Virus genome (UHGV): UHGV-0271890
DNA length: 12,698 nucleotides
Source: a virus
Reading direction: 5' to 3' (one strand)
Shown: piece after piece, positions 1 through 12,698 of the stretch
Position numbering within the stretch: position 1 is the stretch's first letter
How the letters are laid out: the number at the start of each line of letters is the position of its first letter
The notes under the pieces: model-generated
Told to the model about the DNA's origin: nothing
The model's input: the letters and a program-made list of their open reading frames with translations, nothing else
Databases searched by the model: none
Position numbers and translations under genes: made by a program

Positions 1-208
1 GATGAGGGATTGGAAGACCTCACTGGTGTTTAGCCTATCAAGCTACTGCCAGAAAAACATTGTCGTTTGCATTTATTTTAAATTTGCAAAATAGACGCTA
101 CGCAACGAAAACTATTCAGAATATGTACAACAAATTTCCCCACATTGTGTTACGTCTAACGCTCATGTATTGGTGTTTGAATTATACATATTATGAAGTA
201 TTTTAGTT

Positions 209-237
209 ACTATAAAGTAGTCACATCTCAGTGTCAA
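209..237 (-). promoter_or_regulatory. Candidate sigma70-type promoter, leftward
   Basis: On the minus strand: TTGACA (plus 232-237), 17-nt spacer, TATAGT (plus 209-214). Confidence 0.3.
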
Positions 238-252
238 CAACTTTATTGAAAT

Positions 253-328
253 TGGTACTGGTAGGTGGAATCGAACCACCGATGTTCCCTTATCAGGGGA
301 GTGTTATAACCTTCTTAACTATACCAGC
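253..328 (-). tRNA. tRNA-Ile (anticodon GAU)
   Basis: Minus-strand cloverleaf folded by hand: acceptor GCTGGTA/TACCAGT (G1:U72 wobble), D-stem GTTA/TAAC, anticodon loop CTGATAA, T-arm GGTGG-TTCGATT-CCACC, discriminator A, CCA encoded (plus TGG 253-255). Confidence 0.85.
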
Positions 329-329
329 T

Positions 330-406
330 TGGAGGTTCAGATGGGAATCGAACCAACATTCATAGGGTTTATGAGACCCTTGCATTACCTTATCTGCGAC
401 TGAACC
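330..406 (-). tRNA. tRNA-Met (anticodon CAU; elongator vs initiator vs Ile2-lysidine not resolvable)
   Basis: Acceptor GGTTCAG/CTGAACC perfect; anticodon stem AGGGT/ACCCT with loop CTCATAA; T-loop TTCGATT with one internal T-stem mismatch; discriminator U; CCA encoded. Confidence 0.8.
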
Positions 407-411
407 ATTTT

Positions 412-487
412 TGGTAGAAGTGGAGGGATTCGAACCCATCGCCTGTCAGATTAAAAGTCTGCCGCATCACCATTCTGCTACACTTCC
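412..487 (-). tRNA. tRNA-Lys (anticodon UUU), non-canonical T-stem
   Basis: Acceptor GGAAGTG/CACTTCT (G1:U72), D-loop AATGGTGA, anticodon loop CTTTTAA on stem GCAGA/TCTGA, T-loop TTCGAAT flanked by only 3 GC pairs (ATGGG/CCCTC has two mismatches); CCA encoded. Confidence 0.65.
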
Positions 488-491
488 ATTA

Positions 492-635
492 AATTATCTT
501 TGTAGATAAGCTACCCAGACTTGCTTAAGGTCTGTAGCGATGTGCCTTTTTGGGTTTAAATCTAGAATTTACCCTTTCACCCTTTGTGGTCGCATACTCA
601 CAGGTAAGCTTAATAACTTATCTACAAAGATAATT
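492..635. repeat. 19-bp perfect inverted repeat enclosing 106 bp
   Basis: AATTATCTTTGTAGATAAG at 492-510 is the exact reverse complement of CTTATCTACAAAGATAATT at 617-635; each arm is also a local hairpin (TTATCT-NNNN-AGATAA). Confidence 0.8.
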
Positions 636-636
636 A

Positions 637-770
637 CCAGACCGTTGTTTATCATCTTAAGTGCTACCATTACACCAACTCGACATCTGCCGAGTGAAGG
701 AATCGAACCTTCGCCTTTTCTTTACCGAGAAATAGATTGTTTAAGTTTTGCTGTAAACGGTCTTCTGTAA
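637..770 (-). ncRNA. Candidate Y-RNA-like / permuted tRNA-mimic RNA
   Basis: Minus-strand order is T-arm GAAGG-TTCGATT-CCTTC (plus 696-712), then a closed 7-bp acceptor-like hairpin ACTCGGC-AGAT-GTCGAGT (plus 678-695), then a D-arm-like GTGT-AATGGTA-GCAC (plus 661-675). All sit inside an 8-bp long-range stem (plus 639-646 with 756-763). No canonical cloverleaf is possible. Confidence 0.45.
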
Positions 771-780
771 ATTTGTTGAG

Positions 781-856
781 CCAGACCAAGTTTTAAATTT
801 TTCAAAATTAAATTGGTTTGAAATTTTAAGTATCTTGCTGTATTTGGTCTTCTGCT
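781..856 (-). ncRNA. Stem-bounded structured element, family member
   Basis: Conserved CCAGACC...GGTCTTCTG flanks with 7-bp closing stem AGACCAA/TTGGTCT (783-789 with 844-850); conserved sense-strand 5' motif CAGAAGACC-NNNT-ACAGCAA; internal AT-rich hairpin. Confidence 0.4.
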
Positions 857-915
857 CCTTTAAAGGATACTCGTAAGAACCCTTTAAGGGAGGGGCTAAA
901 TAGCCCTCTCAAAAT

Positions 916-993
916 TGGCGGTTACGAAGGGATTTGAACCCTCATCATCTCCCGTGACAGGGGAGTATTTTAACCAAATTAAACTACATAACC
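916..993 (-). tRNA. tRNA-Asp (anticodon GUC)
   Basis: Acceptor GGTTATG/CGTAACC, D-stem GTTT/AAAT, anticodon stem CTCCC/GGGAG with loop CTGTCAC, T-arm GAGGG-TTCAAAT-CCCTT, discriminator G, CCA encoded. Confidence 0.88.
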
Positions 994-998
994 TTTAT

Positions 999-1086
999 TG
1001 GTGTGCCGTGTAGGAGTCGAACCTACCGAGTCTCAATGACAAGGGATTTACAGTCCCCACCGCTACCATCTACGGGATAACGACAC
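999..1086 (-). tRNA. tRNA-Tyr (anticodon GUA), class II with long variable arm
   Basis: Acceptor GTGTCGT/ACGGCAC (one U:G), anticodon stem GGGGA/TCCCT with loop CTGTAAA, ~15-nt variable arm with GTC/GAC stem, T-arm GTAGG-TTCGACT-CCTAC, CCA encoded; 5' end and D-arm register uncertain. Confidence 0.75.
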
Positions 1087-1095
1087 ATTTAAATT

Positions 1096-1172
1096 TGGCG
1101 GTTAGTCAGGGATTCGAACCCTGTGCCATTCGCTTAACAGGCGACCGCACATACCTTATGTGCTTCCTAACC
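1096..1172 (-). tRNA. tRNA-Asn (anticodon GUU)
   Basis: D-arm GCAC-ATAAGGTAT-GTGC perfect, anticodon loop CTGTTAA, T-arm CAGGG-TTCGAAT-CCCTG, acceptor GGTTAGG/ACTAACC with 7:66 G:A mismatch, discriminator G, CCA encoded. Confidence 0.78.
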
Positions 1173-1183
1173 TTAATACATTG

Positions 1184-1250
1184 CCAGACCGTGTTTTTTT
1201 TTTTTCTTTTATCCGCAAAAAGTATTTTGTTGCTGAATACGGTCTTCTGC
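1184..1250 (-). ncRNA. Stem-bounded structured element, family member
   Basis: Closing stem AGACCGT/ACGGTCT (1186-1192 with 1239-1245) covaries with the other copies; contains a 13-nt homopolymer T-run (plus) and an internal hairpin. Confidence 0.4.
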
Positions 1251-1255
1251 AAATT

Positions 1256-1332
1256 TGGAGGCGGGTGCAGGAGTCGAACCTGCCGATACCATGCTAATGA
1301 GACATGTGAGACGCCCTTTCTCTATACCCGCA
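1256..1332 (-). tRNA. tRNA with CAU anticodon (second Met-type; possibly Ile2/lysidine or initiator)
   Basis: T-arm GCAGG-TTCGACT-CCTGC, acceptor 3' strand ACCCGCC pairing TGCGGGT (1:72 mismatch), anticodon stem CATGT/GCATG with loop CTCATTA (U37 unusual), CCA encoded; 5' boundary uncertain. Confidence 0.6.
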
Positions 1333-1343
1333 ATTCTTAATGA

Positions 1344-1417
1344 CCAGACCAAATCTCTTCTTTGTCCGATTTACCTTCAGATGAATAAGATTAAGTTTGC
1401 TGTAATTGGTCTTCTGT
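1344..1417 (-). ncRNA. Stem-bounded structured element, family member
   Basis: Closing stem AGACCAA/TTGGTCT (1346-1352 with 1406-1412); same conserved flanks; abuts the CCA end of tRNA-Glu. Confidence 0.4.
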
Positions 1418-1423
1418 CAAAAC

Positions 1424-1501
1424 TGGCGTTCCAGAAGGGATTTGAACCCTCAGATATCCACTTTGAAAGAGTGGTGACTTTACCATTTTGTCTACTGGAA
1501 C
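1424..1501 (-). tRNA. tRNA-Glu (anticodon UUC)
   Basis: Acceptor GTTCCAG/CTGGAAC perfect, anticodon stem CCACT/AGTGG perfect with loop CTTTCAA, T-arm GAGGG-TTCAAAT-CCCTT, discriminator G, CCA encoded. Confidence 0.88.
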
Positions 1502-1508
1502 ATTAATT

Positions 1509-1585
1509 TGGTCTCTGTTGGAGGACTTGAACCTCCGGCCTTACCGCCCCAAACGGAACGCTCTACCAAGCTGAGCTAAACAGAG
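1509..1585 (-). tRNA. tRNA-Pro (anticodon UGG)
   Basis: Acceptor CTCTGTT/AACAGAG perfect (C1:G72), D-arm GCTC-AGCTTGGTA-GAGC, anticodon loop TTTGGGG, T-arm GGAGG-TTCAAGT-CCTCC, CCA encoded. Confidence 0.85.
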
Positions 1586-1611
1586 ATAAACTTTTCAAAC
1601 TCTATGTAACC

Positions 1612-1641
1612 ACTTTAACATTATTTTTTAGTGATTGTCAA
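1612..1641 (-). promoter_or_regulatory. Candidate promoter for the tRNA array
   Basis: On the minus strand: TTGACA (plus 1636-1641), 18-nt spacer, TAAAGT (plus 1612-1617), about 25 nt upstream of the tRNA-Pro 5' end. Confidence 0.45.
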
Positions 1642-1710
1642 GAACTTTTTTAAAATATTTTTCAGTATCTTAGAAAAGCTCTCGTTTCGTTTCTATGTAG
1701 AACATATTAA

Positions 1711-1745
1711 AGGGTATCAAACACATTGTCAATACCCTTTTTGAA
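1711..1745. terminator. Hairpin terminator just downstream of the vWA gene stop
   Basis: AAGGGTAT...ATACCCTT 8-bp stem, followed on the plus strand by TTTTTGAAACTTTTT and preceded by an A-run on the minus strand; direction ambiguous, possibly bidirectional. Confidence 0.45.
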
Positions 1746-1750
1746 ACTTT

Positions 1751-3166
1751 TTACCAGATGTAACGGTCAATCATTACTGCTTTGAGCATTACGCTGATTG
1801 GGTCAAACTTCTCACCACCAAGCAGAGCTTTTAAAGTGGCTGGAGAGAAACCAGATACCATTGCTACACCGTTATCCTTAACAGATACTTCGCAAGTACC
1901 ACTACGGTTTGCTAAGTACCAGAATACCAGTTGTGGCATTTCGTATCCAGCTTTTTTGTACTTACTACGAATTGCTTCAAAGTTTGTACGACCGTTAGCT
2001 CCATCAACCTGATTGAACTCCATATCGGAGAAGATGATAAGCTTACTTGGCATATCTTTCTGAGTCAAGTTGTTTCTTTTACCTGTCTCAAGAATACGGT
2101 CAAAAGCAGCTTGTAAGTTAGTTGAGCCATATTCAACGTGTCGCATCACCTGACGATGACGGTTTCGTAAATCACCACTCAGTTCGATGAAGTGAGGGTT
2201 TGTTGAATAAACCATCAACTCATTCTTAAAGCAACCTGTATTACGTTCTGCTACATACAATGCAAGTGAAACACCAATATCAAGAGCAGTAATTGAACCA
2301 AAATTCACCCAAGACATTGAGCTTGAAACATCAGACATACACAAGATGTTTTCACCCTCTGCCATCCAGTTTGGTAGTGCTTTCCACTGCTCATTAGCAA
2401 CATCTGCATTACCATGCTTAACAGATTTAATTACATCGTATGGGTAAACAGCACCAGCATTAATCTTAGTCTCACCCTTTGATAAGGACTCGATGTAAGC
2501 TTTGTAGCGTTCTCCATCTTTACGGTTAAACAGTTTTTGGTAACGTGCAGCAGCAAGTGAAGGAATCTTACTGTAGTCAATCTTACCAAACTCATTAGCA
2601 GAGATTTTTTGCTCAACTGTATCAGATAGTGCAGACAACAGTGTGCGGTACTCTTTCTCACTCAAGTTGGCAAACTTGCAGAAACGTTTTACAAACTGCT
2701 TATGACGTGGTTTGACTCGTGGTAACCACTTAGCTGCCAAACCTGCTGTTGCAGGGTCTAGTAATGCTGCTTCTAAATGTTTGAAGGCATCTGTCTCGAA
2801 ACGAGTACCTACGAAGATTTTGAAGTCATCAAAACGACCAAGTTCTGCAATCTTATCCATAATGCGAAGAACCTGTGTAGGCTCTAAAACTTTATCTTCA
2901 ATTGCTTGAAGCAAAACAGTTCTGAAGGCTTTACGCTCACCCATACCTTCTCGTACATCTCGCATGTGAAGCAAAATACGAACTGCAACATCAACATCCT
3001 CACGCAAAGCTTTGTAGAACAGGTCTGGTAAGATTTCTACATTGCTACGGCTCGAACCAGCAGATTTGTAAAAGTCTACAAGAGCAGACATTGATGAAGT
3101 ATGGTTTACAGCACCATTTTCAGTTCGACCTGCATGAAGGTGCGCATGTTTAAATAATTCGCTCAT
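1751..3166 (-). CDS. vWA (MIDAS) domain protein, 471 aa; possibly Ro60/TROVE-like or DUF2828-like
   Basis: Long ORF with RBS; MIDAS motif D-x-S-x-S (ILCMSDVSSSMS, ~nt 2300-2340) followed by predicted alpha/beta segments; N-terminal ~270 aa likely helical. Family assignment is from memory. Confidence 0.8.
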   Translation of the reverse strand: MSELFKHAHLHAGRTENGAVNHTSSMSALVDFYKSAGSSRSNVEILPDLFYKALREDVDVAVRILLHMRDVREGMGERKAFRTVLLQAIEDKVLEPTQVLRIMDKIAELGRFDDFKIFVGTRFETDAFKHLEAALLDPATAGLAAKWLPRVKPRHKQFVKRFCKFANLSEKEYRTLLSALSDTVEQKISANEFGKIDYSKIPSLAAARYQKLFNRKDGERYKAYIESLSKGETKINAGAVYPYDVIKSVKHGNADVANEQWKALPNWMAEGENILCMSDVSSSMSWVNFGSITALDIGVSLALYVAERNTGCFKNELMVYSTNPHFIELSGDLRNRHRQVMRHVEYGSTNLQAAFDRILETGKRNNLTQKDMPSKLIIFSDMEFNQVDGANGRTNFEAIRSKYKKAGYEMPQLVFWYLANRSGTCEVSVKDNGVAMVSGFSPATLKALLGGEKFDPISVMLKAVMIDRYIW

Positions 3167-3200
3167 ATTTTACTCTCTTCTCTCATTTTGTTTGTTGATG

Positions 3201-3236
3201 TGACAGACTTTAGAGCAACTTTGTAGAGTCTGTCAA
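3201..3236. promoter_or_regulatory. 9-bp perfect inverted repeat between the two minus-strand genes
   Basis: TGACAGACT ... AGTCTGTCA separated by 18 bp; candidate operator or attenuator hairpin. Confidence 0.35.
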
Positions 3237-3248
3237 CACCTTTTAAAA

Positions 3249-3620
3249 TTATTTTTTGAGAGTCGCTACAGCAGAGAACGTTGGTTTGTTATCTGTCTGA
3301 GATTGACCACCACTATCAGGGGTCTTCTTAGTGTCTGCTGCAAGTGCTTTCATCTCACCTGCTGAGTGAGTAAAGATAGTTTTACCGACCTCAATCATAC
3401 TCTTGATGGTTACGTCATCTGTGTTTAACCCGAACTCTGCAAGCTTAGCCGCGTCCCTTGTAACAATCGCCTCAAACAACTTTGCAGCAAACTCAGCAGA
3501 ATTATCAATGGTCAGTTGAGCTTTTACAAGTGAGCTTTTGTTACGAGAGCCTTTTGGTCTTCCAGATGGGTTTCCAGACTGGCCTTTTTTAAACTGGCCT
3601 TTGTTTGTTCTGTTTTTCAT
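3249..3620 (-). CDS. GNPxGRPKG-motif basic protein, 123 aa (DUF5681-like, probable nucleic-acid binding)
   Basis: ORF with RBS AAGAGG 7 nt upstream of ATG; N-terminal KKGQSGNPSGRPKGSRNK motif recalled from phage proteins; upstream of and co-oriented with the vWA gene. Confidence 0.75.
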   Translation of the reverse strand: MKNRTNKGQFKKGQSGNPSGRPKGSRNKSSLVKAQLTIDNSAEFAAKLFEAIVTRDAAKLAEFGLNTDDVTIKSMIEVGKTIFTHSAGEMKALAADTKKTPDSGGQSQTDNKPTFSAVATLKK

Positions 3621-3795
3621 TGGTATGCCTCTTATAAGACCTCTTAAAAGGCTTTTAAGATAAAAGATAGATATCCAGAAAGATATCTGTTTAAATAGCC
3701 TTTTTAGAGGAACCTTTTAAGTTATCTTCTAAGTATTTATAAGCCTACACCTTGTCAAGTACTTTGTCAACAACTTTTTTAACTTGCAATAGTTC

Positions 3796-3824
3796 TTGAC
3801 TTGTTGTATGGATTGCTGTACCAT
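3796..3824 (+). promoter_or_regulatory. Candidate sigma70-type promoter for the plus-strand operon
   Basis: TTGACT (3796-3801), 17-nt spacer, TACCAT (3819-3824), in the divergent intergenic region with tandem TTGTCAA-like repeats. Confidence 0.4.
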
Positions 3825-3869
3825 CTTACTTAAAGCTGTAGGTCTGCCTTGTTCTACAAAGGAGACTTA

Positions 3870-4031
3870 ATGAGAAAATCAAATAAACCGAAGAAAGGTA
3901 AGAATACCAATCACTGTAAGGAATCAAAAAGGGTAGAATTAATCTACTATTCGTCCTCTGAAATTGGTCTGTACCTGTTCTTTCAAAATTACAGAAGACA
4001 AGAGGATTATCTATGTGTAGTTCCCAATTAG
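3870..4031 (+). CDS. Small lysine-rich hypothetical protein, 53 aa
   Basis: ATG at 3870 preceded by AAGGAG; the ORF-track start at 3849 is a TTG without RBS. Confidence 0.4.
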   Translation: MRKSNKPKKGKNTNHCKESKRVELIYYSSSEIGLYLFFQNYRRQEDYLCVVPN

Positions 4032-4246
4032 AAATCGCAGATATTATAGATTTATATCAAACTGCAAAGAGTCATGGCTATATAACCTCAATTGGAAAGA
4101 ATAGTCACTATGATGCTTTGACTGGAATGTATTTCAGGGCAATGGCTCAATCTAGTGAACAACACTTAATGGTTTCTTCCAGTGAGTTTACTTCGTTTCT
4201 CTATTGCAGCAAAATTATAAATCGCAGGAGAACTGAAAAATGTTAA
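4013..4246 (+). CDS. Hypothetical protein, 77 aa
   Basis: ATG preceded by AGAGGA; overlaps neighbours by a few codons. Confidence 0.45.
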   Translation: MCSSQLEIADIIDLYQTAKSHGYITSIGKNSHYDALTGMYFRAMAQSSEQHLMVSSSEFTSFLYCSKIINRRRTEKC

Positions 4247-4830
4247 CAGTAAGTTTTAATTACAATAGTGATGGCTCTGTATCAATTAATTCGCCATATG
4301 CAAATGACCTACTTAAAGAGCTAGTCAATCAGTGTGATAGAGGTCTTCACTATGTTCAAAATTCTTTTAAACAGAAGACTATTGCTAATAACTTGATGCG
4401 TGTAACAGTAACGGCATCGAATCCAAATTATGACTTTGATAGTGAAAGTCCGTACTCATTAGTTGCGCTTGGAGAGAGCAGCCAATTCAAACTTGTTTGC
4501 CACGACTCAGAAACATTCCTTAAGGTATTTTCCAACCTTATTCATAATAATAAGTACAGCTACGTCGATGGTAGTGTAAATTTCTATCCAGCAAACTATA
4601 CATGTTTGTTGGTTGATAATATGAGAAAAAGTAAGCAAGAGCCTACAGAAATTTCATTTGATGTAAACTCTAGCCCAGACGCAGAAACAAGTAAGAACTT
4701 TGATATGAGCTACGCATTGTCACTCAGTAAGAAATCCGAGTTCATTGATTATGTCAATGGATTTGGTTTTAAGTTTGATGAGAGTATGAATCTTAAAAAA
4801 CTTAAGAACCTACTTAAGACCAAAGCTTAA
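4240..4830 (+). CDS. Hypothetical protein, 196 aa
   Basis: ORF with AGGAG RBS; followed by hairpin terminator. Confidence 0.75.
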   Translation: MLTVSFNYNSDGSVSINSPYANDLLKELVNQCDRGLHYVQNSFKQKTIANNLMRVTVTASNPNYDFDSESPYSLVALGESSQFKLVCHDSETFLKVFSNLIHNNKYSYVDGSVNFYPANYTCLLVDNMRKSKQEPTEISFDVNSSPDAETSKNFDMSYALSLSKKSEFIDYVNGFGFKFDESMNLKKLKNLLKTKA

Positions 4831-4838
4831 GTGTGAAT

Positions 4839-4865
4839 AGGGGCTGATGCCCCTTTAACTATTTA
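4839..4865 (+). terminator. Rho-independent terminator-like hairpin
   Basis: AGGGGC-TGAT-GCCCCT stem-loop followed by a T-rich tract. Confidence 0.5.
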
Positions 4866-4877
4866 TAAGGATATTTA

Positions 4878-5249
4878 ATGAAAGCTAAGAGTGCAAAAGA
4901 CTTTTATTGCTTCCTACAATCCTATATCAATTCCGTGCAAAATGGTGAAAGGTACAACCTTAATGATGTTATCCCAACACCTTTGACATGGAGACTCAGC
5001 AAATGGCCTGAAGAAGATATTACACCAACAAGCGAACAGTGTACCTACAAACCTGAAATCAATATTCCAGATTCTGAGAACCTATTATACCCAATGTTCC
5101 ATATTGTTGGACTTGGAAGATTCCTTATGGATATCCAGTATGTAATTGGTAAAGGTTATAAGGTTAAAGGTATTGTTGTTGGTGATGTATCTCCGCATCA
5201 CAAAGGTTATTTTAGACTAAACGCACATTTAGAGGCTAAAAAGAAATGA
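4878..5249 (+). CDS. Hypothetical protein, 123 aa, paralog of the N-terminal domain of the next gene
   Basis: ORF with AAGGA RBS; shares a conserved block with the 5246..6379 product (FMDIQYVI vs FMDLQYAI, plus shared residues around W-P-E-x-D-I and Y-K-P). Confidence 0.75.
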   Translation: MKAKSAKDFYCFLQSYINSVQNGERYNLNDVIPTPLTWRLSKWPEEDITPTSEQCTYKPEINIPDSENLLYPMFHIVGLGRFLMDIQYVIGKGYKVKGIVVGDVSPHHKGYFRLNAHLEAKKK

Positions 5250-6379
5250 TTAAAGCAAAGACTTACCCAGACTTCAAAGAGTTTGTGAAGGGCTTCGTTG
5301 CAAATGTAAAGGCTGGTAAGAGATATGATTTTAGAACATATCAGGAGGCTATTTTACCGCTTACCTATAGTTCGTATTGGCCTGAAGCTGATATTGCAGA
5401 AGTTGAGAAGTTTGACTACAAACCAGACTACAAAGTTCCATTTAGTGATGAGTTGCTTTACAGCGTTGGTGCTCAAATGAGAACTTCTGACTTCTTCATG
5501 GATTTGCAGTATGCAATCATCAATGGTAAAGATGTTGACACAATTTACTGTGAATGGTTGGCAAGAGTTAAGCCGTTCTCAATGTTGAATGCTAAGTTGA
5601 AGGATGCTATTAAGCCACCAGCAATTACTCAGCAACCAACAGGTCAAACAGTCAATGAGGGTGGCACACTTACTCTAAGCATTCTAGCAACTAACGCCAC
5701 TGGATATCAGTGGAAGAAGGATGGTGAGGACATCCCTAGTGCCAATTCTGCAACTTACACAAAACAGTCAGTAGCACCTTCTGACGCTGGTTCATACACT
5801 TGTGTTGTATCTGGAGAGGGTGGAACAAGTGTTACCTCAGATACAGCAACAGTGACTGTGAACGCACTGCCTGTGATTACACAACAACCTTCTAGCCAGA
5901 CCATCAATGAGGGTGGAAACATCAACTTGGAAGTGACTGCAACTGGTGCAACTGGTTACCAATGGAAGAAAGATGGCTCTGACATTCCTTCAGCGACAAA
6001 TGCTGCCTATAGCAAGTCTGGTGCGCTGCCAGCAGATGCAGGTTCATACACTTGCGTTGTAACAGGTGCAGGTGGTTCTGTTACTTCTAGTCCTGCAACA
6101 GTTACTGTGAATGCACTTCCAGTAATCACTCAACAGCCAACCAATCAAGAAATCACTGAAGGTGAGACATTAACACTTAACGTTGTAGCAACAGGTGCAA
6201 CAGGTTATCAGTGGAAGAAGGGTGAGGAAGTCATCCCAGACGCAACTGCTGCAACTTACATCAAAGAAGGTGCAACCGCTGCTGATGCAGGAAGCTACAC
6301 CTGTGTAGTGACTGGTGCAGGTGGCTCTGTAACATCTAATGCAGCAACAGTTACAGTTAACCCAGCAGGGGAGGCGTAA
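5246..6379 (+). CDS. Protein with N-terminal paralogous domain and three tandem Ig-like domains, 377 aa
   Basis: ATGA start/stop overlap; three ~82-85-aa repeats, each with ITQQP...EG...ATGYQWKK...DAGSYTCVV...VTVN (I-set-like Ig signature). Confidence 0.85.
   Translation: MIKAKTYPDFKEFVKGFVANVKAGKRYDFRTYQEAILPLTYSSYWPEADIAEVEKFDYKPDYKVPFSDELLYSVGAQMRTSDFFMDLQYAIINGKDVDTIYCEWLARVKPFSMLNAKLKDAIKPPAITQQPTGQTVNEGGTLTLSILATNATGYQWKKDGEDIPSANSATYTKQSVAPSDAGSYTCVVSGEGGTSVTSDTATVTVNALPVITQQPSSQTINEGGNINLEVTATGATGYQWKKDGSDIPSATNAAYSKSGALPADAGSYTCVVTGAGGSVTSSPATVTVNALPVITQQPTNQEITEGETLTLNVVATGATGYQWKKGEEVIPDATAATYIKEGATAADAGSYTCVVTGAGGSVTSNAATVTVNPAGEA
5615..6370 (+). repeat. Three tandem ~250-bp in-frame repeats encoding Ig-like domains
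   Basis: Protein-level repeats are strongly conserved while the DNA has diverged at synonymous positions. Confidence 0.8.
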
Positions 6380-6843
6380 TGCAACTCTCAAGAAAAGGTT
6401 TAGACGCTATTAAGTTCTTCGAAGGTCTGAAGTTAGAGGCTTACGAAGACTCTGCCGGAATCCCAACAATCGGGTATGGGACAATCCGTATTGACGGAAA
6501 ACCTGTTAAGATGGGTATGAAAATTACTGCTGAACAAGCTGAACAGTATCTTCTCGCAGATGTTGAAAAGTTCGTTGCAGCAGTGAACAAAGCCATCAAG
6601 GTTCCAACTTCTCAGAATGAGTTCGATGCACTTGTAAGTGAAACATACAACATCGGTATCACAGCTATGCAGGATTCTACATTTATCAAGCGCCACAATG
6701 CTGGTAATAAGGTAGGTTGTGCAGAAGCTATGCAGTGGTGGAACAAGGTTACAGTCAAAGGTAAGAAGGTCACTTCAAACGGACTGAAAAACAGACGTAG
6801 AATGGAAGCTGACATTTATCTTGACAGTGTATATCCAAAGTAA
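6379..6843 (+). CDS. Lysozyme, glycoside hydrolase family 24 (T4/P22-type), probable endolysin
   Basis: N-terminal FEGLKLEAYEDSAGIPTIGYG has the E-x8-D-x5-T catalytic spacing of T4 lysozyme; overall resembles P22 gp19; TAATG start overlap. Confidence 0.92.
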   Translation: MQLSRKGLDAIKFFEGLKLEAYEDSAGIPTIGYGTIRIDGKPVKMGMKITAEQAEQYLLADVEKFVAAVNKAIKVPTSQNEFDALVSETYNIGITAMQDSTFIKRHNAGNKVGCAEAMQWWNKVTVKGKKVTSNGLKNRRRMEADIYLDSVYPK

Positions 6844-6853
6844 TATCTTCATA

Positions 6854-6880
6854 GGCTCCTTCGGGAGCCTTTTTATTTTC
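6854..6880 (+). terminator. Rho-independent terminator
   Basis: AGGCTCC-TTCG-GGAGCCT followed by TTTTTATTTT, immediately after the lysozyme stop. Confidence 0.75.
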
Positions 6881-6893
6881 TAAGGAGAAAACT

Positions 6894-7292
6894 ATGAAAC
6901 TTTGGGCTAGTGACTTTGGAACTTTTAAGTACACTCGCAATGGCTCAATGGTGAGAATCATTGGGAGTAACGTTGTTACAGTTGGGGATAGGGTACATAC
7001 AAGGTTTACTGTTGAGTTAGCTGAACTATCGCCTATTGAATCTGCTAACAATGGACTGTTCAAGTTTGAGACTTACCATGTAAATGAACACGGGCAGTTT
7101 AATACTCTAGGGGAAAGTGGTCTTGATATTATTTCAGAACACCCCTTGACAAGAGAGCAACTTGCAGGTTACTATAAAACCATTCTTGAAAGGACTTTGG
7201 CAACACATGAGCATGAGGCCAGATACCACATAGAACGATGTGAAGTTTTAAGAGCAAAAATCGAACAAGCAGAGAGAGGTTTTTATGAATAA
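6894..7292 (+). CDS. Hypothetical protein, 132 aa
   Basis: ORF with strong AAGGAG RBS. Confidence 0.75.
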   Translation: MKLWASDFGTFKYTRNGSMVRIIGSNVVTVGDRVHTRFTVELAELSPIESANNGLFKFETYHVNEHGQFNTLGESGLDIISEHPLTREQLAGYYKTILERTLATHEHEARYHIERCEVLRAKIEQAERGFYE

Positions 7293-7680
7293 TAGCAGTC
7301 ATATCCACGTTAAAGTTGATGTCAGTCGTTACAGTGAAAATGAAGAATTAGACCTGCAAGATGCTCTTCTATTTGAGAAGAATGGCAATCTGCATTTGCA
7401 TTTTGAAGGTACAAACACATATCTCCACAGATGTCGAGATGATGCCGATGGTTGCCCTGTTTTTGCTTGGTATAATTTAGAGTTTCCTCTTTATGCAATC
7501 CACTATCCAGATGGTGGAGAAGACTGGACAACTCAATCAATCTTTGATGAGCTTAATGGTGTTCCAGTTGAGCAAGAAGAGCAAGAGCCTGTTGAACTCA
7601 CCTTCACTTTTATCAAAGAAGAGAAAGTTGGTGATTTGTCAGTAACTGAAGCAATTCAAGTCTCACAGGTTATTCGTTAA
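7285..7680 (+). CDS. Hypothetical acidic protein, 131 aa
   Basis: ORF with GAGAGAGG RBS; overlaps neighbours by a few nt. Confidence 0.75.
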   Translation: MNNSSHIHVKVDVSRYSENEELDLQDALLFEKNGNLHLHFEGTNTYLHRCRDDADGCPVFAWYNLEFPLYAIHYPDGGEDWTTQSIFDELNGVPVEQEEQEPVELTFTFIKEEKVGDLSVTEAIQVSQVIR

Positions 7681-7973
7681 TGAGTAAAGTACAGGTTGTT
7701 TTCCCTATTTGTGACTTCTCACTAGAGCGTGAACTTGACCTGTACGAAGAAATTACTGACGAAATTATCTGGTCTGTTGTAGAAGAGGCTATCAAGAAAC
7801 TGTATGGTGGCCTCTTAAACCCATCAAGTAAGAAGTTAAGCACTAAGCAAGTAGCTGACCCATATGTTTCATATGATGCCTACAACAAACCTTTTGAGAA
7901 TACCTGCTTTGACCTTATGGTAGGTAATAACAAAGTCAACTATTTCTTCGTCAGAGAGTTTAACGATGAGTAA
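7680..7973 (+). CDS. Hypothetical protein, 97 aa
   Basis: TAATG overlap with the upstream gene. Confidence 0.65.
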   Translation: MSKVQVVFPICDFSLERELDLYEEITDEIIWSVVEEAIKKLYGGLLNPSSKKLSTKQVADPYVSYDAYNKPFENTCFDLMVGNNKVNYFFVREFNDE

Positions 7974-8310
7974 GCTCCATGTCACAGTGTACAAAAACTT
8001 CTCAGATATCAAAGAGTCTTTAACAAATAAGCTTGACTTACAACGTAAAAGACTCTTTTTAATGTACGACATAGACAACTACAACCATCCTAAAGAGTTT
8101 AACTACAAAGATGGTACAAAGGTTGTTGAGTTTGAAGATTCTGTAACGGTATATGTAAAATATGACTTACCAGCAAAGTACATAGGGGTGTTAGAGTATT
8201 ATATATTCAAACATACTGGTATGCGTGGTGAATCTGTCAAGATATCTTCTATAGAAGTTTTTGAGAAACCTAACACACAACTTAAAAAGTATTTAATGAG
8301 GAAACTGTAA
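7966..8310 (+). CDS. Hypothetical protein, 114 aa
   Basis: ORF with GAGAG RBS; small overlap with the upstream gene. Confidence 0.7.
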   Translation: MSKLHVTVYKNFSDIKESLTNKLDLQRKRLFLMYDIDNYNHPKEFNYKDGTKVVEFEDSVTVYVKYDLPAKYIGVLEYYIFKHTGMRGESVKISSIEVFEKPNTQLKKYLMRKL

Positions 8311-8891
8311 TGTCCGAAGAGCAACAGAATATCACTCCACAAGTGACACTAGTACAACACTTTGGAAATATTGAAGGGTGTATTGCACTTTTTCAACCAA
8401 GCATCAACTCTCCTGCAAAAGTCTGTAAGTTGACCATGAATGTTAACAACATCAGTGTTTGCCTTGTTGATGAAGTTCAATATTTCAAGTTCAATGACAG
8501 AGAGGTTGATGCTGCACTATTGAAGTATCGAGCAAGCCTCGAAAAAGATATTGACCATAAAGAACTTGTAACGCTGTTTGGTGACCTTCACAAGCTTCTT
8601 GAAAAGGTTATGAAGCGCACATACTACATGAACAATGGTTCAATCATCACCACTTTGATTTCGCCATGTATCTCAGAGCCAATTTTAACTGATGACGGTG
8701 GATACTACGTGGTAGCATCAGCAGACTCTGATTGGTGGATGAAGAATACAGCACTGAAGACGATTATCGAGGCTATCCGTGAACACATTCCTTCATTCAG
8801 CCCGTGGAAAGGTAAAAGTGATGATTTCATTGCACTATTGAGTGAAGAGAGTAACAAGCGCAGTGCATTACTGCCTAAAAAATACTCTTGA
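8310..8891 (+). CDS. Hypothetical protein, 193 aa
   Basis: ORF with GAGGA RBS; TAATG overlap. Confidence 0.75.
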   Translation: MSEEQQNITPQVTLVQHFGNIEGCIALFQPSINSPAKVCKLTMNVNNISVCLVDEVQYFKFNDREVDAALLKYRASLEKDIDHKELVTLFGDLHKLLEKVMKRTYYMNNGSIITTLISPCISEPILTDDGGYYVVASADSDWWMKNTALKTIIEAIREHIPSFSPWKGKSDDFIALLSEESNKRSALLPKKYS

Positions 8892-8916
8892 CCGAGTATA
8901 CAAAACTGATTATGAT
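8888..8916 (+). promoter_or_regulatory. Candidate internal sigma70-type promoter
   Basis: TTGACC (8888-8893), 17-nt spacer, TATGAT (8911-8916). Confidence 0.4.
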
Positions 8917-8946
8917 GGGAGCTATCGAGAGGTAGTTCCCTTTTTA
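8917..8946 (+). terminator. Hairpin plus U-tract (terminator or 5'-UTR structure)
   Basis: GGGAGCTA-TCGAGAGG-TAGTTCCC 8-bp stem (one G:U) followed by TTTTTAG. Confidence 0.4.
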
Positions 8947-8974
8947 GTTTCTAGATAAGAGACATGGTAAAAGA

Positions 8975-9193
8975 ATGAAAAAGTTAACTACAGTTGAAGA
9001 TTACTACAAACTTTCCCTGTTAGAACAGTATCGTAGAAGCCAGAATATCAGAAAATGCTATGGTAAACACGCTGAAGGTGACTTTTACCGTTGCTATGAT
9101 GCAGATTTAAAAGGTGTAACACCTAGAGGGAAAGTCCTGCAAAGACTTGTTGACCTTGAATGGAACAAACGATTGAGAGGGGTTGGAAAATGA
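8975..9193 (+). CDS. Hypothetical protein, 72 aa
   Basis: ORF with weak RBS; stop overlaps the next start (ATGA). Confidence 0.6.
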   Translation: MKKLTTVEDYYKLSLLEQYRRSQNIRKCYGKHAEGDFYRCYDADLKGVTPRGKVLQRLVDLEWNKRLRGVGK

Positions 9194-9693
9194 TTTACGA
9201 AGAAAGATACAAGATAGATTTTCAGGATACTCGCCACCACACTTCTTTAAGAGTGACGAAACCAAATGGAGATACCGGTATCATAGCACATTTTGGTGGT
9301 GATTATTGGTATGGCACAGGTTGCTTTGAAGGCTACAATCAAGAATACTTGAAAGCATTCTACAGAGACTTTGCAAACGACTACAACAGGGTTGTTGACG
9401 AAAAGAATAAATGTATTAAGCATGAACACCATGCCAGAGGCTGCCTAAGTATTGTTATGGTACTTGCGTTCTTCTTAGCAATGTTACTAGTAGTATCAGC
9501 AATTAGCTGCATAGCTCAAGACTTGACAATTACACAGATTACTACAAAGATACACGATATCTGGTACTTGTATGCTGTTCCTTTAGCTGGTATCATCATC
9601 TCACTAATGAGGTTCAGAGTTCATAAGAAACGACTTAAGGACTCAGAGATTAAACTTGAAGAGGTAAGTAAAGAATGCAACCTACAATTATAG
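9190..9693 (+). CDS. Membrane protein, 167 aa, two predicted C-terminal TM helices
   Basis: ATG at 9190 preceded by GAGGGG and overlapping the upstream stop (preferred over the ORF-track start at 9160, which lies inside the previous gene); hydrophobic stretches VMVLAFFLAMLLVVSAISCIA and YLYAVPLAGIIISLM followed by a charged tail. Confidence 0.65.
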   Translation: MIYEERYKIDFQDTRHHTSLRVTKPNGDTGIIAHFGGDYWYGTGCFEGYNQEYLKAFYRDFANDYNRVVDEKNKCIKHEHHARGCLSIVMVLAFFLAMLLVVSAISCIAQDLTITQITTKIHDIWYLYAVPLAGIIISLMRFRVHKKRLKDSEIKLEEVSKECNLQL

Positions 9694-9770
9694 CTGTATG
9701 TGTTCGTTTTGCAATCGCTGAAATGATTAACAAGGCAATCTTAAAAGATGCCTATGGAGAGACTAAGTAA
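9675..9770 (+). CDS. Candidate small hydrophobic peptide, 31 aa
   Basis: ATG preceded by GAGGT with ~9-nt spacer; MQPTIIAVCVRFAIAEMINKAILKDAYGETK; stop overlaps next start (TAATG). Not in the ORF track because it is below 60 aa. Confidence 0.3.
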   Translation: MQPTIIAVCVRFAIAEMINKAILKDAYGETK

Positions 9771-9994
9771 TGATTAAAACACCTGTACCAATTTTTGGAT
9801 TCCCTTCTATAGAAGAATTTAAAGTCTATCTTGACAAAAACTTCTACAACGAGCAGCCTGTAACACTTCTGAAGAGTGACTTATCAGAGCTTCTTGATAT
9901 GGTTATCAAGGCAACTTCTGAGAAGGAACCTGAGCAGAAAGCTGAGAAGAAGAATAGTAAGAAATCTGATAAGAAGACTGAAAAGTCTGAGTAG
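9770..9994 (+). CDS. Hypothetical protein with lysine-rich C-terminus, 74 aa
   Basis: ORF with GGAGA RBS. Confidence 0.6.
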   Translation: MIKTPVPIFGFPSIEEFKVYLDKNFYNEQPVTLLKSDLSELLDMVIKATSEKEPEQKAEKKNSKKSDKKTEKSE

Positions 9995-10047
9995 TAACTT
10001 GAGGGGTTACTTGATAGCCCCTTTGTAGAAACTTAGAAGGTAGCGAA

Positions 10048-10476
10048 ATGAAAGAACTTATAGGTAAAGAGCTTGACGTTGTAGATGCAAAGACACAGAG
10101 GTATATAGCTACTGTTAAGTTTCTTGGAATGAATGATGCAAGTGATGATTACCCTCTCAACTGCATAGTTTTAGATAAGTTTAAGGTTTGTGGTATTAAT
10201 TTTAATGAGGATAACTTTATAAGCTTTGATAAGGACGGTTTCTGGCGTGGTAAGAACCATCCTCAAGCAAATGAGTTTGATATGCGTCTAGTGATACCAC
10301 AAAAAGGTAAATCACAAAATGTAAAAGATATCCTTGTAGAAGCCTATGCAGAAGGTATAATAGATGTTGTGCATGATGTTGAAAAAGCTTTAAAGCTTGT
10401 TATGCCACATTTAGAATCTGGAAAGCTGACTTTAGAGATGTTTAATAGGGTTATTCGGAGAGCTTATGAAGGTTAA
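10048..10476 (+). CDS. Hypothetical protein, 142 aa
   Basis: ORF with AAGG RBS. Confidence 0.75.
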   Translation: MKELIGKELDVVDAKTQRYIATVKFLGMNDASDDYPLNCIVLDKFKVCGINFNEDNFISFDKDGFWRGKNHPQANEFDMRLVIPQKGKSQNVKDILVEAYAEGIIDVVHDVEKALKLVMPHLESGKLTLEMFNRVIRRAYEG

Positions 10477-10930
10477 AGAAGTCGTTCAAAAAGCAATGCT
10501 TGATAACTCAACTAAAGACGAAATGTACAAAGAGATTTGTGATAAGTTGAATTGTTCAAGACATGCTGCTAATGTTCTTGTACATTGTTTTATCTGGGAA
10601 TGCTCAGAGGCTTATATGCAATATGTAGCGTTTGAAAGTTCTCACTTACTAGGTGATGTAGAAGCTGGTGAGAAGCTAAAAGAACCTGAGATGAAAACAG
10701 TTCCTAAAGTTGGTAATGTATACCCTCTTAAAGATTTCAAGACTGGAAAGATTGTTGCAAAAGGTGTAGTAGAATCTGTTTATCACGATGGTAAATACTT
10801 ACTTAAAATATTTGAGTATGATAGCCACTACACACACTTATGTGGGATTACATTCTTAGTAACAGAAGAAGACCTCATTAAGAACAATGGCAACAAGTTT
10901 GCAGTCCCAGCTTACCAAGTTTTACGATAA
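10466..10930 (+). CDS. Hypothetical protein, 154 aa
   Basis: ORF with GGAGAG RBS; overlaps the upstream gene. Confidence 0.75.
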   Translation: MKVKEVVQKAMLDNSTKDEMYKEICDKLNCSRHAANVLVHCFIWECSEAYMQYVAFESSHLLGDVEAGEKLKEPEMKTVPKVGNVYPLKDFKTGKIVAKGVVESVYHDGKYLLKIFEYDSHYTHLCGITFLVTEEDLIKNNGNKFAVPAYQVLR

Positions 10931-10943
10931 TGGTGTGATAGAT

Positions 10944-11492
10944 ATGGAAAAAGATAACTTAAAAGAAGTTGAAGGTAACTACTTAGTACTTGACTGGAAG
11001 GATGTTCGGGAAGCACTCTCTGAAGAAAATCTTGACTGGTTCGAACAAATTATCTTTGCAGTACGGCATAACCGAGAAGTTGAAAATGGTAAAGAGCCAC
11101 TTGAAGGAATCTTTGTAGAAAGGTCTTATCCATTCTATGAAGACACTTTGCAGAAAGTTAAGATGTACTTTAAACAGAAGAACCGTAAAGTGGTCACTAT
11201 GGTATCTCTTGGTGGACAGAGTATGTCTGTGATGGAAGATATCAACCCTAAGAGACCGAGTAAAGGTGTTTGTATAAAAATCACAGGACATGAAGAGTAT
11301 ATCTCAGTGGCTGACTTTAGTGTGTTCTGTAATGGTTCTGCTGTCTTTAATGGGTTTCACTATGATATCCGAGTGTACCCAATCAAGGGAGATGATATCA
11401 TGATGCAGATATTCGATAACAATAATGGGTTCACTCATTTTTACCAGACAACTAAGTCATCATTGAAAACAGTTCTGGAAACACTGATTTAA
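10944..11492 (+). CDS. Hypothetical protein, 183 aa (alternative start 10887 gives 201 aa)
   Basis: In-frame ATG at 10944 avoids a 44-nt overlap with the upstream gene; RBS is weak for both candidate starts. Confidence 0.65.
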   Translation: MEKDNLKEVEGNYLVLDWKDVREALSEENLDWFEQIIFAVRHNREVENGKEPLEGIFVERSYPFYEDTLQKVKMYFKQKNRKVVTMVSLGGQSMSVMEDINPKRPSKGVCIKITGHEEYISVADFSVFCNGSAVFNGFHYDIRVYPIKGDDIMMQIFDNNNGFTHFYQTTKSSLKTVLETLI

Positions 11493-11503
11493 AATATCTT
11501 AAG

Positions 11504-11535
11504 AGCCTCCTTAATTGGGGGCTTTTTAATTTTTA
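11504..11535 (+). terminator. Rho-independent terminator at the end of the plus-strand operon
   Basis: AGCCTCC-TTAATT-GGGGGCT stem (one U:G) followed by TTTTTAATTTTT. Confidence 0.7.
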
Positions 11536-11599
11536 TAAAATTTTATCGGTTGTCCCAACCTCTGGGTCACCATCATATGTGAATAAAATATCTATCCTT

Positions 11600-12698
11600 C
11601 TTAACAACCTTCTTAATCTTACTCTCTATATATAGTTATATAGTACTATATAGTATCTTAGTAACTATCTAGTGGTCTTAATAGCCCCTCTGTATAACCC
11701 TTCTAACTAGCCCTCTAACAAGCCTTCTAAACACTCTTCTAACAAGCCTTCTTAACAACCTATACAATCACCTTAACCATCCCTCTACACCCTCTTAGAA
11801 GCTCCTATACACCTCTTAATCTCTATGTCAGCTATGTTACCCTCTATAGGTGTTCACTAGGTATTACTAAGCCTCTATATAGACTGTTTTAACAAACTTA
11901 ACAGGAATATCTTTACAGACCTTATCTCACAAGGTCTAACACGGTACTAACAAGGTATCTTATAAGCCTGTTTCTACCTGTATTTTTAAAAGACTGTCTA
12001 GGTAATTATTCAGAATTTTAAAATTTTTATAAAATAGGGTTATCAAGTCATTTTTTAGGGTCTTTGAAGGAACTGAAAAATATCTGATTAGGATGTATAT
12101 CTGCTTGGTAGCCCTTAACATCCCTGTAACATCCCCTTTGCAAAATTTTAAAATATCCTTAACAATCTCTTAACAGTTCTCACATCTTCTTAACAACTCT
12201 TCAAAGGTCTTAACAGTTTCTTAACAGAACTAACAAGGGCTTAACAGTTTTCTAACAAGTGCTGAATAGTCTTTACAGAGGCTTAACAGATGACTAACAA
12301 GAGCTAACAAGTTAATTTTAAAGAGTTATTTTGTTAAGATAATTAACAAGTTCCTAACAAGTGTTTAATCTTTTTAACAAGCTATTAACATGGTCACTAT
12401 CTCTTTTCTTATCGTTCCCTTTCCCTCTTAGTGATTCTCTTAACATACCTCTTAAAAGCTCTCTATAGCTCCTTGTAAGCTCTTTTAAGCCTCTTCCTAG
12501 TAATTACACCCCCAACTATGAAGAAAGCTCTTTATAGGGCTTTTCAGGAGCTTTTAAGGCTATGTCAAATGTTCTTACAAGGCTTTTACGTGGTCTTAAC
12601 AGAGATTTAACAAGGGGCTAACAAGTTGTTAACAAGTGCCTTAAAAGCATAACTATGTAGGGTTTGTTAAGAAATTGTTAAGAAAATGTTAAGGGGGC
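11600..12698. repeat. Non-coding array of ~30 direct TAACA(A/G) motifs in ~11-bp phase, with inverted copies at the right edge
   Basis: Hand count of about 30 plus-strand TAACA occurrences; most are in the YTAACARG context. Starts at 12597/12608/12619/12630 are exactly 11 bp apart; spacings between 12116 and 12386 are 9-11 bp or multiples. Inverted TGTTAAG copies at 12665, 12676, 12688; palindromes TTGTTAAGATAATTAACAA and TTGTTAACAA. No ORF of 60 aa or more on either strand. Confidence 0.8.

Follow-up and report, generated by a model that had tools for sequence, protein, structure and literature searches.

A Felixounavirus tRNA array interleaved with predicted small handle RNAs beside the gene for a predicted Ro60-like protein

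The window, i.e., the whole stretch of 12,698 nt of the virus genome UHGV-0271890 that was analyzed, belongs to a Felixounavirus: it shares 93-95% identity with Felixounavirus genomes and has a G+C content of 38%. The region described here opens the "RNA module" of this Felix O1-type (Ounavirinae) phage: behind the gene for a 471-aa protein comes, on the same strand, a tRNA array that is broken by three gaps (488-915, 1173-1255 and 1333-1423), and these gaps hold other conserved RNA elements. The features are:

3207..3236, minus strand: sigma-70-like promoter (TTGACA-18-TAAAGT) upstream of the Ro60-like gene
1751..3166, minus strand: gene for the predicted Ro60-like protein (471 aa, DUF2828 and DUF7788), just upstream of the tRNA array
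1740-1709, minus strand: 12-bp hairpin between the Ro60-like gene and tRNA-Pro
1732-1704 and 1641-1612, minus strand: two sigma-70-like promoters in the same interval (1612..1740)
1509..1585, minus strand: tRNA-Pro (UGG), CCA encoded; ARAGORN and Rfam
1424..1501, minus strand: tRNA-Glu (UUC), CCA encoded; ARAGORN and Rfam
1345..1413, minus strand: handle RNA el1 (AAG..CUG core), 1341-1419 with the outer helix UGAC/GUCA and the AGA bulge; covariance model R1, 35.9 bits
1256..1332, minus strand: tRNA with CAU anticodon; ARAGORN, no match to the Rfam tRNA model
1185..1246, minus strand: handle RNA el2, 1181-1252 with the outer helix UUGC/GCAA; covariance model R1, 32.2 bits
1096..1172, minus strand: tRNA-Asn (GUU), CCA encoded; ARAGORN and Rfam
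999..1086, minus strand: tRNA-Tyr (GUA), long variable arm, CCA encoded; ARAGORN
916..993, minus strand: tRNA-Asp (GUC), CCA encoded; ARAGORN and Rfam
890-910 and 857-889 (857..910), minus strand: two hairpins between tRNA-Asp and el3
782..851, minus strand: handle RNA el3, 778-857 with the outer helix GAGC/GCUC; covariance model R1, 31.7 bits
638..764, minus strand: handle RNA el4, 634-770 with the outer helix UUAC/GUAA; carries a tRNA mimic
717-732, 696-712, 678-695 and 661-675, minus strand: V hairpin, T arm, acceptor-like hairpin and D arm of the el4 mimic
490..636, minus strand: 147-nt RNA with a ~24-bp perfect closing stem; fold z-score -5.6
412..487, minus strand: tRNA-Lys (UUU), CCA encoded; ARAGORN and Rfam
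330..406, minus strand: tRNA with CAU anticodon and elongator-type acceptor (G1-C72), Met or Ile2; ARAGORN and Rfam
253..328, minus strand: tRNA-Ile (GAU), CCA encoded; ARAGORN and Rfam
209..237, minus strand: sigma-70-like promoter (TTGACA-17-TATAGT), leading into the next cluster block, beyond the window

As had been proposed in a sequence-only reading of this DNA, positions 253-1585 carry nine tRNA genes: ARAGORN returned exactly nine, all on the minus strand, and both boundaries and isotypes agreed with the proposal, including the presence of Lys-UUU and the adjoining Asp, Tyr and Asn genes. The CCA end, which had been noticed in every gene, was encoded in nine of nine in ARAGORN's register. 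The Rfam tRNA model (RF00005) recovered seven of the nine at its gathering score; it did not find tRNA-Tyr, with its long variable arm, or the CAU tRNA at 1256-1332, and both are supported here by ARAGORN alone, their orthologues in the record of Shigella phage Sf17 having been called by tRNAscan-SE. Two CAU tRNAs, one of them perhaps Ile2 or an initiator, had also been suggested. Both are present, and in ARAGORN's 77-nt register the acceptor of the tRNA at 1256-1332 is initiator-like, with a 1:72 mismatch (U1 opposite C72) followed by G2-C71, C3-G70 and G4-C69, so that it resembles the GCGGG/CCCGC acceptor of E. coli fMet (metZ). The anticodon stem, however, did not bear the suggestion out, since this tRNA lacks the three G-C pairs 29-31:39-41 of bacterial initiators (its stem is CAUGU/GCAUG), and it has U73 instead of A73. 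It is atypical also in its U37 and its 4-bp T stem, and when it was folded alone an alternative register without a proper CCA was obtained.

The known Felix O1-type cluster of ~25 tRNAs begins with these nine genes, its first block, and is cut by the window edge. In close relatives (phage AYO145A and the IMG/VR locus L003), ~25 tRNAs for 19 amino acids are found at the same locus and in the same order, and the cluster continues there beyond the nine genes. The synteny of a DUF5681 gene, a DUF2828 gene and then Pro-Glu-Met-Asn-Tyr-Asp-Lys-Met-Ile is kept in Suspvirus and Mooglevirus, and the annotated genomes of these two genera and of Felixounavirus agree with the window in genes, order and flanks; as far as the tRNAs go, the finding is therefore not new. 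In the public Ounavirinae records the gaps are either unannotated or carry one opposite-strand ORF (AYO145A gp131; ORF 540-770+ in the window), which is probably spurious, and the handle RNAs are unannotated. The 147-nt RNA at 490..636, a single-copy element conserved in Felixounavirus only, has a handle-like mini hairpin inside it (516-534, CAGACC-UUAAGCAA-GUCUG).

Why the phage carries these tRNAs had been answered in terms of counter-defence: the set was seen as enriched for nuclease targets, as a kit that replaces host tRNAs cut by anticodon nucleases (PrrC, PARIS, colicin-E5-like enzymes or retron effectors), and not as codon compensation. The extent of the full cluster argues against the first part, because the apparent Lys/Asp/Tyr/Asn enrichment arises from the window ending inside it. 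A codon comparison, in which the samples were small (4414 versus 2385 codons), contradicted the second part. Measured against an E. coli sample, the amino acids in excess in the phage ORFs were Tyr (1.56x), Phe, Lys (1.45x), Asn (1.31x), Glu (1.25x) and Asp (1.18x), and the block serves five of these six (all but Phe), a match that the sequence-only reading itself had named as speaking against its proposal. The encoded CCA is no pointer to counter-defence either, as it is the norm in E. coli tRNA genes. Furthermore, when phage Lys, Tyr, Asn, Asp and Ile were compared with their E. coli K-12 counterparts, the 7-nt anticodon loop matched at 7/7 positions in each, and none of these five tRNAs showed a sign of the loop mutations by which other phages evade cleavage.

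In the anticodon-arm comparison, the differences between phage and host tRNAs were confined to the anticodon stems, the overall identity being 61-72%. The determinants recognized by the PARIS effector AriB are tRNA positions 39 and 41, which T5 changes (U39A, A41C), and a change at U39 of tRNA-Lys alone abolished cleavage (PMC12409363). Phage tRNA-Lys reads U39 C40 U41, i.e., A41 is replaced by U but U39 is kept, whereas tRNA-Asn reads G39 C40 G41 versus U39 C40 C41 in the host, so that both determinants differ. Such differences may be compatible with evasion, but drift would also be expected to give them in any tRNA with 61-72% identity to that of the host. The locus resembles the PARIS-neutralizing tRNAs of T5 in being a large array in a lytic coliphage, with stem differences near the AriB cut site, and in including Lys-UUU and Asn-GUU, two of the three tRNAs (Lys, Thr and Asn) with which T5 overcomes PARIS (PMC12409363); Thr-UGU lies further along the cluster in relatives. 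It differs from them in the U39 retained by tRNA-Lys and in the host-like anticodon loops. In phage Bas63 the tRNAs were mostly dispensable on four laboratory strains, and their benefit is therefore conditional; the PhageMaP authors see them as a conditionally useful toolbox (PMC11482910). On balance, we regard a set assembled for the replacement of cut tRNAs as unlikely. The most likely function that we infer for these genes is to top up decoding in an AT-rich phage that over-uses Tyr, Lys, Asn, Glu and Asp, and a counter-defence role of the locus is plausible on account of the neighboring Ro60-like gene.

The gaps of the array contain four predicted, paralogous small RNAs, el1 (1345-1413), el2 (1185-1246), el3 (782-851) and el4 (638-764), all on the minus strand. 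Their common handle begins with AAG and the 5′ strand of a 6-bp stem, continues with (U)UACAGCAA, a variable module and an A-rich tract, and closes with the partner strand of the stem and CUG; the Ounavirinae subfamily present in the window adds an outer 4-bp helix and an AGA bulge. The four elements fold alike, and the outer helices given above covary among them. Their distance from the Ro60-like gene, downstream and on the same strand, is 340-1100 nt, which is within the 4 kb that is applied to YrlA RNAs. Small stable non-tRNA RNAs (rnaC and rnaD) that are co-transcribed and processed with tRNAs are also encoded in the tRNA operon of T4; we know of no sequence relation between them and the handle RNAs, nor, to our knowledge, is there a DUF2828 gene beside them.

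In el4 the variable module is a tRNA mimic (661-732) with the order V, T arm, closed acceptor-like stem and D arm, as in YrlA, the acceptor-like hairpin being closed by a loop. Comparison across the Ounavirinae showed no change in the T and D arms, but complete covariation of the acceptor-like stem (ACUCGGC/GUCGAGU, ACACG/CGUGU and ACCCUUC/GAAGGGU); three compensatory replacements of this stem beside invariant arms indicate selection, not decay. A tRNA mimic on the handle recurs in the Ounavirinae, in the phages LilDestine and MrDarsey and in loci L006, L032, L041 and L076. With the Rfam YrlA model (RF02553, gathering score 69 bits) el4 gave no match even at E<=10, and the mimic-bearing relatives scored 38.9, 28.7 and 21.7 bits, all below this threshold. 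The YrlA 5′ motif GNCGAAN0-1G was not found in the window elements, which have (G/U)NC-AGAAG instead, and then UACAGCAA.

The repeats might belong to an ordinary codon-compensating tRNA operon, in which they would be processing or termination spacers, or decayed tRNAs, with no function in trans. The usage bias does match the tRNA set, the tRNA precursor in which the repeats lie is cut by RNase P and RNase E, and the tRNA-like arms of el4 could be a pseudogene. This explanation can be set against 160 loci around distant homologues of the Ro60-like gene (80 viral and 80 from bacterial genomes). A strict descriptor located 79 handles, every one of them on the gene strand; the viral loci (38-98% protein identity) accounted for 64 versus 0, with 1.3 in shuffles, and the bacterial-genome loci for 15 versus 0. 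The density was 3.7 per 10 kb within 500 nt upstream of the gene and 2.3 within 500 nt downstream, falling to 0.03 at more than 2 kb and to 0 within the gene itself, i.e., an enrichment of about 100-fold within 500 nt. When the 5′ motif alone was counted, as an independent control, it occurred 77 times on the gene strand and 8 times on the other, and 54 of the 77 had a perfect 6-bp partner plus UG (2.8 with shuffled stems).

Among these handles 39 distinct stems were seen, which vary in covarying pairs while UACAGCAA is fixed. In the covariance-model alignment 99% of the cells pair, 5/6 pairs covary and 111 double changes were counted versus 33 in shuffles, a statistic that is partly circular because the seeds were picked by a descriptor that demands pairing; 46 of the 47 matches of the model were on the gene strand. 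The strict handle was present in about a third of the 160 loci (53 with a slightly relaxed lead) and was rare beside Clostridia-type homologues; a looser descriptor was noisy. Five of the loci with a handle (L023, L037, L059, L067 and L072) have no tRNA at the Rfam gathering score, and the handle, again on the gene strand, is therefore tied to the gene and not to tRNAs. Named phages from other families have it as well (Listeria A511, Mycobacterium LilDestine, Bacillus MrDarsey, Staphylococcus S-CoN_Ph16 and Campylobacter F352), and its range covers phages of Proteobacteria, Firmicutes, Actinobacteria and Campylobacter. Together with the covarying stems, the fixed motif and the arms and thrice replaced acceptor-like stem of el4, this distribution makes an ordinary operon with inert repeats very improbable.

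A hint of expression comes from Listeria phage CKA15, a relative of A511: three unannotated transcripts of extreme abundance map upstream of its Rsr-like gene, at a distance of less than 2 kb.

The product of the gene at 1751-3166 matched DUF7788 (3.6e-43) and DUF2828 (1.2e-29) in Pfam, but not TROVE, and belongs to PHROG 850, "RNA-binding protein"; at the sequence level no PDB or NCBIfam match was obtained. An AF2 model (pLDDT 89.4) was compared by Foldseek, and the ten best PDB matches were all Ro60, Rsr, TROVE or phage Ro60 structures, at full length (E 3e-8 to 3e-6; alignments of ~510-540 columns, TM 0.41-0.63, 12-17% identity). The MIDAS residues D279, S281, S283, T349 and D381 (DxSxS, T, D) are invariant. 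According to the model, the protein would fold like Ro60, with a ring of helical repeats and, after it, a MIDAS-bearing vWA domain. Its Bas63 orthologue, gp130, has been described as Ro60-like and counters the Ppl system (PMC11482910).

We then compared the locus with the Ro60-Y RNA systems of Salmonella (Rsr with YrlA and YrlB), Deinococcus (Rsr-Yrn1-PNPase) and phage phiLo (Ro60 with Yrl1 and Yrl2). It shares with them a gene for a ring-plus-vWA protein that has several small RNA genes within about 2 kb on its strand, and RNAs in which a terminal stem with a conserved motif carries a variable module; the Ounavirinae layout is likewise stem-bulge-stem with AGAA in the bulge region. One window RNA has the V-T-acceptor-D mimic of YrlA with its loop-closed stem, and the shorter ones, like YrlB, have no mimic. 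In contrast, the protein is DUF2828/DUF7788 and not TROVE, with a match at the level of the fold only, the handle has UACAGCAA and AAG/CUG ends in place of GNCGAAN0-1G/CGAA, el4 is not recognized by the Rfam YrlA model, and the window RNAs alternate with tRNA genes along a single array.

The handle RNAs could be real and yet have another partner, the linkage to the gene reflecting co-regulation only; their target might then be a host factor (PNPase, RNase E or an RRM-like protein), or they might serve to divert a host nuclease as decoys. There are precedents, as the phiLo Yrl RNAs bind host PNPase unaided and the Dictyostelium Class I RNA DdR-21 directly binds the RRM protein Rnp1A (PMC7919456). 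The ~100-fold linkage, however, is very tight and persists where the rest of the neighborhood differs, and at least nine loci have a minimal handle hairpin whose end is 10-15 nt ahead of the DUF2828 start codon, as would be expected of a protein that binds its own mRNA. In addition, the predicted fold of the 471-aa protein is that of the only protein family for which the use of such RNAs is known. Hence we hold a partner other than the DUF2828 protein to be rather improbable, and the most likely role of the handle RNAs, judged from genomic linkage and by analogy, is that of Y-RNA-like partners of the Ro60-like protein.

The reading of the locus that we favor, and consider reasonably likely, is an RNA module in which the Ro60-like gene is combined with an array of decoding tRNAs and four Y-RNA-like handle partners. 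The gene is followed by a same-strand, putatively polycistronic array with strong sigma-70-type promoters of its own, in which ordinary tRNA genes alternate with four small non-coding RNAs that share a putative protein-binding handle. Processing of the tRNA precursor would release the four RNAs, and their binding by the Ro60-like protein would give particles like those of Ro60 and Y RNA. Among them, the short el1, el2 and el3 would correspond to YrlB, and el4, because its variable module is a tRNA mimic, to YrlA; this mimic could recruit tRNA-recognizing or RNA-decay and repair enzymes. By analogy with the Rsr-Y RNA-PNPase and phiLo Ro60-Yrl-PNPase complexes, and with the phenotype of Bas63 gp130, the particle probably alters how RNA is turned over or quality-controlled in the infected cell, and in this way counters a host defence.

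The handle RNAs also closely resemble the Class I RNAs of Dictyostelium (RF01414), which were reported as found nowhere else (Kjellin et al. 2021). It is conceivable, though we would put it forward only tentatively, that both are one family whose cognate protein is the DUF2828/DUF7788 Ro60-like protein; this protein would exist also in eukaryotes, as "DUF2828" and "UCP015417" occur in the plant literature. If so, a second Ro60/Y-RNA-like ribonucleoprotein system would be common to phages, bacteria and eukaryotes, and the Class I RNAs, orphans for 20 years, would gain a biochemical partner that can be tested. Both groups have a 5′ AAG, a 6-bp terminal stem in which the invariant first G pairs with the C of the 3′ CUG, UUACAGCAA straight after the 5′ strand, a variable middle and an A-rich/C tract before the 3′ strand, a length of about 60 nt, low G+C and now and then members with long inserts. 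They differ in that the phage linker is 1 nt shorter (9 versus 10 nt from the G to CAGCAA; 8-10 nt in the whole phage family), in the promoters, which are of sigma-70 type in the phage genome and a DUSE ~60 nt upstream in the dictyostelid, and in that the sole proven Dictyostelium partner is an RRM protein.

RF01414 was the best non-tRNA Rfam family for the handles in four unrelated phages, with 28.0, 19.7, 28.1, 23.1 and 18.9 bits, the first two being el2 (full model) and el1 of the window; its gathering score of 41.5 bits was reached by none of these, and at that score no match was obtained in 13 loci. The 11-nt Class I motif CCUUACAGCAA has near-invariant U3, C6, C9, A10 and A11. The U3 is present in el1 and el4, replaced by A in el3 and alignment-dependent in el2, whereas C6, C9, A10 and A11 are found in all four window elements.

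The locus in the window is a composite RNA module, which consists of a gene for a Ro60-like protein, a tRNA array and four small RNAs that were previously without annotation. Nine tRNA genes, all on the minus strand, were detected with ARAGORN at the coordinates proposed from the sequence alone; seven of them reach the gathering score of the Rfam tRNA model, and CCA is encoded in the sequence directly after each of the nine, so that this part of the sequence-only reading was borne out. The array continues past the end of the window and is broken up by three gaps (1333-1423, 1173-1255 and 488-915), each of which holds a minus-strand unit that begins with CAGAAGACC..(U)UACAGCAA and finishes with GGUCUGG.

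tRNA genes (ARAGORN) and small RNAs (AAG-to-CUG cores) of the array, in transcription order
1585-1509, minus strand, tRNA-Pro (UGG), first tRNA
1501-1424, minus strand, tRNA-Glu (UUC), second tRNA
1413-1345, minus strand, small RNA el1
1332-1256, minus strand, tRNA with CAU anticodon, third tRNA
1246-1185, minus strand, small RNA el2
1172-1096, minus strand, tRNA-Asn (GUU), fourth tRNA
1086-999, minus strand, tRNA-Tyr (GUA), fifth tRNA
993-916, minus strand, tRNA-Asp (GUC), sixth tRNA
851-782, minus strand, small RNA el3
764-638, minus strand, small RNA el4
487-412, minus strand, tRNA-Lys (UUU), seventh tRNA
406-330, minus strand, tRNA with CAU anticodon, eighth tRNA
328-253, minus strand, tRNA-Ile (GAU), ninth tRNA

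The four small RNAs share one fold, formed by an outer 4-bp helix, an AGA bulge, an inner helix (AGACCnn/nnGGUCU) and a single-stranded UACAGCAA segment, and the outer helices differ with compensation among the four copies (UGAC/GUCA, UUGC/GCAA, GAGC/GCUC and UUAC/GUAA). The common part, i.e., AAG, a 6-bp stem, (U)UACAGCAA, a variable module, an A-rich tract, the stem partner and CUG, is referred to here as the handle. Three of the units are 62-70 nt long, and the fourth (el4) measures 127 nt. The el4 insert carries, in the 5′ to 3′ direction, a small hairpin, a perfect T arm (GAAGGUUCGAUUCCUUC), the hairpin ACUCGGC-AGAU-GUCGAGU, UG and a D arm (GUGUAAUGGUAGCAC); it is a tRNA with a loop-closed acceptor stem, joined to the handle through its open anticodon side. 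The T arm and the D arm do not vary across Ounavirinae, and the acceptor-like stem does (ACUCGGC/GUCGAGU, ACACG/CGUGU and ACCCUUC/GAAGGGU). Salmonella YrlA, a Y RNA that mimics tRNA, has exactly this V-T-AS-D layout (PMC4201824). A circularly permuted tRNA gene that would need circularisation, and a permuted tmRNA, were also considered for positions 638-764. There, CCA is absent, the loop that resembles an anticodon loop is 6 nt long, no tmRNA is detected by ARAGORN, and the covariation is that of a closed hairpin. On these grounds, the YrlA-like loop-closed acceptor stem is preferred. For the CAGAAGACC...GGUCUGG repeats, a self-cleaving ribozyme of the hairpin or hammerhead type was rejected because the core motifs misfit on inspection, and no ribozyme match was found in Rfam, even at E≤10. 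The register in which GGUCUGG...CAGAAGACC would bracket tRNA cassettes was discarded as well, since the unit sizes are inconsistent and the elements stand alone in other phages.

Upstream of the array, the ORF at 3166-1751 (minus strand) codes for a 471-aa protein with the Pfam domains DUF7788 and DUF2828, assigned to PHROG 850 ('RNA-binding protein'), with no sequence match in PDB or NCBIfam. The AlphaFold model built from 34 homologues has a pLDDT of 89, and each of its ten best PDB fold matches is a Ro60 protein (from Thermus phage phiLo, Deinococcus, where it is named Rsr, Xenopus or human), with alignments that span the full protein at 12-17% identity; the MIDAS motif is invariant among the homologues. 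SEA-PHAGES annotators already label the mycobacteriophage homologues 'Ro-like RNA binding protein'. The PhageMaP preprint reported that Bas63 gp130, the orthologue of this protein, resembles Ro60, acts against the Ppl defence gene and is encoded upstream of the tRNA genes, and its authors guessed that 'some tRNA genes are possibly Y RNAs', with no RNA named (PMC11482910). The 2014 YrlA survey covered only genomes annotated with a TROVE protein, and therefore these phages were probably outside it. The two promoters on either side of the Ro60-like gene each lie within an inverted repeat (at one promoter a hairpin of 12 bp, 1740-1709, minus strand, and at 3200-3236 GACAGACU/AGUCUGUC around the promoter at 3236-3207), which may represent terminator/promoter or operator combinations.

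The linkage of the handle to the DUF2828 gene was analyzed in 80 viral loci (38-98% protein identity) and 80 loci from bacterial genomes (33-42%), with the gene set on the plus strand. In the viral set, a strict descriptor (AAG, 8 nt, CAGCAA, then a perfect 6-bp partner and UG within 230 nt) gave 64 matches on the gene strand versus 0 on the opposite strand, with 1.3 in shuffled sequences; in the bacterial-genome set the matches were 15 and 0, respectively. The density of matches within 500 nt of the gene was 3.7 per 10 kb upstream and 2.3 downstream, with 0.03 per 10 kb beyond 2 kb and none inside the gene. As a control without presupposed pairing, the 5′ motif alone was counted and the partner was sought afterwards: 77 motifs were on the gene strand versus 8 on the opposite one, and the partner was present in 54 of the 77 (2.8 expected with shuffled stem letters). 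There are 39 distinct stems among the gene-strand handles. The covariance model of the handle, which misses members with long inserts, had 46 of its 47 matches on the gene strand, and in its alignment five of the six stem pairs covary, the first G-C being invariant. A looser descriptor (a 7-bp stem before any CAGCAA) was too noisy (45% versus 18% background). Several handle-bearing loci have no tRNA at the Rfam gathering score, and hence the handle is tied to the gene and not to the tRNAs. Furthermore, in at least nine loci a minimal handle hairpin of 34-45 nt ends 10-15 nt before the DUF2828 start codon (among them L007 4950-4990, L012 1760-1799, L014 2855-2894, L025 4946-4989, L056 4903-4947, L032 4899-4941 and L071 4902-4943), which suggests autoregulation, with the hairpin as a possible operator; no minimal hairpin was found upstream of the window's own Ro60-like gene. 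No recurrent protein partner such as RtcB was found in the neighbourhoods of two distant homologues.

The protein is present in 710 phage records (tblastn), and the DUF2828 family comprises more than 2500 clusters. The conserved handle accompanies the Ro60-like gene across very distant phages, its presence in the named phages being judged by eye and by descriptor.

Handle RNAs in other phages
Listeria A511: three tandem handle RNAs with a strong promoter in front, directly upstream of gp57
Mycobacterium LilDestine: three handle RNAs downstream, followed by a terminator; a T/AS/D module is carried by the middle RNA
Bacillus MrDarsey: at least five handle RNAs, one of which has a tRNA mimic and sits in a 17-tRNA array
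Staphylococcus S-CoN_Ph16: three handle RNAs
Campylobacter F352: two handle RNAs, after tRNA-Met, Asn and Tyr

Across the family, CAGCAA follows the first G at a spacing of 8-10 nt, and LilDestine has U-A in place of A-U immediately outside the stem, a further compensatory change. A multi-omics study of Listeria CKA15, a relative of A511, reported three extremely abundant unannotated transcripts less than 2 kb upstream of an Rsr-like gene, whose product was also detected in purified virions; the authors' guess was Y RNAs (PMC12282133). In A511 (locus L176), two more unannotated stretches (2040-2335 and 2450-3000), with no Rfam match, follow strong TTGACA promoters and precede the three handle RNAs; some of the highly abundant transcripts of CKA15 may correspond to them. 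The pairing of a tRNA array with the Ro60-like gene is a conserved arrangement that recurs in unrelated phage families; tRNA genes lie directly upstream of the DUF2828 gene in F352 (Met, Asn and Tyr, L179 1847-2296) and MrDarsey (17 tRNAs, L180 1-1852). Other RNAs were also observed in such neighbourhoods. On a Micavibrio MAG contig (L119 1007-1068, plus strand), the Rfam orphan motif 'freshwater-1' (82.7 bits, gathering score 72) closely precedes a DUF2828 gene, with tRNAs to one side of the motif and handle RNAs to the other, and group I intron matches occur near tRNA genes by DUF2828 at L022 10696-10922 (71.5 bits, above gathering) and L068 3253-3443 (40.9 bits).

The mechanism best supported by the observed sequences and folds, covariation, genomic linkage and protein fold is a Ro60/Y-RNA-like particle, in which the handle RNAs would be processed and then bound by the Ro60-like protein; such a particle could act on RNA turnover or defence. 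For the Y RNAs guessed but not named in the Bas63 and CKA15 papers, both of which had noted a Ro60-like protein beside tRNA genes, the handle RNAs are candidates with coordinates, and they explain gaps left without annotation, or annotated wrongly, in hundreds of phage genome records. In addition, the handle provides a search rule usable from coliphages to mycobacteriophages. These results suggest a ribonucleoprotein role for the large DUF2828 family, so far a 'domain of unknown function', and the anti-defence phenotype of Bas63 gp130 becomes mechanistically testable.

About 200 Felixounavirus genomes match the window over its whole length at 93-95% identity. At the same locus, phage AYO145A and an IMG/VR relative carry 25 tRNA genes for 19 amino acids, Trp being the only one without a tRNA, and the nine tRNAs of the window are the first block of this cluster. 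Suspvirus and Mooglevirus keep the order DUF5681 gene, DUF2828 gene, Pro, Glu, Met, Asn, Tyr, Asp, Lys, Met, Ile, Arg and onwards. The array itself is already known Felix O1 biology, which the sequence-only reading described correctly, but it over-interpreted the composition as enriched for targets of anticodon nucleases: since the relatives' cluster has 25 tRNAs and the window only its first block, the Lys/Asp/Tyr/Asn 'enrichment' is an effect of the window end. Compared with the counterparts fetched from E. coli K-12, the Lys, Tyr, Asn, Asp and Ile tRNAs of the phage show 61-72% identity and the same 7-nt anticodon loops. The PARIS nuclease AriB cleaves host tRNA-Lys between positions 40 and 41, and T5 evades it via U39A and A41C, with U39A by itself abolishing cleavage (PMC12409363). 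The phage tRNA-Lys retains U39 and C40 and has U41, and the tRNA-Asn has G39 and G41, changes that are compatible with evasion but not diagnostic of it. The further proposal that the tRNA content does not reflect codon compensation did not hold either. In 4414 phage codons, compared with 2385 E. coli codons, Tyr (1.56x), Phe (1.54x), Lys (1.45x), Asn (1.31x), Glu (1.25x) and Asp (1.18x) are the most over-used amino acids, the outcome that the reading had itself named as speaking against its view; the top over-used codons are AGA, ACA, UCA and CUA, whose cognate tRNAs sit farther down the cluster. Of the two CAU tRNAs, one had been proposed as an initiator or Ile2. The tRNA at 1256-1332 (minus strand) does have an fMet-like acceptor stem (GCGGG) with a 1:72 mismatch (U1 opposite C72), but the initiator anticodon stem is absent, and U37, U73 and a 4-bp T stem are atypical; it may be a specialised or non-canonical tRNA. 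It is kept across Ounavirinae. The one at 330-406 is of the ordinary elongator type.

In permissive Rfam scans, the Dictyostelium Class I family (RF01414) was repeatedly the best non-tRNA family for the handle RNAs, with scores (28.0 bits for el2, 19.7 for el1, 28.1 for the Micavibrio MAG locus, 23.1 for A511 and 18.9 for LilDestine) that are all below the gathering score of 41.5; at the gathering threshold, no Class I or YrlA members were found in 13 related loci. By definition, Class I RNAs start with AAG, end with CUGU and have a 6-bp terminal stem, in which the 5′ G is invariant, the motif CCUUACAGCAA, a middle part that varies, a length of ~60 nt and a low G+C content, and they are reported to be absent outside Dictyostelia (PMC7919456). 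This definition and the D. discoideum sequences (GUUGAC-CUUA-CAGCAA...AAAACC..GUCAAC-UG) closely match the phage handle across these features, except for one extra linker nucleotide. Full-text literature searches on DUF2828/PF11443 yielded plant papers only, and a motif search in the part of a Dictyostelium proteome given in a paper supplement yielded nothing relevant to DUF2828. The kinship is a lead and not a finding; if the likeness came from shared ancestry or a shared protein partner, it would open up a puzzle of long standing in a eukaryotic model organism.

Between el4 and tRNA-Lys lies a 147-nt element (490-636, minus strand) with a perfect closing stem of ~24 bp, internal hairpins and a fold z-score of -5.6, which contains a handle-like mini hairpin (CAGACC-UUAAGCAA-GUCUG) at 516-534. 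It occurs only in Felixounavirus. A MITE-like mobile element was considered for its inverted repeat and rejected, the repeat being single-copy in all loci; no covariation was seen in its stem among six relatives, which are almost identical. It may serve as an RNase III site or represent a fifth partner RNA. On the other strand, el4 and this long-stem RNA are overlapped by a 76-aa ORF (540-770, plus strand), which corresponds to L081 6451-6708 (gp131 in RefSeq AYO145A) and is probably a spurious CDS. Finally, a 377-aa protein with three immunoglobulin-like domains is encoded at 5246-6379 (plus strand), and is annotated as a tail protein in relatives.

Follow-up and report, generated by a model that had tools for sequence, protein, structure and literature searches.

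A conserved tRNA-Lys(UUU) gene of Felix O1-like phages, probably functional, with comparative support for a bulged T-stem

Two nucleases of bacterial defence, PrrC and the PARIS nuclease AriB, have lysine tRNA as a target, and phage-encoded lysine tRNAs have been linked to escape from both. The cut that AriB makes in E. coli tRNA-Lys falls at the C40|A41 step of the sequence U36-A-A-U-C|A41 (PMC12409363), and the tRNA-Lys of phage T5 neutralises PARIS (PMC11464382, PMC12409363). The escape of the T5 tRNA has been attributed to the replacement of U39 by A and of A41 by C, a change of U16 to C and further distal contacts contributing as well (PMC11464382, PMC12409363). Substituting U39 (Mut1), which breaks the U36-A-A-U39 motif, abolishes AriB cleavage, and changing A41 to C (Mut2) at the scissile C40|A41 step strongly reduces it (PMC12409363). 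Mutations in the anticodon loop, in turn, let phage tRNAs evade anticodon nucleases (van den Berg et al. 2023, PMC10264068). Azam et al. 2024 cloned phage tRNA-Lys genes "from various genera", including tRNA_Lys_SUSP2, and collectively such tRNAs were reported to let T1 and T7 escape PrrC170, whereas over-expressed E. coli tRNA-Lys rescued poorly (PMC11555353). A PhageMaP study found the tRNA genes of phage Bas63 mostly dispensable on four laboratory E. coli strains, and its authors described them as a conditional toolbox (PMC11482910). As for unusual tRNA architecture, a bulged T-stem base, A51a, has precedent in minor tRNA species, namely (8/4) tRNA-Sec and selC* tRNA-Cys (Mukai et al. 2017, PMC5389517).

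Here we describe a tRNA-Lys(UUU) gene in a 12,698-nucleotide stretch of the virus genome UHGV-0271890, which we call the window. This stretch comes from the tRNA cluster region of a Felix O1-like myovirus (Felixounavirus, Ounavirinae); phages of this group are used for typing Salmonella and E. coli and in phage therapy. Over bases 200-1700 its identity to Escherichia phage vB_EcoM_ASO1A is 98%, and 238 phage records each cover at least 80% of this segment. ARAGORN places nine tRNA genes in the window, all on the minus strand. One of them, 76 nt long, occupies exactly the span at which an earlier note, made from the sequence alone, had proposed a tRNA-Lys(UUU), and both ARAGORN and Rfam return this span; the note had left the strand unstated. 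The Rfam tRNA model RF00005 matches the gene over its full length (model positions 1-71) with 54.4 bits and an E value of 1e-9 against a gathering score of 29, a result that ranks fifth among the seven cluster tRNAs above threshold. The gene is already widely annotated, for example as tRNA-Lys(ttt) in vB_EcoM_ASO1A and in Bas63 (there bas63_0139), and its ortholog in phage SUSP2 has already been used experimentally. Farther upstream, a consensus scan found two sigma-70-like promoter matches that are candidate starts of a polycistronic tRNA transcript including tRNA-Lys; the number of such sites is not above that in shuffled sequences. The features discussed below are as follows.

412-487, minus strand: tRNA-Lys(UUU), RNA GGAAGUGUAGCAGAAUGGUGAUGCGGCAGACUUUUAAUCUGACAGGCGAUGGGUUCGAAUCCCUCCACUUCUACCA (ARAGORN, Rfam RF00005)
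412-414, minus strand: encoded 3' CCA of the tRNA (read from the sequence)
481-487 with 416-422, minus strand: acceptor stem, seven of seven pairs including the G1.U72 wobble (487/416); discriminator A73 at 415
485/418, minus strand: pair 3:70, A-U here and G-C in SUSP2
453-455, minus strand: anticodon UUU, within the loop CUUUUAA (451-457), the same loop as in E. coli tRNA-Lys
446-462, minus strand: anticodon stem-loop, with G27 (462) opposite A43 (446), then C28-G42, A29-U41, G30-C40 and A31-U39
423-440, minus strand: T-arm in the favoured register, G49-C65, A50-U64, bulged U, G51-C63, G52-C62, G53-C61, loop UUCGAAU
438, minus strand: the bulged pyrimidine of that register ("50a", between nucleotides 50 and 51), U here and C in SUSP2, in some Moogle-like phages and in one CUU paralog
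1612-1641, minus strand: candidate sigma-70-like promoter match upstream of tRNA-Pro, 10 of 12 consensus positions
1704-1732, minus strand: second candidate sigma-70-like promoter match, from the same scan

Much of the cloverleaf is standard. The anticodon loop has seven nucleotides with U33 and the purine A37, and the RNA T-loop is UUCGAAU (U54, U55, C56 and A58), so the conserved TTCGAAT T-loop described in the earlier note is indeed present. The D-arm consists of a stem of three pairs plus G13.A22 and the loop AAUGGUG, which includes G18 and G19. Together with the G1.U72 wobble and a possible G26-C44 pair, which ARAGORN draws stacked on G27:A43, this short D-stem is among the features that the earlier note had not listed. 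A single-sequence minimum-energy fold gave no cloverleaf and a stability no better than that of shuffled sequences (z +0.73), a measure that is uninformative for tRNA.

The anticodon stem has four standard pairs topped by a G:A. The earlier note had singled out this mismatch, and G27:A43 is a genuine non-standard pair, flagged by cmscan and drawn as such by ARAGORN. It is also commonplace. Among 92 Lys tRNAs in the loci we fetched, position 27:43 is G:A in 16, C:A in six, C:U in three and A:G in two, and it is C:U in T5, G:A in PVP-SE1 and G.U in E. coli. The Kolesnikvirus phage Roscha1 has a syntenic, very different tRNA-Lys(UUU) that combines G27:A43 with a canonical T-stem, and the tRNA-Asn(GUU) of the phage studied here has G27:A43 as well. 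We conclude that a weak 27:43 pair, at the upper end of the anticodon stem, is frequent in phage Lys tRNAs.

We consider it probable that the gene encodes a functional elongator tRNA-Lys(UUU) of Felix O1-like phages, with a bulged T-stem, that decodes AAA and AAG and whose benefit likely combines supply and defence. Judging from the sequence, it would be transcribed from the minus strand as one of more than 20 genes in the phage tRNA cluster, and processing would yield a tRNA of 76 nt with its encoded CCA end. Lysyl-tRNA synthetase of E. coli recognises U35 as its major identity nucleotide, together with U34, U36 and the discriminator A73. All four are present in the phage tRNA, and charging by the host enzyme is expected because it carries this set. 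The tRNA would then supply AAA and AAG decoding during infection, and its benefit is most likely twofold: serving the heavy use of Lys codons by the phage and upholding translation when PrrC or PARIS destroys host tRNA-Lys. Because the body of the phage tRNA differs from that of the host at 21 of 76 positions, it could keep translation going under nuclease attack.

The alternative that survives best, though we think it unlikely, is that the tRNA is functional and kept only for Lys decoding in an AT-rich, Lys-rich proteome, its structural oddities being neutral and defence exerting no selection. Codon usage speaks for it. The open reading frames of the window use AAA 44 and AAG 38 times per 1000 codons, together 83 per 1000. 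In E. coli the figures are about 34 for AAA and about 10 for AAG, so that, on these general values, Lys codon usage in the window is roughly double that of the host and the share of AAG is much higher. In addition, the phage encodes a CUU isoacceptor that is missing from E. coli, and its UUU tRNA retains the host anticodon loop and most of the PARIS determinants. Against pure supply, tRNA-Lys(UUU) is abundant in E. coli and encoded by several gene copies, so an extra UUU tRNA is the one least needed, and the divergence of the phage tRNA body just described also weighs against it. Additionally, the poor rescue from PrrC170 by over-expressed E. coli tRNA-Lys and the good rescue by phage tRNA-Lys (Azam et al., PMC11555353) argue for a qualitative difference, not for quantity alone. 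That Bas63 tRNAs are mostly non-essential in laboratory strains (PMC11482910) has been counted here on the side of pure supply; this dispensability fits a conditional role and equally a marginal one.

How far the defence half of the combined reading extends can be gauged from the known determinants. The earlier note had suggested that a structurally deviant Lys tRNA might evade tRNA-Lys-cleaving nucleases. Its general premise holds up: the SUSP2 ortholog was part of the PrrC panel. Defence evasion by this phage tRNA-Lys would be plausible. The features that the note had named are a poor basis for it: mismatches at 27:43 are common and the host itself has G.U there, the anticodon loop is that of the host, and U39 and U16 are both kept. 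Since the loop CUUUUAA is identical to that of the host, there is no obvious reason for a loop-reading nuclease such as PrrC to spare the phage tRNA, and evasion by loop mutation of the published type (PMC10264068) does not apply. For PARIS, positions 36-41 of the phage tRNA read UAAUCU where the host has UAAUCA. U39 is retained, so the T5-type Mut1 change is absent, and C40 is kept; position 41 is U instead of A, the published substitution having been A to C. U16 is likewise retained, so the T5-type Mut3 change is absent too, in a D-loop that is one nucleotide shorter and lacks U17. By these determinants the Felix-type tRNA-Lys would at best be partly "proofed" against PARIS. [quoted passage not shown] Felix O1-like phages thus carry all three PARIS-targeted isoacceptors (Lys UUU, Thr UGU and Asn GUU). 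Because these phages are used in typing and therapy, the gene bears on ongoing research into counter-defence by phage tRNAs.

The most unusual part of the molecule is its T-stem. ARAGORN pairs AUGGG with CCCUC, which gives A.C, U.U and three G-C pairs and leaves a variable loop of 6 nt. In this canonical register the earlier note was right to count only three Watson-Crick pairs. The covariance model (cmscan) instead aligns G49-C65 and A50-U64, a bulged U and then the three G-C pairs, which leaves a variable loop of the usual 5 nt, and the bulged U438 thereby restores five pairs. The alternative fold that the note had thought conceivable does exist, then, in a register that is not the canonical one; an uninterrupted five-pair T-stem is absent, and five pairs form only with the 1-nt bulge. 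The two registers have nearest-neighbour energies of -15.0 and -14.4 kcal/mol, a separation of 0.6 that does not discriminate between them. The bulged register is the minimum-energy fold of the tRNA-Lys(CUU) paralog.

Comparative evidence speaks for the bulged register. We assembled 1,216 tRNAs with a recognisable T-loop, none of which matched any of our search patterns, and found that 12 of them have the inner three T-stem pairs intact and both outer canonical pairs broken. In eight of these 12, a bulge after nucleotide 50 gives a perfect five-pair stem, with the outer pairs C-G/G-C, G-C/C-G, G-C/U-A, U.G/G-C and G-C/A-U. Rescue of this kind is expected by chance in about 14% of cases, and eight of 12 corresponds to a binomial P of about 4e-5. 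A set restricted to tRNAs with no more than three canonical T-stem pairs excludes a bulge after nucleotide 49 by construction and was not used. Two control patterns carry less weight: GARGGG...CCCUCC is ambiguous, because its purine can pair in the canonical register, and AGYGGG...CCCCUC is not decisive, as four of five canonical pairs remain. Within the gene itself, window position 438 is the sole unpaired variable site, and G49, A50, U64 and C65 are invariant. The rescue in unselected tRNAs and the freely varying middle base favour the bulged register, and they support a T-stem that is a five-pair helix with one bulged pyrimidine after nucleotide 50 (two pairs, bulge, three pairs), a rare and recurrent architecture. 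Like the G:A of the anticodon stem, this departure from the standard cloverleaf is found again in other tRNAs that look functional.

It is accordingly improbable that the T-stem really consists of three G-C pairs with A.C and U.U next to a 6-nt variable loop, or that the molecule is an 8/4 or 9/3 "allo-tRNA" with a short T-stem. The three-pair stem is the register that ARAGORN draws and lies only 0.6 kcal/mol from the other. It would have to explain, however, why the outer G-C and A-U pair perfectly once a single base is bulged, why the same position rescues most comparable unselected tRNAs with different outer pairs, and why the middle base is free to be U or C while its four neighbours are fixed. 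A variable loop of 6 nt, which this register needs, is also unusual in class I tRNAs. The short T-stem has a precedent in tRNAs with four or three T-stem pairs and a bulged base (A51a), which exist in phages too (PMC5389517). We rejected the 8/4 and 9/3 forms here, as an eighth pair would require U8 to pair with C65, and U8 and A9 form an ordinary linker.

The bulged T-arm extends beyond this gene. We scanned IMG/VR with a pattern anchored on the T-arm, GAYGGG-UUCNNNU-CCCUCC, and among the matches listed the motif lay inside an ARAGORN tRNA in 101 of 142 loci. These matches comprise at least 64 distinct tRNA sequences with the bulged T-arm (28 Lys, 10 Leu and seven Glu among them), which fall into at least 35 lineages at 80% identity, including nine Lys, six Leu and five Glu. 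The tRNA-Lys of Klebsiella phage KB57 has the same T-arm. In a sample of bacterial genomes, the motif lay inside a tRNA in 13 of 120 matches, and none of these 13 was a Lys tRNA; as the scan covered 596 Gb with about 15.5 specified bases, we estimate that several hundred chance matches are expected, and we derive no frequency from it. The T-stem may thus be one instance of a bulged class that recurs and is enriched in the Lys tRNAs of phages. In the open-access literature we found no paper on such a bulge after nucleotide 50 in a phage tRNA-Lys, and recognition of the class may be new.

One could go further and regard the bulge at nucleotide 50 as a distinct architecture that phages, especially in their tRNA-Lys, have adopted repeatedly because it alters how proteins read the acceptor/T-arm branch. 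We hold this to be a doubtful extension. If it were true, the bulge would spare the phage tRNA from a nuclease that contacts it outside the anticodon arm, as has been inferred for AriB, or it would retune affinity for EF-Tu, in either case leaving charging and decoding intact. A recurrent, Lys-biased bulged T-arm poses a small, testable structural question.

The gene is strongly conserved. A 91-nt query around it finds at least 99% identity in 186 phage records and 95-99% in 60 more, so that a near-identical gene is present in about 250 genomes of three genera (Felixounavirus, Mooglevirus and Suspvirus). In an alignment of 18 distinct variants of the cluster, the Lys gene is the most conserved segment, with three of 76 sites variable and a mean divergence of 0.003, compared to 72 of 150 sites (48%) and 0.079 in the adjoining spacer. 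Two of the three variable sites, 485 and 418, change together in SUSP2, where A3-U70 becomes G3-C70 in a compensatory exchange, and the third is the bulge at 438, where U becomes C. None of the 18 variants has an indel or a pair-breaking change in the gene. Between the tRNA-Lys(CUU) paralog and the UUU gene there are 14 differences in 73 positions, and every pair stays intact: six of the differences form three both-sided changes (2:71, 4:69 and 29:41), one lies in the anticodon, and seven fall in loops or non-standard pairs. A T-arm kept in two diverging paralogs has been selected and has not decayed. We conclude that the gene is under purifying selection, with compensatory evolution.

These patterns bear on the two remaining alternatives. 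It is very improbable that the RNA acts outside translation, as a decoy that imitates a tRNA and sequesters or blocks a nuclease directed at tRNA-Lys. The authors of the PARIS work did raise the idea that over-expressed viral tRNAs might be competitive inhibitors of AriB, and the cluster holds one tRNA mimic that is not a tRNA, but this gene has kept every feature needed for translation (the encoded CCA, U33 and A37 in a 7-nt anticodon loop, the LysRS identity set and 12 pairs along the acceptor/T branch) and its acceptor stem is maintained by compensatory changes. Least probable of all is that the gene is a decaying tRNA-Lys copy with disabling mutations in its T-stem and anticodon stem, since the three T-stem pairs of the canonical register, the G:A at 27:43, the D-stem with only three standard pairs and a single-sequence fold no stabler than shuffles stand against variation that is compensatory or confined to the bulge in the most conserved segment of the cluster, near-identity across about 250 genomes of three genera, a paralog that keeps the T-arm through 14 other differences with no broken pair, a score of 54.4 bits against a threshold of 29, and an encoded CCA and LysRS identity nucleotides that are all intact. 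The earlier note had allowed that the gene could equally be a pseudogene; its homologs, with three variable sites in 76, show no decay and refute this, nor is its covariance score a low one. It should be treated as a working phage tRNA-Lys and its T-stem drawn with the bulged base.

The spacers between the tRNA genes hold a separate set of structured elements. Four units are present, which on the transcribed strand start with CAGAAGACC and end with GGUCUGG; each of these motifs occurs in four exact copies, all of them paired, and no shuffled sequence reached these counts. The unit at 639-767 (minus strand) folds as a cloverleaf with permuted connectivity. A basal stem formed by the two ends of the unit carries all its other parts: the T-arm GAAGG-UUCGAUU-CCUUC, an acceptor-like helix of seven pairs that ends in a tetraloop, a D-arm whose loop contains GG, and a variable-arm-like hairpin. 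It is present in 24 of 27 related loci as 11 variants, from which RNAalifold recovers the same structure. The acceptor-like helix has seven pairs in all variants, with both-sided changes at three of them, and its sequence is entirely different in the Moogle-like and SUSP-like phages.

Bas63 gp130 has its ortholog in the open reading frame at 1751-3166 (minus strand), which lies immediately upstream of the tRNA cluster. Pfam reports only DUF2828 and DUF7788 in its product, not TROVE, PHROGs lists it as an RNA-binding protein, and a sequence search of the PDB gave no match. An alignment-based AlphaFold model (pLDDT 89.8) nevertheless has Ro60/TROVE structures as its top 11 PDB matches, with E values from 2e-8 to 1e-6, and we predict that the protein has a Ro60 fold. 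Bacterial Ro60 binds Y RNAs, of which the YrlA class contains a tRNA-like module, and such RNAs are reported beside Ro60 genes in bacteria and phages (PMC4201824). The units loosely resemble the published Rsr-binding motif; the Rfam models for Y RNA and YrlA gave no match to them, even at E values up to 10. The units are candidate phage Y RNAs. The more interesting by-product of this analysis is that a predicted Ro60-fold gene, whose Bas63 counterpart reportedly acts against the Ppl defence, lies next to a conserved, permuted tRNA-like RNA; the Bas63 study could only guess at phage Y RNAs, and this RNA is a tangible candidate for them.

Among the known Lys tRNAs compared here in detail, the UUU gene of the window is closest to that of Escherichia phage SUSP2 (Suspvirus, Ounavirinae), the ortholog carried on pBR-phiLys47 in Azam et al. 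2024 (PMC11555353). The two are identical at 73 of 76 positions and share the D-arm, the anticodon stem-loop with G27:A43 and the bulged T-arm; SUSP2 differs in having G3-C70 for A3-U70 and C for U at the bulge. Next comes the Felixounavirus tRNA-Lys(CUU) paralog (L001:473-548, just outside the window), which is identical at 62 of 76 positions. It has the same bulged T-stem, G1.U72 wobble and A73-CCA end, but it differs in its CUU anticodon, in G27.U43 for G:A and in the T-loop UUCAAUU, and its U29-A41 pair leaves positions 36-41 as UAAUCA, the host AriB site.

E. coli tRNA-Lys(UUU), itself the target of PrrC and AriB, is identical to the phage tRNA at 55 of 76 positions. Common to both are the anticodon loop CUUUUAA, A73, the T-loop UUCGAAU, U16, U39, C40 and a weak 27:43 pair (G.U in the host), whereas the T-stem GCAGG/CCUGC, G1-C72, a 4-pair D-stem, an 8-nt D-loop including U17, and A41 are features of the host tRNA. 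T5 tRNA-Lys(UUU) resembles the Felix-type tRNA in kind, being likewise a phage isoacceptor from a large cluster with a host-identical anticodon loop, a non-standard 27:43 (C:U) and a diverged body, but only 50 of 76 positions are identical and its T-stem has five canonical pairs (ACAGG/CCUGU) and no bulge. Of the three positions changed in T5, U39 and U16 are retained in the Felix-type tRNA, and position 41 is U. The A51a tRNAs, finally, also have one nucleotide inserted on the 5' side of the T-stem within an acceptor/T branch of 12 pairs, and in the single case put to the test function did not require the bulge (PMC5389517). They combine an 8-pair acceptor and a 4-pair T-stem with a bulge at 51a, whereas the tRNA-Lys described here has a 7/5 branch with the bulge after nucleotide 50.

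tRNA-Lys(UUU) is not the only irregular tRNA of this phage group. Both CAU-anticodon tRNAs in the window are irregular as well, and the same phage subfamily carries an aberrant tRNA-Phe(GAA):

330-406, minus strand: first CAU-anticodon tRNA (cmscan and ARAGORN)
1256-1332, minus strand: second CAU-anticodon tRNA (cmscan and ARAGORN)
L009:1138-1213 and L031:4825-4899: tRNA-Phe(GAA) of Kolesnikvirus and Felix-like phages (T-stem analysis)

The two CAU tRNAs may each be an elongator Met, an initiator or an Ile2 tRNA. The D-stem of the first has 3 pairs, and its T-stem contains a U.C mismatch or, in the cmscan alignment, a 2-nt bulge. The second, which scores under the Rfam threshold, combines a U1 x C72 mismatch with an acceptor/D linker of 3 nt. 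In tRNA-Phe(GAA), both outer pairs of the T-stem (CAGGG/CCCGA) are broken and are not restored by allowing for a bulge. It is another conserved, non-canonical T-stem within this phage subfamily.

Two further isoacceptors bear on the PARIS defense, whose nuclease AriB cuts host tRNA-Lys:

1096-1172, minus strand: tRNA-Asn(GUU)
L001:227-302, in a related phage locus: tRNA-Thr(UGU)

The phage tRNA-Asn(GUU) has the G27:A43 mismatch in common with tRNA-Lys and adds a G7:A66 mismatch. [quoted passage not shown] The phage group therefore encodes variants of all three PARIS target isoacceptors.

The sequences between the tRNA genes are themselves predicted to be structured. Folding, shared end motifs, compensatory changes and comparison of related loci identified the following elements:

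490-637, minus strand: branched hairpin, 148 nt (folding energy and compensatory changes)
639-767, minus strand: permuted tRNA-like RNA (folding and comparison of related loci)
781-854, minus strand: spacer unit with the conserved ends of the tRNA-like unit
1184-1249, minus strand: spacer unit with the same ends
1344-1416, minus strand: spacer unit with the same ends

The hairpin, which stops 2 nt short of the 5' end of tRNA-Lys, is highly stable (-48.3 kcal/mol, z -6.3). Its outer stem comprises about 24 pairs, 5 of which show compensatory changes on both sides (three relatives); some records annotate small hypothetical ORFs over this region.

In the adjacent tRNA-like RNA, the 5' and 3' ends pair with each other into a stem that carries all the other arms: a T-arm, an acceptor-like helix of 7 pairs with a tetraloop cap, a D-arm and a V-like hairpin. 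The unit is kept in 24 of the 27 related loci, and its acceptor-like helix shows full covariation. An Rfam search returned no match for this RNA. Its architecture resembles that of YrlA-type bacterial Y RNAs (PMC4201824), and we consider it a candidate phage Y RNA.

All four units begin with CAGAAGACC-N-ACAGCAA and end with ACGGUCUGG; the interiors of the other three are unrelated and have no tRNA likeness. What is conserved is the terminal stem, including an AGA/G asymmetric loop, as would be expected if it were a protein-binding module. These three units may be further Y-RNA-like RNAs or else processing signals.

The window also encodes a protein with a predicted Ro60-type fold:

1751-3166, minus strand: 471-aa "hypothetical protein", ortholog of Bas63 gp130

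It contains DUF2828 and DUF7788 domains with an invariant DxSxS MIDAS motif, and the top 11 PDB matches of its AlphaFold model (pLDDT 89.8) are all Ro60/TROVE proteins. The family has >2,500 relatives, mainly from phages, and a PhageMaP study reported that gp130 of Bas63 counters the Ppl defense (PMC11482910).

Phage T5 offers a possible parallel. In its record (AY543070, 29000-39000), several features labeled "stable RNAs" or "tRNA-like stable RNAs with unknown functions" are scattered through the tRNA cluster, an arrangement that appears analogous to the spacer units described here.

Follow-up and report, generated by a model that had tools for sequence, protein, structure and literature searches.

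A predicted stem-closed RNA element in the tRNA array of Felix O1-like phages, beside a Ro60-like gene

Relation to Y RNAs, RNase III stems and T4 RNAs

Species 1 and 2 of phage T4 are stable RNAs of unknown function that lie in a phage tRNA cluster and are cut from the same precursor. Two other described systems come close to the locus that we report here. One is the RNase III stem of rRNA operons, of T7 (R1.1 type) and of T4, where a helix of about two turns flanks a functional RNA within a tRNA-bearing polycistronic precursor. The other is the Y RNA, represented in bacteria and phages by Salmonella YrlA/YrlB, Deinococcus Yrn1 and Yrl1/2 of Thermus phage phiLo. Y RNAs and YrlA (Rfam RF02553; Chen et al. 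2014) are recognised by a gene on the same strand as a Ro60 orthologue and no more than a few kb from it, by a stem in which the two ends of the RNA pair, by a GNCGAAN0-1G motif (or a bulged CGAA) close to the 5' end and by a tRNA-like domain, and the phage phiLo study defined its Yrl RNAs by a stem flanking a bulge with CGAA. For Felix O1-like phages, the literature that we searched does not identify the RNA components of the Ro60 system and held nothing usable on transcriptomes.

We analysed a window of 12,698 nt from the UHGV virus genome UHGV-0271890, which comes from a Felix O1-type phage. An initial annotation had pointed to a 19-bp perfect inverted repeat enclosing 106 bp in its tRNA region. 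Here we describe this repeat as the closing helix, P1, of an element of about 145 nt that contains several hairpins (P2 to P4 in Table 1). We are highly confident that the element is a minus-strand RNA with a defined structure and that it is not mobile. As such it is a new, unannotated RNA in a phage Ro60/Y-RNA locus, which is itself a known kind of system. In the four annotated regions that we opened at the locus no feature is listed over the element, and other records place short hypothetical ORFs there.

The likeness to Y RNAs lies in the position of the element about 1.1 kb downstream of a Ro60-fold gene on the same, minus strand, in the pairing of its 5' and 3' ends in a long, covarying stem that closes a multi-loop, and in its being one of several small RNAs of the locus, of which the neighbour at 637-767 has the YrlA order. 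There are also clear differences. The minus strand of 488-640 contains no CGAA, and a tRNA-like domain is present in the neighbour but not in the element. The protein belongs to the DUF2828/DUF7788 branch and not to Pfam TROVE. In place of CGAA there is a candidate binding signature that consists of a stem and then NNNNNGCAA, typically YUACAGCAA, and in the element it lies within an internal hairpin instead of the terminal stem. That stem forms a near-perfect helix of 24 bp and lacks the bulge that Y RNAs typically have, and a tRNA array surrounds all of these RNAs. Compared with the RNase III stems, the element has a similar two-turn helix in a similar precursor, but it encloses only about 100 nt, the outer half of its helix is conserved in sequence within Ounavirinae, and its cleavage is a prediction. 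Like species 1 and 2 of T4 it is small and structured, is not a tRNA and lies within a phage tRNA cluster, but it has no detectable sequence relation to them and is linked to a Ro60-like gene.

Table 1. Features of the window and related sites in other phages
Feature	Position	Strand	Remarks
tRNA-Lys(UUU)	412..487	-	5' end 4 nt past P1
P1 3' strand	492..515	-	holds arm 492-510; followed by UAAU (491-488), then tRNA-Lys
P4 hairpin CAGAC-CUUAAGCAA-GUCUG	516..534	-	abuts P1 3' strand; stem covaries
P3 hairpin GGGUAAAUUCUAGAUUUAAACCC	552..574	-	tip GAUUCUAGAUU sequence-conserved
P2 region	577..607	-	box GAGUAUGC at 599-592, RRGUAKGC in most lineages examined; read from sequences
P1 5' strand (RNA sense)	612..635	-	holds arm 617-635; MFE fold, covariation
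YrlA-like RNA a	637..767	-	ends 1 nt before P1; consensus fold
Y-like RNA b (CAGAAGACC-N5-CAGCAA ... GGUCUGG)	781..854	-	sequence signature
Y-like RNA c	1184..1249	-	same signature, between tRNA genes
Y-like RNA d	1344..1416	-	same signature, between tRNA genes
Two TTGACA-type promoter-like sites	1612..1732	-	ahead of tRNA-Pro; consensus scan only
Ro60-like gene, 471 aa, DUF2828 + DUF7788/vWA	1751..3166	-	upstream of RNA array; Pfam
Module copies, Aeromonas phage 4_4572			eight in tandem, upstream of gene
Module copy, Vibrio phage nt-1			one, abutting gene
Module copies, Mycobacterium phage LilDestine			three, downstream; one tRNA-like
Module copies, uncultured phage group L036	1772-2054, 3528-3741		3-4 copies
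Module copies, uncultured phage group L037	3680-3896		3-4 copies
Module sites, L045 (one of the named phages above)	3991-4956, 525-575		
Module site, L046 (one of the named phages above)	4965-5005		
Module site, L052 (one of the named phages above)	3940-4210		
tRNA-Leu helix, L001	~436-530	-	
tRNA-Leu helix, L024	8282-8372		
tRNA-Leu helix, L030	8314-8384		
tRNA-Leu helix, L042	7925-8012		

The inverted repeat as a covarying helix of the minus-strand RNA

The arm AATTATCTTTGTAGATAAG occupies positions 492-510 and its exact reverse complement positions 617-635, and the repeat grows to 22 nt if one mismatch is allowed (492-513/614-635). With gaps of up to 300 nt, no longer perfect inverted repeat exists in the window. 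The longest such repeat in each of 200 dinucleotide-preserving shuffles of the window measured 10-14 bp, and the observed 19 bp lie beyond all of them. Read as minus-strand RNA, the repeat becomes a 24-bp helix that includes three G·U pairs (612-635 with 492-515), whereas the opposite strand gives 18 bp. When 488-640 is folded as minus-strand RNA, P1 closes the internal hairpins and the minimum free energy is -48.3 kcal/mol with a z-score of -5.9, and none of 200 shuffles was equally stable. It had also been suggested that each arm is self-complementary and that local and long-range pairing would compete. The local hairpins are real in the Felix O1 type (6 bp each, -3.4 and -3.0 kcal/mol), but next to an arm-arm duplex of -22.5 kcal/mol such competition is energetically negligible. 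Nor is it conserved, with arm self-pairing of 0 to -0.5 kcal/mol in lineages L003, L005, L041 and L042 and -2.7/-1.6 kcal/mol in L048. The self-complementarity of the arms is lineage-specific and incidental.

Escherichia phage phiWec172 matches this region of the window with 100% identity, and Salmonella phage Felix O1 does so for the inverted-repeat element itself. The surrounding 400 nt have matches in 253 phage records, 246 of which cover at least 80%, and a BLAST search of the element against 50,697 phage records returned Felix O1-like phages only. When the gap between tRNA-Lys and tRNA-Asp is aligned, the element occupies the corresponding site in Felixounavirus, Suspvirus and Mooglevirus. 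Two sequence types occur whose arms differ and yet stay complementary, UGUAGAUAAG/CUUAUCUACA in one corresponding to UGCAG-UAGC/GGUUA-CUGCA in the other, while the outer 10-11 bp of the arms are sequence-conserved within Ounavirinae.

The covariation in the helices is drawn from a limited number of independent lineages. Across 12 distinct sequences 99.4% of the cells in P1 and P4 pair, compared with 29-43% when the partners are slid, and 10 of the 27 pairs have changed on both sides. For the 22 pairs of P1 the corresponding values are 99.2% paired and double compensatory changes at eight positions. The observed percentage paired, the double-change counts and the covariation score were matched by none of 500 shuffles. 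The pairing is also of the RNA type. Two of the three single-base changes in the arms of the Felix O1 type yield G·U, and in most lineages P1 has at least 22-24 pairs on the tRNA strand, one to four of them G·U, against 14-18 pairs and zero G·U on the opposite strand (L042 and L043 are exceptions). The helix of the opposite strand is shorter because a G·U pair becomes C·A there. Covariation on the tRNA-coding strand thus gives strong support to the earlier proposal that the arms pair in the precursor transcript.

More distant relatives were found through the neighbouring protein (52-64% identity) and include Yersinia phage P778 (L041) and the metagenomic contigs L042-L044 and L047-L051. Directly 5' of their tRNA-Lys(UUU), the tRNA that follows the element in every lineage examined, lies an element 145-170 nt long. 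The arm sequences of these distant helices are unrelated to those of the window, with the pairing kept, and in most of these relatives a hairpin rests against the 3' strand of the helix, with a loop that starts with CYU and usually ends in GCAA. A covariance model built from Ounavirinae sequences missed the distant homologues with default filters and recovered only the P1 arms in L041 with the filters off. For this reason the distant lineages were compared fold by fold rather than in a single alignment; MAFFT alignments that included them placed L043 wrongly. The closing helix measures 20-26 bp in most lineages examined, which bears out the suggestion that it is long enough for an RNase III-type substrate. 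Such substrates are taken to need about 20 bp or more of continuous or near-continuous double-stranded RNA, a length that the helix of the window reaches, and most other lineages have 0-2 small symmetric mismatches.

Two natural deletions were seen at the locus. In L019 (6306-6545) the element is missing and the T arm of the YrlA-like RNA is fused to the T arm of tRNA-Lys, and because of this variant we conclude that the element is dispensable at least under some conditions. In phage ESCO49 (L008, 1088-1290) tRNA-Asp, Y-like RNA b and most of the YrlA-like RNA are gone and the element is kept. According to the PhageMaP data in a preprint on Bas63, most genes of the tRNA region of that phage scored as non-essential.

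Interior hairpins, neighbouring RNAs and the Ro60-like protein

The enclosed CAGAC...GTCTG hairpin of the initial annotation is present and corresponds to P4. Its stem takes the forms CAGACC/GGUCUG, CAAACC/GGUUUG, CAGUC/GACUG, CUGUUC/GAACGG, AAAGUC/GACUUU and AGAGAC/GUCUCU. The loop opens with CYU wherever P4 can be recognised, and its usual end is GCAA; in the most distant lineages the end drifts to GUAA (L048), ACAA (L050) and GCAC (L049), and L051 is without a clear P4. In Felix O1-like phages P4 consists of a CAGAC(C)/(G)GUCUG-G stem and a 9-nt loop ending in GCAA, with zero insert, and in our module scan zero-insert versions of the stem plus GCAA module were seen only as P4 of inverted-repeat elements. 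P4 is a minimal copy of the signature of its neighbours, an AGAC stem followed by 9 nt ending in GCAA. This link is firm only for the Felix O1-like phages and their close relatives, because the P4 loops of distant lineages drift. In P3, GGG/CCC of the Felix O1 type is replaced by AGC/GCU in type 2, where an outer stem also changes from AUUUCCU/AGGAAAU to GUCUCUU/AAGAGAU, and the tip GAUUCUAGAUU is invariant, a conservation that holds within Ounavirinae. The loop of P2, the least certain part of the fold, is closed by GUG/CAC in the window and by GGGG/CCCC in L042.

Searches for known families and signals in the element were negative. Comparison with Rfam at E-values up to 10, over 1-1800 and 480-870, gave zero families for the element, and ARAGORN together with the Rfam tRNA model found no tRNA cloverleaf over 488-636. 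A scan for intrinsic terminators inside the element found none; such terminators are short G+C-rich hairpins ahead of a U tract, and this helix spans an interior of 100 nt, with UAAU and a tRNA after it. A promoter consensus scan inside the element had no match. Hexamers resembling a -10 box sit immediately before tRNA-Lys with no -35 partner found, and we rejected an internal promoter at this place. A hammerhead-like core was likewise set aside, given that CUGUGAG...GAAA is only a partial match and Rfam gives no support, as was a role for P4 as a decoy of the anticodon arm of tRNA-Lys, given that its stems and the neighbouring tRNA-Lys do not change together (L041 against the window).

All nine tRNA genes of the window are on the minus strand, and the repeat sits in the 428-nt gap between tRNA-Lys(UUU) and tRNA-Asp (916-993). 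Next to it in this gap is RNA a. A closing stem AGACCGU/ACGGUCU leads in it to UUACAGCAA and then to V, T, closed acceptor-like and D arms, with a T arm of GAAGG-UUCGAUU-CCUUC and a 7-bp acceptor-like stem with three covarying pairs. The order V-T-AS-D is that described for YrlA and has the topology of a circularly permuted tRNA. Against Rfam YrlA, RNA a gave no match at E-values up to 10. The version in Citrobacter phage HP1 (L006) has an encoded GCCA after the acceptor 3' strand and, when un-permuted, is called a class II tRNA by ARAGORN; the G+CCA suggests that RNA a derives from tandem class II tRNA genes. We rejected the possibility that RNA a is a genuine circularly permuted tRNA gene whose product matures through circularisation, as the anticodon-side stem is lost in Suspvirus and Mooglevirus and the topology is that of YrlA. 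The pattern CAGAAGACC-N5-CAGCAA...GGUCUGG occurs four times in the tRNA array (RNAs a to d), with 0.01 occurrences expected by chance, and these neighbouring RNAs carry CAGAAG...CAGCAA and not the CGAA motif. The TTGACA-type sites ahead of tRNA-Pro are the likely start of a polycistronic transcript that would include the element.

Some other observations were made in and around the array. At 862-915 on the minus strand, directly after tRNA-Asp, there are two hairpins, GAGAGGGCUAUUUAGCCCCUC and CCUUAAAGGGUUCUUACGAGUAUCCUUUAAAGG, which are kept across three genera with a co-change of G/A to C/U. Between tRNA-Asp and tRNA-Tyr, phages phiWec172 (L001 2097-2525) and pSJ21 (L003 1601-2029) have an HNH homing-endonuclease gene, which the window does not have; its Asp (916-993) and Tyr (999-1086) genes are separated by 5 nt. 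In Yersinia phage P778 two tRNA-like sequences (~6510-6650 and ~6730-6890) have good acceptor, D and T arms and insertions of about 70 nt in the anticodon region, and are called by neither ARAGORN nor the GenBank record.

The product of the gene at 1751-3166, labelled 'RNA-binding protein' by PHROGs, folds like Ro60 according to its AlphaFold (AF2) model, which was built with 31 homologues and has a pLDDT of 87 and a pTM of 0.86. When this model was compared with the PDB, the 13 best matches were all Ro60/Rsr/TROVE structures aligned over the full length, among them Deinococcus Rsr, Xenopus and human Ro60 and the Ro60 of Thermus phage phiLo. Sequence and profile searches of the PDB with the protein did not find Ro60; only the fold comparison did. 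The DxSxS motif of the vWA domain is invariant among the homologues, which are found in 710 phage records and in over 2,500 metagenomic clusters and are annotated in mycobacteriophages as 'Ro-like RNA binding protein'. A preprint on phage Bas63 (Felixounavirus) describes the orthologue gp130 as Ro60-like, located upstream of tRNAs and counteracting the ppl defence system, and mentions, as speculation only, that some annotated tRNAs might be Y RNAs. Upstream of the gene, at 3200-3236 of the window, lies a plus-strand hairpin, CAGACU-UUAGAGCAA-...-AGUCUG, which overlaps a minus-strand TTGACA/TAAAGT promoter-like site.

Homologous Ro60-like genes in distant phages have the same kind of module beside them, in which a closing stem precedes about 9 nt with (CA)GCAA at their end (Table 1). 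The stem usually starts with AGR and usually ends with YCU followed by G. The tRNA-like copy of phage LilDestine has a weak Rfam YrlA match of 21.7 bits, below the threshold. Because the same module flanks homologous genes in phages this distant, the modules are likely to be partner RNAs of the DUF2828-branch Ro60-like proteins, and they look like an undescribed RNA family tied to these proteins. They are analogous to the stem and CGAA bulge by which the Yrl RNAs of phiLo were defined.

Proposed processing of the element, alternative readings and significance

Further along the same array, outside the window, a second helix of 24-29 bp stands directly 5' of tRNA-Leu(UAG). Its arms resemble those of P1 (UCUUUUUAGAG/CUCUAAAAAGA in the Felix type and UCUUUGUAGAU.../...AUCUACAAAGG in L042), it has the same UUUAAU tail ahead of the tRNA, and its interior is only about 40 nt. 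Because a long helix recurs in this way in front of a tRNA, the arrangement favours a role in processing. We also observed in this interior a conserved YUUGUUGCU, the complement of AGCAACAA in Y-like RNA c (CAGCAACAAAAU). In L009, L012 and L027 the site of this helix is filled up to the tRNA by what is, in an untranslated reading, an apparent coding sequence.

The explanation that we favour, and to which we give about an even chance as a whole, is that the repeat is P1 of a non-coding RNA of about 145 nt that is processed by RNases and displays P4 to the Ro60-like protein. The element would be transcribed together with the tRNAs and the Y-RNA-like RNAs, downstream of the Ro60 homologue, in one polycistronic precursor in which P1 joins its two ends. 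A cut by RNase P at tRNA-Lys would free the 3' side of the element, and host RNase III would probably cut the two-turn P1 as it cuts the stems that flank rRNAs. Cutting of P1 would divide the long precursor, and what is left would be a core closed by the stem and resistant to exonucleases, with P4 presented as a putative docking site. By analogy with those stems, RNase III cleavage of P1 is a reasonable prediction that falls slightly short of even, and binding of the Ro60-like protein through P4 is proposed more tentatively, on the likeness of the motifs. With P4 as a minimal version of the AGAC stem plus NNNNNGCAA module of its neighbours, the element would therefore be the fifth, composite member of the Ro60-associated RNA set of the phage.

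Other readings of the repeat have to be weighed against this one. As terminal inverted repeats of a small inserted element, which the initial annotation had offered as an alternative, the perfect 19-bp repeats around some 100 bp would have the look of a non-autonomous, MITE-like mobile element. However, there is one copy per genome (the second BLAST place in each record is the repeat matching itself), the flanks CCATTA and ACCAGA contain no target-site duplication, and the orthologous site is occupied in all three genera and in the distant relatives, with differing arm sequences. In the comparison with related phages that had been proposed as a check on the 106-bp insert, the arms diverge yet keep RNA-type pairing, with compensatory differences and with G·U pairs that break the symmetry of the DNA. 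A precise empty site was not found either, since the deletions we see are T-arm to T-arm recombination in L019 and a larger loss that keeps the element in ESCO49. The lack of target-site duplication, extra copies and precise empty sites leads us to reject this reading, which we consider extremely improbable. A signal at the DNA level, either a cruciform or a pair of sites bound by a dimeric protein that acts, for example, in replication, packaging or the control of transcription, would account for a perfect palindrome-like repeat with conserved outer base pairs. It is very unlikely, given that G·U is tolerated on the tRNA strand only, that the helix runs on through G·U beyond the perfect repeat, and that distant lineages keep the pairing and not the sequence, with no promoter-like site found. 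Still less credence goes to a coding function. The plus strand has a 76-aa ORF with an ATG start at 540-770, and ORFs of this sort may be behind the small hypothetical proteins that several GenBank records list at the locus, but no ORF of at least 30 aa is common to the lineages on either strand, and this one runs antisense to the structured RNA and to the YrlA-like tRNA mimic. It is probably a spurious call.

Two more readings accept the RNA and differ in what it does, and we regard each of them as unlikely. P1 could be all that matters, a signal for double-strand-specific cleavage (by RNase III or another enzyme) that divides the precursor of tRNAs and Y-like RNAs, with the 106 nt as a functionless spacer. 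The long helix and its place before a tRNA are indeed the most constant features across all lineages, the helix before tRNA-Leu has similar arms around a much smaller interior, and a length of 20-26 bp suits RNase III more than plain stability needs. There is also a precedent, as a review describes the participation of E. coli RNase III in the maturation of T4 tRNAs. A spacer without function does not fit with the constraint on the interior, where the position of P4, the CYU start of its loop and the RRGUAKGC box are conserved, as is GAUUCUAGAUU within Ounavirinae, and where the stems of P3 and P4 covary. Conversely, the element could be a stable RNA in which P1 stays uncleaved, protecting and insulating it and preventing mispairing with the tRNAs, and whose function is unrelated to the Ro60-like protein, for example one tied to tRNA-Lys. 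Its constant place beside tRNA-Lys(UUU), the departure of distant P4 loops from GCAA and the absence of the canonical Ro60 motif are in keeping with such a function. RNase III is established to cut long near-perfect RNA helices, however, and a near-perfect helix of 22-24 bp is an expected substrate in E. coli and Salmonella. Additionally, P4 of the Felix O1-like phages closely matches the closing stem and motif of the neighbouring RNAs, and its stems show no covariation with the anticodon stem of tRNA-Lys.

The Felix O1-like phages count among the classical phages for typing and therapy, and annotation of the tRNA region in their genomes has listed tRNAs and spurious small ORFs. The 428-bp gap between the Lys and Asp genes contains conserved RNA genes, namely the YrlA-like tRNA mimic, Y-like RNA b and the stem-closed element. 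These RNA candidates and their common signature make the Ro60-like, anti-defence system directly testable. As a more speculative extension, which we think improbable in full, phages with DUF2828-type Ro60 proteins from Escherichia, Salmonella, Aeromonas, Vibrio and Mycobacterium hosts may share an undescribed family of partner RNAs, defined by a stem AGR.../...YCU-G and about 9 nt ending in GCAA. The element of the Felix O1-like phages would then be a composite of a docking hairpin and a two-turn helix that tethers the Ro60-like protein to a double-strand-specific factor (e.g. RNase III) or serves as a decoy, in either case within the anti-defence activity reported for the protein. The findings suggest that Ro60-type ribonucleoproteins are far more widely spread in phages than TROVE annotation indicates.

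Follow-up and report, generated by a model that had tools for sequence, protein, structure and literature searches.

Ro60-Y RNA particles are known from animals, from about 5% of bacteria and from a few phages. The bacterial Y RNAs of the YrlA type carry a T-arm, a closed acceptor hairpin and a D-arm, in that order, within a terminal stem (Chen et al., 2014; PMC4201824), and the YrlA of M. smegmatis has an acceptor stem of 7 bp, is cut in vivo by RNase P and has CCA added to it. Among phages, Thermus phage phiLo encodes a Ro60 together with the adjacent stem-bulge-stem RNAs Yrl1 and Yrl2, which bind Ro60 and the host PNPase in vitro (PMC12135203; PDB entries 9KOP and 9L5Y). In phage Bas63 (JohannRWettstein) the product of gp130 has been described as Ro60-like and counters the Ppl defence system (PhageMaP; 10.1101/2024.10.10.617714). 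Supplied alone, either from a plasmid or from T7, gp130 restores plating on a Ppl strain (10.1101/2024.10.10.617714), and the Ppl phenotype therefore does not need phage RNAs. With respect to such RNAs the PhageMaP authors speculated only that some of the annotated tRNAs are Y RNAs (10.1101/2024.10.10.617714).

The window analysed in this work is a stretch of 12,698 nucleotides from a FelixO1-type myovirus (UHGV-0271890) and contains the Felixounavirus tRNA array. Positions 480-3200 match 299 phage records, mostly of Felixounavirus, with an identity of up to 98.4%. ARAGORN places nine tRNA genes on the minus strand, from 1585 to 253, and ahead of this array, which also holds the Y-RNA-like elements described below, a consensus scan finds a promoter-like site (1612..1641, minus strand; TTGACA-18-TAAAGT with an extended -10 TG) that probably drives its transcription. 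The element of main interest, which we call D (635..767, minus strand), lies in a gap of 428 nt between tRNA-Asp (993-916) and tRNA-Lys (487-412). A stretch of 201 nt around D is found in 246 of 253 matching phage records, where it mostly has no annotation; a few records show an opposite-strand "hypothetical protein" at the site. Some GenBank records label the same site as tRNA-Thr or tRNA-OTHER, and the 129-nt "tRNA-Thr-GGT" given there by tRNAscan-SE in some records is regarded as an artefact.

Element D is a Y-RNA-like RNA with a permuted tRNA-like module. It opens with a conserved CAGA (767-764), followed by the 5' strand of the terminal (basal) helix, AGACCGUU (756..763, minus strand), which pairs with the 3' strand AACGGUCU (639..646, minus strand) over 8 bp (763-756 with 646-639) and is followed by a conserved GG (638-637). 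The loop motif UA-CAGCAA (748..755, minus strand), found 3 nt past the helix and conserved, is a candidate protein-binding motif. Inside the terminal helix follow, all on the minus strand, a variable-arm-like hairpin (UUUCU-CGGUAA-AGAAA, 717..732), which is present in both the MFE fold and the RNAalifold consensus; a T-arm (GAAGG-UUCGAUU-CCUUC, 696..712), which emerges from sequence reading, from the MFE fold and from a partial match to the tRNA model; a closed acceptor-like hairpin of 7 bp with one G-U pair (ACUCGGC-AGAU-GUCGAGU, 678..695); and, at 661..677, a linker of U677 and G676, equivalent to tRNA positions 8-9, with a D-arm (GUGU-AAUGGUA-GCAC, 675-661), both seen on sequence reading and in the MFE fold. 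The module thus runs in the order V, T-arm, closed acceptor, D-arm, and the tRNA-invariant nucleotides U8, A14, G18G19, A21, G53-C61 and UUCGA are all present in it. A preliminary description of this site had reported the T-arm, the closed 7-bp hairpin, the D-arm with its GG and their permuted order, and direct reading of the minus strand confirmed all of these. It had also placed an 8-bp long-range stem where a tRNA has its anticodon stem; the stem is present, but it is not stacked directly as an anticodon stem would be, and between it and the tRNA-like core there is an asymmetric internal loop in which the conserved UACAGCAA is found. A weak CUUAA/UUAAG helix was considered as an anticodon stem and rejected, as it is not conserved in relatives.

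The MFE fold of D recovers all of the helices described above. As a single sequence D has a folding energy that is ordinary for its composition (z = -1.34), so that thermodynamics alone gives its structure no support. When the window is scanned with a strict pattern that requires a T-arm, next a perfect hairpin with 7 bp or more and next a D-arm containing GG, there is a single match, and the pattern was reached in one of 300 mononucleotide shuffles. That no cloverleaf forms here, as had been proposed, was borne out by two programs: ARAGORN calls no tRNA at D in its native order, and the Rfam tRNA model aligns only the T-arm of D (positions 43-63, 14.9 bits). ARAGORN does accept D as a full-length tRNA once it is circularly permuted at the hairpin loop, and places an "intron" in the anticodon region. 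This permutation yielded a tRNA call in nine of 12 elements, the YrlA of phage Bxz1 among them as a control, versus 0/12 in native order; the anticodon that was assigned is not consistent among the elements, and the conserved scaffold is what makes up the "intron" (28-64 nt).

Covariation in homologous loci had been set beforehand as a test of the structure, and it was found in every helix, both by RNAalifold and in the wider alignment described below. Run unguided on 10 Ounavirinae orthologues, RNAalifold predicted the basal, V, T, acceptor and D helices, with compensatory changes in 13 of the 27 pairs. The acceptor-like hairpin is the most covarying helix: it reads ACUCGGC/GUCGAGU in Felixounavirus, ACACGU/GCGUGU in a sister group, ACCCUUC/GAAGGGU in Mooglevirus and CGCUCCC/GGGAGUG in L037; three different stem sequences were counted within Ounavirinae, and others are found in distant phages. 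Three of the four pairs of the variable-arm-like hairpin show a compensatory change, each in L037 alone, which also has a compensatory change in the T-arm (CAUGG/CCAUG). Among the Ounavirinae the D-arm does not vary, and its covariation comes from distant elements of the D type. R1, a covariance model derived from the D orthologues, scores D itself at 139 bits and detects D-type elements in distant phages, namely L118 (69 bits), L092 (55), L069 (52) and Mycobacterium phage MsGreen (34), with further finds in L054, L064, L074 and L121; 95 of its 96 matches at E <= 1 are on the strand of the neighbouring gene. Double changes occur in all five helices of the R1 alignment, in which 94.5% of cells are paired as compared with 58.6% after shuffling and 36-46% with slid partners, figures that lean towards structure because the alignment was fitted to the model.

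Element D has three paralogues in the window. The sequence CAGAAGACC is present in exactly four minus-strand copies, as is GGUCUGG, and none of 200 shuffles reached the observed counts, which are 11 for CAGAAGACC with one mismatch allowed and six for GGTCTGG on both strands. The three further elements are CAGCAA stem-loops on the minus strand, each in a spacer of the tRNA array: A (1342..1416; R1 34.6 bits), without a tRNA-like module, between tRNA-Glu and tRNA-Met; B (1182..1249; 41 bits) between tRNA-Met and tRNA-Asn; and C (779..854; 33.7 bits) immediately upstream of D. With its filters off, R1 finds in the window exactly A to D and, after these, merely T-arm matches in genuine tRNAs. Common to all four are a 7-bp helix, a 3-nt spacer, an identical CAGCAA and a 3' G, the consensus being CAGA-AGACC-NNN-U[A/U]CAGCAA ... 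NNN-GGUCU-GG, and the NNN positions covary among the paralogues; the terminal helix covaries among phages as well. The interiors of A, B and C are A/U-rich and weakly structured, and the tRNA-like module is found in D only. We propose to define the family by a 7-bp helix starting A/U-G-R, a 3-nt spacer, CAGCAA and a 3' G beside the DUF2828 gene discussed next and on its strand, all of which are found in each of A to D. A fifth candidate at 3827-3664, picked up by a loose scan, was rejected: it has no 3' G, is located upstream of the operon promoters and was missed by unfiltered R1.

Upstream of these elements on the same strand, with its stop codon 984 nt from D, is an ORF of 471 aa (1751..3166, minus strand) that matches Pfam DUF2828 and DUF7788 as well as PHROG 850, annotated as "RNA-binding protein". 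Bas63 gp130 is its orthologue, with 97.9% identity. The preliminary description had taken the product for a vWA-domain protein, and AF2 and Foldseek extend this to what is in fact a complete Ro60 fold, composed of a TROVE ring and a vWA domain. The AF2 model (pLDDT 89.7, pTM 0.89, from 36 homologues) is helical over residues 1-265 and alpha/beta over 270-471. Its best 12 PDB matches in Foldseek are all full-length Ro60/TROVE structures (E 5e-9 to 8e-7, TM 0.47-0.65; 9KOP, 2I91, 1YVP, 9NEP and 2NVO included), covering the Ro60 of Thermus phage phiLo, Xenopus and human Ro60 and the Rsr of Deinococcus, with isolated vWA domains coming next. By hhalign there is a weak match to gp220 of Bxz1 (E 1.4e-4), located where ring and vWA domain meet and at the MIDAS motif, where DVSSSM of the ORF is aligned with DVSGSM of gp220. 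On the strength of the full-length fold matches and of this weak profile match, the "vWA protein" is a divergent Ro60. Searching the PDB sequences with the ORF, by phmmer or with a profile, returned no Ro60, NCBIfam gave no match, and the ORF does not match Pfam TROVE (PF05731) or vWA_Ro60 (PF25045). The link between the ORF and Ro60 came solely from fold comparison. Homologues of the ORF are present in at least 710 phage records, including phages of Vibrio, Aeromonas, Campylobacter, Listeria, Staphylococcus, Bacillus and Mycobacterium, and a literature search for DUF2828 brought up plant and tardigrade mentions only. The tRNA-fragment-binding protein AcrIIIA1 of a staphylococcal phage was considered and set aside as unrelated, being rare and without a confident fold.

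Comparison with the YrlA/YrlB loci (RF02553; PMC4201824) shows a shared architecture. In both cases several paralogues per locus lie beside a Ro60-type gene and on its strand, a terminal helix is directly followed by a short conserved purine-rich motif, and a permuted tRNA-like domain (V, T, closed acceptor, D) is present in one paralogue and missing from another. D lies within the approximately 4 kb of a Ro60 gene, on the same strand, that is used to define YrlA, its protein being Ro60-like by fold and not by Pfam TROVE, and its 5' and 3' ends form a terminal helix (8 bp, covarying). The locus of Bxz1 parallels the layout of the window exactly: gp220 matches both Pfam TROVE and vWA_Ro60 and has YrlA and YrlB upstream of it, the former consisting of a terminal helix, GCCGAGAG, V, T, closed acceptor and D, and the latter of a terminal helix and GCCGAAGG without a tRNA-like part. 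The suggestion that D has the architecture of YrlA-type Y RNAs is thus supported by the same permuted order and terminal stem as in PMC4201824, by the neighbour with a Ro60 fold and by covariation, and D is YrlA-like by every structural and contextual criterion tested.

The differences concern the recognition motif, the family model, the protein family and the setting. YrlA and YrlB have a GNCGAA(N)G motif, and in Bxz1 GNCGA(A) directly follows the terminal stem, whereas the elements of the window have (U)A-CAGCAA at a spacing of 3 nt and a conserved 3' G. GNCGAA is absent from the terminal stem region of D, where UACAGCAA is found instead. The sole GNCGAAG match, GGCGAAGG at 714-707, was rejected as a Ro motif; it overlaps the T stem, and close relatives read GGAGAAGG. 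A search with the Rfam YrlA model had been proposed as a check and came out negative: RF02553 has no match in 480-1000 at E <= 10, and at gathering score it matches neither the window nor eight related loci, as against 32.5 bits (E 1.8e-4) for the YrlA of Bxz1, used as positive control. Searches with Rfam gave tRNA matches only, at the gathering cut-off and at E <= 10. In the reverse direction R1 recognises only the tRNA-like core of Bxz1 YrlA (15.7 bits). Because motif and model both fail, D resembles YrlA but cannot be shown to belong to the Rfam YrlA family. The known YrlA partners belong to Pfam TROVE/vWA_Ro60 and the candidate partner here to DUF2828/DUF7788, and the four copies of the window are, unlike those of the YrlA/YrlB loci, embedded in a tRNA operon. 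The phage-encoded Ro60 of phiLo is the best structural match to the protein of the window, with a structure-based identity of about 16%, but its RNAs have a CGAA motif, unlike the elements reported here, and the term "tRNA-like" has no occurrence in PMC12135203. Metazoan Y RNAs likewise come as several paralogues in which a conserved terminal helix is the protein site and the apical loops are variable; they differ in having no tRNA-like domain and in the bulged GGUCCGA motif of their helix.

The association of the scaffold with DUF2828 genes was addressed by a strict scan for elements within 1.5 kb of such genes, on the same versus the opposite strand. In 84 viral loci there were 103 same-strand and 19 opposite-strand matches, with at least one element in 58 loci. 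In a second, independent set, drawn from GTDB genomes and MAGs (80 loci), the figures were 99 versus 11 matches, with at least one element in 57 loci. Combined, 115 of the 164 diverse phage and MAG loci have the scaffold on the strand of the gene (202 versus 30 matches), which leaves about 30% of DUF2828 loci without an element under the strict definition. Counting basal-helix pairs on elements selected by such a scan would be circular, and for this reason we relied on strand and position enrichment and on bases outside the selection criteria. At these positions the base 3' of the helix is a G in 80% of gene-strand versus 18% of opposite-strand matches, the second helix position is a G in 69% versus 18%, and the sixth base of the motif is an A (CAGCAA, not CAGCAT) in 87% versus 48%. 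The distance between helix and motif is 3 nt in 122 of the 160 gene-strand matches with stem plus CAGCA in DUF2828 loci. Distant phages illustrate the same layout: in Mycobacterium phage MsGreen (33% protein identity) three copies closely follow the gene, and the second of them contains a perfect permuted tRNA-like module, Listeria phage A511 has three just ahead of the gene and Campylobacter phage F352 has two, and metagenomic phages likewise carry the scaffold beside their DUF2828 gene. In Yersinia phage P778 and in L037 the scaffold is built on other helix sequences, such as AGGACUG/CAGUCC. In several lineages one copy bears the permuted tRNA-like module; L036 (64% protein identity) has kept A, B and C and has no D, so that some phages can do without the module. 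All four elements of the window are also present in Bas63 (L124, at 4350-4422, 4517-4580, 4972-5045 and 5059-5190). These are located in unannotated spacers, partly beneath the opposite-strand ORF calls bas63_0137 and bas63_0138, and are not the annotated tRNAs of the PhageMaP suggestion.

Taken as a whole, we consider it probable that A to D are non-coding RNAs of the Y-RNA kind, derived from the tRNA precursor, and candidate partners of a divergent phage Ro60. We infer that the four RNAs would be transcribed within the phage tRNA precursor and released from it by RNase P and 3' processing of the flanking tRNAs. For D itself, processing by RNase P and CCA addition is plausible by analogy with the YrlA of M. 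smegmatis, with which it shares an acceptor stem of 7 bp. The terminal helix of 7-8 bp, the UA-CAGCAA loop and the 3' G would together form the docking site for the Ro60-like protein, in a manner that would parallel Y RNAs, where Ro60 binds to the terminal helix and to a conserved motif next to it. The apical part, which differs among paralogues as it does in Y RNAs, is in D a circularly permuted tRNA body that folds like a tRNA and probably either stabilises the RNA or tethers the RNP to a host factor that recognises tRNAs. Three observations count against a simple obligate RNP, namely the rescue on Ppl by gp130 alone, the absence of D from L036 and the roughly 30% of loci that have no element.

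The alternative that survives best, although we regard it as unlikely, is that the elements are regulatory operators or protein-independent decoys and not parts of a working RNP, acting by autoregulatory titration or, in the case of D, as a decoy for tRNA-targeting defence nucleases. In the KVP40-like phage phi-pp2 an element overlaps the SD and AUG of the DUF2828 gene, and mini-elements of 32-33 nt abut the SD in L049, L054 and L056; this layout is as expected for autogenous translational control, and it also speaks for binding by the protein. An operator or decoy role would agree with the activity of gp130 against Ppl without phage RNAs and with a module that passes as a tRNA when permuted. 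The copies of the window, however, are downstream of the gene in a tRNA operon and not in a 5' UTR, the occurrence of several paralogues that vary in their apical modules is typical of Y RNAs, and a decoy role leaves the simple A/U-rich paralogues unexplained. Less probable still is that we are dealing with cis-acting elements of the tRNA precursor, i.e., signals to host RNases for processing, punctuation or stability, with no connection to the Ro60-like protein. All four elements of the window do lie in tRNA spacers and on the tRNA strand, and DUF2828 genes often adjoin tRNA genes, but at least 23 element-bearing loci have no tRNA gene within about 3 kb, and the elements thus track the protein gene and not tRNA arrays. 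Their position follows the end or the start of that gene, often at a distance of 20-60 nt, and the equivalent RNAs of canonical Ro60 loci are known protein partners.

The remaining two alternatives both appear very improbable. A functionless remnant, either of the junction between two tandem copies of one tRNA gene or of a tRNA pseudogene, would account for the hairpin loop of Moogle, L037 and L118, which reads discriminator-CCA-spacer as a tRNA-tRNA junction does, and for the tRNA-Thr/tRNA-OTHER annotation in some GenBank records. That loop points to a tRNA-tRNA junction or a permuted tRNA as the likely origin of the module. Decay is nevertheless not supported, given that compensatory changes have kept every helix paired across lineages. 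The module is moreover always within the conserved CAGCAA scaffold, it arose or persisted in metagenomic lineages and in unrelated phages of both Actinobacteria and Proteobacteria, and matching outer tRNA halves were not found in the window. A genuine circularly permuted tRNA gene, whose product would be circularised and re-cut as in Cyanidioschyzon merolae, is suggested by the full-length tRNAs that ARAGORN gives for nine of 12 elements after permutation, by the 7-bp acceptor stem and by the CCA encoded in some loops, but is hardly credible with an inconsistent anticodon, a 28-64-nt "intron" that is the conserved protein-type scaffold, a conserved 7-nt anticodon loop that cannot form, a scaffold that occurs without the tRNA-like part in A, B and C, and no bulge-helix-bulge motif noticed on reading the sequences by eye. 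We know of no splicing pathway of the Cyanidioschyzon permuted-tRNA type in the hosts of these phages.

Returning to the reading of A to D as Y-RNA-like partners of a phage Ro60, a wider view is possible, if tentative: DUF2828/DUF7788 proteins and CAGCAA stem-loops may represent a second phage-borne lineage of Ro60-Y RNA systems, with an RNA recognition code of its own and spread over the phages of most bacterial phyla, in which a Ro-like ring would be tethered to host RNA-decay or tRNA-handling enzymes in the course of counter-defence. For GenBank records the analysis flags a mis-annotation, in the form of spurious ORFs and "tRNA-Thr/OTHER" calls placed over the RNAs. In the literature searched, RNA partners of DUF2828 proteins had only been conjectured before, and in Bas63 the DUF2828 protein is the product of an experimentally validated counter-defence gene. 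What is new here are candidates that are defined in sequence and can be mutated, four of them in a genetically tractable E. coli phage, and that share a simple conserved motif, and the question of Ro60-like proteins and their RNAs is thereby made testable.

Another structured RNA, element E (window 486-636; about 150 nt), lies on the minus strand of the tRNA array in the interval between tRNA-Lys and element D, the Y-RNA-like RNA with the circularly permuted tRNA-like module. Element E is closed by a helix of about 20 bp, in which 632-611 pairs with 511-490, and contains the inner hairpin CAGAC-CUUAAGCAA-GUCUG. It is kept in six relatives, with compensatory changes at 23 of the 42 predicted pairs; an Rfam search returned no match for it. 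Two more minus-strand hairpins, GGGCU-AUUU-AGCCC and the near-palindrome CCUUAAAGGGUUCUUACGAGUAUCCUUUAAAGG, lie at 856-915 between tRNA-Asp and element C, one of the paralogous CAGCAA stem-loops A to D, and the complete 428-nt spacer from tRNA-Asp to tRNA-Lys folds much more strongly than shuffled sequences (z = -5.0). In the relative L036 (6400-7430; protein identity 64%) elements A, B, C and E are retained and D is absent, a natural loss, or non-gain, of the tRNA-like paralogue.

CAGCAA elements are also found in the 5' UTR of DUF2828 genes, the homologues of the Ro60-like gene. In Vibrio phage phi-pp2 (L038 4965-5005) the AUG lies within the 3' strand of the helix and the Shine-Dalgarno sequence within the loop, while in three other loci (L049 2953-2986, L054 1763-1795 and L056 2858-2890) a mini-hairpin of 32-33 nt adjoins the Shine-Dalgarno sequence. 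This position in the gene's own leader in four loci suggests that the DUF2828 protein autoregulates via the element. Immediately before the Ro60-like gene, a minus-strand ORF of 123 aa with a DUF5681 domain (window 3249-3620), which occupies this position in L036, L037 and Yersinia phage P778 as well, may be its operon partner.

Other tRNA-like sequences with insertions were observed. Aeromonas phage Aeh1 carries three such genes in a row (L039 8920-9310), 2.7 kb downstream of its DUF2828 gene, each interrupted in its anticodon or variable region by an insertion of about 40-60 nt. One of the three has a second T-arm, and one is listed in the annotation as a tRNA-Val of 122 nt. These genes may be non-permuted tRNA-like RNAs. 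In P778 a tRNA-like sequence with an insertion of about 70 nt (L003 ~8005-8150) has an acceptor stem (GCGGGUG...CACCUGC), a D-arm and a T-arm; ARAGORN made no tRNA call for it.

Existing GenBank annotation overlies several of these elements. The ASO1B record contains a 129-nt tRNA-Thr-GGT spanning C and D (L001 1569-1697), and in Bas63 (MZ501086.1; L124 5030-5304) the CDSs bas63_0137 and bas63_0138, both 'hypothetical protein', overlie elements D and E on the opposite strand. All three calls are likely annotation artefacts, and a 'g137' knock-out in Bas63 would actually disrupt element D.

Follow-up and report, generated by a model that had tools for sequence, protein, structure and literature searches.

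Putative Y-RNA-like small RNAs of a Felixounavirus tRNA operon beside the gene for a Ro60-like protein

The window, that is, the whole 12,698-nt stretch of virus genome UHGV-0271890 that was analysed, carries a Felixounavirus tRNA operon transcribed from the minus strand. The operon is ordered tRNA-Pro, tRNA-Glu, copy 1, tRNA-Met, copy 2, tRNA-Asn, tRNA-Tyr, tRNA-Asp, copy 3, copy 4, a 150-nt RNA, tRNA-Lys, tRNA-Met and tRNA-Ile, copies 1 to 4 being paralogous structured elements. Two sigma-70-like promoters ahead of tRNA-Pro are presumed, from their sequence, to start this tRNA and small-RNA transcription unit; they are consensus matches only, and their regional count is not above the shuffled expectation. 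Scanning the transcribed (minus) strand revealed no terminator-like sites inside the operon (253..1585), and the elements were rejected as terminators on that basis. The features are as follows.

253..1585, minus strand: tRNA operon bearing the elements
488..635, minus strand: 150-nt RNA with a closing stem of ~24 bp, directly after copy 4
634..770, minus strand: copy 4, long form, ~137 nt, following copy 3, with an inserted tRNA-like domain; outer helix UUAC/GUAA, inner helix AGACCGUU/AACGGUCU, box UACAGCAA, bulged G638
656..745, minus strand: tRNA-like domain of copy 4 (MFE fold); anticodon-stem-like helix 745-741/660-656, variable-arm hairpin 732-717, T arm 712-696 (loop UUCGAUU), acceptor-like 7-bp hairpin 695-678 with a 4-nt closing loop AGAU, UG connector, D arm 675-661 (loop AAUGGUA)
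778..857, minus strand: copy 3, short form, ~80 nt, starting 62 nt after tRNA-Asp; outer helix GAGC/GCUC, inner helix AGACCAA/UUGGUCU, box UACAGCAA, bulged G782
1181..1252, minus strand: copy 2, short form, ~72 nt, between tRNA-Met and tRNA-Asn; outer helix UUGC/GCAA, inner helix AGACCGU/ACGGUCU, box UUCAGCAA, A-rich interior, bulged G1185
1341..1419, minus strand: copy 1, short form, ~79 nt, between tRNA-Glu and tRNA-Met; outer helix UGAC/GUCA, AGA bulge, inner helix AGACCAA/UUGGUCU, box UACAGCAA, bulged G1345
1612..1732, minus strand: two sigma-70-like promoters (TTGACA-17-TAATAT and TTGACA-18-TAAAGT), ahead of tRNA-Pro
1751..3166, minus strand: gene for a 471-aa Ro60-like protein (TROVE-like helical-repeat ring and vWA domain), just upstream of the elements

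All four copies follow a common plan. An outer helix of 4 bp is set apart from an inner helix, AGACCNN/NNGGUCU, by three bulged nucleotides (AGA) that face one G; then come a single-stranded UWCAGCAA box, positioned 10 nt from the helix base, and a variable interior that is unrelated from copy to copy. The outer helix covaries among the copies, its four sequences all differing and remaining paired. Since the AGA bulge and the single bulged G split the outer from the inner helix, CAGAAGACC is not one continuous helix strand. Exact CAGAAGACC sites number four in the whole window, all on the minus strand (759-767, 846-854, 1241-1249 and 1408-1416), while 11 sites were found with one mismatch against 2.66 expected, a count equalled in none of 200 shuffles. 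Likewise, GGTCTGG occurs six times compared to 0.83 expected, and four of these occurrences (at 637, 781, 1184 and 1344) pair with the CAGAAGACC sites. The bases inside the flanks are complementary in each copy (GUU/AAC, AA/UU, GU/AC and AA/UU). Folding energies of single copies are unremarkable (z = -1.4 to -2.5), and the support for the structure is comparative, not thermodynamic. In orthologues of copy 2, for instance, the outer helix swaps G-C for A-U on both sides.

A first-pass annotation of this DNA had proposed four stem-bounded copies between tRNAs with shared flanks, and had read the changes inside the flanks as covariation of a closing helix; both proposals are borne out by the enrichment and complementarity described above, and the covariation is real, supporting selection on RNA structure. 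Some details of that description need to be redrawn. The elements reach 4 nt further on each side than it described, as the covarying outer helix, and the range of 781-1417 given for the family leaves the fourth copy (634-770) outside. A start right after a tRNA CCA end holds for copies 1 and 2, which begin 6-7 nt past one, but not for copy 3, which lies at some distance from tRNA-Asp, or for copy 4, which comes after copy 3. The ACAGCAA-type start ascribed to every copy is present as UACAGCAA elsewhere, but copy 2 reads UUCAGCAA. The tRNA-like module that had been noticed in one copy is indeed there, with the T arm, the acceptor-like hairpin and the D arm of copy 4 at the positions listed above.

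According to its predicted minimum free energy fold, this domain of copy 4 corresponds to a tRNA whose anticodon end is open and whose acceptor end is closed. ARAGORN called no tRNA at copy 4, and the Rfam tRNA model matched the T arm alone (14.9 bits). With no complete cloverleaf comprising an anticodon arm and an open acceptor end, copy 4 was rejected as a true tRNA, although some deposited records annotate it as a tRNA pseudogene. An equivalent module with other helix sequences was found in Sf14, at two further loci (L007 and L035) and in a mycobacteriophage (L084).

The ORF just upstream of the elements (3166-1751) matches Pfam DUF2828 and DUF7788, is not a member of Pfam TROVE, and belongs to PHROG 850, 'RNA-binding protein'. 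Proteins with DUF2828 also occur in eukaryotes. Its vWA MIDAS motif is intact (D279-x-S281-x-S283), and the MIDAS residues are invariant among homologues. An AF2 model built with an alignment of 44 homologues reached a pLDDT of 88.9; a model made without an alignment (pLDDT 44.9) was discarded. When this model was compared to the PDB with Foldseek, the best 11 matches were all Ro60, Rsr or Thermus phage Ro60, at full length, with TM scores of 0.45-0.66 and E values of 7e-8 to 1.5e-6, and the protein is thus predicted to fold as Ro60, with a TROVE ring and a vWA domain. Sequence identity to Ro60 amounts to 11-16%. Sequence searches of the PDB gave no significant Ro60 match, a profile search returning Ro60 at E 1.1, and the resemblance is visible by fold comparison only. 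The four copies lie 340-1100 nt downstream of this ORF on the same strand, with the two promoters and two tRNAs in between, and the leader of the window's own Ro60-like gene holds no element. The first-pass annotation had missed the adjoining ORF, which the elements track across hundreds of phage and bacterial contigs.

This linkage was quantified by an anchor search on sequence alone, in which CAGCAA was located with the helix base 10 nt upstream, and a success was a perfect partner of at least 7 bp followed by G. The search covered 156 unrelated loci encoding the protein, namely a set of 76 (75 viral contigs and the window, with the protein at 38-48% identity) and 80 bacterial/archaeal genome contigs. 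In the 76 loci, a perfect partner and G followed 91 of the 399 boxes on the gene strand, compared to 3 of 311 on the opposite strand and 2-11 in shuffles, and 55 of the 76 loci had at least one match. Matches lay within 300 nt of the protein gene in 49 of 91 cases and within 1 kb in 73. The result was repeated in the 80 bacterial/archaeal contigs (88/320 on the gene strand vs 8/213 on the opposite strand, with 7-9 in gene-strand shuffles). Helix sequences are wholly different between loci and complementarity is kept. For the inner helix, all seven pairs vary on both sides, with three to four pair types at most positions, and the closing pair alternates between A-U, U-A and G-C. The alignment used for covariation comprised 76 distinct interior-trimmed sequences of equal length, picked for complementarity and thus 100% paired by construction, so that the anchor test, and not this alignment, is the unbiased statistic of linkage. 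MAFFT alignment of natural short elements misplaced the 3' strand, and the trimmed set was used instead; besides, a covariance model built from the trimmed set (R1) recovered short copies alone and heavily penalised long interiors, and the descriptor was preferred. The outer helix in the window's exact geometry is 48% paired, compared to ~40% in slid controls, and is not family-wide.

The linkage spans phages of Proteobacteria, Firmicutes, Actinobacteria, Chloroflexi and others, and the carriers include Felixounavirus, KVP40-like vibriophages, Aeh1, Campylobacter, Staphylococcus, Enterococcus and Bacillus phages, Listeria phage A511 and mycobacteriophages. Most loci have 2-4 tandem copies with elaborate interiors; three adjoin the gene in A511, as they do in a mycobacteriophage where the gene is annotated 'Ro-like RNA binding protein'. 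At many loci the module stands beside the protein gene with no tRNA gene within 6 kb, and at many an element lies 26-34 nt past the gene with no tRNA in 13 kb. All four copies are kept in Sf14 (Mooglevirus), copy 3 at the syntenic place, and copies 3 and 4 together are found in 251 phage records, equal to the number of records with a protein at least 80% identical. On the other hand, Erwinia phage SunLIRen, of the same subfamily and with a syntenic tRNA cluster, is missing both the protein (best tblastn E 0.78) and any element in that cluster. Genomic linkage of this kind indicates a shared function, not necessarily direct binding. At 22 of 157 loci, an element stands directly ahead of the protein gene, its 3' end reaching up to the Shine-Dalgarno sequence and lying 11-27 nt from the start codon. 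Proteins that bind the leader of their own mRNA classically show such an arrangement, and feedback regulation is possible at these loci.

The closest bacterial and phage Y RNAs are YrlA/YrlB (RF02553; Chen et al. 2014, PMC4201824) and Yrl1/Yrl2 of Thermus phage phiLo (PMC12135203). Like these, the elements are encoded beside a protein predicted to have the Ro60 fold, on the same strand, and have 5' and 3' ends that form a bulged stem, a conserved motif near the 5' end, a variable interior, and short and long paralogues in tandem. The long form also has the T, D, variable and acceptor-like arms of YrlA, in identical order. They differ in that the partner is of the DUF2828 type and not a Pfam TROVE protein, that the window RNAs are embedded in a tRNA operon, and that the motif is UWCAGCAA at a fixed 10-nt spacing with a 3' bulged G, instead of GNCGAAN0-1G or CGAA. 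The Ro-binding motif, either GNCGAAN0-1G (bacterial) or GGUCCGA (metazoan), is missing from the elements. The Rfam YrlA model (RF02553) gave no window match at E<=10, its best score being for a mycobacteriophage copy (21.7 bits vs a threshold of 69). At gathering thresholds, Rfam returned only tRNAs in the window and 11 related loci, and no Rfam family covers the elements; self-cleaving ribozymes and retron- or CRISPR-type repeats were set aside, having no Rfam matches. Neither the protein domain (DUF2828, PF11443) nor the box sequence nor the term 'Ro-like' led to a published account of the RNA family.

Based on the architecture of the elements and their linkage, we propose that each of the four elements encodes a small non-coding RNA acting as a Y-RNA-like partner of the Ro60-like protein, a reading to which we give a probability of roughly 0.7. 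It agrees with processed small RNAs, which also appear the most likely of the three explanations offered by the first-pass annotation. We infer that three RNAs of ~75 nt and one of ~137 nt are expressed as discrete species, co-transcribed with the tRNAs and probably released by tRNA-processing enzymes cutting the 5' and 3' ends of the tRNAs. The closed, bulged terminal double helix would shield them from exonucleases. The protein would bind by reading the conserved module, made up of the basal pairs of the inner helix (A-U, G-C, R-Y), the 3' bulged G and the single-stranded UWCAGCAA box at exactly 10 nt from the helix base, with the variable interior serving as the effector or adaptor part. 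The tRNA mimic in copy 4 may attract tRNA-recognising enzymes or divert them, much like that of bacterial YrlA, and the ribonucleoprotein could work in RNA surveillance or counter-defence during infection. The canonical phage Ro60 binds Y-like RNAs encoded next to it. The Bas63 protein orthologous to the one described here has been reported to counter the Ppl defence, Y RNAs being merely guessed at in that case, and the elements provide concrete Y RNA candidates for Bas63, with exact coordinates and a motif to mutate.

It could be argued that the RNAs act independently of the Ro60-like protein, sharing only an operon or regulon with it, and serve as decoys or sponges that tie up a host factor, be it an RNA-binding protein, a ribonuclease or a tRNA-targeting defence nuclease. 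The tRNA mimicry of copy 4 would suit such a role, phage tRNA clusters have been tied in the literature to evasion of tRNA-cleaving defences, and the look-alike Class I RNA discussed below binds an RRM protein and has been proposed to act as a sponge. However, the linkage follows the protein gene and neither tRNAs nor any host lineage, and since it holds across phages of many phyla, a common host target is unlikely; elements abutting the ribosome-binding site of the protein gene are also hard to explain without protein binding. We consider this explanation unlikely. Clearly less probable is that the elements are cis-acting signals in the tRNA precursor (guides for RNase III/E/P cleavage or transcript stabilisers), functionless once released. 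Their location between tRNAs, with two starting a few nucleotides past a CCA end, would fit such signals. The earlier suggestion of tRNA-processing signals is not supported, however, as the module stands beside the same protein gene at the many loci without a tRNA within 6 kb. The element is missing from the majority of tRNA junctions here and in related clusters, the syntenic cluster of SunLIRen has none, and neither a conserved single-stranded 8-nt box nor a tRNA-like insert is expected in cleavage hairpins.

The 22 loci with the Shine-Dalgarno sequence between element and start codon would also fit elements that are solely translational or transcriptional operators of the Ro60-like gene, feedback sites with no action in trans. 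This is very improbable: the window copies all lie past the end of the gene, with two promoters and two tRNAs intervening, its leader is without an element, and most loci carry the tandem copies with elaborate interiors mentioned above. Miniature inverted-repeat elements, the third of the earlier suggestions, would share repeated units and complementary ends with the copies, and degenerate tRNA-gene relics might be suspected from the tRNA arms in one copy and the tRNA pseudogene in some records. Either origin is scarcely credible, as the orientation is confined to a single strand (91 vs 3 and 88 vs 8), positions are syntenic between genera, and the ends, instead of being terminal inverted repeats, form a helix in which the asymmetric bulge has a constant geometry and which is accompanied by a single-stranded box. 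Moreover, the interiors are unrelated, compensatory changes keep the pairing, and the closed acceptor end of the tRNA-like part shows that it is not a decayed tRNA gene.

If the RNAs are indeed Y-RNA-like partners of this protein, they would add a second branch, with a DUF2828-type Ro60-like protein and a distinct, readily recognised RNA module in hundreds of phages, to the Ro60/Y-RNA particles. These particles are conserved and serve RNA surveillance, and what they do in bacteria and viruses is only beginning to be understood. Deposited genomes carrying the RNAs leave them unannotated in essentially all cases, and the result accounts for the 'pseudo-tRNA' and spurious small ORF annotations in such clusters.

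The sole Rfam family resembling the elements is the dictyostelid Class I RNA (RF01414; Kjellin et al. 2021, PMC7919456), at sub-threshold scores of 13-31 bits compared to a gathering threshold of 41.5. Copy 2 scored 28.0 bits (E 0.0017), copy 1 19.7 bits and another window copy 13 bits, while 25-31 bits were reached at other phage loci. A second model (R2), trained on D. discoideum sequences alone and used for an enrichment count only, gave weak scores that came mainly from the GUUGAC stem. The phage elements, at 0.65% of the search space, received 19 of the 38 weak matches. Class I RNAs are similar to the elements in their length of ~60 nt, the short covarying stem joining the 5' and 3' ends, the A/C-rich variable interior with rare long members bearing structured inserts, the conserved 3' C-U-G and the G-C pair at the helix base. 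In alignment A3, columns 42-44 are C in 96%, U in 80% and G in 100% (G being required by the search), and the G10-C42 pair is present in 73 of 76 sequences. The Class I motif (C)CUUACAGCAA is unpaired and directly follows the 5' strand, its apparent counterpart being the box of the phage elements; for the full 11-nt motif CCUUACAGCAA, the phage elements have (N)UWCAGCAA at the equivalent place, the first motif positions not being conserved.

There are also differences, as the box is one nucleotide nearer the helix base in phage elements than in Dictyostelium, Class I RNAs are eukaryotic genes with a DUSE promoter ~60 nt upstream whereas the phage operon has sigma-70-like promoters, and the known Class I binder is the RRM protein Rnp1A, which is not Ro-like. 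DUF2828 signature peptides were not found in the supplements of Kjellin et al. 2021, as far as the truncated proteome file there extends. Class I RNAs, discovered in 2004, are abundant, of unknown molecular function, and reported to be unique to Dictyostelia. We tentatively raise the idea, possible but on balance doubtful, that they and the phage CAGCAA-box RNAs form one ancient class of Y-RNA-like partners of DUF2828-type Ro60 paralogues. If true, Class I RNAs would have kin in hundreds of phages of many bacterial phyla as well as a predicted protein partner; the idea would define a second, previously unseen Ro/Y ribonucleoprotein lineage and offer a testable mechanism for an open problem. 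The likeness in this sense provides a hypothesis, open to testing, for RNAs that have been orphans for 20 years.

The tRNA operon of phage T4 encodes the stable non-tRNA RNAs species 1 and 2 (rnaC/rnaD), of unknown function. They are likened to the elements by description, not sequence, as small structured RNAs co-transcribed with phage tRNAs and freed by tRNA-processing enzymes; T4 is not among the DUF2828-protein carriers in the matches listed. In the window itself, the 150-nt RNA has a folding z of -7.2 and contains a hairpin CAGAC-CUUAAGCAA-GUCUG-G, the loop of which resembles the family box. It is possibly an aberrant fifth member of the family, its membership being uncertain; it is kept in Felixounavirus and is also found in Sf14, there with compensatory changes.

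The stem-bounded spacers of the tRNA operon form a widespread, unannotated RNA family, apparently the so far missing RNA component of a second Ro/Y ribonucleoprotein, of the DUF2828 type. The first-pass annotation had described spacers between the tRNAs with conserved flanks and a covarying closing helix, an observation that holds up and turns out more interesting than the annotation proposed. The sequence of the window agrees at 96-99% identity with many genomes of Felixounavirus, a group of Felix O1-like myoviruses of Escherichia and Salmonella; nine minus-strand tRNA genes lie at 253-1585 (ARAGORN, Rfam).

Layout of the region in minus-strand order
3620-3249, minus: DUF5681 ORF, first in order, ahead of the 471-aa ORF
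3166-1751, minus: 471-aa ORF, preceding the promoters and the tRNA operon
1732-1704 and 1641-1612, minus: two sigma-70-like promoters, between the 471-aa ORF and tRNA-Pro
Operon, 5' part, minus: tRNA-Pro, tRNA-Glu, element 1 (1419-1341), tRNA-Met, element 2 (1252-1181), tRNA-Asn, tRNA-Tyr, tRNA-Asp
Operon, 3' part after tRNA-Asp, minus: two small hairpins, element 3 (857-778), element 4 (770-634), a 150-nt long-stem RNA, tRNA-Lys, tRNA-Met, tRNA-Ile

On the minus strand of the tRNA stretch, the shared flanks account for every exact CAGAAGACC site (four in total) and for four of six GGTCTGG sites, both motifs being much commoner in the window than in shuffles. The closing helix does covary, as its two to three variable inner pairs differ between copies and stay complementary. 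Folding of each element also revealed an outer helix missed at first, formed by four flanking bases on each side that differ in sequence per copy and are always complementary (UGAC/GUCA, UUGC/GCAA, GAGC/GCUC and UUAC/GUAA in copies 1 to 4); for copy 2, the window has UUUGC...GCAA where orthologues in phage finno and others have UUUAC...GUAA, a compensatory difference. Inside it lies an asymmetric internal loop, with AGA in the 5' strand facing a single G in the 3' strand, followed by the inner helix (AGACC plus two to three variable pairs), one spacer base and the single-stranded box UACAGCAA, which is UUCAGCAA in copy 2. The folding energies of single copies showed only a modest gain over shuffles (z = -1.4 to -2.5), and the case for the elements therefore rests on comparison.

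Copy 4 contains a domain built like a tRNA whose anticodon end is open and whose acceptor end is closed, the arrangement described for bacterial YrlA. In order, it comprises an anticodon-stem-like helix, a variable-arm hairpin and a T arm (loop UUCGAUU), after which come an acceptor-like helix of 7 bp with a 4-nt closing loop, a UG connector and a D arm with a GG loop. Neither ARAGORN nor the Rfam tRNA model called copy 4 a tRNA. The same module with other helix sequences was found in Shigella phage Sf14, in loci L007 and L035 and in a mycobacteriophage. Copies 3 and 4 occur in 251 GenBank records of the Felixounavirus/Mooglevirus group, and the protein is at least 80% identical in an equal number of records, with Sf14 retaining all four copies at syntenic positions. 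Their region (630-860) is unannotated in nearly all of the 251 records, the rare labels being spurious ones ('hypothetical protein', 'tRNA-Thr', 'tRNA-OTHER' or 'tRNA pseudogene'); a 76-aa ORF at 540-770 (plus strand) is probably an annotation artefact of this kind.

Directly 3' of copy 4, a 150-nt RNA (488-635, minus strand) with a closing stem of about 24 bp (z = -7.2) is kept in Felixounavirus and, with compensatory changes, in the Mooglevirus Sf14. It contains the hairpin CAGAC-CUUAAGCAA-GUCUG-G, whose loop is similar to the family box, and may be an aberrant fifth family member or an RNase III substrate. Two neighbouring hairpins, GAGGGCUAUUUAGCCCCUC and CCUUUAAAGG...CCUUUAAAGG, with a joint fold z of -2.55, stand in the stretch from tRNA-Asp to copy 3 (858-915, minus strand).

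The 471-aa ORF carries Pfam DUF2828 and DUF7788 and belongs to PHROG 850 ('RNA-binding protein'). Sequence searches of the PDB gave no significant match, and an AlphaFold model built with 44 homologues as input (pLDDT 88.9, pTM 0.88) has a predicted Ro60 fold. Ro60 proteins, matched along their full length, fill all of its best 11 PDB fold matches (E 7e-8 to 1.5e-6, TM at most 0.66): those of Xenopus, human and Thermus phage phiLo, and Deinococcus Rsr. Isolated vWA domains rank next. The MIDAS DxSxS residues are invariant across the family. A preprint on the Felixounavirus Bas63 came to the same view of the structure of the orthologue gp130 and reported that this protein counters the Ppl defence system; it also guessed that Y RNAs might be among the downstream 'tRNA genes', pinpointing none. 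The position of the DUF5681/PHROG 4114 ORF (123 aa) directly 5' of the Ro60-like gene is kept in Felixounavirus and Mooglevirus.

The elements are linked to this gene well beyond the group of the window. We sampled 80 viral contigs with relatives of the protein, 75 of which encode versions only 38-48% identical to it. In L007, the nearest relative outside the Felix group, a repeated 8-mer in the tRNA cluster (TTCAGCAA) led to four elements with the same layout and unrelated helix sequences. The distance from the helix base to CAGCAA was a constant 10 nt across loci, so that a test anchored on sequence alone became possible: for each CAGCAA, the 7 nt beginning 10 nt upstream had to find, within 260 nt, a perfect complement with a G right behind it (one G-U pair allowed at most). 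In the viral loci, 91/399 boxes on the gene strand passed, against 3/311 on the opposite strand and 2-11 in shuffles of the downstream sequence. At least one match was found in 55 of 76 loci (the 75 non-Felix contigs and the window), and the distance to the gene, upstream or downstream, was at most 300 nt for 49 of the 91 matches and at most 1 kb for 73. The strand bias was replicated in a separate, independent sample of 80 contigs from bacterial and archaeal genomes (88/320 versus 8/213; shuffles 7-9). When 76 distinct elements were aligned without gaps, each of the seven helix pairs varied in both strands, most positions showing three or four pair types; pairing there is by construction, and the unbiased measure is the contrast with the other strand and with shuffles. 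A relaxed descriptor added variants with a flipped closing pair (UGG...CCA-G, AAG...CUU-G, UAG...CUA-G and GGG...CCC-G).

Roughly half of the viral loci lack tRNA genes within 6 kb and nevertheless have an element 26-34 nt past the stop codon. Listeria phage A511 carries three tandem copies immediately 5' of the homologue, and in mycobacteriophage LilDestine (gene annotated 'Ro-like RNA binding protein') three lie immediately 3', the middle one with a tRNA-like T arm. Erwinia phage SunLIRen belongs to the same subfamily as the phage of the window and has a syntenic tRNA cluster; its whole genome yielded no Ro60-like homologue (best tblastn E 0.78) and its cluster (L083 2740-4160) no element. 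It is a natural control in which gene and elements are absent together. Other long spacers occur in that cluster, e.g., at L083 3700-3880.

The elements could also be decoys for a host factor independent of the Ro60-like protein, pure processing signals, operators only, or mobile repeats. All four explanations fit less well with the strand bias, the linkage independent of tRNAs and the co-absence in SunLIRen than does an RNA partner of the Ro60-like protein. The data show the RNA layout, its covariation, its linkage to the gene and the fold of the modelled protein. For such a partner, we infer that most likely the elements would share one transcript with the tRNAs, be released by RNase P and 3'-end processing enzymes, and owe their stability to the closed terminal helices. 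The Ro60-like protein would contact the helix base, the bulged G and the CAGCAA box, and the variable interior, the tRNA mimic included, would act as adaptor or regulator, like Y RNAs for Ro60. Their biological role is possibly in counter-defence.

The genomic logic and architecture are the same as for Y RNAs, but two defining features of the latter fail: a GNCGAA-type motif is absent from the elements, and the Rfam YrlA model has no match in the window and gives the mycobacteriophage copy 21.7 bits versus 69. The sole Rfam family that the elements resemble is the Dictyostelium Class I RNA, with full-length, sub-threshold matches of 13-31 bits (threshold 41.5) for three window copies and four unrelated phage loci. 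The curated D. discoideum sequences read GUUGAC-CUUA-CAGCAA...GUCAAC-UG and share the short covarying terminal stem, the box right after the 5' strand, the A/C-rich variable interior and the 3' CUG, although their box lies one nt farther from the stem base. With a covariance model from D. discoideum sequences only, 19 of 38 weak matches fell on phage elements, which make up 0.65% of the search space. Its best matches, both missed by the descriptor, were L033 4740-4808 (plus strand), with the stem GUUGAC as in Dictyostelium and a variant box CUUAUAGUAA, and L027 6431-6488 (plus strand), GGUUC-CUUACAGCAA...GGAACC-A; the strict CAGCAA/+G rule thus does not cover the whole family. The D. discoideum RNAs DdR-65, DdR-66 and DdR-67 (PMC7919456 supplement; 86-141 nt) have structured inserts between box and 3' strand, paralleling the short/long dichotomy of the phage family. 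Class I RNAs were described as unique to Dictyostelia, with mechanism unknown (Kjellin et al., PMC7919456). From these sequence likenesses we hypothesize a tie between the phage elements and Class I RNA, which would possibly connect a phage RNA family to an orphan eukaryotic RNA class.

At 22 of the 157 loci, an element's bulged G falls 11-27 nt ahead of the Ro-like start codon with the Shine-Dalgarno between, a layout usual where an RNA-binding protein exerts translational feedback. Several leader elements are minimal 33-nt hairpins (7-bp stem, CAGCAA in the loop) immediately before the Shine-Dalgarno (L008 5954-5987, L014 1764-1796, L017 2859-2891; also L031, L013, L040 and others). This placement suggests translational autoregulation and is a further hint that the Ro-like protein may bind the elements; the leader of the window's own gene has none.

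Long members other than the tRNA-like ones carry different inserts, with at least two recurrent interior modules.

Recurrent interior modules of long members
L013 3973-4185, L017 628-834, L019 686-805: module with GGACGAUGUAAAAGGUUCGAAC
L008 5276-5371, L009 3133-3233, L014 149-281, L017 1265-1374, L031 5734-5829: module with CCUUUCUGGAGGGGAAAGCAAAAACUCGCC

Short elements of L015 (7409-7470), L016, L018, L023 and L029 repeat AGCAA two or three times after the box, e.g., ACAGCAAACAAUACACAAGCAAUUACAAAUUAAGCAA, which suggests multiple putative single-strand binding sites. Directly 3' of a long element, L044 7924-7978 (plus strand) gives a near-threshold Rfam NsiR1 match (37.7 versus 39 bits) and resembles a strong intrinsic terminator at the end of the RNA gene pair.

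Follow-up and report, generated by a model that had tools for sequence, protein, structure and literature searches.

The window, that is, the whole 12,698-nt stretch of the Felix O1-type phage genome UHGV-0271890, carries on its minus strand an open reading frame (ORF) of 471 codons, with its ATG at 3166 and its TAA at 1751-1753. A small ORF lies upstream of it, and an array of nine tRNA genes follows on the same strand, the first tRNA starting 165 nt past the ORF stop codon.

3249-3620, minus: 123-aa ORF (DUF5681) carrying GNPSGRPKG, upstream of the Ro60-like gene
3207-3236, minus: sigma-70-like promoter match just upstream of the ORF (consensus scan, 10/12)
1751-3166, minus: Ro60-like protein gene (DUF2828+DUF7788), 471 aa; orthologue of Bas63 gp130 by identity and synteny
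2372-3166, minus: all-helical N-terminal half, residues 1 to ~265, ring-forming by fold
2318-2332, minus: MIDAS motif DVSSS, D279-S283; T349 and D381 complete the set
1754-2353, minus: C-terminal vWA domain, Pfam DUF7788, residues ~272-471
1709-1740, minus: terminator-like hairpin between the ORF and tRNA-Pro
1704-1732 and 1612-1641, minus: two promoter-like sites between the ORF and tRNA-Pro (consensus matches only)
253-1585, minus: nine-tRNA array (Pro, Glu, Met, Asn, Tyr, Asp, Lys, Met, Ile; ARAGORN, Rfam), which houses the RNA elements

The earlier note had described a 471-residue product at 1751-3166 with the motif DVSSS, co-oriented with a cluster of tRNAs and structured RNAs and accompanied by a small GNPxGRPKG protein. 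All of this agrees with the present analysis: nine co-stranded tRNAs enclose structured non-tRNA elements, and the upstream ORF contains GNPSGRPKG. The terminator-like hairpin and the promoter-like consensus matches suggest that the tRNA array may be its own transcription unit, the total of promoter-like matches being not above shuffled expectation.

The protein and its family

The ORF matches PHROG 850 over its full length (3.8e-183) and 2551 database proteins at E<=0.001, and is therefore a real gene rather than a chance ORF. Both Pfam DUF2828 (PF11443; 103.9 bits, cut-off 29) and DUF7788 (PF25043; 147.8 bits, cut-off 27.1) are matched above their curated thresholds, and each of 33 homologues (40-89% identical to the query) also matches both. 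The MIDAS set D279, S281, S283, T349 and D381 (DxSxS...T...D) is complete and invariant in 33/33 of these homologues; numbering in the alignment (A1) and in the structure model is one lower, as the start there is codon 2. In the AlphaFold2 model (pLDDT 87.2, pTM 0.88) residues 1 to ~263 are wholly helical and an alpha/beta vWA fold begins at ~273, in keeping with the helical N-terminal and vWA-like C-terminal regions proposed earlier. A fold search gave a full-length match to the Ro60 fold, in which a vWA domain closes a helical ring.

Sequence comparison places the protein outside the canonical family. TROVE (PF05731) has no match at E<=1 in the ORF or in any of the 33 homologues, while the same HMM recovers Rizal gp223, the positive control, at 170.5 bits. 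The vWA_Ro60 family (PF25045) weakly matches five of the 33 homologues (best 9e-4) and not the window ORF. With hhalign, the vWA domain aligns to a three-sequence TROVE/Ro60 profile (75% probability, E=2.6e-5, 203 columns); against a single Ro60 sequence the probability is 31%, confined to the vWA half. No sequence similarity to TROVE is detectable in the helical half by Pfam or hhalign, and sequence and profile searches of the PDB with the ORF and the A1 alignment returned nothing relevant. The ORF product is a phage Ro60-like protein whose vWA/MIDAS domain closes a helical ring, and its DUF2828/DUF7788 family is a lineage apart from canonical TROVE Ro60. The previous assignment to a Ro60/TROVE or DUF2828 type holds for DUF2828 and for the Ro60 fold, but at the sequence level not for TROVE.

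The counterpart in phage Bas63

The protein itself is not new. Its counterpart in phage Bas63 (JohannRWettstein), gp130, was reported in 2024 to be structurally similar to Ro60, to counter the Ppl defence and to be transferable to T7 (10.1101/2024.10.10.617714). The two proteins share 461 of 471 residues (98%), and gp130 is likewise encoded between a DUF5681 gene and tRNA-Pro. By this identity and synteny the window protein is the gp130 orthologue, and an anti-Ppl role may be assigned to it by orthology. On Ppl hosts T7 is rescued by the gp130 ORF with nothing else, the primers spanning ATG to stop (10.1101/2024.10.10.617714); the one known activity therefore has no need of the phage RNAs. The same study found the Ro60-like gene dispensable on laboratory hosts, PhageMaP insertions within bas63_0137 and bas63_0138 neutral both on Ppl and on a further defence strain, and the Bas63 polynucleotide kinase, located elsewhere in the genome, neutral on Ppl (10.1101/2024.10.10.617714).

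The suggestion that the module is aimed at host tRNA-targeting defences finds no support here: the one tested function is countering Ppl, for which the ORF is enough. The GNPxGRPKG (DUF5681) protein is also unlikely to be a specific partner and was rejected as such, its Bas63 counterpart (gene 129) being needed under all conditions tested, whereas the Ro60-like gene matters only on Ppl hosts.

RNA elements within the tRNA array

Four structured elements, or five with a tentative member, lie between neighbouring tRNA genes. Scores are given for two covariance models, R1 and R2.

1340-1418, minus: Element 1, short form, fills the tRNA-Glu/tRNA-Met spacer (motif, fold; R2 45.7 bits, E=2.6e-7)
1180-1251, minus: Element 2, short form, fills the tRNA-Met/tRNA-Asn spacer (motif, fold; R2 48.9 bits, E=4.3e-8)
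777-856, minus: Element 3, short form (motif, fold; R2 40.3 bits, E=5.1e-6)
633-769, minus: Element 4, long form, YrlA topology (unconstrained fold; R1 104 bits, E=1.2e-17)
488-636, minus: Element 5, tentative member, 24-bp terminal stem (z=-7.2; no R1 or R2 match)

Elements 1-4 share a module in which a covarying 7-bp closing helix (5'-AG...CU-3') leads directly into single-stranded UUWCAGCAA and the 3' helix strand is followed by an unpaired G. The motif occurs four times in the window against 0.04 expected, each time with a 3' GGTCTGG. In Element 4 the closing helix and UUACAGCAA precede a variable hairpin, a T-arm, a closed 7-bp acceptor-like hairpin and a D-arm. Element 5 contains an internal hairpin with the loop CUUAAGCAA. 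It is 96-100% conserved among Felixounaviruses, so covariation within that group is uninformative; only the comparison with phage Sf19 is informative, where a diverged structural equivalent carries compensatory changes (z=-6.0).

Rfam yields no curated match to the elements in the window at gathering threshold, and none to Y_RNA or YrlA at E<=1. DNA similarity searches return Felixounaviruses and unrelated tRNAs only. The strict motif NNNN-AGA-AGACC...GGTCT-G-NNNN is confined to Ounavirinae, and the search was therefore conducted structure-first, via T-arms outside tRNAs. Elements 1-4, plus perhaps Element 5, appear to be unannotated small RNAs, and the RNA side of the system appears new. The PhageMaP authors went no further than a guess, "some tRNA genes are possibly Y RNAs" (10.1101/2024.10.10.617714), whereas the candidates described here are unannotated spacers. 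In Bas63, two of these spacers carry opposite-strand ORF annotations, bas63_0137 and bas63_0138; these ORFs overlap Elements 4 and 5 and the edge of Element 3. Several such small "hypothetical proteins" in tRNA arrays overlap RNA genes and are probably not real.

Covariation and association with the gene

Both forms of the element are supported by covariation. In an unfitted MAFFT alignment of the short form, the closing helix is 99.2% paired, compared with 30-45% when slid, and compensatory changes occur at 7/7 of its pairs; CAGCAA is near-invariant over 85 non-redundant instances with 66 different helix sequences. In the long-form alignment (A3), 90.5% of cells are paired (37-49% when slid), the covariation score is 0.84 (<=0.19 when slid), and four helices covary, among which the acceptor-like and D helices lay outside the selection criteria for the alignment. 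Its invariant columns fall in the linker and D-arm region and were mapped by hand to tRNA positions U8, G10, A14, G18/19 and A21.

The elements accompany the gene across diverse phages. Scanning 83 DUF2828 loci gave 119 matches with R1 and 90 with R2, all on the strand of the gene. Together they define 126 elements in 60 of the loci, none within the gene, with the nearest element at a median of 56 nt from it; the other 23 loci have no element detectable with either model. Among 51 tRNA-free loci, 29 still have elements, at a median distance of 53 nt to the gene. Over the whole set, many short forms are found 9-60 nt away from the start or stop codon of the gene. Control loci totalling 59 kb (T5-like and rV5 tRNA arrays, two TROVE loci) gave no R2 match and no full-length R1 module outside tRNAs. 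A Listeria phage locus served as an independent check: its gene product is only 29% identical, and three tandem elements (E 1e-9 to 1e-4) lie 69-343 nt upstream. The most abundant CKA15 ncRNA was considered as a match for the three Listeria elements and rejected, since it is a ROOL RNA located ~0.7-1.2 kb farther upstream.

Comparison with canonical Ro60/Y RNA systems

The locus is reminiscent of the Ro60/Rsr systems, with their YrlA and YrlB RNAs or, in phage phiLo, Ro60 with Yrl1/Yrl2. The ring plus vWA/MIDAS fold is common to both, the RNA genes adjoin the protein gene on the same strand, and a tRNA-like long form occurs beside short forms, as in YrlA/YrlB. The order of parts in the long form is also that of YrlA: closing helix, conserved motif, variable part, T-arm, closed acceptor-like stem and D-arm. 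UUWCAGCAA here occupies the position of the Ro60-binding motif GNCGAA; canonical Rizal YrlA has the same layout with GCCGAG at this place.

The two systems differ in their Pfam families (DUF2828+DUF7788 here, TROVE+vWA_Ro60 in canonical Ro60) and in the motif, which is GNCGAA/CGAA (GGUCCGA) in Ro60-bound Y RNAs. Rfam YrlA (RF02553) has the same tRNA-like core topology, with a permuted T-arm, acceptor-like stem and D-arm inside a terminal helix. It aligns full-length to two DUF2828-associated long forms in one locus (L076) at 38.9 and 28.7 bits, all DUF2828-associated scores being far below its gathering score of 69 bits, and at E<=1 finds neither Element 4 nor the RNA of phage Faith1. Conversely, the covariance model made here matches canonical Rizal YrlA through the core only. 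A likeness to the rsr-yrlBA-rtcBA operon is seen in Listeria phage LMTA-34, where the homologue has three elements directly before it, and an RtcB-type "tRNA splicing ligase" and a phosphohydrolase follow ~1.3 kb downstream of it. The RtcB, ligase or Pnkp genes that the earlier note proposed to look for in the flanks present a difference: the syntenic region of phage Mushroom has no such gene annotated.

This would be a second Ro60-like/Y-RNA-like system, commoner in sequenced phages than the canonical one. DUF2828 is found in 710 records, mostly phages of enterobacteria, Vibrio, Listeria, Staphylococcus and Campylobacter, and canonical Ro60 in 358, mostly actinophage. The former include biocontrol and typing phages such as Felix O1-like and P100/A511-like Listeria phages.

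A proposed ribonucleoprotein

Phage Ro60 of the canonical type binds both the Y-like RNAs encoded next to it and the PNPase of the host. By analogy with that system, in which binding and PNPase recruitment have been shown, the protein and the helix-motif RNAs described here rather likely form a Ro60/Y RNA-like ribonucleoprotein. Its ligands would be the three short RNAs, the tRNA-like one and possibly the fifth, long-stem RNA. As the elements fill tRNA spacers, we infer that RNase P and 3'-end tRNA processing enzymes would free them as discrete RNAs. The helix and motif could then be bound by the outer surface of the protein, as a Y RNA is by Ro60, and the remainder, variable or tRNA-like, would serve to gate the cavity or to hold a host enzyme such as PNPase or a tRNA-handling enzyme. 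The motif is unlike the known Ro60-binding motif, and this, like the 23/83 loci with no element detected, the helical half without sequence similarity to TROVE, the ORF-only rescue of T7, the neutral Bas63 insertions and the RRM binder of the similar Dictyostelium RNAs, counts against a ribonucleoprotein. The coordinates, the motif and the two covariance models provide candidate RNA partners for a phage protein that has a validated anti-defence phenotype.

MIDAS sites of vWA domains usually mediate protein-protein contacts, which favours an unlikely but tangible alternative, namely that the protein alone inhibits Ppl, for instance with the MIDAS face or the ring contacting Ppl or its trigger, and that the RNAs are unrelated and merely share a tRNA-near niche. 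The rescue of T7 by the ORF only and the neutral insertions over Elements 4 and 5 speak for it, although those mutants keep Elements 1 and 2, which could compensate. Against it, the elements track the gene and not tRNAs, being present in tRNA-free loci and absent from gene-free tRNA arrays; the association holds at protein identities down to 29%; and a Ro60 fold with adjacent Y-type RNAs is a known pattern. It is less probable still that the elements act in cis as parts of the mRNA or operon, be they autoregulatory operators in a UTR, stabilisers or signals for processing. The short forms close to start or stop codons could indeed sit in UTRs, but in the window the terminator-like hairpin, the promoter-like sites and two tRNAs stand between the elements and the gene, and every element occupies a tRNA spacer; stable RNAs also agree better with several tandem copies and a tRNA-like form. 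Elements acting in cis would still entail binding by the protein.

The T- and D-arms of Element 4, and the location inside a tRNA array, could also be those of degenerate tRNA remnants or generic operon spacers with no dedicated function. Strong covariation and a near-invariant CAGCAA across so many helix sequences, together with the presence of elements in tRNA-free loci and their absence from T5-like and rV5 arrays, make this very unlikely. Hardly credible is the reading that the ORF product is a structural or tail-associated vWA protein of a generic kind, its helical domain being unrelated: purified virions did contain the Listeria homologue CKA15_055, and some records annotate the protein merely as "vWFA protein", but the full-length Ro60 fold match already disfavours it, and the gene is dispensable on laboratory hosts and lies outside the structural module.

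Resemblance to Dictyostelium Class I RNAs

The short forms closely resemble the Class I RNAs of Dictyostelium (Rfam RF01414). Both have a short terminal stem, conserved in structure and not in sequence, with an invariant opening G-C pair; the motif (C)UUACAGCAA, which is unstructured and adjoins the 5' strand of the stem, where Class I RNAs have a motif of ~11 nt; a variable interior rich in A/U; and a size of ~55-80 nt. The consensus UUACAGCAA is identical at 9/9 positions between phage short form and Class I. The Class I termini AAG ... CUG(U) recur as well: phage short forms begin with A (53/86), A (64/86) and G (80/86; helix position 2) and end with C (78/85), U (65/85), G (81/85), any base and U (53/85), and 3/3 Listeria phage elements end in CUGU. 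RF01414 aligns end to end with phage elements of three lineages at 28.0 (Element 2), 26.9, 23.1, 19.7 (Element 1) and 19.6 bits, all below its gathering score of 41.5 bits.

The settings differ. Class I RNAs are eukaryotic and encoded by multicopy genes, each with its own DUSE promoter ~60 nt upstream, whereas the phage elements belong to a bacterial-type tRNA operon. The known direct binder of Class I RNA is an RRM protein, and the class has been reported as unique to Dictyostelia (Kjellin et al. 2021, PMC7919456). Class I RNAs have no known link to a DUF2828 protein, and the literature yielded nothing on a Dictyostelium DUF2828 protein or on the nature of DDB_G0281243, a protein without an assigned function, recovered in a pull-down with DdR-21, which is a Class I RNA. 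It is conceivable, if doubtful, that phage short RNAs and Class I form one class, that Class I RNAs are Y-RNA-type ligands of a DUF2828 Ro60-like protein, with DDB_G0281243 as the candidate, and that the pair circulates among phages, giant viruses of protists and eukaryotes. If so, the Class I RNAs, which are abundant and have been without a functional explanation since 2004, would acquire a role as ligands. The likeness makes the question of their role and binder checkable.

The protein encoded at 1751-3166

The 471-aa ORF at 1751-3166 singled out in the earlier note is real and lies on the minus strand, and the MIDAS motif ascribed to it, DVSSS, is present at residues 279-283, with the MIDAS residues invariant in the protein alignment A1. 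Residue numbers in A1 and in the structure model run one lower because both begin at codon 2. The proposed surroundings also hold: nine tRNAs (253-1585) lie on the same strand, the first 165 nt past the stop codon, and the small GNPxGRPKG protein encoded upstream is a DUF5681 protein.

Protein-coding features
1751-3166, minus strand: Ro60-like ORF, 471 aa, ATG at 3166, stop at 1751-1753
3249-3620, minus strand: DUF5681 ORF, 123 aa, carrying GNPSGRPKG

The note had proposed a Ro60/TROVE or DUF2828-type family. By sequence profile, the protein is a member of DUF2828/DUF7788 (Pfam, 1.2e-29 and 3.6e-43), and PHROG 850, labeled 'RNA-binding protein', matches it over its full length (3.8e-183). The TROVE assignment fails at the sequence level, as profile searches found no TROVE match in the ORF or in any of 33 homologues, while a control, the canonical phage Ro60 Rizal gp223, strongly matches TROVE and vWA_Ro60. 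In the PDB, neither sequence nor profile searching found a match. The Ro60 resemblance survives in the predicted fold. A confident AlphaFold2 model from the 33 homologues (pLDDT 87.2, pTM 0.88) is helical to residue ~263 and adopts a vWA fold thereafter, and its best nine Foldseek matches in the PDB are all to Ro60/Rsr/TROVE structures, over the full length (E 6.5e-8 to 5.5e-6). Judged from this model, the protein is Ro60-like by fold. Alignment with hhalign to a profile of human Ro60 and two phage Ro60s gives 75% probability (E=2.6e-5) across the last ring helix and the vWA domain, and only 31% with a single Ro60 sequence.

Two lineages of Ro-like proteins

Among phages, human Ro60 (query identical to PDB 9nen_A at 537/538 residues) retrieves 358 records with 33-40% identity, almost all from actinophages, including cluster-C mycobacteriophages and Streptomyces phages. 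The YrlA RNAs of phages were found in this TROVE/actinophage group, in a search limited to TROVE-annotated genomes (Chen et al. 2014). The window protein instead retrieves 710 records from phages of Escherichia, Salmonella, Vibrio, Listeria, Staphylococcus, Campylobacter, Enterococcus and Bacillus, together with other mycobacteriophages such as Faith1, where the product is annotated 'Ro-like RNA binding protein'. Close structural homologues of the DUF2828/DUF7788 type also come from BFVD, all in protist-infecting giant viruses, namely Pithovirus LCPAC304 (TM 0.87), CroV, Marseillevirus, the choanoflagellate mimivirid ChoanoV1 and Bodo saltans virus.

Orthology to Bas63 gp130 and the Ppl defense

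The window derives from a Felixounavirus (Felix O1-like); its identity is 97.8% with LF110P2 and ~96% with both Salmonella phage Mushroom and E. coli phage JohannRWettstein/Bas63. Orthology, like fold and family, is established: the ORF is syntenic with bas63_0130 and 98% identical to it (461/471). The PhageMaP preprint (10.1101/2024.10.10.617714) reports 'high structural similarity to Ro60' for gp130, places its gene directly upstream of the Bas63 tRNAs, and identifies it as a counter to Ppl, a defense consisting of a single ATPase+PHP gene. Deletion of gp130 yields tiny plaques and is rescued by complementation, and T7 plaquing on Ppl hosts is restored by plasmid-borne or T7-inserted gp130, the insert primers running exactly from start codon to stop codon (10.1101/2024.10.10.617714). 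The protein side, Ro60-like and anti-Ppl, is already known, and others have demonstrated for Bas63 gp130 that anti-Ppl activity needs the protein alone. Regarding RNA, these authors only speculate that some annotated tRNAs are possibly Y RNAs (10.1101/2024.10.10.617714).

PhageMaP fitness values of Bas63 genes
Gene 130 (DUF2828): Ppl -2.9 to -3.7; TerY-P +0.8 to +0.9
Gene 129 (DUF5681): Ppl -2.4 to -2.5; TerY-P -1.8 to -2.2
Genes 137, 138 (overlapping elements 3-5): Ppl +0.2 to +0.9; TerY-P +0.2 to +0.6

In two lab-strain passages from the PhageMaP tables, gene 130 scores +0.6 to +1.1 and gene 129 scores -0.9 to -3.5. These values indicate that gene 130 matters on Ppl only, that gene 129 is needed on every host tested, and that disrupting elements 4 and 5 (RNA elements described below) through genes 137 and 138 has no measured effect. 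The coding-strand order is DUF5681, the Ro60-like gene, the tRNA array, three small ORFs, the large terminase and the portal. This order, together with the general requirement for gene 129, raises the idea that DUF5681 is a candidate small-terminase-like protein, split from TerL by an inserted RNA module.

Structured RNAs between the tRNA genes

The sequence AGAAGACCNNNTNCAGCAA occurs in four copies on the gene's strand, versus 0.04 expected by chance, each with GGTCTGG downstream (4/4). In every copy an AGA/G internal loop joins an outer 4-bp helix to a 7-8-bp helix, and both inner and outer pairs covary among the window copies and related phages.

RNA elements
Element 1, 1340-1418, gene's strand: short form, filling a tRNA spacer exactly
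Element 2, 1180-1251, gene's strand: short form, filling a tRNA spacer exactly
Element 3, 777-856, gene's strand: short form, AGAAGACCNNNTNCAGCAA copy
Element 4, 633-769, gene's strand: long form with variable hairpin, T-arm, closed 7-bp acceptor-like hairpin and D-arm
Element 5, 488-636, minus strand: tentative; 24-bp terminal stem (z=-7.2), internal hairpin loop CUUAAGCAA

The arm order of element 4 is permuted, as is usual in YrlA. Mooglevirus Sf19 (L084:6586-6736) contains a diverged structural counterpart of element 5 that shows compensatory changes, and element 5 may be a fifth ligand with a minimal AGCAA module. On the opposite strand, a 76-aa plus-strand ORF (540-770) overlaps elements 4 and 5, as do the 'hypothetical proteins' bas63_0137 and bas63_0138 in Bas63 (L085 2021-2295), which are neutral in PhageMaP; such small ORFs are probably spurious calls on RNA genes. 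Ahead of its 3′ helix strand, element 2 carries an A-tract (within 1190-1215, minus strand) of 12 A versus 6 in the close relatives L006 and L004, so that homopolymer length is polymorphic inside the variable region.

Association of the RNAs with the gene

Across 83 gene-oriented loci, tRNAs within ~4 kb are all co-oriented with the gene, and its strand also carries every T-arm hairpin that falls outside ARAGORN tRNAs (54/54). Many of these hairpins follow element 4 in layout, with differing helix sequences, one of them directly after the Faith1 gene. The RefSeq record of Mushroom (NC_041923, L001) places its tRNAs on the strand opposite to that given by ARAGORN and Rfam; 24/24 are actually co-oriented with the Ro60-like gene.

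In a 16-sequence alignment of long forms, four helices are paired in 90.5% of cells versus 37-49% when slid, with a covariation score of 0.84 versus at most 0.19; selection used the T-arm and closing helix, and the acceptor-like and D helices lay outside the criteria. The long-form covariance model (R1) gives 119 matches at E<=1. Every one lies on the gene's strand, and 102 are clear of tRNAs and spread over 55 loci. Among 85 non-redundant modules, with 66 helix sequences, the helix is paired in 89% of cells versus 29-43% when shifted, and an unpaired G follows it in 81; in the motif UUWCAGCAA, the C, G, C, A and A are each kept in 81-86 of 86 modules. Short forms (37 sequences, aligned by MAFFT rather than fitted to a model) are paired in 99.2% of cells, with compensatory changes in 7/7 pairs. 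Their covariance model (R2) gives 90 matches at E<=0.1, again all on the gene's strand, and scores elements 2, 1 and 3 at 48.9, 45.7 and 40.3 bits.

Combined, the two models place 126 elements in 60/83 loci, none within the gene and the nearest at a median of 56 nt from it; tRNA-free loci contain an element in 29/51 cases. Controls totaling 59 kb (T5-like and rV5 tRNA regions and two canonical TROVE loci) yield no R2 match and, outside tRNAs, no full-length R1 module. Listeria phage LMTA-34 serves as an independent test, its protein being just 29% identical and not used to build the models: three tandem elements lie 69-343 nt upstream of its gene (E 1e-9 to 1e-4). The RNAs are associated with the gene.

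In Faith1, short, long (tRNA-like) and short elements in tandem (L082:5442-5707) occupy an unannotated 370-nt gap after the Ro-like gene. The metagenomic phage L047 has a short form directly after its DUF2828 gene (5431-5519) and a phage-encoded tmRNA (6619-7092, 70.9 bits) ~1.2 kb downstream of that gene.

Relation to YrlA and Class I RNAs

The Rfam YrlA model scores the canonical Rizal RNA at 36 bits, under threshold, aligns full-length to two long forms of locus L076 (38.9 and 28.7 bits) and matches neither element 4 nor the Faith1 RNA. Rizal YrlA shares the layout of the phage elements but carries GCCGAG, of the Ro60-binding GNCGAA type, in place of UUWCAGCAA.

Unexpectedly, the sole non-tRNA Rfam family aligning to the elements is the Dictyostelium Class I RNA, with consensus GaUcuC-CUUACAGCAA-(A/U-rich)-GagAuC-UG. 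End-to-end alignments score 28.0 bits for element 2, 19.7 for element 1, 26.9 for an element of L044, and 23.1 and 19.6 for two Listeria phage elements, all below the gathering score of 41.5. Class I RNAs start with AAG and end with CUGU; their 6-bp stem is conserved only structurally, a 5′ G is invariant, an ~11-nt unstructured motif sits beside the 5′ strand, and the interior varies (Kjellin et al., PMC7919456). The phage consensus matches all of these defining features. Class I-type RNAs were reported as absent outside Dictyostelia (Kjellin et al., PMC7919456), and proteins pulled down with DdR-21, a Class I RNA, include the functionally uncharacterized DDB_G0281243. The link is unexpected and testable.

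The phage RNAs represent a variation on the Ro60/Y-RNA theme, and they appear to form a class undescribed so far. In the inferred mechanism, tRNA processing would release the spacer RNAs, the protein would bind the helix and UUWCAGCAA module as Ro60 does Y RNA, and the variable or tRNA-like part would gate the ring or tether a host enzyme, for which the phiLo Ro60-Yrl complex, a tether for PNPase, offers a model. Such a ribonucleoprotein role may be separate from Ppl inhibition.

Neighborhood in Listeria phages

Downstream of the LMTA-34 DUF2828 gene lie a metal-dependent phosphohydrolase and an RtcB-type 'tRNA splicing ligase' (L090:6075-8019), an order resembling the bacterial rsr-yrlBA-rtcBA RNA-repair operon. 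About 1 kb upstream of the gene, L090:2428-2979 (CKA15 ~26,236-26,727) gives a full-length match to ROOL RNA (RF03087; 88.5 bits, E=6e-18), the gathering score of 99.1 bits lying just above. This ncRNA region is reported to provide up to 67% of CKA15 phage transcripts and is not identified as ROOL in the consulted sections of that paper. The Listeria homologue CKA15_055 was detected among the proteins of purified virions, with 20 peptides and 57% coverage, an unexpected location for an RNA-binding accessory protein.

Follow-up and report, generated by a model that had tools for sequence, protein, structure and literature searches.

A Hex-Dec-type head-decoration gene and its Ig-less paralog upstream of the endolysin gene in a Felix O1-like phage

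Positions 4840–6880 on the + strand of the window, that is the entire 12,698-nucleotide stretch of viral DNA (UHGV-0271890) analysed here, appear to form a late-expressed, terminator-bounded cassette encoding a small paralog, the head-decoration protein Hex-Dec and the endolysin, in this order. We consider it very probable that this account holds jointly with its two further parts, namely that the 377-aa product is the Hex-Dec decoration protein and that the 123-aa product is an ancient duplicate of its capsid-binding domain (CapBD) alone, an accessory protein whose capsid-related role is our guess. Judged by homology, the 377-aa protein is the already solved Hex-Dec/gp20 head-decoration protein of Felix O1-like phages (Ounavirinae), and we encountered no substantive evidence against this identity. 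The locus is ordinary and largely explained: its Hex-Dec part was already known, and the remaining interest lies in the small upstream CapBD copy devoid of Ig domains, which is, as far as we found, the undescribed part.

A predicted late cassette of three genes

The phage can be assigned to Felixounavirus (Felix O1-like myophages), and 250 phage records align to the window at 93–96% identity in a database comparison. According to the ORF list, the cassette genes occupy 4878–5249 (123 aa), 5246–6379 (377 aa) and 6379–6843 (154 aa), all, like the features described below, on the + strand. Between the upstream 196-aa gene and the cassette, we read from the sequence a weak terminator-like hairpin at 4840..4866 (GGGGC-TGAT-GCCCC, then TTTAACTATTTAT). 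A simple terminator scan of the window did not call this hairpin; Table 2 of the Felix O1 study (PMC3185647) includes this very sequence among rho-independent terminators, and the AYO145A record also annotates it as a terminator. A ribosome-binding site (AAGGA, 4867..4871), likewise read from the sequence, lies 6 nt 5′ of the ATG of the Ig-less CapBD paralog gene (4878..5249; 14.2 kDa, pI 8.8), the end of which overlaps the Hex-Dec start in an ATGA motif (5246..5249), with GAGG ~11 nt upstream. This overlap measures 4 nt in 26 of 28 related loci and 8 nt in the other two, and is predicted to act in translational coupling, that is it would couple the synthesis of paralog and Hex-Dec.

The Hex-Dec gene encodes the CapBD (aa 1–122, 5246..5611), which includes Arg79 and Arg107, followed by Ig-like domains 1 (aa 125–208, 5618..5869), 2 (aa 209–291, 5870..6118) and 3 (aa 292–377, 6119..6376). 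An earlier note on this DNA had placed the end of the gene at the start of the endolysin gene, and indeed its stop codon TAA overlaps the ATG (TAATG) of a T4-type lysozyme gene (PF00959, Pfam 6.6e-41; 6379..6843) that is preceded by a GGGGAGG ribosome-binding site. A strong intrinsic terminator called by the terminator scan (6853..6880; AGGCTCC-TTCG-GGAGCCT, then TTTTTATTTT) closes the three-gene cassette, and AYO145A is annotated with a terminator at the equivalent place. Felix O1 ORF36 and ORF37, whose identities with Hex-Dec and the paralog were confirmed by sequence, both peak at 60 min, alongside portal, sheath and fibre genes (PMC3185647). The order small paralog, Hex-Dec, lysozyme also recurs in a divergent metagenomic phage, and the position of Hex-Dec next to the lysozyme gene is best read as ancestral synteny across Ounavirinae; a functional fusion with the lysozyme as the meaning of this adjacency was rejected in its favour.

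The 377-aa protein as Hex-Dec

Searching the PDB with phmmer aligned the 377-aa protein from residue 1 to 9ncf_S (E=4e-292) and 9c2d_S (E=1e-166), that is chain S of 9NCF, the Hex-Dec protein of Bas63 (PMC12609058), and chain S of 9C2D, gp20 of Sf14 (PMC11821841). Its CapBD is near-identical to the modelled part of both chains, and the two residues through which Sf14 gp20 contacts the major capsid protein, Arg79 and Arg107 (PMC11821841), are both present in the window's translation (…AQMRTSD… and …WLARVKP…). The Bas63 and Sf14 homologs have been placed on the capsid by cryo-EM, and a capsid location, occupancy of 60 sites and a variable Ig number are reported for Hex-Dec/gp20 (PMC12609058, PMC11821841); the CapBD of Bas63 Hex-Dec consists of two pseudo-symmetric lobes (PMC12609058).

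From the near-identical CapBD, we infer that the window's Hex-Dec is bound at the centres of the facet-edge hexamers of a T=9 head. Each of the 60 facet-edge hexamers would receive one monomer at its centre, docked there via the N-terminal CapBD of 120 aa, with Arg79 and Arg107 forming salt bridges to an acidic ring of the major capsid protein and the three acidic I-set-type Ig domains projecting outward as a flexible fibre. By analogy to T4 Hoc, this fibre may serve in mucus or surface adhesion or in aggregation control.

The earlier note had found a virion-type Ig protein at odds with an otherwise non-structural locus. While the neighbourhood is non-structural, the paradox does not stand, as this is a known virion protein encoded outside the structural module: Bas63 Hex-Dec lies >10 kb outside that module (PMC12609058), and the Felix O1 ortholog gp36 was detected in virions by mass spectrometry in 2010, with 44% coverage (PMC3185647). 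The 'tail protein' label (GenBank, phrog_3995) is a legacy error that arose because of Ig similarity to major tail proteins; the tail-type profiles phrog_158 and phrog_853 match only the Ig region of the 377-aa protein, and cryo-EM puts its homologs on the capsid.

Conservation and turnover of the Ig repeats

Pfam recognised Ig_3 (3.7e-32), Ig_2 (9e-30) and I-set (2e-24) in the 377-aa protein, each in three stretches, bearing out the earlier reading of three tandem I-set-like domains. Between the units, identity is 65–70% at the amino-acid level and 63–68% at the nucleotide level, with only 34–53% at third codon positions, and 55–64% of the identical residues are encoded by different codons. 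Tandem Repeats Finder, in turn, detected no 249-bp array and no tandem repeat at the DNA level. The repeats are hence conserved as protein and diverged as DNA, as had been claimed, and a dN/dS of ~0.12 for Ig1 between orthologs agrees with the further claim that they are kept by selection.

The Ig copy number ranges from 1 to 4 in 28 related loci. The window's units find their best matches in Bas63 units 1 (89%), 2 (95%) and 4 (96%), respectively, and Bas63 unit 3 is without a counterpart in the window. Unit number very probably shifts through in-register recombination between units.

Homology and evolution of the small paralog

BLASTP aligned the 123-aa and 377-aa proteins at 37% identity over 101 aa (E=6e-17), upholding the paralogy proposed earlier between the small protein and the first ~120 aa of the large one, and each protein matches the other's PHROG family (4e-15, 1e-15). 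The 123-aa protein also matches the solved CapBD chains 9ncf_S (E=6e-12) and 9c2d_S (E=4e-11). Structure prediction of the paralogous domain agreed: the AlphaFold2 model (pLDDT 72) matched only 9c2d_S and 9ncf_S in the PDB (TM 0.66 over 117 columns, probability 1.0), the next match having E=0.5. A complete CapBD fold is thus predicted for the 123-aa protein, with homology along its full length. Its gene corresponds to Felix O1 ORF37, Sf14 gp21, bas63_0125, VpaE1 ORF40c and phrog_4463.

The protein ends at residue 123, with no Ig or other outward display module and no Pfam domain, and all 50 of 50 homologs are 104–124 aa long. At the position of Arg79, small paralogs have an invariant Gly, and at that of Arg107 a His, Gln or Arg; the pair of capsid-contact arginines of Hex-Dec is not conserved in the 123-aa protein. 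The most conserved segments, aa 69–94 and 103–119, represent the lobe contacting the capsid in Hex-Dec, and the basic pI of the paralog, as opposed to 5.5 for the Hex-Dec CapBD, is compatible with an acidic hexamer centre. Searches of PADLOC, NCBIfam and Pfam with the 123-aa protein returned no match, on which ground a defence or anti-defence function was set aside. A profile search across 1.84 billion representative proteins yielded only 13 clusters at E<=1e-3, which marks the CapBD as a narrow domain confined to Ounavirinae-type phages, with no informative distant homolog.

With a dN/dS of 0.11–0.14, compared to 0.04 for the Hex-Dec CapBD, the 123-aa gene is by this measure under purifying selection, evolving 2–3x faster than the CapBD. 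A decaying pseudogene in the window was rejected on the same values and on its integrity, the 123 aa being intact and the gene likewise (120–124 aa) in 28 of 28 fully recovered related loci. True decay was confined to one clade, to which REP11, Z31 and SP116 belong and in which 19 phage records have a common decayed remnant; the paralog is therefore dispensable. Kolesnikvirus never had it.

With 99% bootstrap, the tree groups the small paralogs from three lineages together, apart from the neighbouring CapBDs, which rejects recent or repeated duplication as well as gene conversion. Close pairs (77–100%) aside, bootstraps of Hex-Dec clades were low (9–41%), which we suspect to be an artefact of re-rooting before support counting, and the conclusions drawn from the tree rest only on the small-paralog clade. 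The 123-aa gene is, on this phylogeny, the product of one ancient tandem duplication of which the CapBD alone was retained. The earlier note had the 377-aa protein acquiring its Ig domains; evolution probably ran the other way, with the Ig-less 123-aa form as the derived one, because all single-copy members of the CapBD family already bear an extension at the C-terminus (Big_2 in Kolesnikvirus, I-set in P0101, 200 aa of unclassified sequence in a Hafnia phage and a charged tail in P0102).

Candidate roles of the small paralog

The published virion proteome of Felix O1 does not contain the ORF37 product, though proteins of 9.7–13.7 kDa were detected (PMC3185647). In VpaE1, for which 22 virion proteins were identified, the paralog is not marked as structural and is listed as 'hypothetical'. 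The Sf14 and Bas63 structure papers give it no density and no mention, though both phages encode it (PMC11821841, PMC12609058); in both papers and the Sf14 supplement, 'paralog', 'duplication' and 'gp21' are absent or used in another sense. A literature search on the name 'Hex-Dec' returned the Bas63 paper only (PMC12609058).

We picture the 123-aa protein as a functional, non-essential accessory protein that would be co-produced with Hex-Dec. Our best guess is that it may still engage capsid hexamers or Hex-Dec, transiently or at low occupancy, and would modulate how heads are decorated or assembled instead of forming a stoichiometric part of the virion. The predicted CapBD fold, the single clade, the conserved contact lobe, the pI of 8.8 and the dN/dS of 0.11–0.14 speak for a capsid-linked role; the change of Arg79 to Gly, the absence from virion proteomes and maps and the decay in 19 records speak against it.

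Alternatively, the paralog could have kept only the fold and serve a capsid-unrelated function, for example as a host- or defence-directed late protein. Its faster evolution, the lost Arg79 contact, a charge reversed relative to the CapBD and its absence from virions in published data would all fit. However, the PADLOC, NCBIfam and Pfam searches were empty, the gene is strictly linked to and overlaps Hex-Dec across three lineages, and conservation peaks in the part homologous to the capsid-contact lobe; we hold this explanation to be somewhat unlikely.

As a regulator or chaperone of Hex-Dec outside the virion, the paralog would either compete with Hex-Dec for its hexamer sites, tuning fibre number or delaying loading until capsid expansion, or pair with Hex-Dec's pseudo-two-fold CapBD ahead of loading. 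Such a role, which we rate as unlikely, is consistent with the ATGA overlap, kept in 26 of 28 loci, by which production of both proteins would be coupled, with late timing identical to that of Hex-Dec, with a non-essential paralog absent from virions in published data and with a CapBD built from two pseudo-symmetric lobes (PMC12609058). Against it, Hex-Dec loads normally, as far as known, in phages of the clade with the decayed paralog as well as in paralog-free Kolesnikvirus.

That the 123-aa protein serves as an additional hexamer ligand devoid of Ig domains, acting as a three-fold plug or as a competitor or timer that sets the number of Ig fibres per head, appears distinctly unlikely to us. 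If true, a T=9 shell would have its non-equivalent hexamers divided between two paralogs, or its decoration stoichiometry regulated by them; the two Ounavirinae structure papers describe no such two-paralog hexamer division or decoration control (PMC11821841, PMC12609058). One version of it, a virion component plugging the 20 three-fold-axis hexamers left free by Hex-Dec, is quite improbable. The plug would have been overlooked since a three-fold monomer is smeared by icosahedral averaging, which was applied to both the Sf14 and Bas63 capsid maps (PMC11821841, PMC12609058), and since 20 copies of 14 kDa are easily missed; the predicted full CapBD fold, the late expression shared with Hex-Dec and a basic pI facing an acidic hexamer centre agree with it, and the changed contact residues would suit the differing Asp221 geometry in Sf14 three-fold hexamers (PMC11821841). 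Yet no density was observed at the other Bas63 hexamers (PMC12609058), the Felix O1 and VpaE1 virion proteomes lack the protein while containing baseplate proteins of similar copy number as well as smaller proteins, and a viable clade exists in which the gene is decayed.

Finally, we give next to no credence to the two ORFs being expressed in part as a single fusion protein of two CapBDs and three Ig domains via −1 ribosomal frameshifting on AAAAAG (5238–5243), a motif that occurs in 18 of 28 loci and lies just 5′ of the paralog stop and beyond the final stop of the Hex-Dec frame (TAA, 5237–5239), which is the −1 frame relative to the paralog: neither the motif nor the frame offset is kept in Mooglevirus-type loci, with AAAAAG missing from their junctions (gctaagaaATGa, gctaataaATGa), the offset differs in two loci, Hex-Dec comes with a Shine-Dalgarno sequence and ATG of its own, the size reported for Felix O1 gp36 is the predicted 31.6 kDa (PMC3185647), and the solved chains begin at Met1 of Hex-Dec. 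We rejected a programmed fusion and retain the accessory protein with a guessed capsid-related role as our preferred reading.

Implications

Most GenBank records listed carry 'tail protein' for the Hex-Dec gene and 'hypothetical' for its small neighbour; 'Hoc-like hexamer decoration protein' and 'CapBD paralog' would be better labels. Felix O1-type phages serve as biocontrol agents against Salmonella and E. coli. With a natural capsid anchor at its N-terminus and an exchangeable display module (I-set in 1–4 units, Big_2 or a charged tail), Hex-Dec is attractive for phage display on such phages. If the paralog binds capsids, it would represent a ready-made minimal anchor and could show how the non-equivalent hexamers of one shell are distinguished; if it does not, it is merely a conserved accessory gene.

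Comparison with known systems

Like T4 Hoc, Hex-Dec is a monomer at hexamer centres with a string of Ig-like domains projecting from the head. PHROG 'Hoc-like head decoration' profiles match the window's Ig region, yet only over aa 120–290, and the Hoc CapBD is C-terminal (the order being reversed), topologically distinct and unrelated in sequence (PMC12609058), so that membership in the T4 Hoc family was rejected. The Ig domain of T5 pb10 (5lxk_A) matches aa 133–207 of the window's protein (E=1.5e-12), but pb10 has a single Ig domain and a capsid-binding domain without a sequence match to it. In phiEa21-4 (Kolesnikvirus), gp38 has a distant CapBD (37% identity) and is likewise encoded upstream of the endolysin; here, in contrast, the display module is a single Big_2, as seen in the close relative P0099, no small paralog is present and a terminator separates gp38 from the lysin gene.

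Sf14 gp20 (Mooglevirus; 9C2D/9C3A chain S) resembles the window's protein in its N-terminal 118-aa CapBD with Arg79 and Arg107 and its three Ig-like domains (PMC11821841), and the gene order gp21 (122 aa), gp20, gp19 (lysin) is also that of the window. The CapBDs are ~88% identical, whereas the Ig units reach only 53–69%. AYO145A gp41, named as a three-Ig homolog of Sf14 gp20 (PMC11821841), comprises 377 aa, the same length as the window's Hex-Dec. Bas63 (Escherichia phage JohannRWettstein) Hex-Dec, 9NCF chain S, is of the same family and from the same genus as the window's protein (PMC12609058). It differs in having four Ig units instead of three, unit 3 being the extra one, and shares with it the same I-set Ig units, a nearly identical CapBD over aa 1–122 and a gene located between the 123-aa gene and the endolysin.

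The 377-aa protein is a known capsid decoration protein

The earlier note had described tandem paralogs of 123 and 377 aa, the longer one carrying three Ig-like domains that are alike as protein, diverged as DNA and maintained by selection, directly upstream of a lysozyme gene. All of these factual elements were confirmed, and the larger gene (5246-6379, + strand, ORF call), which happens to lie beside the endolysin gene, encodes a capsid decoration protein that is already known and has a solved structure. Comparison with PDB sequences matched its product to chain S of 9NCF ('Immunoglobulin-like domain protein', 460 aa, E=4e-292) and of 9C2D/9C3A ('tail protein', 372 aa, E=1e-166), which are the icosahedral capsid reconstructions of Escherichia phage Bas63 (PMC12609058) and Shigella phage Sf14 (PMC11821841), respectively. 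The protein is called Hex-Dec in Bas63 (PMC12609058) and gp20 in Sf14 (PMC11821841). [quoted passage not shown] Salt bridges link Arg79 and Arg107 to Asp221 in the major capsid protein (PMC11821841). Both arginines are kept in the translated Hex-Dec of the window, which shares its length of 377 aa with AYO145A gp41, the three-Ig homolog named in the Sf14 paper (PMC11821841). As shown for these close homologs, the window's Hex-Dec would be anchored at hexamer centres through its CapBD, and its acidic Ig fibre (computed pI 4.25) may, by analogy with T4 Hoc, help virions adhere weakly to mucus or cell surfaces, or control aggregation.

Mass spectrometry of purified Felix O1 virions had already detected the ortholog gp36 (294 aa, two Ig units) in 2010, at 44% coverage; it was then named 'tail protein', and the odd placement of its gene was remarked upon (PMC3185647). 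In Bas63, the Hex-Dec gene lies >10 kb outside the structural module (PMC12609058). The 'tail protein' label, since spread through GenBank and PHROG (phrog_3995), is a legacy error, because the PHROG tail-protein and Hoc-like profiles match the Ig region only.

A conserved three-gene cassette

The gene of the 123-aa small paralog (4878-5249, ORF call), the Hex-Dec gene and the lysin gene (6379-6843; 154 aa, Pfam PF00959 lysozyme) are arranged head to tail on the + strand. Stop and start codons overlap at both junctions, as ATGA between small paralog and Hex-Dec (GAGG upstream) and as TAATG between Hex-Dec and lysin (GGGGAGG upstream), the former 4-nt overlap recurring in 26 of 28 related loci. 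The cassette is flanked by terminators, a weak hairpin before it and a strong one after the lysin gene, as also annotated in AYO145A. Searching region 4240-7300 against phage records returned 250 matches at 93-96% identity, nearly all from Felixounavirus, Felix O1-like myophages with E. coli, Salmonella and Shigella as hosts. Gene order in the window equals that of Felix O1 and AYO145A, with a nine-tRNA cluster, a DUF2828/DUF7788 'RNA-binding protein' and a DUF5681 protein encoded 5' of the cassette. A CapBD gene also adjoins the endolysin gene in Mooglevirus, Kolesnikvirus phiEa21-4, a Hafnia phage and a divergent metagenomic phage; this adjacency is ancestral.

Reverse transcription PCR in Felix O1 placed the peak of ORF36 and ORF37, the latter being the small paralog, at 60 min, when portal, sheath and fibre genes also peaked, and that of ORF35 (lysin) and ORF38 at 25 min (PMC3185647). 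An AAAAAG slippery-type motif (5238-5243) directly precedes the small paralog stop, where a -1 shift would enter Hex-Dec. Eighteen of the 28 related loci share the motif and Mooglevirus-type loci lack it; a fused product of both ORFs through frameshifting was rejected for this lack of conservation.

Ig units vary in copy number

Pfam profiles (Ig_3/Ig_2/I-set) identified three Ig-like domains in Hex-Dec, at aa 125-208, 209-291 and 292-377, which correspond to Bas63 units 1, 2 and 4 with 89%, 95% and 96% identity, respectively. Among themselves, the three units share 65-70% of residues versus 34-53% of third codon positions, different codons encoding over half of the residues that are identical, and Tandem Repeats Finder detected no DNA-level tandem array of Ig units. 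Comparison of orthologs shows purifying selection on the first unit (dN/dS about 0.12). Across the 28 related loci, Hex-Dec measures 210, 294, 377 or 461 aa, equal to one to four units. Felix O1 carries unit 1 and a 2/4 hybrid, and one-unit forms carry either unit 1 or a 1/4 hybrid. These correspondences and hybrids argue that copy number changes by in-register recombination between units. The four-Ig form (461 aa) occurs in two metagenomic loci (L008 and L012), and its full-length gene was matched in one piece, at 95.6-99.6% identity, by five isolates (pinkbiff, MET-P1-301, DaR-2019b, DR094 and AN17P8); among ICTV species, the Bas63 paper reports four units for Bas63 alone (PMC12609058).

An ancient Ig-less paralog of the capsid-binding domain

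The small paralog (Felix O1 ORF37, Sf14 gp21, bas63_0125, VpaE1 ORF40c) is 37% identical to the first ~100 residues of Hex-Dec (E=6e-17) and contains no Pfam domain. Its AlphaFold2 model (pLDDT 72), a prediction proposed in the earlier note, matched only the CapBD chains 9c2d_S and 9ncf_S in the PDB (TM 0.66, 117 columns), so that a whole CapBD fold is predicted. Homologs, about 122-124 aa when complete, were found in Felixounavirus, Mooglevirus and one further lineage only, and a profile search of 1.84 billion representative proteins (E<=1e-3) yielded just 13 clusters for the entire CapBD superfamily.

Small paralogs from the three lineages form a single clade (99% bootstrap), which argues for one ancient duplication. 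The larger protein had been thought to have acquired its Ig domains; the reverse is probable, the Ig-less form being the derived one, because every single-copy CapBD member bears a C-terminal extension. The CapBD anchor is modular: depending on lineage it carries I-set units, Big_2, a ~200-aa unclassified part or a Lys/Ser/Glu-rich disordered tail, with alternative modules exemplified by the metagenomic protein P0102 (153 aa), P0099/phiEa21-4 gp38 and the Hafnia phage locus L005 (3001-3966).

The small paralog is under purifying selection (dN/dS 0.11-0.14), albeit more weakly constrained than the Hex-Dec CapBD (0.04). Conservation peaks at aa 69-94 and 103-119, homologous to the capsid-contact lobe of Hex-Dec. 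At the contact positions themselves, however, an invariant Gly stands in place of Arg79, and position 107 is His, Gln or Arg. The protein is basic (pI 8.8) versus the acidic CapBD (pI 5.5); the hexamer centre is Asp-lined (PMC11821841). Nineteen phage records of one Felixounavirus clade, including REP5-12, Z31, SP116, mio and Tf, share one scar of the gene (in Escherichia phage REP11, locus L003, at 2306-2497), in which the start codon is gone and ~220 bp are deleted, with the last ~60 nt at the 3' end, including the Hex-Dec ribosome-binding site, retained. We read the small paralog as a late protein that is functional and dispensable and is produced alongside Hex-Dec.

The Felix O1 virion protein list does not include it, although proteins as small as 9.7-13.7 kDa were detected there (PMC3185647). 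In VpaE1 it keeps the label 'hypothetical' after a virion proteome search covering all ORFs, which recovered 22 proteins; nor was extra hexamer density reported for Bas63 (PMC12609058). A capsid- or Hex-Dec-related role appears most likely to us, and a function unrelated to the capsid less likely. Such a protein might bind hexamers transiently or at low occupancy, compete with Hex-Dec or act as a chaperone.

Other features of the window and of database records

The tRNA cluster (253-1585, - strand) comprises Ile, Met, Lys, Asp, Tyr, Asn, Met, Glu and Pro according to ARAGORN. Seven of the nine reached the Rfam gathering score, the exceptions being Tyr (999-1086), whose AYO145A counterpart is an annotated pseudo-tRNA, and the second Met (1256-1332). 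Directly adjoining it is the gene of the DUF2828/DUF7788 protein (1751-3166, - strand; 471 aa, phrog_850), near which no Rfam family beyond tRNA was found. Many small + strand ORFs of unknown function, mostly with overlapping start and stop codons, fill 6894-11492, among them a 177-aa protein (9160-9693) with a hydrophobic stretch, annotated as a membrane protein in Felix O1/AYO145A; no holin is annotated beside the lysin. The stretch 11500-12698 is ORF-poor (none >53 aa) and AT-rich (GC 0.32-0.35), and its GC skew is strongly negative. YTAACAR matched 40 times in the window versus about 15 expected, 29 of these within 11601-12681, at spacings of about 11 and 31 nt and with inverted copies at 12656-12693. 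Situated between convergent transcription units, the motifs resemble an iteron-type array to which a protein would bind, at an origin, a partition site or a regulatory site. Finally, the record GU169904.1 ('Staphylococcus phage SA1', 147 kb) contains a 98%-identical copy of the Felixounavirus locus at 143190-143558 and is probably chimeric or contaminated; the VpaE1 supplement also gives it as best match.

Comparison with known systems

The finding is real but largely explained. The tandem paralogy is genuine and ancient and, so far as we could find, has not been described: the small paralog is not discussed in the Bas63 and Sf14 structure papers, neither text mentions paralogy or duplication (PMC12609058, PMC11821841), and 'gp21' in the Sf14 supplement denotes only an SPP1 phage protein (PMC11821841). 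It adds modestly to what is known and does not amount to a new type of system. Functionally, Hex-Dec resembles both T4 Hoc and T5 pb10. However, it lies outside the Hoc family, its CapBD being N-terminal, topologically distinct and without sequence kinship (PMC12609058), and the Ig domain of T5 pb10 matches Hex-Dec at aa 133-207 only.

Follow-up and report, generated by a model that had tools for sequence, protein, structure and literature searches.

What a long non-coding sequence nearly free of G might do close to the end of a phage genome is the question raised by positions 11580-11900 of the window analysed here, a 12,698-nt stretch of the virus genome UHGV-0271890. An earlier note on this DNA favoured promoters for a single-subunit (T7-type) phage RNA polymerase, and hedged that the stretch could instead be a structural DNA element or belong to the same regulatory region as neighbouring iterons. 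We tentatively prefer another reading, at just short of an even chance: the stretch would be the inner, unique-sequence part of a concatemer-junction control element for end recognition and processing in a Felix O1-like myophage with a short direct terminal repeat (DTR).

A conserved non-coding junction at the genome end

Judged by alignment to relatives, the window is one end of the genome of a Felixounavirus (Felix O1-like phage). Positions 12107-12698 (592 bp) match the end repeats of these relatives and constitute one copy of a DTR of ~600 bp; the window ends where the DTR ends, and position 12698 is the physical genome terminus. One end is visible from the window's own phage, and the DTR is demonstrated in the relatives I14.1 and Ro111lw, whose genome ends are identical over 581 bp and 613 bp, respectively (100% identity). 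Both repeats align to 12107-12698, and the inner DTR boundary was placed from them. PhageTerm has assigned a T7-like short DTR to Ro111lw (PMC6454146) and DTRs to six genomes announced with I14.1 (PMC11737134). Such repeats form where staggered nicks are made at fixed positions and the DNA is extended from them (PMC5557969). The record of phage UAB_Phi87 begins inside the tRNA cluster, and its start is thus uninformative on genome ends.

The G-poor stretch is unique non-coding DNA lying 225-530 nt interior to the DTR, within a 1.65-kb non-coding gap that separates convergent operons, each capped by a terminator. The left edge of this junction is an intrinsic terminator at 11501-11526 on the plus strand (10-bp stem with 5 G-C pairs, followed by a T tract), which ends the plus-strand operon equivalent to Felix O1 genes 40 to 24; a stem-loop is kept at this position in 10 of 10 aligned phages. 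The adjoining genes are small and hypothetical. Coding potential within 11580-11900 was rejected, in agreement with the absence of an ORF reported earlier, as the longest frame inside is 29 aa and is built from repeat units.

At least 80% of the stretch is present in 247 of 255 related records. Invariant blocks were defined from an alignment of ten phages of three genera, in which identity across genera is 76-91% for 11580-11660, 39-56% for a 12-nt array at 11699-11758, 76-84% for 11761-11900 and 77-80% for 11889-12106. The interval 11901-12106 is conserved more uniformly than 11580-11900 as a whole. For the adjacent gene 24, the corresponding values are 50-55% (protein) and 60-70% (DNA). Both DTR boundaries are invariant in the ten phages, as blocks of 27 nt and 10 nt. 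The 27-nt block (12094-12120) spans the inner boundary, with TGTATATCTGCTT and GGTAGCCCTTAACA meeting at the presumed end-cutting site, 12106/12107. In a fourth genus, Erwinia phage phiEa21-4 retains the left half of this block and keeps the architecture and the same skew, with differing motifs (CTTCTAA boxes) and no CTATAG box.

Strand-biased composition, boxes and promoter readings

The plus strand of 11580-11900 contains 30.2% A, 26.5% C, 8.1% G and 35.2% T (61.7% pyrimidine). Across 321-nt windows the median G content is 19.9% and the minimum, 7.8%, falls at 11522-11842, placing the stretch at the global G minimum of the 12.7-kb window; it also contains the window's two longest tracts without any G, 11582-11634 (53 nt) and 11747-11797 (51 nt). 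The strand bias and G depletion described earlier are therefore real, although "almost devoid of G" slightly overstates the case, since 26 G residues are present.

The CTCTATA-type boxes of the earlier note are found where it placed them, with CTCTATATATAG at 11624, CTCTATAG at 11842 and CTCTATATAG at 11873, and a fourth, CTCTATAG at 12461, lies beyond the range it gave. The other 11.5 kb of the window hold a single CTCTATA, and the minus strand none. CCTCT is repeated as reported (n=7 in the stretch). The perfect palindrome ACTATATAGT is present, but in a single copy (11645-11654) rather than several; its 8-bp core, CTATATAG, occurs twice, at 11646 and 11875.

The complete genome of Ro111lw shows how local these motifs are. 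CTCTATA occurs 11 times in its 1.68-kb junction (7 plus, 4 minus), against 8 times in the other 84.7 kb (3 plus, 5 minus), a ~78-fold enrichment; CTAACAAG is enriched 151-fold and CTTAACAG 45-fold, and nearly all the copies are on one strand. The boxes are also arranged as mirror images about the DTR, with CTCTATA on the plus strand to its left and the inverted form, TATAGAG, on the plus strand of the right flank (Ro111lw 843, 853, 925 and 937).

The single-subunit polymerase promoters of the earlier note are very improbable. The boxes share the CTATAG hexamer with T7-class promoters and lie upstream of the DTR, recalling the position of T7 phiOR. However, searching the window and the complete Ro111lw genome by tblastn with T7 RNA polymerase gave a best E of 1.6, and all nine ORFs of at least 500 aa are accounted for (terL, tape measure, tail fibre, DNA polymerase, primase/helicase, two ribonucleotide reductases, NAMPT and rIIA); Pfam identification of the tape measure, portal and similar proteins excludes a hidden polymerase. 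Whichard et al. (2010, PMC3185647) state that Felix O1 lacks an RNA polymerase. The motif is not repeated ahead of genes: of the eight CTCTATA copies outside the Ro111lw junction, seven were placed by hand on the annotation, and five of these lie in coding sequence, with the other two in the tRNA cluster and in a short intergenic gap. Nor did any 23-mer of 11580-11900 match the T7, T3, SP6 or K11 consensus, even at 7 mismatches. Three findings had been named beforehand as telling against such promoters, and two of them, the lack of an encoded single-subunit polymerase and the lack of recurrence before genes, were made here, so this reading fails. A literature search for RNA-seq or mapped transcription starts in a Felixounavirus found no such study.

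Promoters for the host RNA polymerase, perhaps redirected by a phage factor, are improbable too, though less so. On this reading, CTCTATATAG would be the -10-like element of a promoter whose non-coding transcript runs into the DTR, as at T7 phiOR. By eye, TTCACT-N17-TATATA at 11852-11880 agrees with 8 of 12 consensus positions, both halves lying in invariant blocks, and the boxes of both flanks would point into the DTR. A precedent is T7, in which polymerase pausing at the junction helps packaging begin (PMC3276506). Against this, a sigma-70 scan of 11300-12698 found 6 sites where 4.2 ± 2.2 are expected, none of them at the boxes; the candidate product has no Rfam family or stable fold; and phiEa21-4 retains the architecture yet has no CTATAG box. 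As the motif is not upstream of genes elsewhere, it is not a general phage promoter.

Repeat anatomy and possible functions of the junction

Just past the left terminator lies an AT-rich palindromic box (11528-11547, core TTTTATAAAA), of which TTATAAAATTT at 11533-11543 is invariant in three genera. The 53-nt G-free run follows on the plus strand, comprising two CTTCTTAA(CA) units and then the first CTCTATATATAG box, with a YTAACAR site at 11601. This box opens a TATATAG module (11624-11660) that continues in ~10-nt units, TATATAGT / ACTATATAGT (period 10, 3.3 copies), and within which CTATATAG at 11646-11653 is invariant across genera. The same CTATATAG begins the left arm of a 29-bp inverted pair (11646-11674, plus strand), CTATATAG-TAT-CTTAGT-AACTATC-TAGTG. 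The right arm (11854-11882, minus strand) reads, as reverse complement, CTATATAG-AGG-CTTAGT-AATACC-TAGTG and overlaps the invariant 17-mer CCTCTATATAGACTGTT (11872-11888). The 87-kb genome of a relative contains only these two copies, in inverted orientation, and the pair is kept in 27 distinct elements. A pattern search of 2.9 million viral contigs gave matches in only 29 stretches, all on contigs of 51-94 kb (most 81-94 kb), with two inverted copies in 21 of the 29.

Between the arms, a tandem 12-nt array on the plus strand (11699-11758, consensus CCTTCTAACAAG) has ~5-6 units including degenerate flanking ones (period 12, 4.7 copies; period 24, 2.5 copies) and contains the iteron core CTAACAAG. 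G is scarcer in this array than anywhere else in the stretch, and its copy number differs among phages, with indels of 12 and 24 nt in the ten-phage alignment. The whole spacer between the arms accordingly measures 145, 156, 168, 180 or 188 nt, that is, it changes in ~12-nt steps, while its G content stays at 6.8-10.6% even where the repeat units have been swapped for others, for example in Mooglevirus. To the right of the array is a conserved C-rich segment (11761-11853, plus strand) with CYCTAYR boxes at 11783, 11821 and 11842 and CCTATAC at 11804, spaced ~18-21 nt apart; it includes the invariant block TCTTAATCTCTA at 11814-11825.

A conserved unique spacer (11889-12106, plus strand) then leads up to the DTR. 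Within it are YTAACAR sites at 11889, 11898 and 11947 and invariant blocks at 11929-11943, 11956-11971, 12019-12037 and 12076-12085, the third of which is a second AT-rich box, TAAAATTTTTATAAAATAG (AT-rich extent 12011-12043), invariant in three genera. The DTR copy itself bears 18 plus-strand YTAACAR iterons in a phase of ~10-10.5 bp (R = 0.70) and three inverted TGTTAAG units at 12664-12693; direct-repeat periods in the junction are 10-11, 22 and 31 bp. YTAACAR also reaches into the G-poor stretch, at 11601, 11715, 11739 and 11752. The hedge of the earlier note, structural DNA or a regulatory region shared with the iterons, thus fared better than its promoters, as the iteron region and 11580-11900 belong to one conserved non-coding junction.

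From the observed location, anatomy, orientation, enrichment and conservation of the junction repeats, we infer that they bind protein and act in packaging. Replicating genomes would be joined head to tail, with the ~600-bp DTR between one right end and the next left end. Short, strand-oriented, helically phased repeats fill the DTR and both flanks. The YTAACAR iterons and CTCTATAG-type boxes, inverted on the right flank, are putative sites for one or more phage proteins, the most plausible binder being terminase or an accessory end-recognition factor. The bound protein may build a nucleoprotein complex over the junction that positions the cuts at the invariant DTR boundaries and supports duplication of the DTR by 3′-end extension. 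A site-specific binder would occupy each arm of the 29-bp inverted pair, its two copies bracketing a G-poor spacer of adjustable length in which additional iterons and boxes lie; hairpin-forming sequence could come from the palindromes. Consistent with packaging, the junction is insulated, with intrinsic terminators at both sides and no ORF, Rfam match or significant fold, and 11580-11900 has motif families in common with the DTR. T7, whose sequence we inspected directly, provides a precedent with the same anatomy.

Several observations weigh against packaging. Pfam recognised no small terminase subunit among the large unannotated proteins and the ORFs before terL, and the 66-aa ORF preceding terL has no Pfam match. 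For SunLIRen, a phiEa21-4-like phage, PhageTerm suggested headful packaging (PMC6256631), and fixed ends may therefore not apply to the whole subfamily. As 11580-11900 starts 225 nt from the cut, the nearer stretch 11901-12106 may be the true recognition site. Most loci close to the T7 genome ends tolerate insertions, and flank arrays can thus be dispensable; the text of the same PhageMaP study on Bas63 contains no fitness data for this junction (bioRxiv 10.1101/2024.10.10.617714). Finally, a replication origin would explain phased iterons beside AT-rich boxes just as well, as would Rho loading the mirror-image C>G skew.

An iteron-type origin is unlikely overall, yet it comes closest to the packaging reading. 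The YTAACAR iterons and boxes would bind an initiator, the AT-rich palindromic boxes would be unwinding elements, and the G-poor and G-rich mirror flanks would favour R-loops acting as primers for inward DNA synthesis at both genome ends. The phased direct repeats (the periods and R = 0.70 given above) do lie beside AT-rich boxes, which are invariant at 11533-11543 and 12019-12037. There are two relaxed DnaA boxes, TTATTCACA, one at 11578 (minus strand) and one ~100 nt right of the DTR. The strand skew is mirror-symmetric and centred near the DTR, and G-rich transcripts running outward from it would favour stable R-loops. T7 has secondary origins at its end-proximal promoters phiOL and phiOR, both of which are annotated in the T7 record.

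Iteron origins such as lambda ori and plasmid oriV likewise have phased direct repeats by AT-rich segments and relaxed DnaA-box matches. Their repeat cores are 17-22 bp, however, compared with 7-8 bp here, and the junction, which unlike them is delimited by genome ends, lacks both an adjacent initiator gene, its neighbours being small and hypothetical, and conserved DnaA boxes. Scans for DnaA, IHF, Chi and GATC sites returned just the two relaxed DnaA boxes, which are not kept across genera, and no IHF consensus. The sigma-70 scan described above gave no excess of promoters for outward transcription. In Felix O1, early divergent transcription linked to replication lies between genes 96 and 97 (Whichard et al., PMC3185647), far from the junction. 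An origin also leaves unexplained the exact coincidence of invariant blocks with the DTR boundaries.

Insulation by Rho is a little less probable still, and can coexist with packaging instead of replacing it. The C-rich, G-poor, unstructured read-through RNA would be a rut site backing the intrinsic terminator and shielding the DTR from convergent transcription, with the mirror flank doing likewise for the early operon from the other side. The most extreme C>G 100-nt window of a relative's whole 87-kb genome (C 37, G 4) falls in the orthologous stretch, and the opposite DTR flank has the second most extreme skew, on the other strand (C 4, G 28). At both flanks, incoming transcripts would have the C-rich sequence, just past the intrinsic terminators. 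Of 200 shuffled versions of the 11660-11860 RNA, 188 fold better than the native sequence (z = +1.43). The persistence of G-poverty in the spacer despite replacement of its units, and the equal skew of phiEa21-4 with other motifs, also favour Rho. The Rho hexamer has six primary binding sites, and the 12-nt period of the array is near their spacing.

In being at least 100 nt of C-rich, G-poor, unstructured sequence on the read-through strand, 11580-11900 thus resembles rut sites. Beyond what a rut site needs, however, it is highly conserved, contains palindromes and the inverted pair, and stands behind an intrinsic terminator that already looks efficient. Since rut sites are degenerate, Rho loading cannot account for the invariant 8-17-nt blocks, the 29-bp inverted pair or the palindromes. 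Support for Rho loading at the genome's other convergent junction was considered and rejected: the strong C>G window there is ordinary coding composition, giving no independent sign of rut use by the phage. Folds of single-stranded DNA (both strands of 11580-11900 and the DTR boundary) and of RNA (both flanks) had z from -1.2 to +1.4, with no structured element, and an Rfam search at a permissive threshold returned only a sub-threshold Phe-leader match, on the terminator.

More speculatively, and with a likelihood that we consider low, the mirror-image C-rich-inward flanks, the inverted CTCTATAG boxes (CTTCTAA in phiEa21-4) and the 29-bp pair would form a previously undescribed, Ounavirinae-wide system of terminal cis-elements, coupling protein- or Rho-mediated clearing of convergent transcription (or R-loop-primed initiation) to terminase recognition and DTR duplication. 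If true, this would be a polymerase-independent answer to the task that T7 solves by RNA polymerase pausing at the junction. The 1.65-kb junction is more conserved than the adjoining genes and has separable parts that could each be tested (boundary blocks, iterons, inverted pair and adjustable spacer), which suggests a second, polymerase-free system for end recognition and DTR duplication. Felix O1-like phages are workhorses of diagnostics and therapy. PCR fragments are now used to reboot and engineer them (PMC10933291), and insertion screens across the genome to map them (bioRxiv 10.1101/2024.10.10.617714). For engineers, the analysis indicates DNA to leave intact and the possible content of a minimal packaging cassette.

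Comparison with known packaging junctions

The closest likeness is to the T7/T3 junction, a 160-bp terminal repeat with the short-repeat arrays SRL and SRR. Both systems have an exact short DTR and fixed ends, with a 7-8-nt oriented unit inside the DTR and an array in the adjoining unique DNA. In T7, CCTAAAG units occur within the repeat and in an adjacent G-poor array (161-400, 10.8% G, compared with 8.1% here), and are spaced 13 nt apart rather than 12 nt. Palindromic sequence lies a few hundred nucleotides inside the right-end repeat in both; T7 reportedly has a pacB site and a hairpin-forming palindrome left of this repeat.

The junction lacks CCTAAAG and has no sequence similarity to the T7 arrays (best blastn-short E = 0.38), making it an analogue and not a homologue of the T7/T3 arrays. 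Its DTR is ~4 times longer than that of T7. Inverted boxes and mirror-image skew are found on both flanks, whereas in T7 strong skew is confined to the downstream flank, and no T7 counterpart of the 29-bp inverted pair was seen. The phage here is, unlike T7, an 87-kb myovirus without its own RNA polymerase, and the polymerase-pausing step of T7 therefore cannot apply.

Other multi-site packaging signals flank a terminase cut, among them P1 pac, which has hexamer repeats to either side of it, SPP1 pacL/pacR, lambda cosB and the herpesvirus "a" sequence, in which 12-bp DR2 reiterations lie between pac1 and pac2. Their motifs are unrelated to those of the junction, and their ends are headful or cohesive as opposed to the exact direct repeats seen here. 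Compared by anatomy, they share with the junction short-repeat arrays on both sides of cleavage, and DR2, like the array at 11699-11758, has a unit of ~12 bp and a variable copy number. The helical phasing of the junction repeats suggests that the DNA may be wrapped by an oligomeric binder, as in such multi-site packaging signals.

Genomic setting of the G-poor segment

The segment at 11580-11900 is depleted in G, as the earlier note had claimed, with 8.1% G where equally sized windows have a median of 19.9%. G content reaches its window-wide minimum here, and the window's two longest G-free runs (53 and 51 nt) both fall inside. The named boxes, CTCTATATATAG at 11624, CTCTATAG at 11842 and CTCTATATAG at 11873, are all present, and CTCTATA has a single copy in the remaining 11.5 kb and none on the minus strand. 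The absence of an ORF holds (longest 29 aa), and the palindrome ACTATATAGT, described as repeated, has a single occurrence.

For the last 1.3 kb of the window there are 255 matching phage records, most of them 90-95% identical and nearly all named as phages of Escherichia, Salmonella, Shigella or Citrobacter; every matching record checked for taxonomy is placed in the Ounavirinae (Felixounavirus, Suspvirus, Mooglevirus). Plus-strand genes corresponding to Felix O1 genes 40 to 24 occupy 4013-11492, including the lysin gene (6379-6843), and the window is non-coding from 11493 through its end. In relatives, this non-coding gap of 1.60-1.70 kb lies between two convergent operons, faced by gene 24 rightward and gene 23 leftward; identical transcription units were given for Felix O1 by Whichard et al. 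(PMC3185647). Gene content just upstream is variable: phage allfine lacks two small genes present in phage fjerdesal and the window, and the 'tail protein' upstream of gene 24 measures 885 or 1134 nt when allfine, fjerdesal and the window are compared. Despite these changes, the non-coding region is intact in allfine and fjerdesal.

Elsewhere in the window, a minus-strand ORF (1751-3166, 471 aa), whose orthologue in the complete genome of the relative Ro111lw matches DUF7788 and DUF2828, encodes a large conserved protein without assigned function that adjoins the tRNA cluster. Bas63 gp130, directly upstream of the Bas63 tRNA genes, was likened to Ro60 by the PhageMaP authors (bioRxiv 10.1101/2024.10.10.617714). 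GATC is wholly absent from the window (~42 expected) and from the 86,950-bp Ro111lw genome (~297 expected), which points to strong selection against Dam/MboI-type sites; counts of other 4-bp palindromes are near expectation.

The terminal repeat and its mirrored flanks

Two relatives have identical ends, of 581 bp in I14.1 and 613 bp in Ro111lw, and both repeats align to 12107-12698, exactly through the last base of the window. PhageTerm assigned a 613-bp T7-like short direct terminal repeat to Ro111lw (PMC6454146) and called direct terminal repeats in the six genomes published alongside I14.1 (PMC11737134), while short terminal repeats of Felix O1 were inferred by Whichard et al. from pulsed-field size versus sequence length (PMC3185647). 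We therefore take 12107-12698 to be one copy of a terminal repeat, which is demonstrated in relatives, the window containing one end of its own phage. Judged by these alignments, 12698 would be the physical genome end. The point at which a GenBank record is opened is often arbitrary; Felix O1 starts at rIIA and UAB_Phi87 in the tRNA cluster. The G-poor segment is unique DNA, 225-530 nt inside the inner boundary of the repeat; within a replicating concatemer its place is upstream of the junction between one genome and the next.

The repeat is itself an iteron field, with 18 plus-strand YTAACAR sites at 10-11-nt spacing. Their phasing of 10-10.5 bp (R = 0.70) is the pattern that a protein array on one helix face would produce; the iteron periods are 11, 22 and 31 nt, and the repeat closes with a 44-nt C-free run containing three inverted TGTTAAG units. 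A 53-aa ATG ORF (11960-12121, minus strand) crosses the inner boundary and could be whole only in a concatemer or at one of the two genome ends; it is probably spurious.

The G-poor segment is part of a larger, mirror-symmetric junction. The far flank of the repeat, outside the window, is rich in G and has TATAGAG boxes, the inverted form of those in the segment; the nearest begins 229 nt past the repeat end, and 225 nt separate the repeat start from the nearest box in the segment. Of all 100-nt windows in the whole genome, the one with the strongest C>G bias (C 37, G 4) sits in the segment, and its mirror counterpart across the repeat (C 4, G 28) is the second strongest for the opposite strand. 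Relative to the rest of the Ro111lw genome, its 1.68-kb junction is enriched 151-fold in CTAACAAG, 78-fold in CTCTATA and 45-fold in CTTAACAG, with nearly every copy on one strand. Invariant boxes of the G-rich flank are TTATAGAGCGTTT, TATAGAGTA and CTATAGAGTTATT.

The earlier note had likened the CTATAG core to promoters of single-subunit phage RNA polymerases, and two of the three observations it named as counting against this reading were made: no gene for such a polymerase was found in the complete relative genome or the window, and elsewhere in the Ro111lw genome the boxes do not precede genes. We reject the reading on these grounds. Felix O1 is reported to lack its own RNA polymerase (PMC3185647). 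No 23-mer in the segment approaches the T7-class promoter consensus, sigma-70-like sites are not enriched, and there is neither an Rfam match nor a significant fold. By eye, the invariant sequence at 11852-11880 can be taken for a weak promoter of host type (TTCACT-N17-TATATA), a reading of low probability.

Conserved modules and an adjustable spacer

From left to right, an intrinsic terminator (11501-11526) and an invariant AT-rich palindromic box are followed by a G-free run holding two CTTCTTAA(CA) units, a TATATAG module (11624-11660) of ~10-nt units that includes a 10-bp palindrome, and a 12-nt tandem array (11699-11758; consensus CCTTCTAACAAG) that shares the CTAACAAG core with the neighbouring iterons. 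Next, a C-rich segment, its CYCTAYR boxes about two helical turns apart, leads to the 17-mer CCTCTATATAGACTGTT at the right end, invariant in an alignment of ten junctions from Felixounavirus, Suspvirus and Mooglevirus. The repeat boundaries, TGTATATCTGCTT|GGTAGCCCTTAACA and AAGGGGGC|TA, are likewise invariant across the ten. The two outer modules are 76-91% and 76-84% identical between genera, and the 12-nt array between them, at 39-56%, varies by whole units. As gene 24 reaches 50-55% protein and 60-70% DNA identity between the same genera, constraint on the non-coding modules is at least as strong as on the neighbouring gene. At least 80% of the stretch is present in 247 of the 255 records.

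The TATATAG module and the 17-mer element correspond to the arms of an imperfect 29-bp inverted pair (11646-11674 and 11854-11882; pattern CTATATAG-N3-CTTAGT-N6-7-TAGTG), which has just two copies in the 87-kb Ro111lw genome. Scanning 2.9 million viral contigs for the pattern gave 29 stretches, 21 with exactly two inverted copies, all on contigs of 51-94 kb (most 81-94 kb). Among 27 distinct versions, the spacer between the arms is 145, 156, 168, 180 or 188 nt, and so changes in steps of ~12 nt. It is G-poor in every version (6.8-10.6% G, 28-33% C), including Mooglevirus-type versions (e.g. Sf14) in which CTCTATA-type units replace the iteron units.

In a fourth genus, Erwinia phage phiEa21-4 keeps the junction architecture at the syntenic gap (NC_011811, 16472-17912): CTTAAC units in a C-rich flank, the conserved boundary TTGTATATCTGCTT, twelve TCTTAAC units on the plus strand, of which nine read TCTTAACA, TGTTAA units in inverted orientation, and a G-rich flank where about twelve YTTAGAAG-like units share a core reverse-complementary to CTTCTAA. 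No CTATAG boxes occur at this gap; across the subfamily it is the arrangement that is kept, and the promoter-like core is not. The sequence suggests a terminal repeat of ~440 bp there; for a phiEa21-4-like phage, PhageTerm suggested headful packaging (PMC6256631).

Candidate roles and the comparison with T7

We favour the segment as a putative upstream accessory module of a cis-acting nucleoprotein site for end recognition and processing, because direct terminal repeats arise from nicks at fixed positions and 3′-end extension (PMC5557969), because the packaging-specificity DNA of T7/T3 lies within 5% of the genome ends and packaging begins at the junction (PMC3276506), and because the junction is T7-like in design. 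Both protein binding at the junction and its role in packaging are what we infer. Insertions at most loci near the T7 genome ends are tolerated (bioRxiv 10.1101/2024.10.10.617714), so the flank arrays may be dispensable.

Two other roles explain parts of the anatomy equally well. Phased repeats adjoining AT-rich boxes would fit an iteron-type replication origin, but this lacks an initiator gene and conserved host-factor sites. Two matches to a relaxed DnaA-box consensus (TTATTCACA) lie in opposite orientation, at 11578-11586 (minus) and ~100 nt right of the repeat in Ro111lw, and are not conserved in Suspvirus or Mooglevirus. A Rho-loading insulator would account for C-rich, G-poor, unstructured RNA on the strand of read-through transcripts at both flanks, but leaves the invariant blocks and the inverted pair unexplained, and the other convergent junction of the genome gave it no independent support. 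Packaging, origin and insulator roles could coexist.

The terminal repeat as such is already known from PhageTerm outputs, and automatic 'repeat_region' features cover parts of the junction in some records; in a limited literature search, the flanking modules, the inverted pair and the mirror arrangement were found neither described nor interpreted. For the favoured end-processing site, T7, whose ends were read directly, offers a parallel: CCTAAAG units lie in its 160-bp repeat and, at 13-nt spacing, in an adjoining array that is also G-poor (10.8% G). The Felix-type and T7 junctions are alike in design and unrelated in sequence.

Follow-up and report, generated by a model that had tools for sequence, protein, structure and literature searches.

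At the genome ends of bacteriophage T7, copies of the oligomer CCTAAAG lie in short-repeat regions (SRL and SRR) that were reportedly described by Dunn and Studier in 1983. We know of no agreed function for this array, nor of a packaging role having been established for it, and our literature search on the T7 CCTAAAG repeats returned primer matches only; what short-repeat arrays at T7-type terminal repeats are for is an old question, on which the locus reported here bears. The cosB R-sites of lambda, the pacL and pacR boxes of SPP1 and the pac hexamers of P1 are recognition sites of the small terminase, which are bound cooperatively and position the nuclease at a fixed distance. In the replication origin oriC of Escherichia coli, low-affinity DnaA sites form two arrays of opposite orientation, in which 9-mers are separated by 2 bp. 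Phages of the phi29 type use their inverted terminal repeats as replication origins, and the phi29 protein p6 recognises DNA shape and not sequence.

Felix O1-like phages have seen wide use in Salmonella and E. coli typing, biocontrol and therapy. A small terminase is not known in Ounavirinae (PMC3185647; PMC4837284). Direct terminal repeats (DTRs) of about the size reported here have been described in relatives, at 581 bp by PhageTerm (PMC8303462) and at 608 bp by Bal31 and run-off sequencing (PMC4837284), and the DTR of UAB_Phi87 has been demonstrated experimentally (PMC4837284). Neither Whichard 2010 (PMC3185647) nor Bardina 2016 (PMC4837284) mentions the array of short repeats that fills this repeat, and the array itself appears to be undescribed.

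The terminal repeat and its boundaries

The stretch of DNA analysed here, hereafter the window, is 12,698 nt long and is a fragment of a Felixounavirus (a Felix O1-like myovirus of the Ounavirinae). By end-to-end alignment to the repeat of the relative SPJ41 (90.6% identity), positions 12107–12698 (592 bp, plus strand) are identified as the right-end copy of a short exact DTR, and base 12698 as the right physical end of the virion DNA. The SPJ41 record holds an exact 613-bp repeat at both ends, with the first bases GGTAGCCCTTAACA and the last bases AAAATGTTAAGGGGGC; the latter are identical to the final 16 nt of the window, and the last base of the window is the last base of the SPJ41 DTR. Because this alignment is end to end and includes the last base, the region that a preliminary description of the window had flagged as a repeat array is assigned to the DTR, and the window edge, which that description had wished to see checked, to a genome terminus. 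The preliminary description did not recognise 12107–12698 as exactly the phage DTR, and the assignment reframes the functional options. The window carries the right-end copy only, and the two-ended repeat is read from the relatives.

The records SPJ41, ECP2307 and ZX4221 start at the base equivalent to position 12107, while GE_vB_7A begins 2 nt further in and UAB_69 has an annotated DTR at the same place with boundaries off by 2 nt on each side, a 2-nt disagreement between records over the exact cut positions. The repeat of the Hafnia phage SPARTY is 439 bp long. Most database records are arbitrarily permuted through the DTR region, and some annotate small ORFs within it.

Directly outside the left boundary lies the box AGGATGTATATCTGCTT (12090–12106, plus strand), invariant in nine phages of three genera and a candidate left cleavage or recognition signal. 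The sequence GTATATCTGCTT is also found in the Kolesnikvirus phage phiEa104, the left box being common to Felixounavirus and Kolesnikvirus, and the PhageTerm-oriented record of SPARTY begins at the base directly after it. Invariant boxes lie directly outside both DTR boundaries (GTATATCTGCTT^ on the left, ^TAGCATTTACGTAAC on the right), and the combination GTATATCTGCTT^ ... GGC^TA offers a practical terminus rule for Ounavirinae assemblies. The last gene of the window (10887–11492) is followed by an intrinsic terminator (11501–11526, plus strand), so transcription ends before the repeat region; a mirror-image terminator lies across the junction (L001, about 5680–5740), and together the two terminators shield the DTR region from convergent transcription.

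The TAACA array, its spacing and its conservation

The preliminary description had counted about 30 copies of TAACA in about 1.1 kb, far above chance, and the density is confirmed: the plus strand holds 30 copies in the last 1206 bp (11493–12698) compared to 21 in the whole of 1–11492, or about 25 versus 1.8 per kb. The degenerate form YTAACAR matched 40 times in the window, compared to 15.05 ± 3.59 (maximum 28) in 200 dinucleotide shuffles, and 29 of the 40 matches fell in 11601–12681. Within 12100–12698, where the array had first been placed, TAACA occurs 22 times on the plus strand and five times on the minus strand. The longer context YTAACARG, given earlier as the usual one, holds for 14 of the 30 copies; the remaining copies deviate from it, and the conserved core is (T)TAACA. 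The cluster is unique in a complete 89.6-kb genome, where 1-kb bins contained 27 and 22 copies in the DTR and 12 in the adjoining DNA, compared to a median of 3 and a next-best bin of 8. The heptamer TAACAAG was observed eight times in the DTR against an expectation of 0.07.

Among the 29 gaps between neighbouring copies, 12 were exactly 11 bp, three were 20 bp, two were 9 bp and one was 10 bp; under uniform random placement the 11-bp gap occurred 0.7 times on average and at most four times (2000 trials). For pairs within 60 bp of each other, local phase coherence at T = 10.4 was 0.57, compared to −0.04 under the uniform null and to 0.12 under a null that keeps the clustering and jitters gaps by ±3 bp (P = 0.0005). 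The global periodogram peaked at 10.5 bp (power 7.75), which was marginal against the jitter null (P = 0.10). Tandem Repeats Finder, as an independent check, returned arrays of period 11, 22 and 31. In the 11-copy cluster from 12160 to 12305 a period of 10.35 bp fits (resultant 0.94) and one of 11.0 bp does not (0.19), and the earlier wording "multiples of 11" should therefore read "multiples of about 10.4". Helical phasing as first claimed is accordingly retained as to its frequent 11-bp steps and given up as to multiples of 11, since the lattice is of about 10.4 bp.

The sites are distributed in several blocks. Eight extra TAACA copies lie in unique DNA upstream of the DTR (11602–11953, plus strand, at 11602, 11716, 11740, 11753, 11890, 11899, 11937 and 11948), the pair at 11937 and 11948 being part of an invariant block ACAAGGTCTAACACGGT..TAACAAGGT; on the far side of the repeat, relatives have few TAACA or none. 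Close to its left end the DTR carries a left-terminal site pair, CCCTTAACATCCCTGTAACATCCC (12112–12135, plus strand), whose TAACA copies at 12116 and 12127 are 11 bp apart and of which the first starts 9 nt from the left terminus; here GCCCTTAACAT mirrors GCCCCCTTAACAT of the bottom strand as read from the right terminus. An AT-rich palindrome, AAAATTTTAAAAT (12142–12154), follows within a conserved block TTTGCA...TTAAAATATC and is 100% complementary to 12015–12027. The central array (12158–12309, plus strand) contains 11 TAACA copies (12160, 12171, 12191, 12211, 12222, 12231, 12242, 12253, 12284, 12295 and 12305) on the 10.35-bp lattice, with Tandem Repeats Finder periods of 11, 22 and 31, and in its right half CTTAACAG and CTAACAAG alternate as a 22-bp unit. 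To its right, an inverted site pair, TTGTTAA and TTAACAA about GATAA (TTGTTAAGATAATTAACAA, 12331–12349), is one of two palindromic composite sites noted earlier, both of which are present; it lies in the longest invariant block of the DTR, and GAGTTATTTTGTTAAGATAATTAACAAG is invariant in 10 of 10 aligned phages. Four more copies (12344, 12355, 12375 and 12386, within 12343–12390, plus strand) share a best T of 10.40 with a resultant of 0.98.

The middle of the DTR is poor in TAACA and carries a second repeat family, AGCTCTTTTAAG or CTYTATAG-like, with a period of 10–11 (12456–12559, plus strand; Tandem Repeats Finder rows 12456–12495, 12467–12495 and 12526–12559), and the junction is enriched in the k-mers CTTTTAAG and CTCTATA. 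The four copies at exact 11-bp steps noted at the outset are present at 12597, 12608, 12619 and 12630 (12597–12634, plus strand), the last overlapping the other composite palindrome, TTGTTAACAA (12625–12634). The flip of strand at the right edge is likewise present, as three inverted sites (TTGTTAAGAAA three times; 12664–12693, minus strand, TGTTA at 12665, 12676 and 12687; Tandem Repeats Finder period 11 with 94% matches), the last of which ends 7 nt from the right terminus. This inverted block is kept in all genera, although in Mooglevirus, Suspvirus and Kolesnikvirus its terminal copy has degenerated to TTTACA.

In an alignment of three genera, 84% of the core columns were invariant compared to 55% of the other DTR columns, and one of 591 circular shifts of the site positions reached 84%; per-offset invariance was 0.77–0.95 at the five core bases and 0.36–0.64 in the flanks. 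As read from these alignments, selection is shown to act on the TAACA sites specifically, the DTR as such not being its target. The DTRs of Kolesnikvirus could be aligned over only 14% of the length of the window DTR and still have 21 copies in 439 bp, with gaps in phiEa104 of 11, 20, 20, 20, 9, 11 and 11 bp compared to 11, 20, 20, 11, 9, 11 and 11 bp in the window; the array is thus kept in Erwinia and Hafnia phages despite a DTR that is otherwise barely alignable. Phages of Salmonella, Escherichia, Shigella, Citrobacter, Erwinia and Hafnia all share an unaltered TAACA core. Five long indels separate the phages, each of 11 or 22 bp, one of them alignment-ambiguous (22/23). The general reading offered earlier, in which proteins bind cooperatively to short sites arrayed on one face of the helix, is consistent with both the phasing and the conservation footprint.

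Possible functions of the array

The array most likely builds a protein–DNA complex that recognises and cuts the genome ends for packaging, a reading to which we assign a probability of about 0.5; protein binding, the link to the terminase and the polarity of the nicks are what we infer in it. Replication-origin iterons, ParR-type centromeres and terminase recognition sites had been named as the three candidates, and the last now leads because the array fills the DTR and brackets both cut sites. The approximately 27 TAACA/TGTTA copies in the DTR and the eight just upstream would be sites for a sequence-specific duplex-DNA-binding protein, which would load head to tail along one face of the helix and shape the concatemer junction into a nucleoprotein assembly by which the terminase could locate and cut both DTR boundaries. 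The outermost sites, each beside a conserved outside box, face inward (5'-GGTAGCCCTTAACAT on the left, 5'-GCCCCCTTAACAT of the bottom strand on the right), and the same complex would place one nick at each boundary, in the top strand on the left and in the bottom strand on the right. The two 3'-OH ends would then prime fill-in or strand-displacement synthesis and the DTR would be duplicated, so that both daughter genomes would carry a full copy, as in the Watson-type model put forward for T7. The binding protein could be an unrecognised equivalent of the small terminase, because the phage group has only a recognisable large terminase.

In keeping with a terminase array, the outermost sites lie close to the cuts (9 nt from the left terminus, 7 nt from the right one) and the repeated short sites under selection share one helical face. 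Against this, an array of about 600 bp with about 35 sites is far larger than known small-terminase sites, and in T7, the model short-DTR phage with an analogous repeat array, a packaging role was, to our knowledge, never established. The insertion screen PhageMaP found insertions tolerated at most T7 genome-end positions, which also speaks against a packaging role. Three of the four genera have a degenerate form of the mirrored terminal motif, itself short, at the right end; the cut positions differ by 2 nt between records, and location in the DTR would fit any other activity at genome ends equally well, for instance a replication start, end protection or ejection. More speculatively, and with a probability that we consider low, the TAACA array would be the loading track of an unrecognised binder that replaces the small terminase in Ounavirinae and polymerises over the whole repeat, its inward-facing terminal sites setting both cuts and the filament acting as a molecular ruler of DTR length in quanta of 11 or 22 bp; in a wider form, TAACA tracks at 11-bp steps would mark the ends of unrelated phages too, which if true would imply a shared class of end-binding proteins, for example on phi29-like contigs with inverted terminal repeats (ITRs).

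Sequence searches of PHROGs, Pfam and the PDB returned no small terminase. Several proteins were considered and rejected as the binder: the SPJ41 ORFs upstream of the large terminase gene, which gave PHROG unknowns, the Pfam families DUF7217, DUF7338 and PD-(D/E)XK, and no PDB match; a 66-aa ORF directly upstream of that gene, acidic and helical, with only near-identical homologues; and an HTH_3 protein at 45.5 kb of SPJ41, which nothing ties to the array. Window ORFs near the repeat belong to PHROGs families without an assigned function, apart from an endolysin, an Ig-like tail protein and a Ro60-like protein. Sigma-70 promoters with TTAACA as the −35 element matched six times compared to 4.2 ± 2.2 in shuffles and were rejected for that reason; as to a non-coding RNA, Rfam gave sub-threshold matches only, on the terminator. 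A primase site, with TGTTA read from the template of the lagging strand close to the two 3' ends, was set aside because recognition of a single strand needs no 10.35-bp helical lattice. In the Felixounavirus Bas63, PhageMaP was directed at genes alone, and our literature search found no functional data on the array. As a phased, genome-unique and conserved element that brackets both cuts, the array offers a cis-element to mutate and a bait for the missing protein.

Of the alternatives to a packaging complex, the one that survives best, though we judge it unlikely, is that a protein of the phage or the host, bound to the array, would coat the ends of infecting DNA and would either open nearby AT-rich DNA in the manner of an iteron-like origin or activate replication and recombination from the ends in the way of phi29 p6. 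The helical phase of the direct repeats and the opposite orientation of their sub-arrays are consistent with this, as are the conserved AT-rich palindromes inside the DTR and just upstream, and its location in the DTR places the array at either end of each virion DNA. One phi29-like IMG/VR contig has seven (G)TAACA at 11-bp steps inside 92-bp ITRs, a match that came from a pattern-specific scan run without a control. The junction also holds ranks 2–6 of the least stable 40-bp windows of the SPJ41 genome; the least stable 80- and 150-bp windows, however, map to a divergent region near 37 kb, flanked by the primase/helicase and the polymerase gene blocks, where no clear iterons were found. The palindromes at 12014–12027 and 12142–12154, earlier proposed as a possible unwinding element, are real and conserved, as are the low-stability AT-rich segments of the junction, but other intergenic regions likewise include windows among the least stable, and an unwinding role for the palindromes is therefore conceivable at most. 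Classical replication iterons, as first suggested, fare poorly: the conserved core is 5–6 bp compared to 17–22 bp in classical iterons, no initiator-like gene was found nearby (PHROGs assigned the window ORFs to unknowns, lysis and tail), and no IHF consensus was found. The sole consensus DnaA box (TTATTCACA at 11578, minus strand) is not conserved in Mooglevirus or Suspvirus, and one per window is expected by chance.

We consider it doubtful that the array is a host-factor or end-management site, at which a conserved DNA-binding protein of the enterobacterial host, or else an early or an ejected protein of the phage, would guard the ends from RecBCD, pause or pace ejection or pair identical ends for concatemers. 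A winged-helix response regulator of the OmpR/PhoB type is a possibility for the host factor: such regulators bind direct hexamer repeats 10–11 bp apart, and a head-to-tail 11-bp geometry is typical of winged-helix dimers. The half-sites of PhoP (TGTTTA), PmrA (YTTAAK) and OmpR (GTTACA), however, each differ from TAACA by at least one base. A core unchanged across phages of six host genera is what a conserved host protein would impose, but a conserved phage protein would account for it equally, and the reading gives no reason for the array to stop exactly at the two cuts, its terminal copies mirrored. The terminal repeats of T5-like phages, also conserved, repeat-rich and non-coding, offer a parallel, and control of ejection by a host protein has been proposed for them (bioRxiv 10.1101/866236).

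That no specific protein is involved, the array being a by-product of slippage or acting through DNA shape only, with phased AA steps giving a curved or flexible end, is improbable. Slippage between 11-bp units would give the long indels of 11 or 22 bp, and perfect 11-bp TAACA tandem repeats are common in unrelated viral contigs (a scan of IMG/VR for four TAACA at 11-bp steps, run without a control pentamer, matched at least 120 contigs, mostly with perfect tandem repeats and from unrelated viruses); phased AA dinucleotides can also bend DNA. Slippage, however, gives homogeneous units, and here the genera share the 5-bp core but differ in the spacers, the lattice to which gaps of 9, 20 and 31 bp return is one of 10.35 and not of 11 bp, and Kolesnikvirus keeps the site positions though the surrounding sequence is barely alignable; curvature would need neither the C of TAACA nor mirrored terminal copies. 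Finally, a ParR/parC-type partition centromere, suggested by blocks of 11-bp direct repeats such as those of plasmid R1 parC, is effectively excluded by context, the phage being virulent, parM/parR-like or other partition genes being absent from the window and from the annotated SPJ41 genome, and the element coinciding with packaged genome ends.

Comparison with known systems

The repeats of T5-like phages (iss region) resemble the present locus in being conserved, repeat-rich non-coding DNA in and past the edge of a DTR, and are more conserved than the neighbouring genes (bioRxiv 10.1101/866236); they differ in extending over 10 kb with many families, proposed DnaA boxes and a proposed role as an ejection stop, compared to one 5-bp core in 0.6 kb here. 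The p6 complex of phi29 is, like the complex proposed for the array, a phased multimeric protein–DNA complex at both termini of a linear genome, and in the phi29-like contig (L095) the seven (G)TAACA of each 92-bp ITR read inward as at the Felix termini. The phi29 type, however, has inverted repeats, terminal proteins and protein-primed replication, whereas the Felix O1 type has direct repeats and terminase-cut ends. The oriC arrays share with the locus an 11-bp centre spacing, a head-to-tail oligomer, two opposite arrays and adjacent AT-rich DNA, but TAACA is not a DnaA box, of which the consensus has C at position 6, and only 5–6 bp are conserved.

The cosB and pac sites are likewise repeated short sites beside a cut site, several of them on one helical face or on bent DNA. 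They comprise 3–7 sites over about 100–200 bp with one cut site, compared to about 35 sites over about 1.1 kb with two cuts 592 bp apart in the window, and they have a small terminase (TerS), of which none has been identified in Ounavirinae.

The closest classical analogue is the CCTAAAG array of T7, and we regard the likeness as an analogy of layout and not as homology, because there is no sequence similarity. The motif differs, gaps in T7 are mostly 13 or 25–26 bp and thus not helical, most copies lie outside the DTR in T7 and inside it here, the orientation does not flip at the T7 terminus, and T7 has a known small terminase, gp18, unlike Ounavirinae. By our count, T7 has 11 CCTAAAG in nt 17–332, three of them inside the 160-bp DTR, and two more upstream of the right DTR. 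Common to both loci are a short exact DTR, an oligomer repeated in one orientation in and beside the repeat, non-coding DNA and the concatemer junction. Taking a T7-type array as at least 10 copies, mainly in one orientation, in and beside a short DTR, the window holds such an array with 22 + 8 forward copies.

A direct terminal repeat at the right genome end

The window is a Felixounavirus fragment that shares 94% identity with Salmonella phage Mushroom and numerous further phages, and its upstream gene content comprises nine tRNA genes, a Ro60-like gene, endolysin and tail genes. The tRNA genes (Ile, Met, Lys, Asp, Tyr, Asn, Met, Glu, Pro; 253-1585, minus strand) lie directly downstream of the gene for the 471-aa Ro60-like RNA-binding protein (phrog_850; 1751-3166, minus strand), whose homologue in Bas63 (gp130) has been linked to countering the Ppl defence system (PhageMaP preprint). 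Complete relatives carry a non-coding stretch of about 1.65 kb flanked by convergent gene blocks. Several records from independent laboratories begin at the equivalent of window position 12107 and hold a second copy at the opposite end. The ends of the relative SPJ41 are an exact 613-bp repeat with first bases GGTAGCCCTTAACA and last bases AAAATGTTAAGGGGGC. The latter are identical to the final 16 nt of the window, whose positions 12107-12698 align with this repeat end to end. Direct terminal repeats (DTRs) of 608 bp in UAB_Phi87, determined by Bal31 digestion and run-off sequencing (PMC4837284), and of 581 bp in Pr103Blw, determined with PhageTerm (PMC8303462), are documented, and the UAB_69 record has a DTR annotated at the same location, 2 nt wider on each side. 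From the SPJ41 alignment and the documented DTRs of the group, the region 12100-12698, which the preliminary description had singled out without recognising a DTR, is the DTR almost to the base, and the window edge, raised there as a possible terminus, is the physical terminus of the genome on the right. The DTR of this phage group is already known biology.

DTR length ranged from 569 to 614 bp among the aligned phages (window 12107-12698 with records L001, L002, L004/L003 and L006-L011), with indels of only 11 or 22 bp, 1-bp events aside. SPJ41 and Sf19 share one 22-bp insertion (GGTTGTTTACAAACACAACTT) that does not correspond to a TAACA unit. CDSs of 25-66 aa annotated as 'hypothetical protein' inside or across the DTR and array in UAB_Phi87, UAB_69 and Michonne are probably spurious, as the conservation pattern is non-coding.

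Counted from the left terminus, the first TAACA site starts at a distance of 9 nt, and the final site ends 7 nt short of the right terminus. Because the copies adjoining the right end are inverted (three TGTTAAG sites, 12665-12691), both ends begin alike when read inward 5' to 3' (left, GGTAGCCCTTAACAT; right, GCCCCCTTAACAT). An invariant box lies directly outside each boundary (left, AGGATGTATATCTGCTT^; right, ^TAGCATTTACGTAAC). GTATATCTGCTT is also found in phiEa104, and the PhageTerm-oriented Hafnia phage SPARTY (439-bp DTR; PMC8928762) starts at the base directly following it. The record of Erwinia phage vEam_PM_6 (PP079182) has a terminal repeat of 412 bp and opens (positions 1-9) with TTCCGATCT, resembling an Illumina adapter tail on a physical end; the conserved left box and the SPARTY repeat suggest that its true repeat starts 27 nt earlier. 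The left-end flank beyond the DTR varies among phages, with ACTTT(T/G)AAG-like repeats in place of TAACA, and in phage allfine a 23-bp tandem duplication (AACTTTTAAACTACTTCAAAATA twice; 5310-5359) directly adjoins the DTR.

Density, phasing and conservation of the TAACA array

The TAACA excess reported for the non-coding tail is real: 30 plus-strand copies lie in 11493-12698 compared to 21 in the other 11.5 kb, and YTAACAR has 40 matches in the window (29 of them within 11601-12681) compared to 15.05 +/- 3.59 in dinucleotide shuffles. The [C/T]TAACA[A/G]G context holds for about half of the copies, the remainder deviating. The strand flip and both palindromic composite sites are present as described, and in 12230-12309 the repeats form a 22-bp unit of alternating variants (CTTAACAG / CTAACAAG). 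Nearest-neighbour gaps were 11 bp (twelve), 20 bp (three), 9 bp (two) and 10 bp (one), compared to a mean of 0.7 and a maximum of 4 gaps of 11 bp under random placement (2000 trials); Tandem Repeats Finder independently returned arrays of period 11, 22 and 31. Local phase coherence was 0.57 compared to 0.12 in a jitter null that retained the clusters and shifted every gap within +/-3 bp (P = 0.0005). The central 11-copy cluster fitted a lattice of 10.35 bp (resultant 0.94) rather than 11.0 bp (0.19), the gaps of 9, 20 and 31 bp offsetting the 11s so that the sites stay on the same helical face. The global periodogram peaked at 10.5 bp, with only marginal significance relative to the jitter null (P = 0.10); phasing is thus a local property that is not kept up over the whole kilobase.

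That the array is a cis-element under selection is shown by five results. The array has no counterpart elsewhere in the genome: across the 89.6 kb of SPJ41, 27 and 22 TAACA/TGTTA sites fall in the 1-kb bins of the two DTR copies and 12 in the adjoining bin, compared to a median of 3 per bin and 8 in the next-richest bin; TAACA is the commonest DTR pentamer (20 observed, 1.06 expected), and TAACAAG occurs eight times (0.07 expected). It is conserved: in a 10-phage alignment covering Felixounavirus, Mooglevirus and Suspvirus, 84% of core columns were invariant compared to 55% of other DTR columns, a value equalled by 1 of 591 circular shifts of the core mask, and per-position invariance was 0.77-0.95 over the five core bases compared to 0.36-0.64 in the flanks. 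It persists: the 439-bp DTR of Kolesnikvirus (Erwinia and Hafnia phages) aligns to just 14% of the DTR of the window, yet carries 14 copies in forward and 7 in reverse orientation, spaced at 11, 20, 20, 20, 9, 11, 11 compared to 11, 20, 20, 11, 9, 11, 11 in the window. The five long indels between phages are quantised (11, 22, 22 (or 23), 22 and 11 bp), and the sites bracket both termini. GenBank records have at most automatic 'repeat_region' features here and the searched passages of the Felix O1 genome (PMC3185647) and UAB_Phi87 (PMC4837284) papers do not mention the repeats; the conserved, phased, terminus-bracketing array appears to be undescribed so far.

Other elements share the junction. 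Upstream of the DTR, the plus strand of a segment of about 480 bp (11545-12020) is strongly C-rich and G-poor (GC skew about -0.45), and the homologous segment shows the most negative 300-bp skew of the SPJ41 genome. This stretch lies between two occurrences of an AT-rich box that is conserved (TTTTTATAAAAT; 11531-11543 and 12021-12037). A triple TATATAG element (TATATATAGTTATATAGTACTATATAG; 11625-11666), conserved in three genera, has the lowest stability of any 40-bp duplex in the region, and no window of SPJ41 falls below it. The TAACA-poor middle of the DTR holds a separate repeat family of period 10-11 (AGCTCTTTTAAG / CTYTATAG; 12456-12559); CTTTTAAG and CTCTATA are repeated in the non-coding DNA on its flanks, and CTTTTAAG is also present in the divergent intergenic region at 37 kb of SPJ41.

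A putative role in packaging and its alternatives

The preliminary description's protein-binding reading probably holds, since position, phasing and selection on a 5-6-bp core together argue for a duplex-binding protein, which would contact the TAACA sites and load head to tail on one face. The most economical role (probability roughly 0.5) is to let the packaging machinery recognise and process the concatemer junction, as the array stays within the DTR and its upstream flank, has mirrored copies at both cuts and is shielded from transcription by flanking terminators on either side. The layout is that of a terminase site, with the TAACA sites as putative binding sites. The mirrored ends are compatible with the classical staggered-nick model for short DTRs, whose polarity is consistent on paper: one nick would cut the top strand at the left edge of the repeat and another the bottom strand at its right edge, and the two 3'-OH ends would be extended through the repeat, giving each daughter genome a full DTR copy. 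Only a large terminase (TerL) is recognisable in this group (PMC4837284; PMC3185647), and searches of PHROGs, Pfam and PDB sequences gave no small-terminase (TerS) candidate among the ORFs upstream of TerL. For a practically important phage group without a recognised TerS, the array would be a clean and testable handle on packaging.

An end-located replication or recombination complex is unlikely. The array lies at both ends of each genome, and the junction contains AT-rich palindromes, which are conserved, together with several 40-bp windows that rank among the least stable of the genome. For windows of 80 and 150 bp, however, stability is lowest at about 37 kb, between replication gene blocks, and the sole DnaA-consensus box is not conserved. 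Replication-origin iterons, as first suggested, fit poorly, the core being shorter than classical iterons and no initiator lying nearby, two points that also tell against the replication complex. The ParR-type centromere suggested alongside them is excluded by context, as neither the window nor the annotated SPJ41 genome carries partition genes and the phage is virulent, and primase sites were set aside because single-stranded DNA recognition requires no helical lattice. Somewhat less likely than the replication complex is binding of a host factor, or a function in end protection, ejection pacing or end pairing: the motif is unchanged in phages whose hosts span six enterobacterial genera, and winged-helix proteins of the OmpR/PhoB type typically bind with 11-bp head-to-tail geometry, but the consensus half-sites of PhoP, PmrA and OmpR are not exact matches to TAACA. 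Slippage or curvature with no protein is very improbable, given a fixed core amid diverged spacers and gaps that return to 10.35 bp rather than 11 bp.

Comparison with known systems

The array is a variant of short-repeat arrays known at phage terminal repeats, and precedents for the general phenomenon exist. Among the matches listed, the unrelated contigs L096, L124, L098, L138 and L047 also have TAACA arrays, with spacers that vary. Two related IMG/VR contigs of about 14 kb, picked by their TAACA pattern, have perfect inverted terminal repeats of 92 bp (L095; 1-92 and 14014-14105) and 49 bp (L111), with seven (G)TAACA at 11-bp steps from 14 nt inside each end; PHROG matches to upper collar connector, DNA polymerase, encapsidation protein and major head protein mark them as phi29-like podoviruses. 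The terminal repeats of T5-like phages likewise contain conserved non-coding DNA rich in repeats, and the low-affinity DnaA arrays of oriC share the 11-bp head-to-tail geometry and opposed orientation but differ in sequence. The closest functional model is provided by the small-terminase sites of lambda cosB and SPP1 pac, although these are far smaller and serve one cut. T7 has the closest layout, with 11 copies of CCTAAAG in nt 17-332 (three inside the 160-bp DTR, eight just past it) and two upstream of the right DTR; its array differs in motif, in spacing (13 or 25-26 bp) and in having no terminal flip. Insertions are tolerated at most T7 end positions, except close to the inner DTR boundary (PhageMaP preprint).
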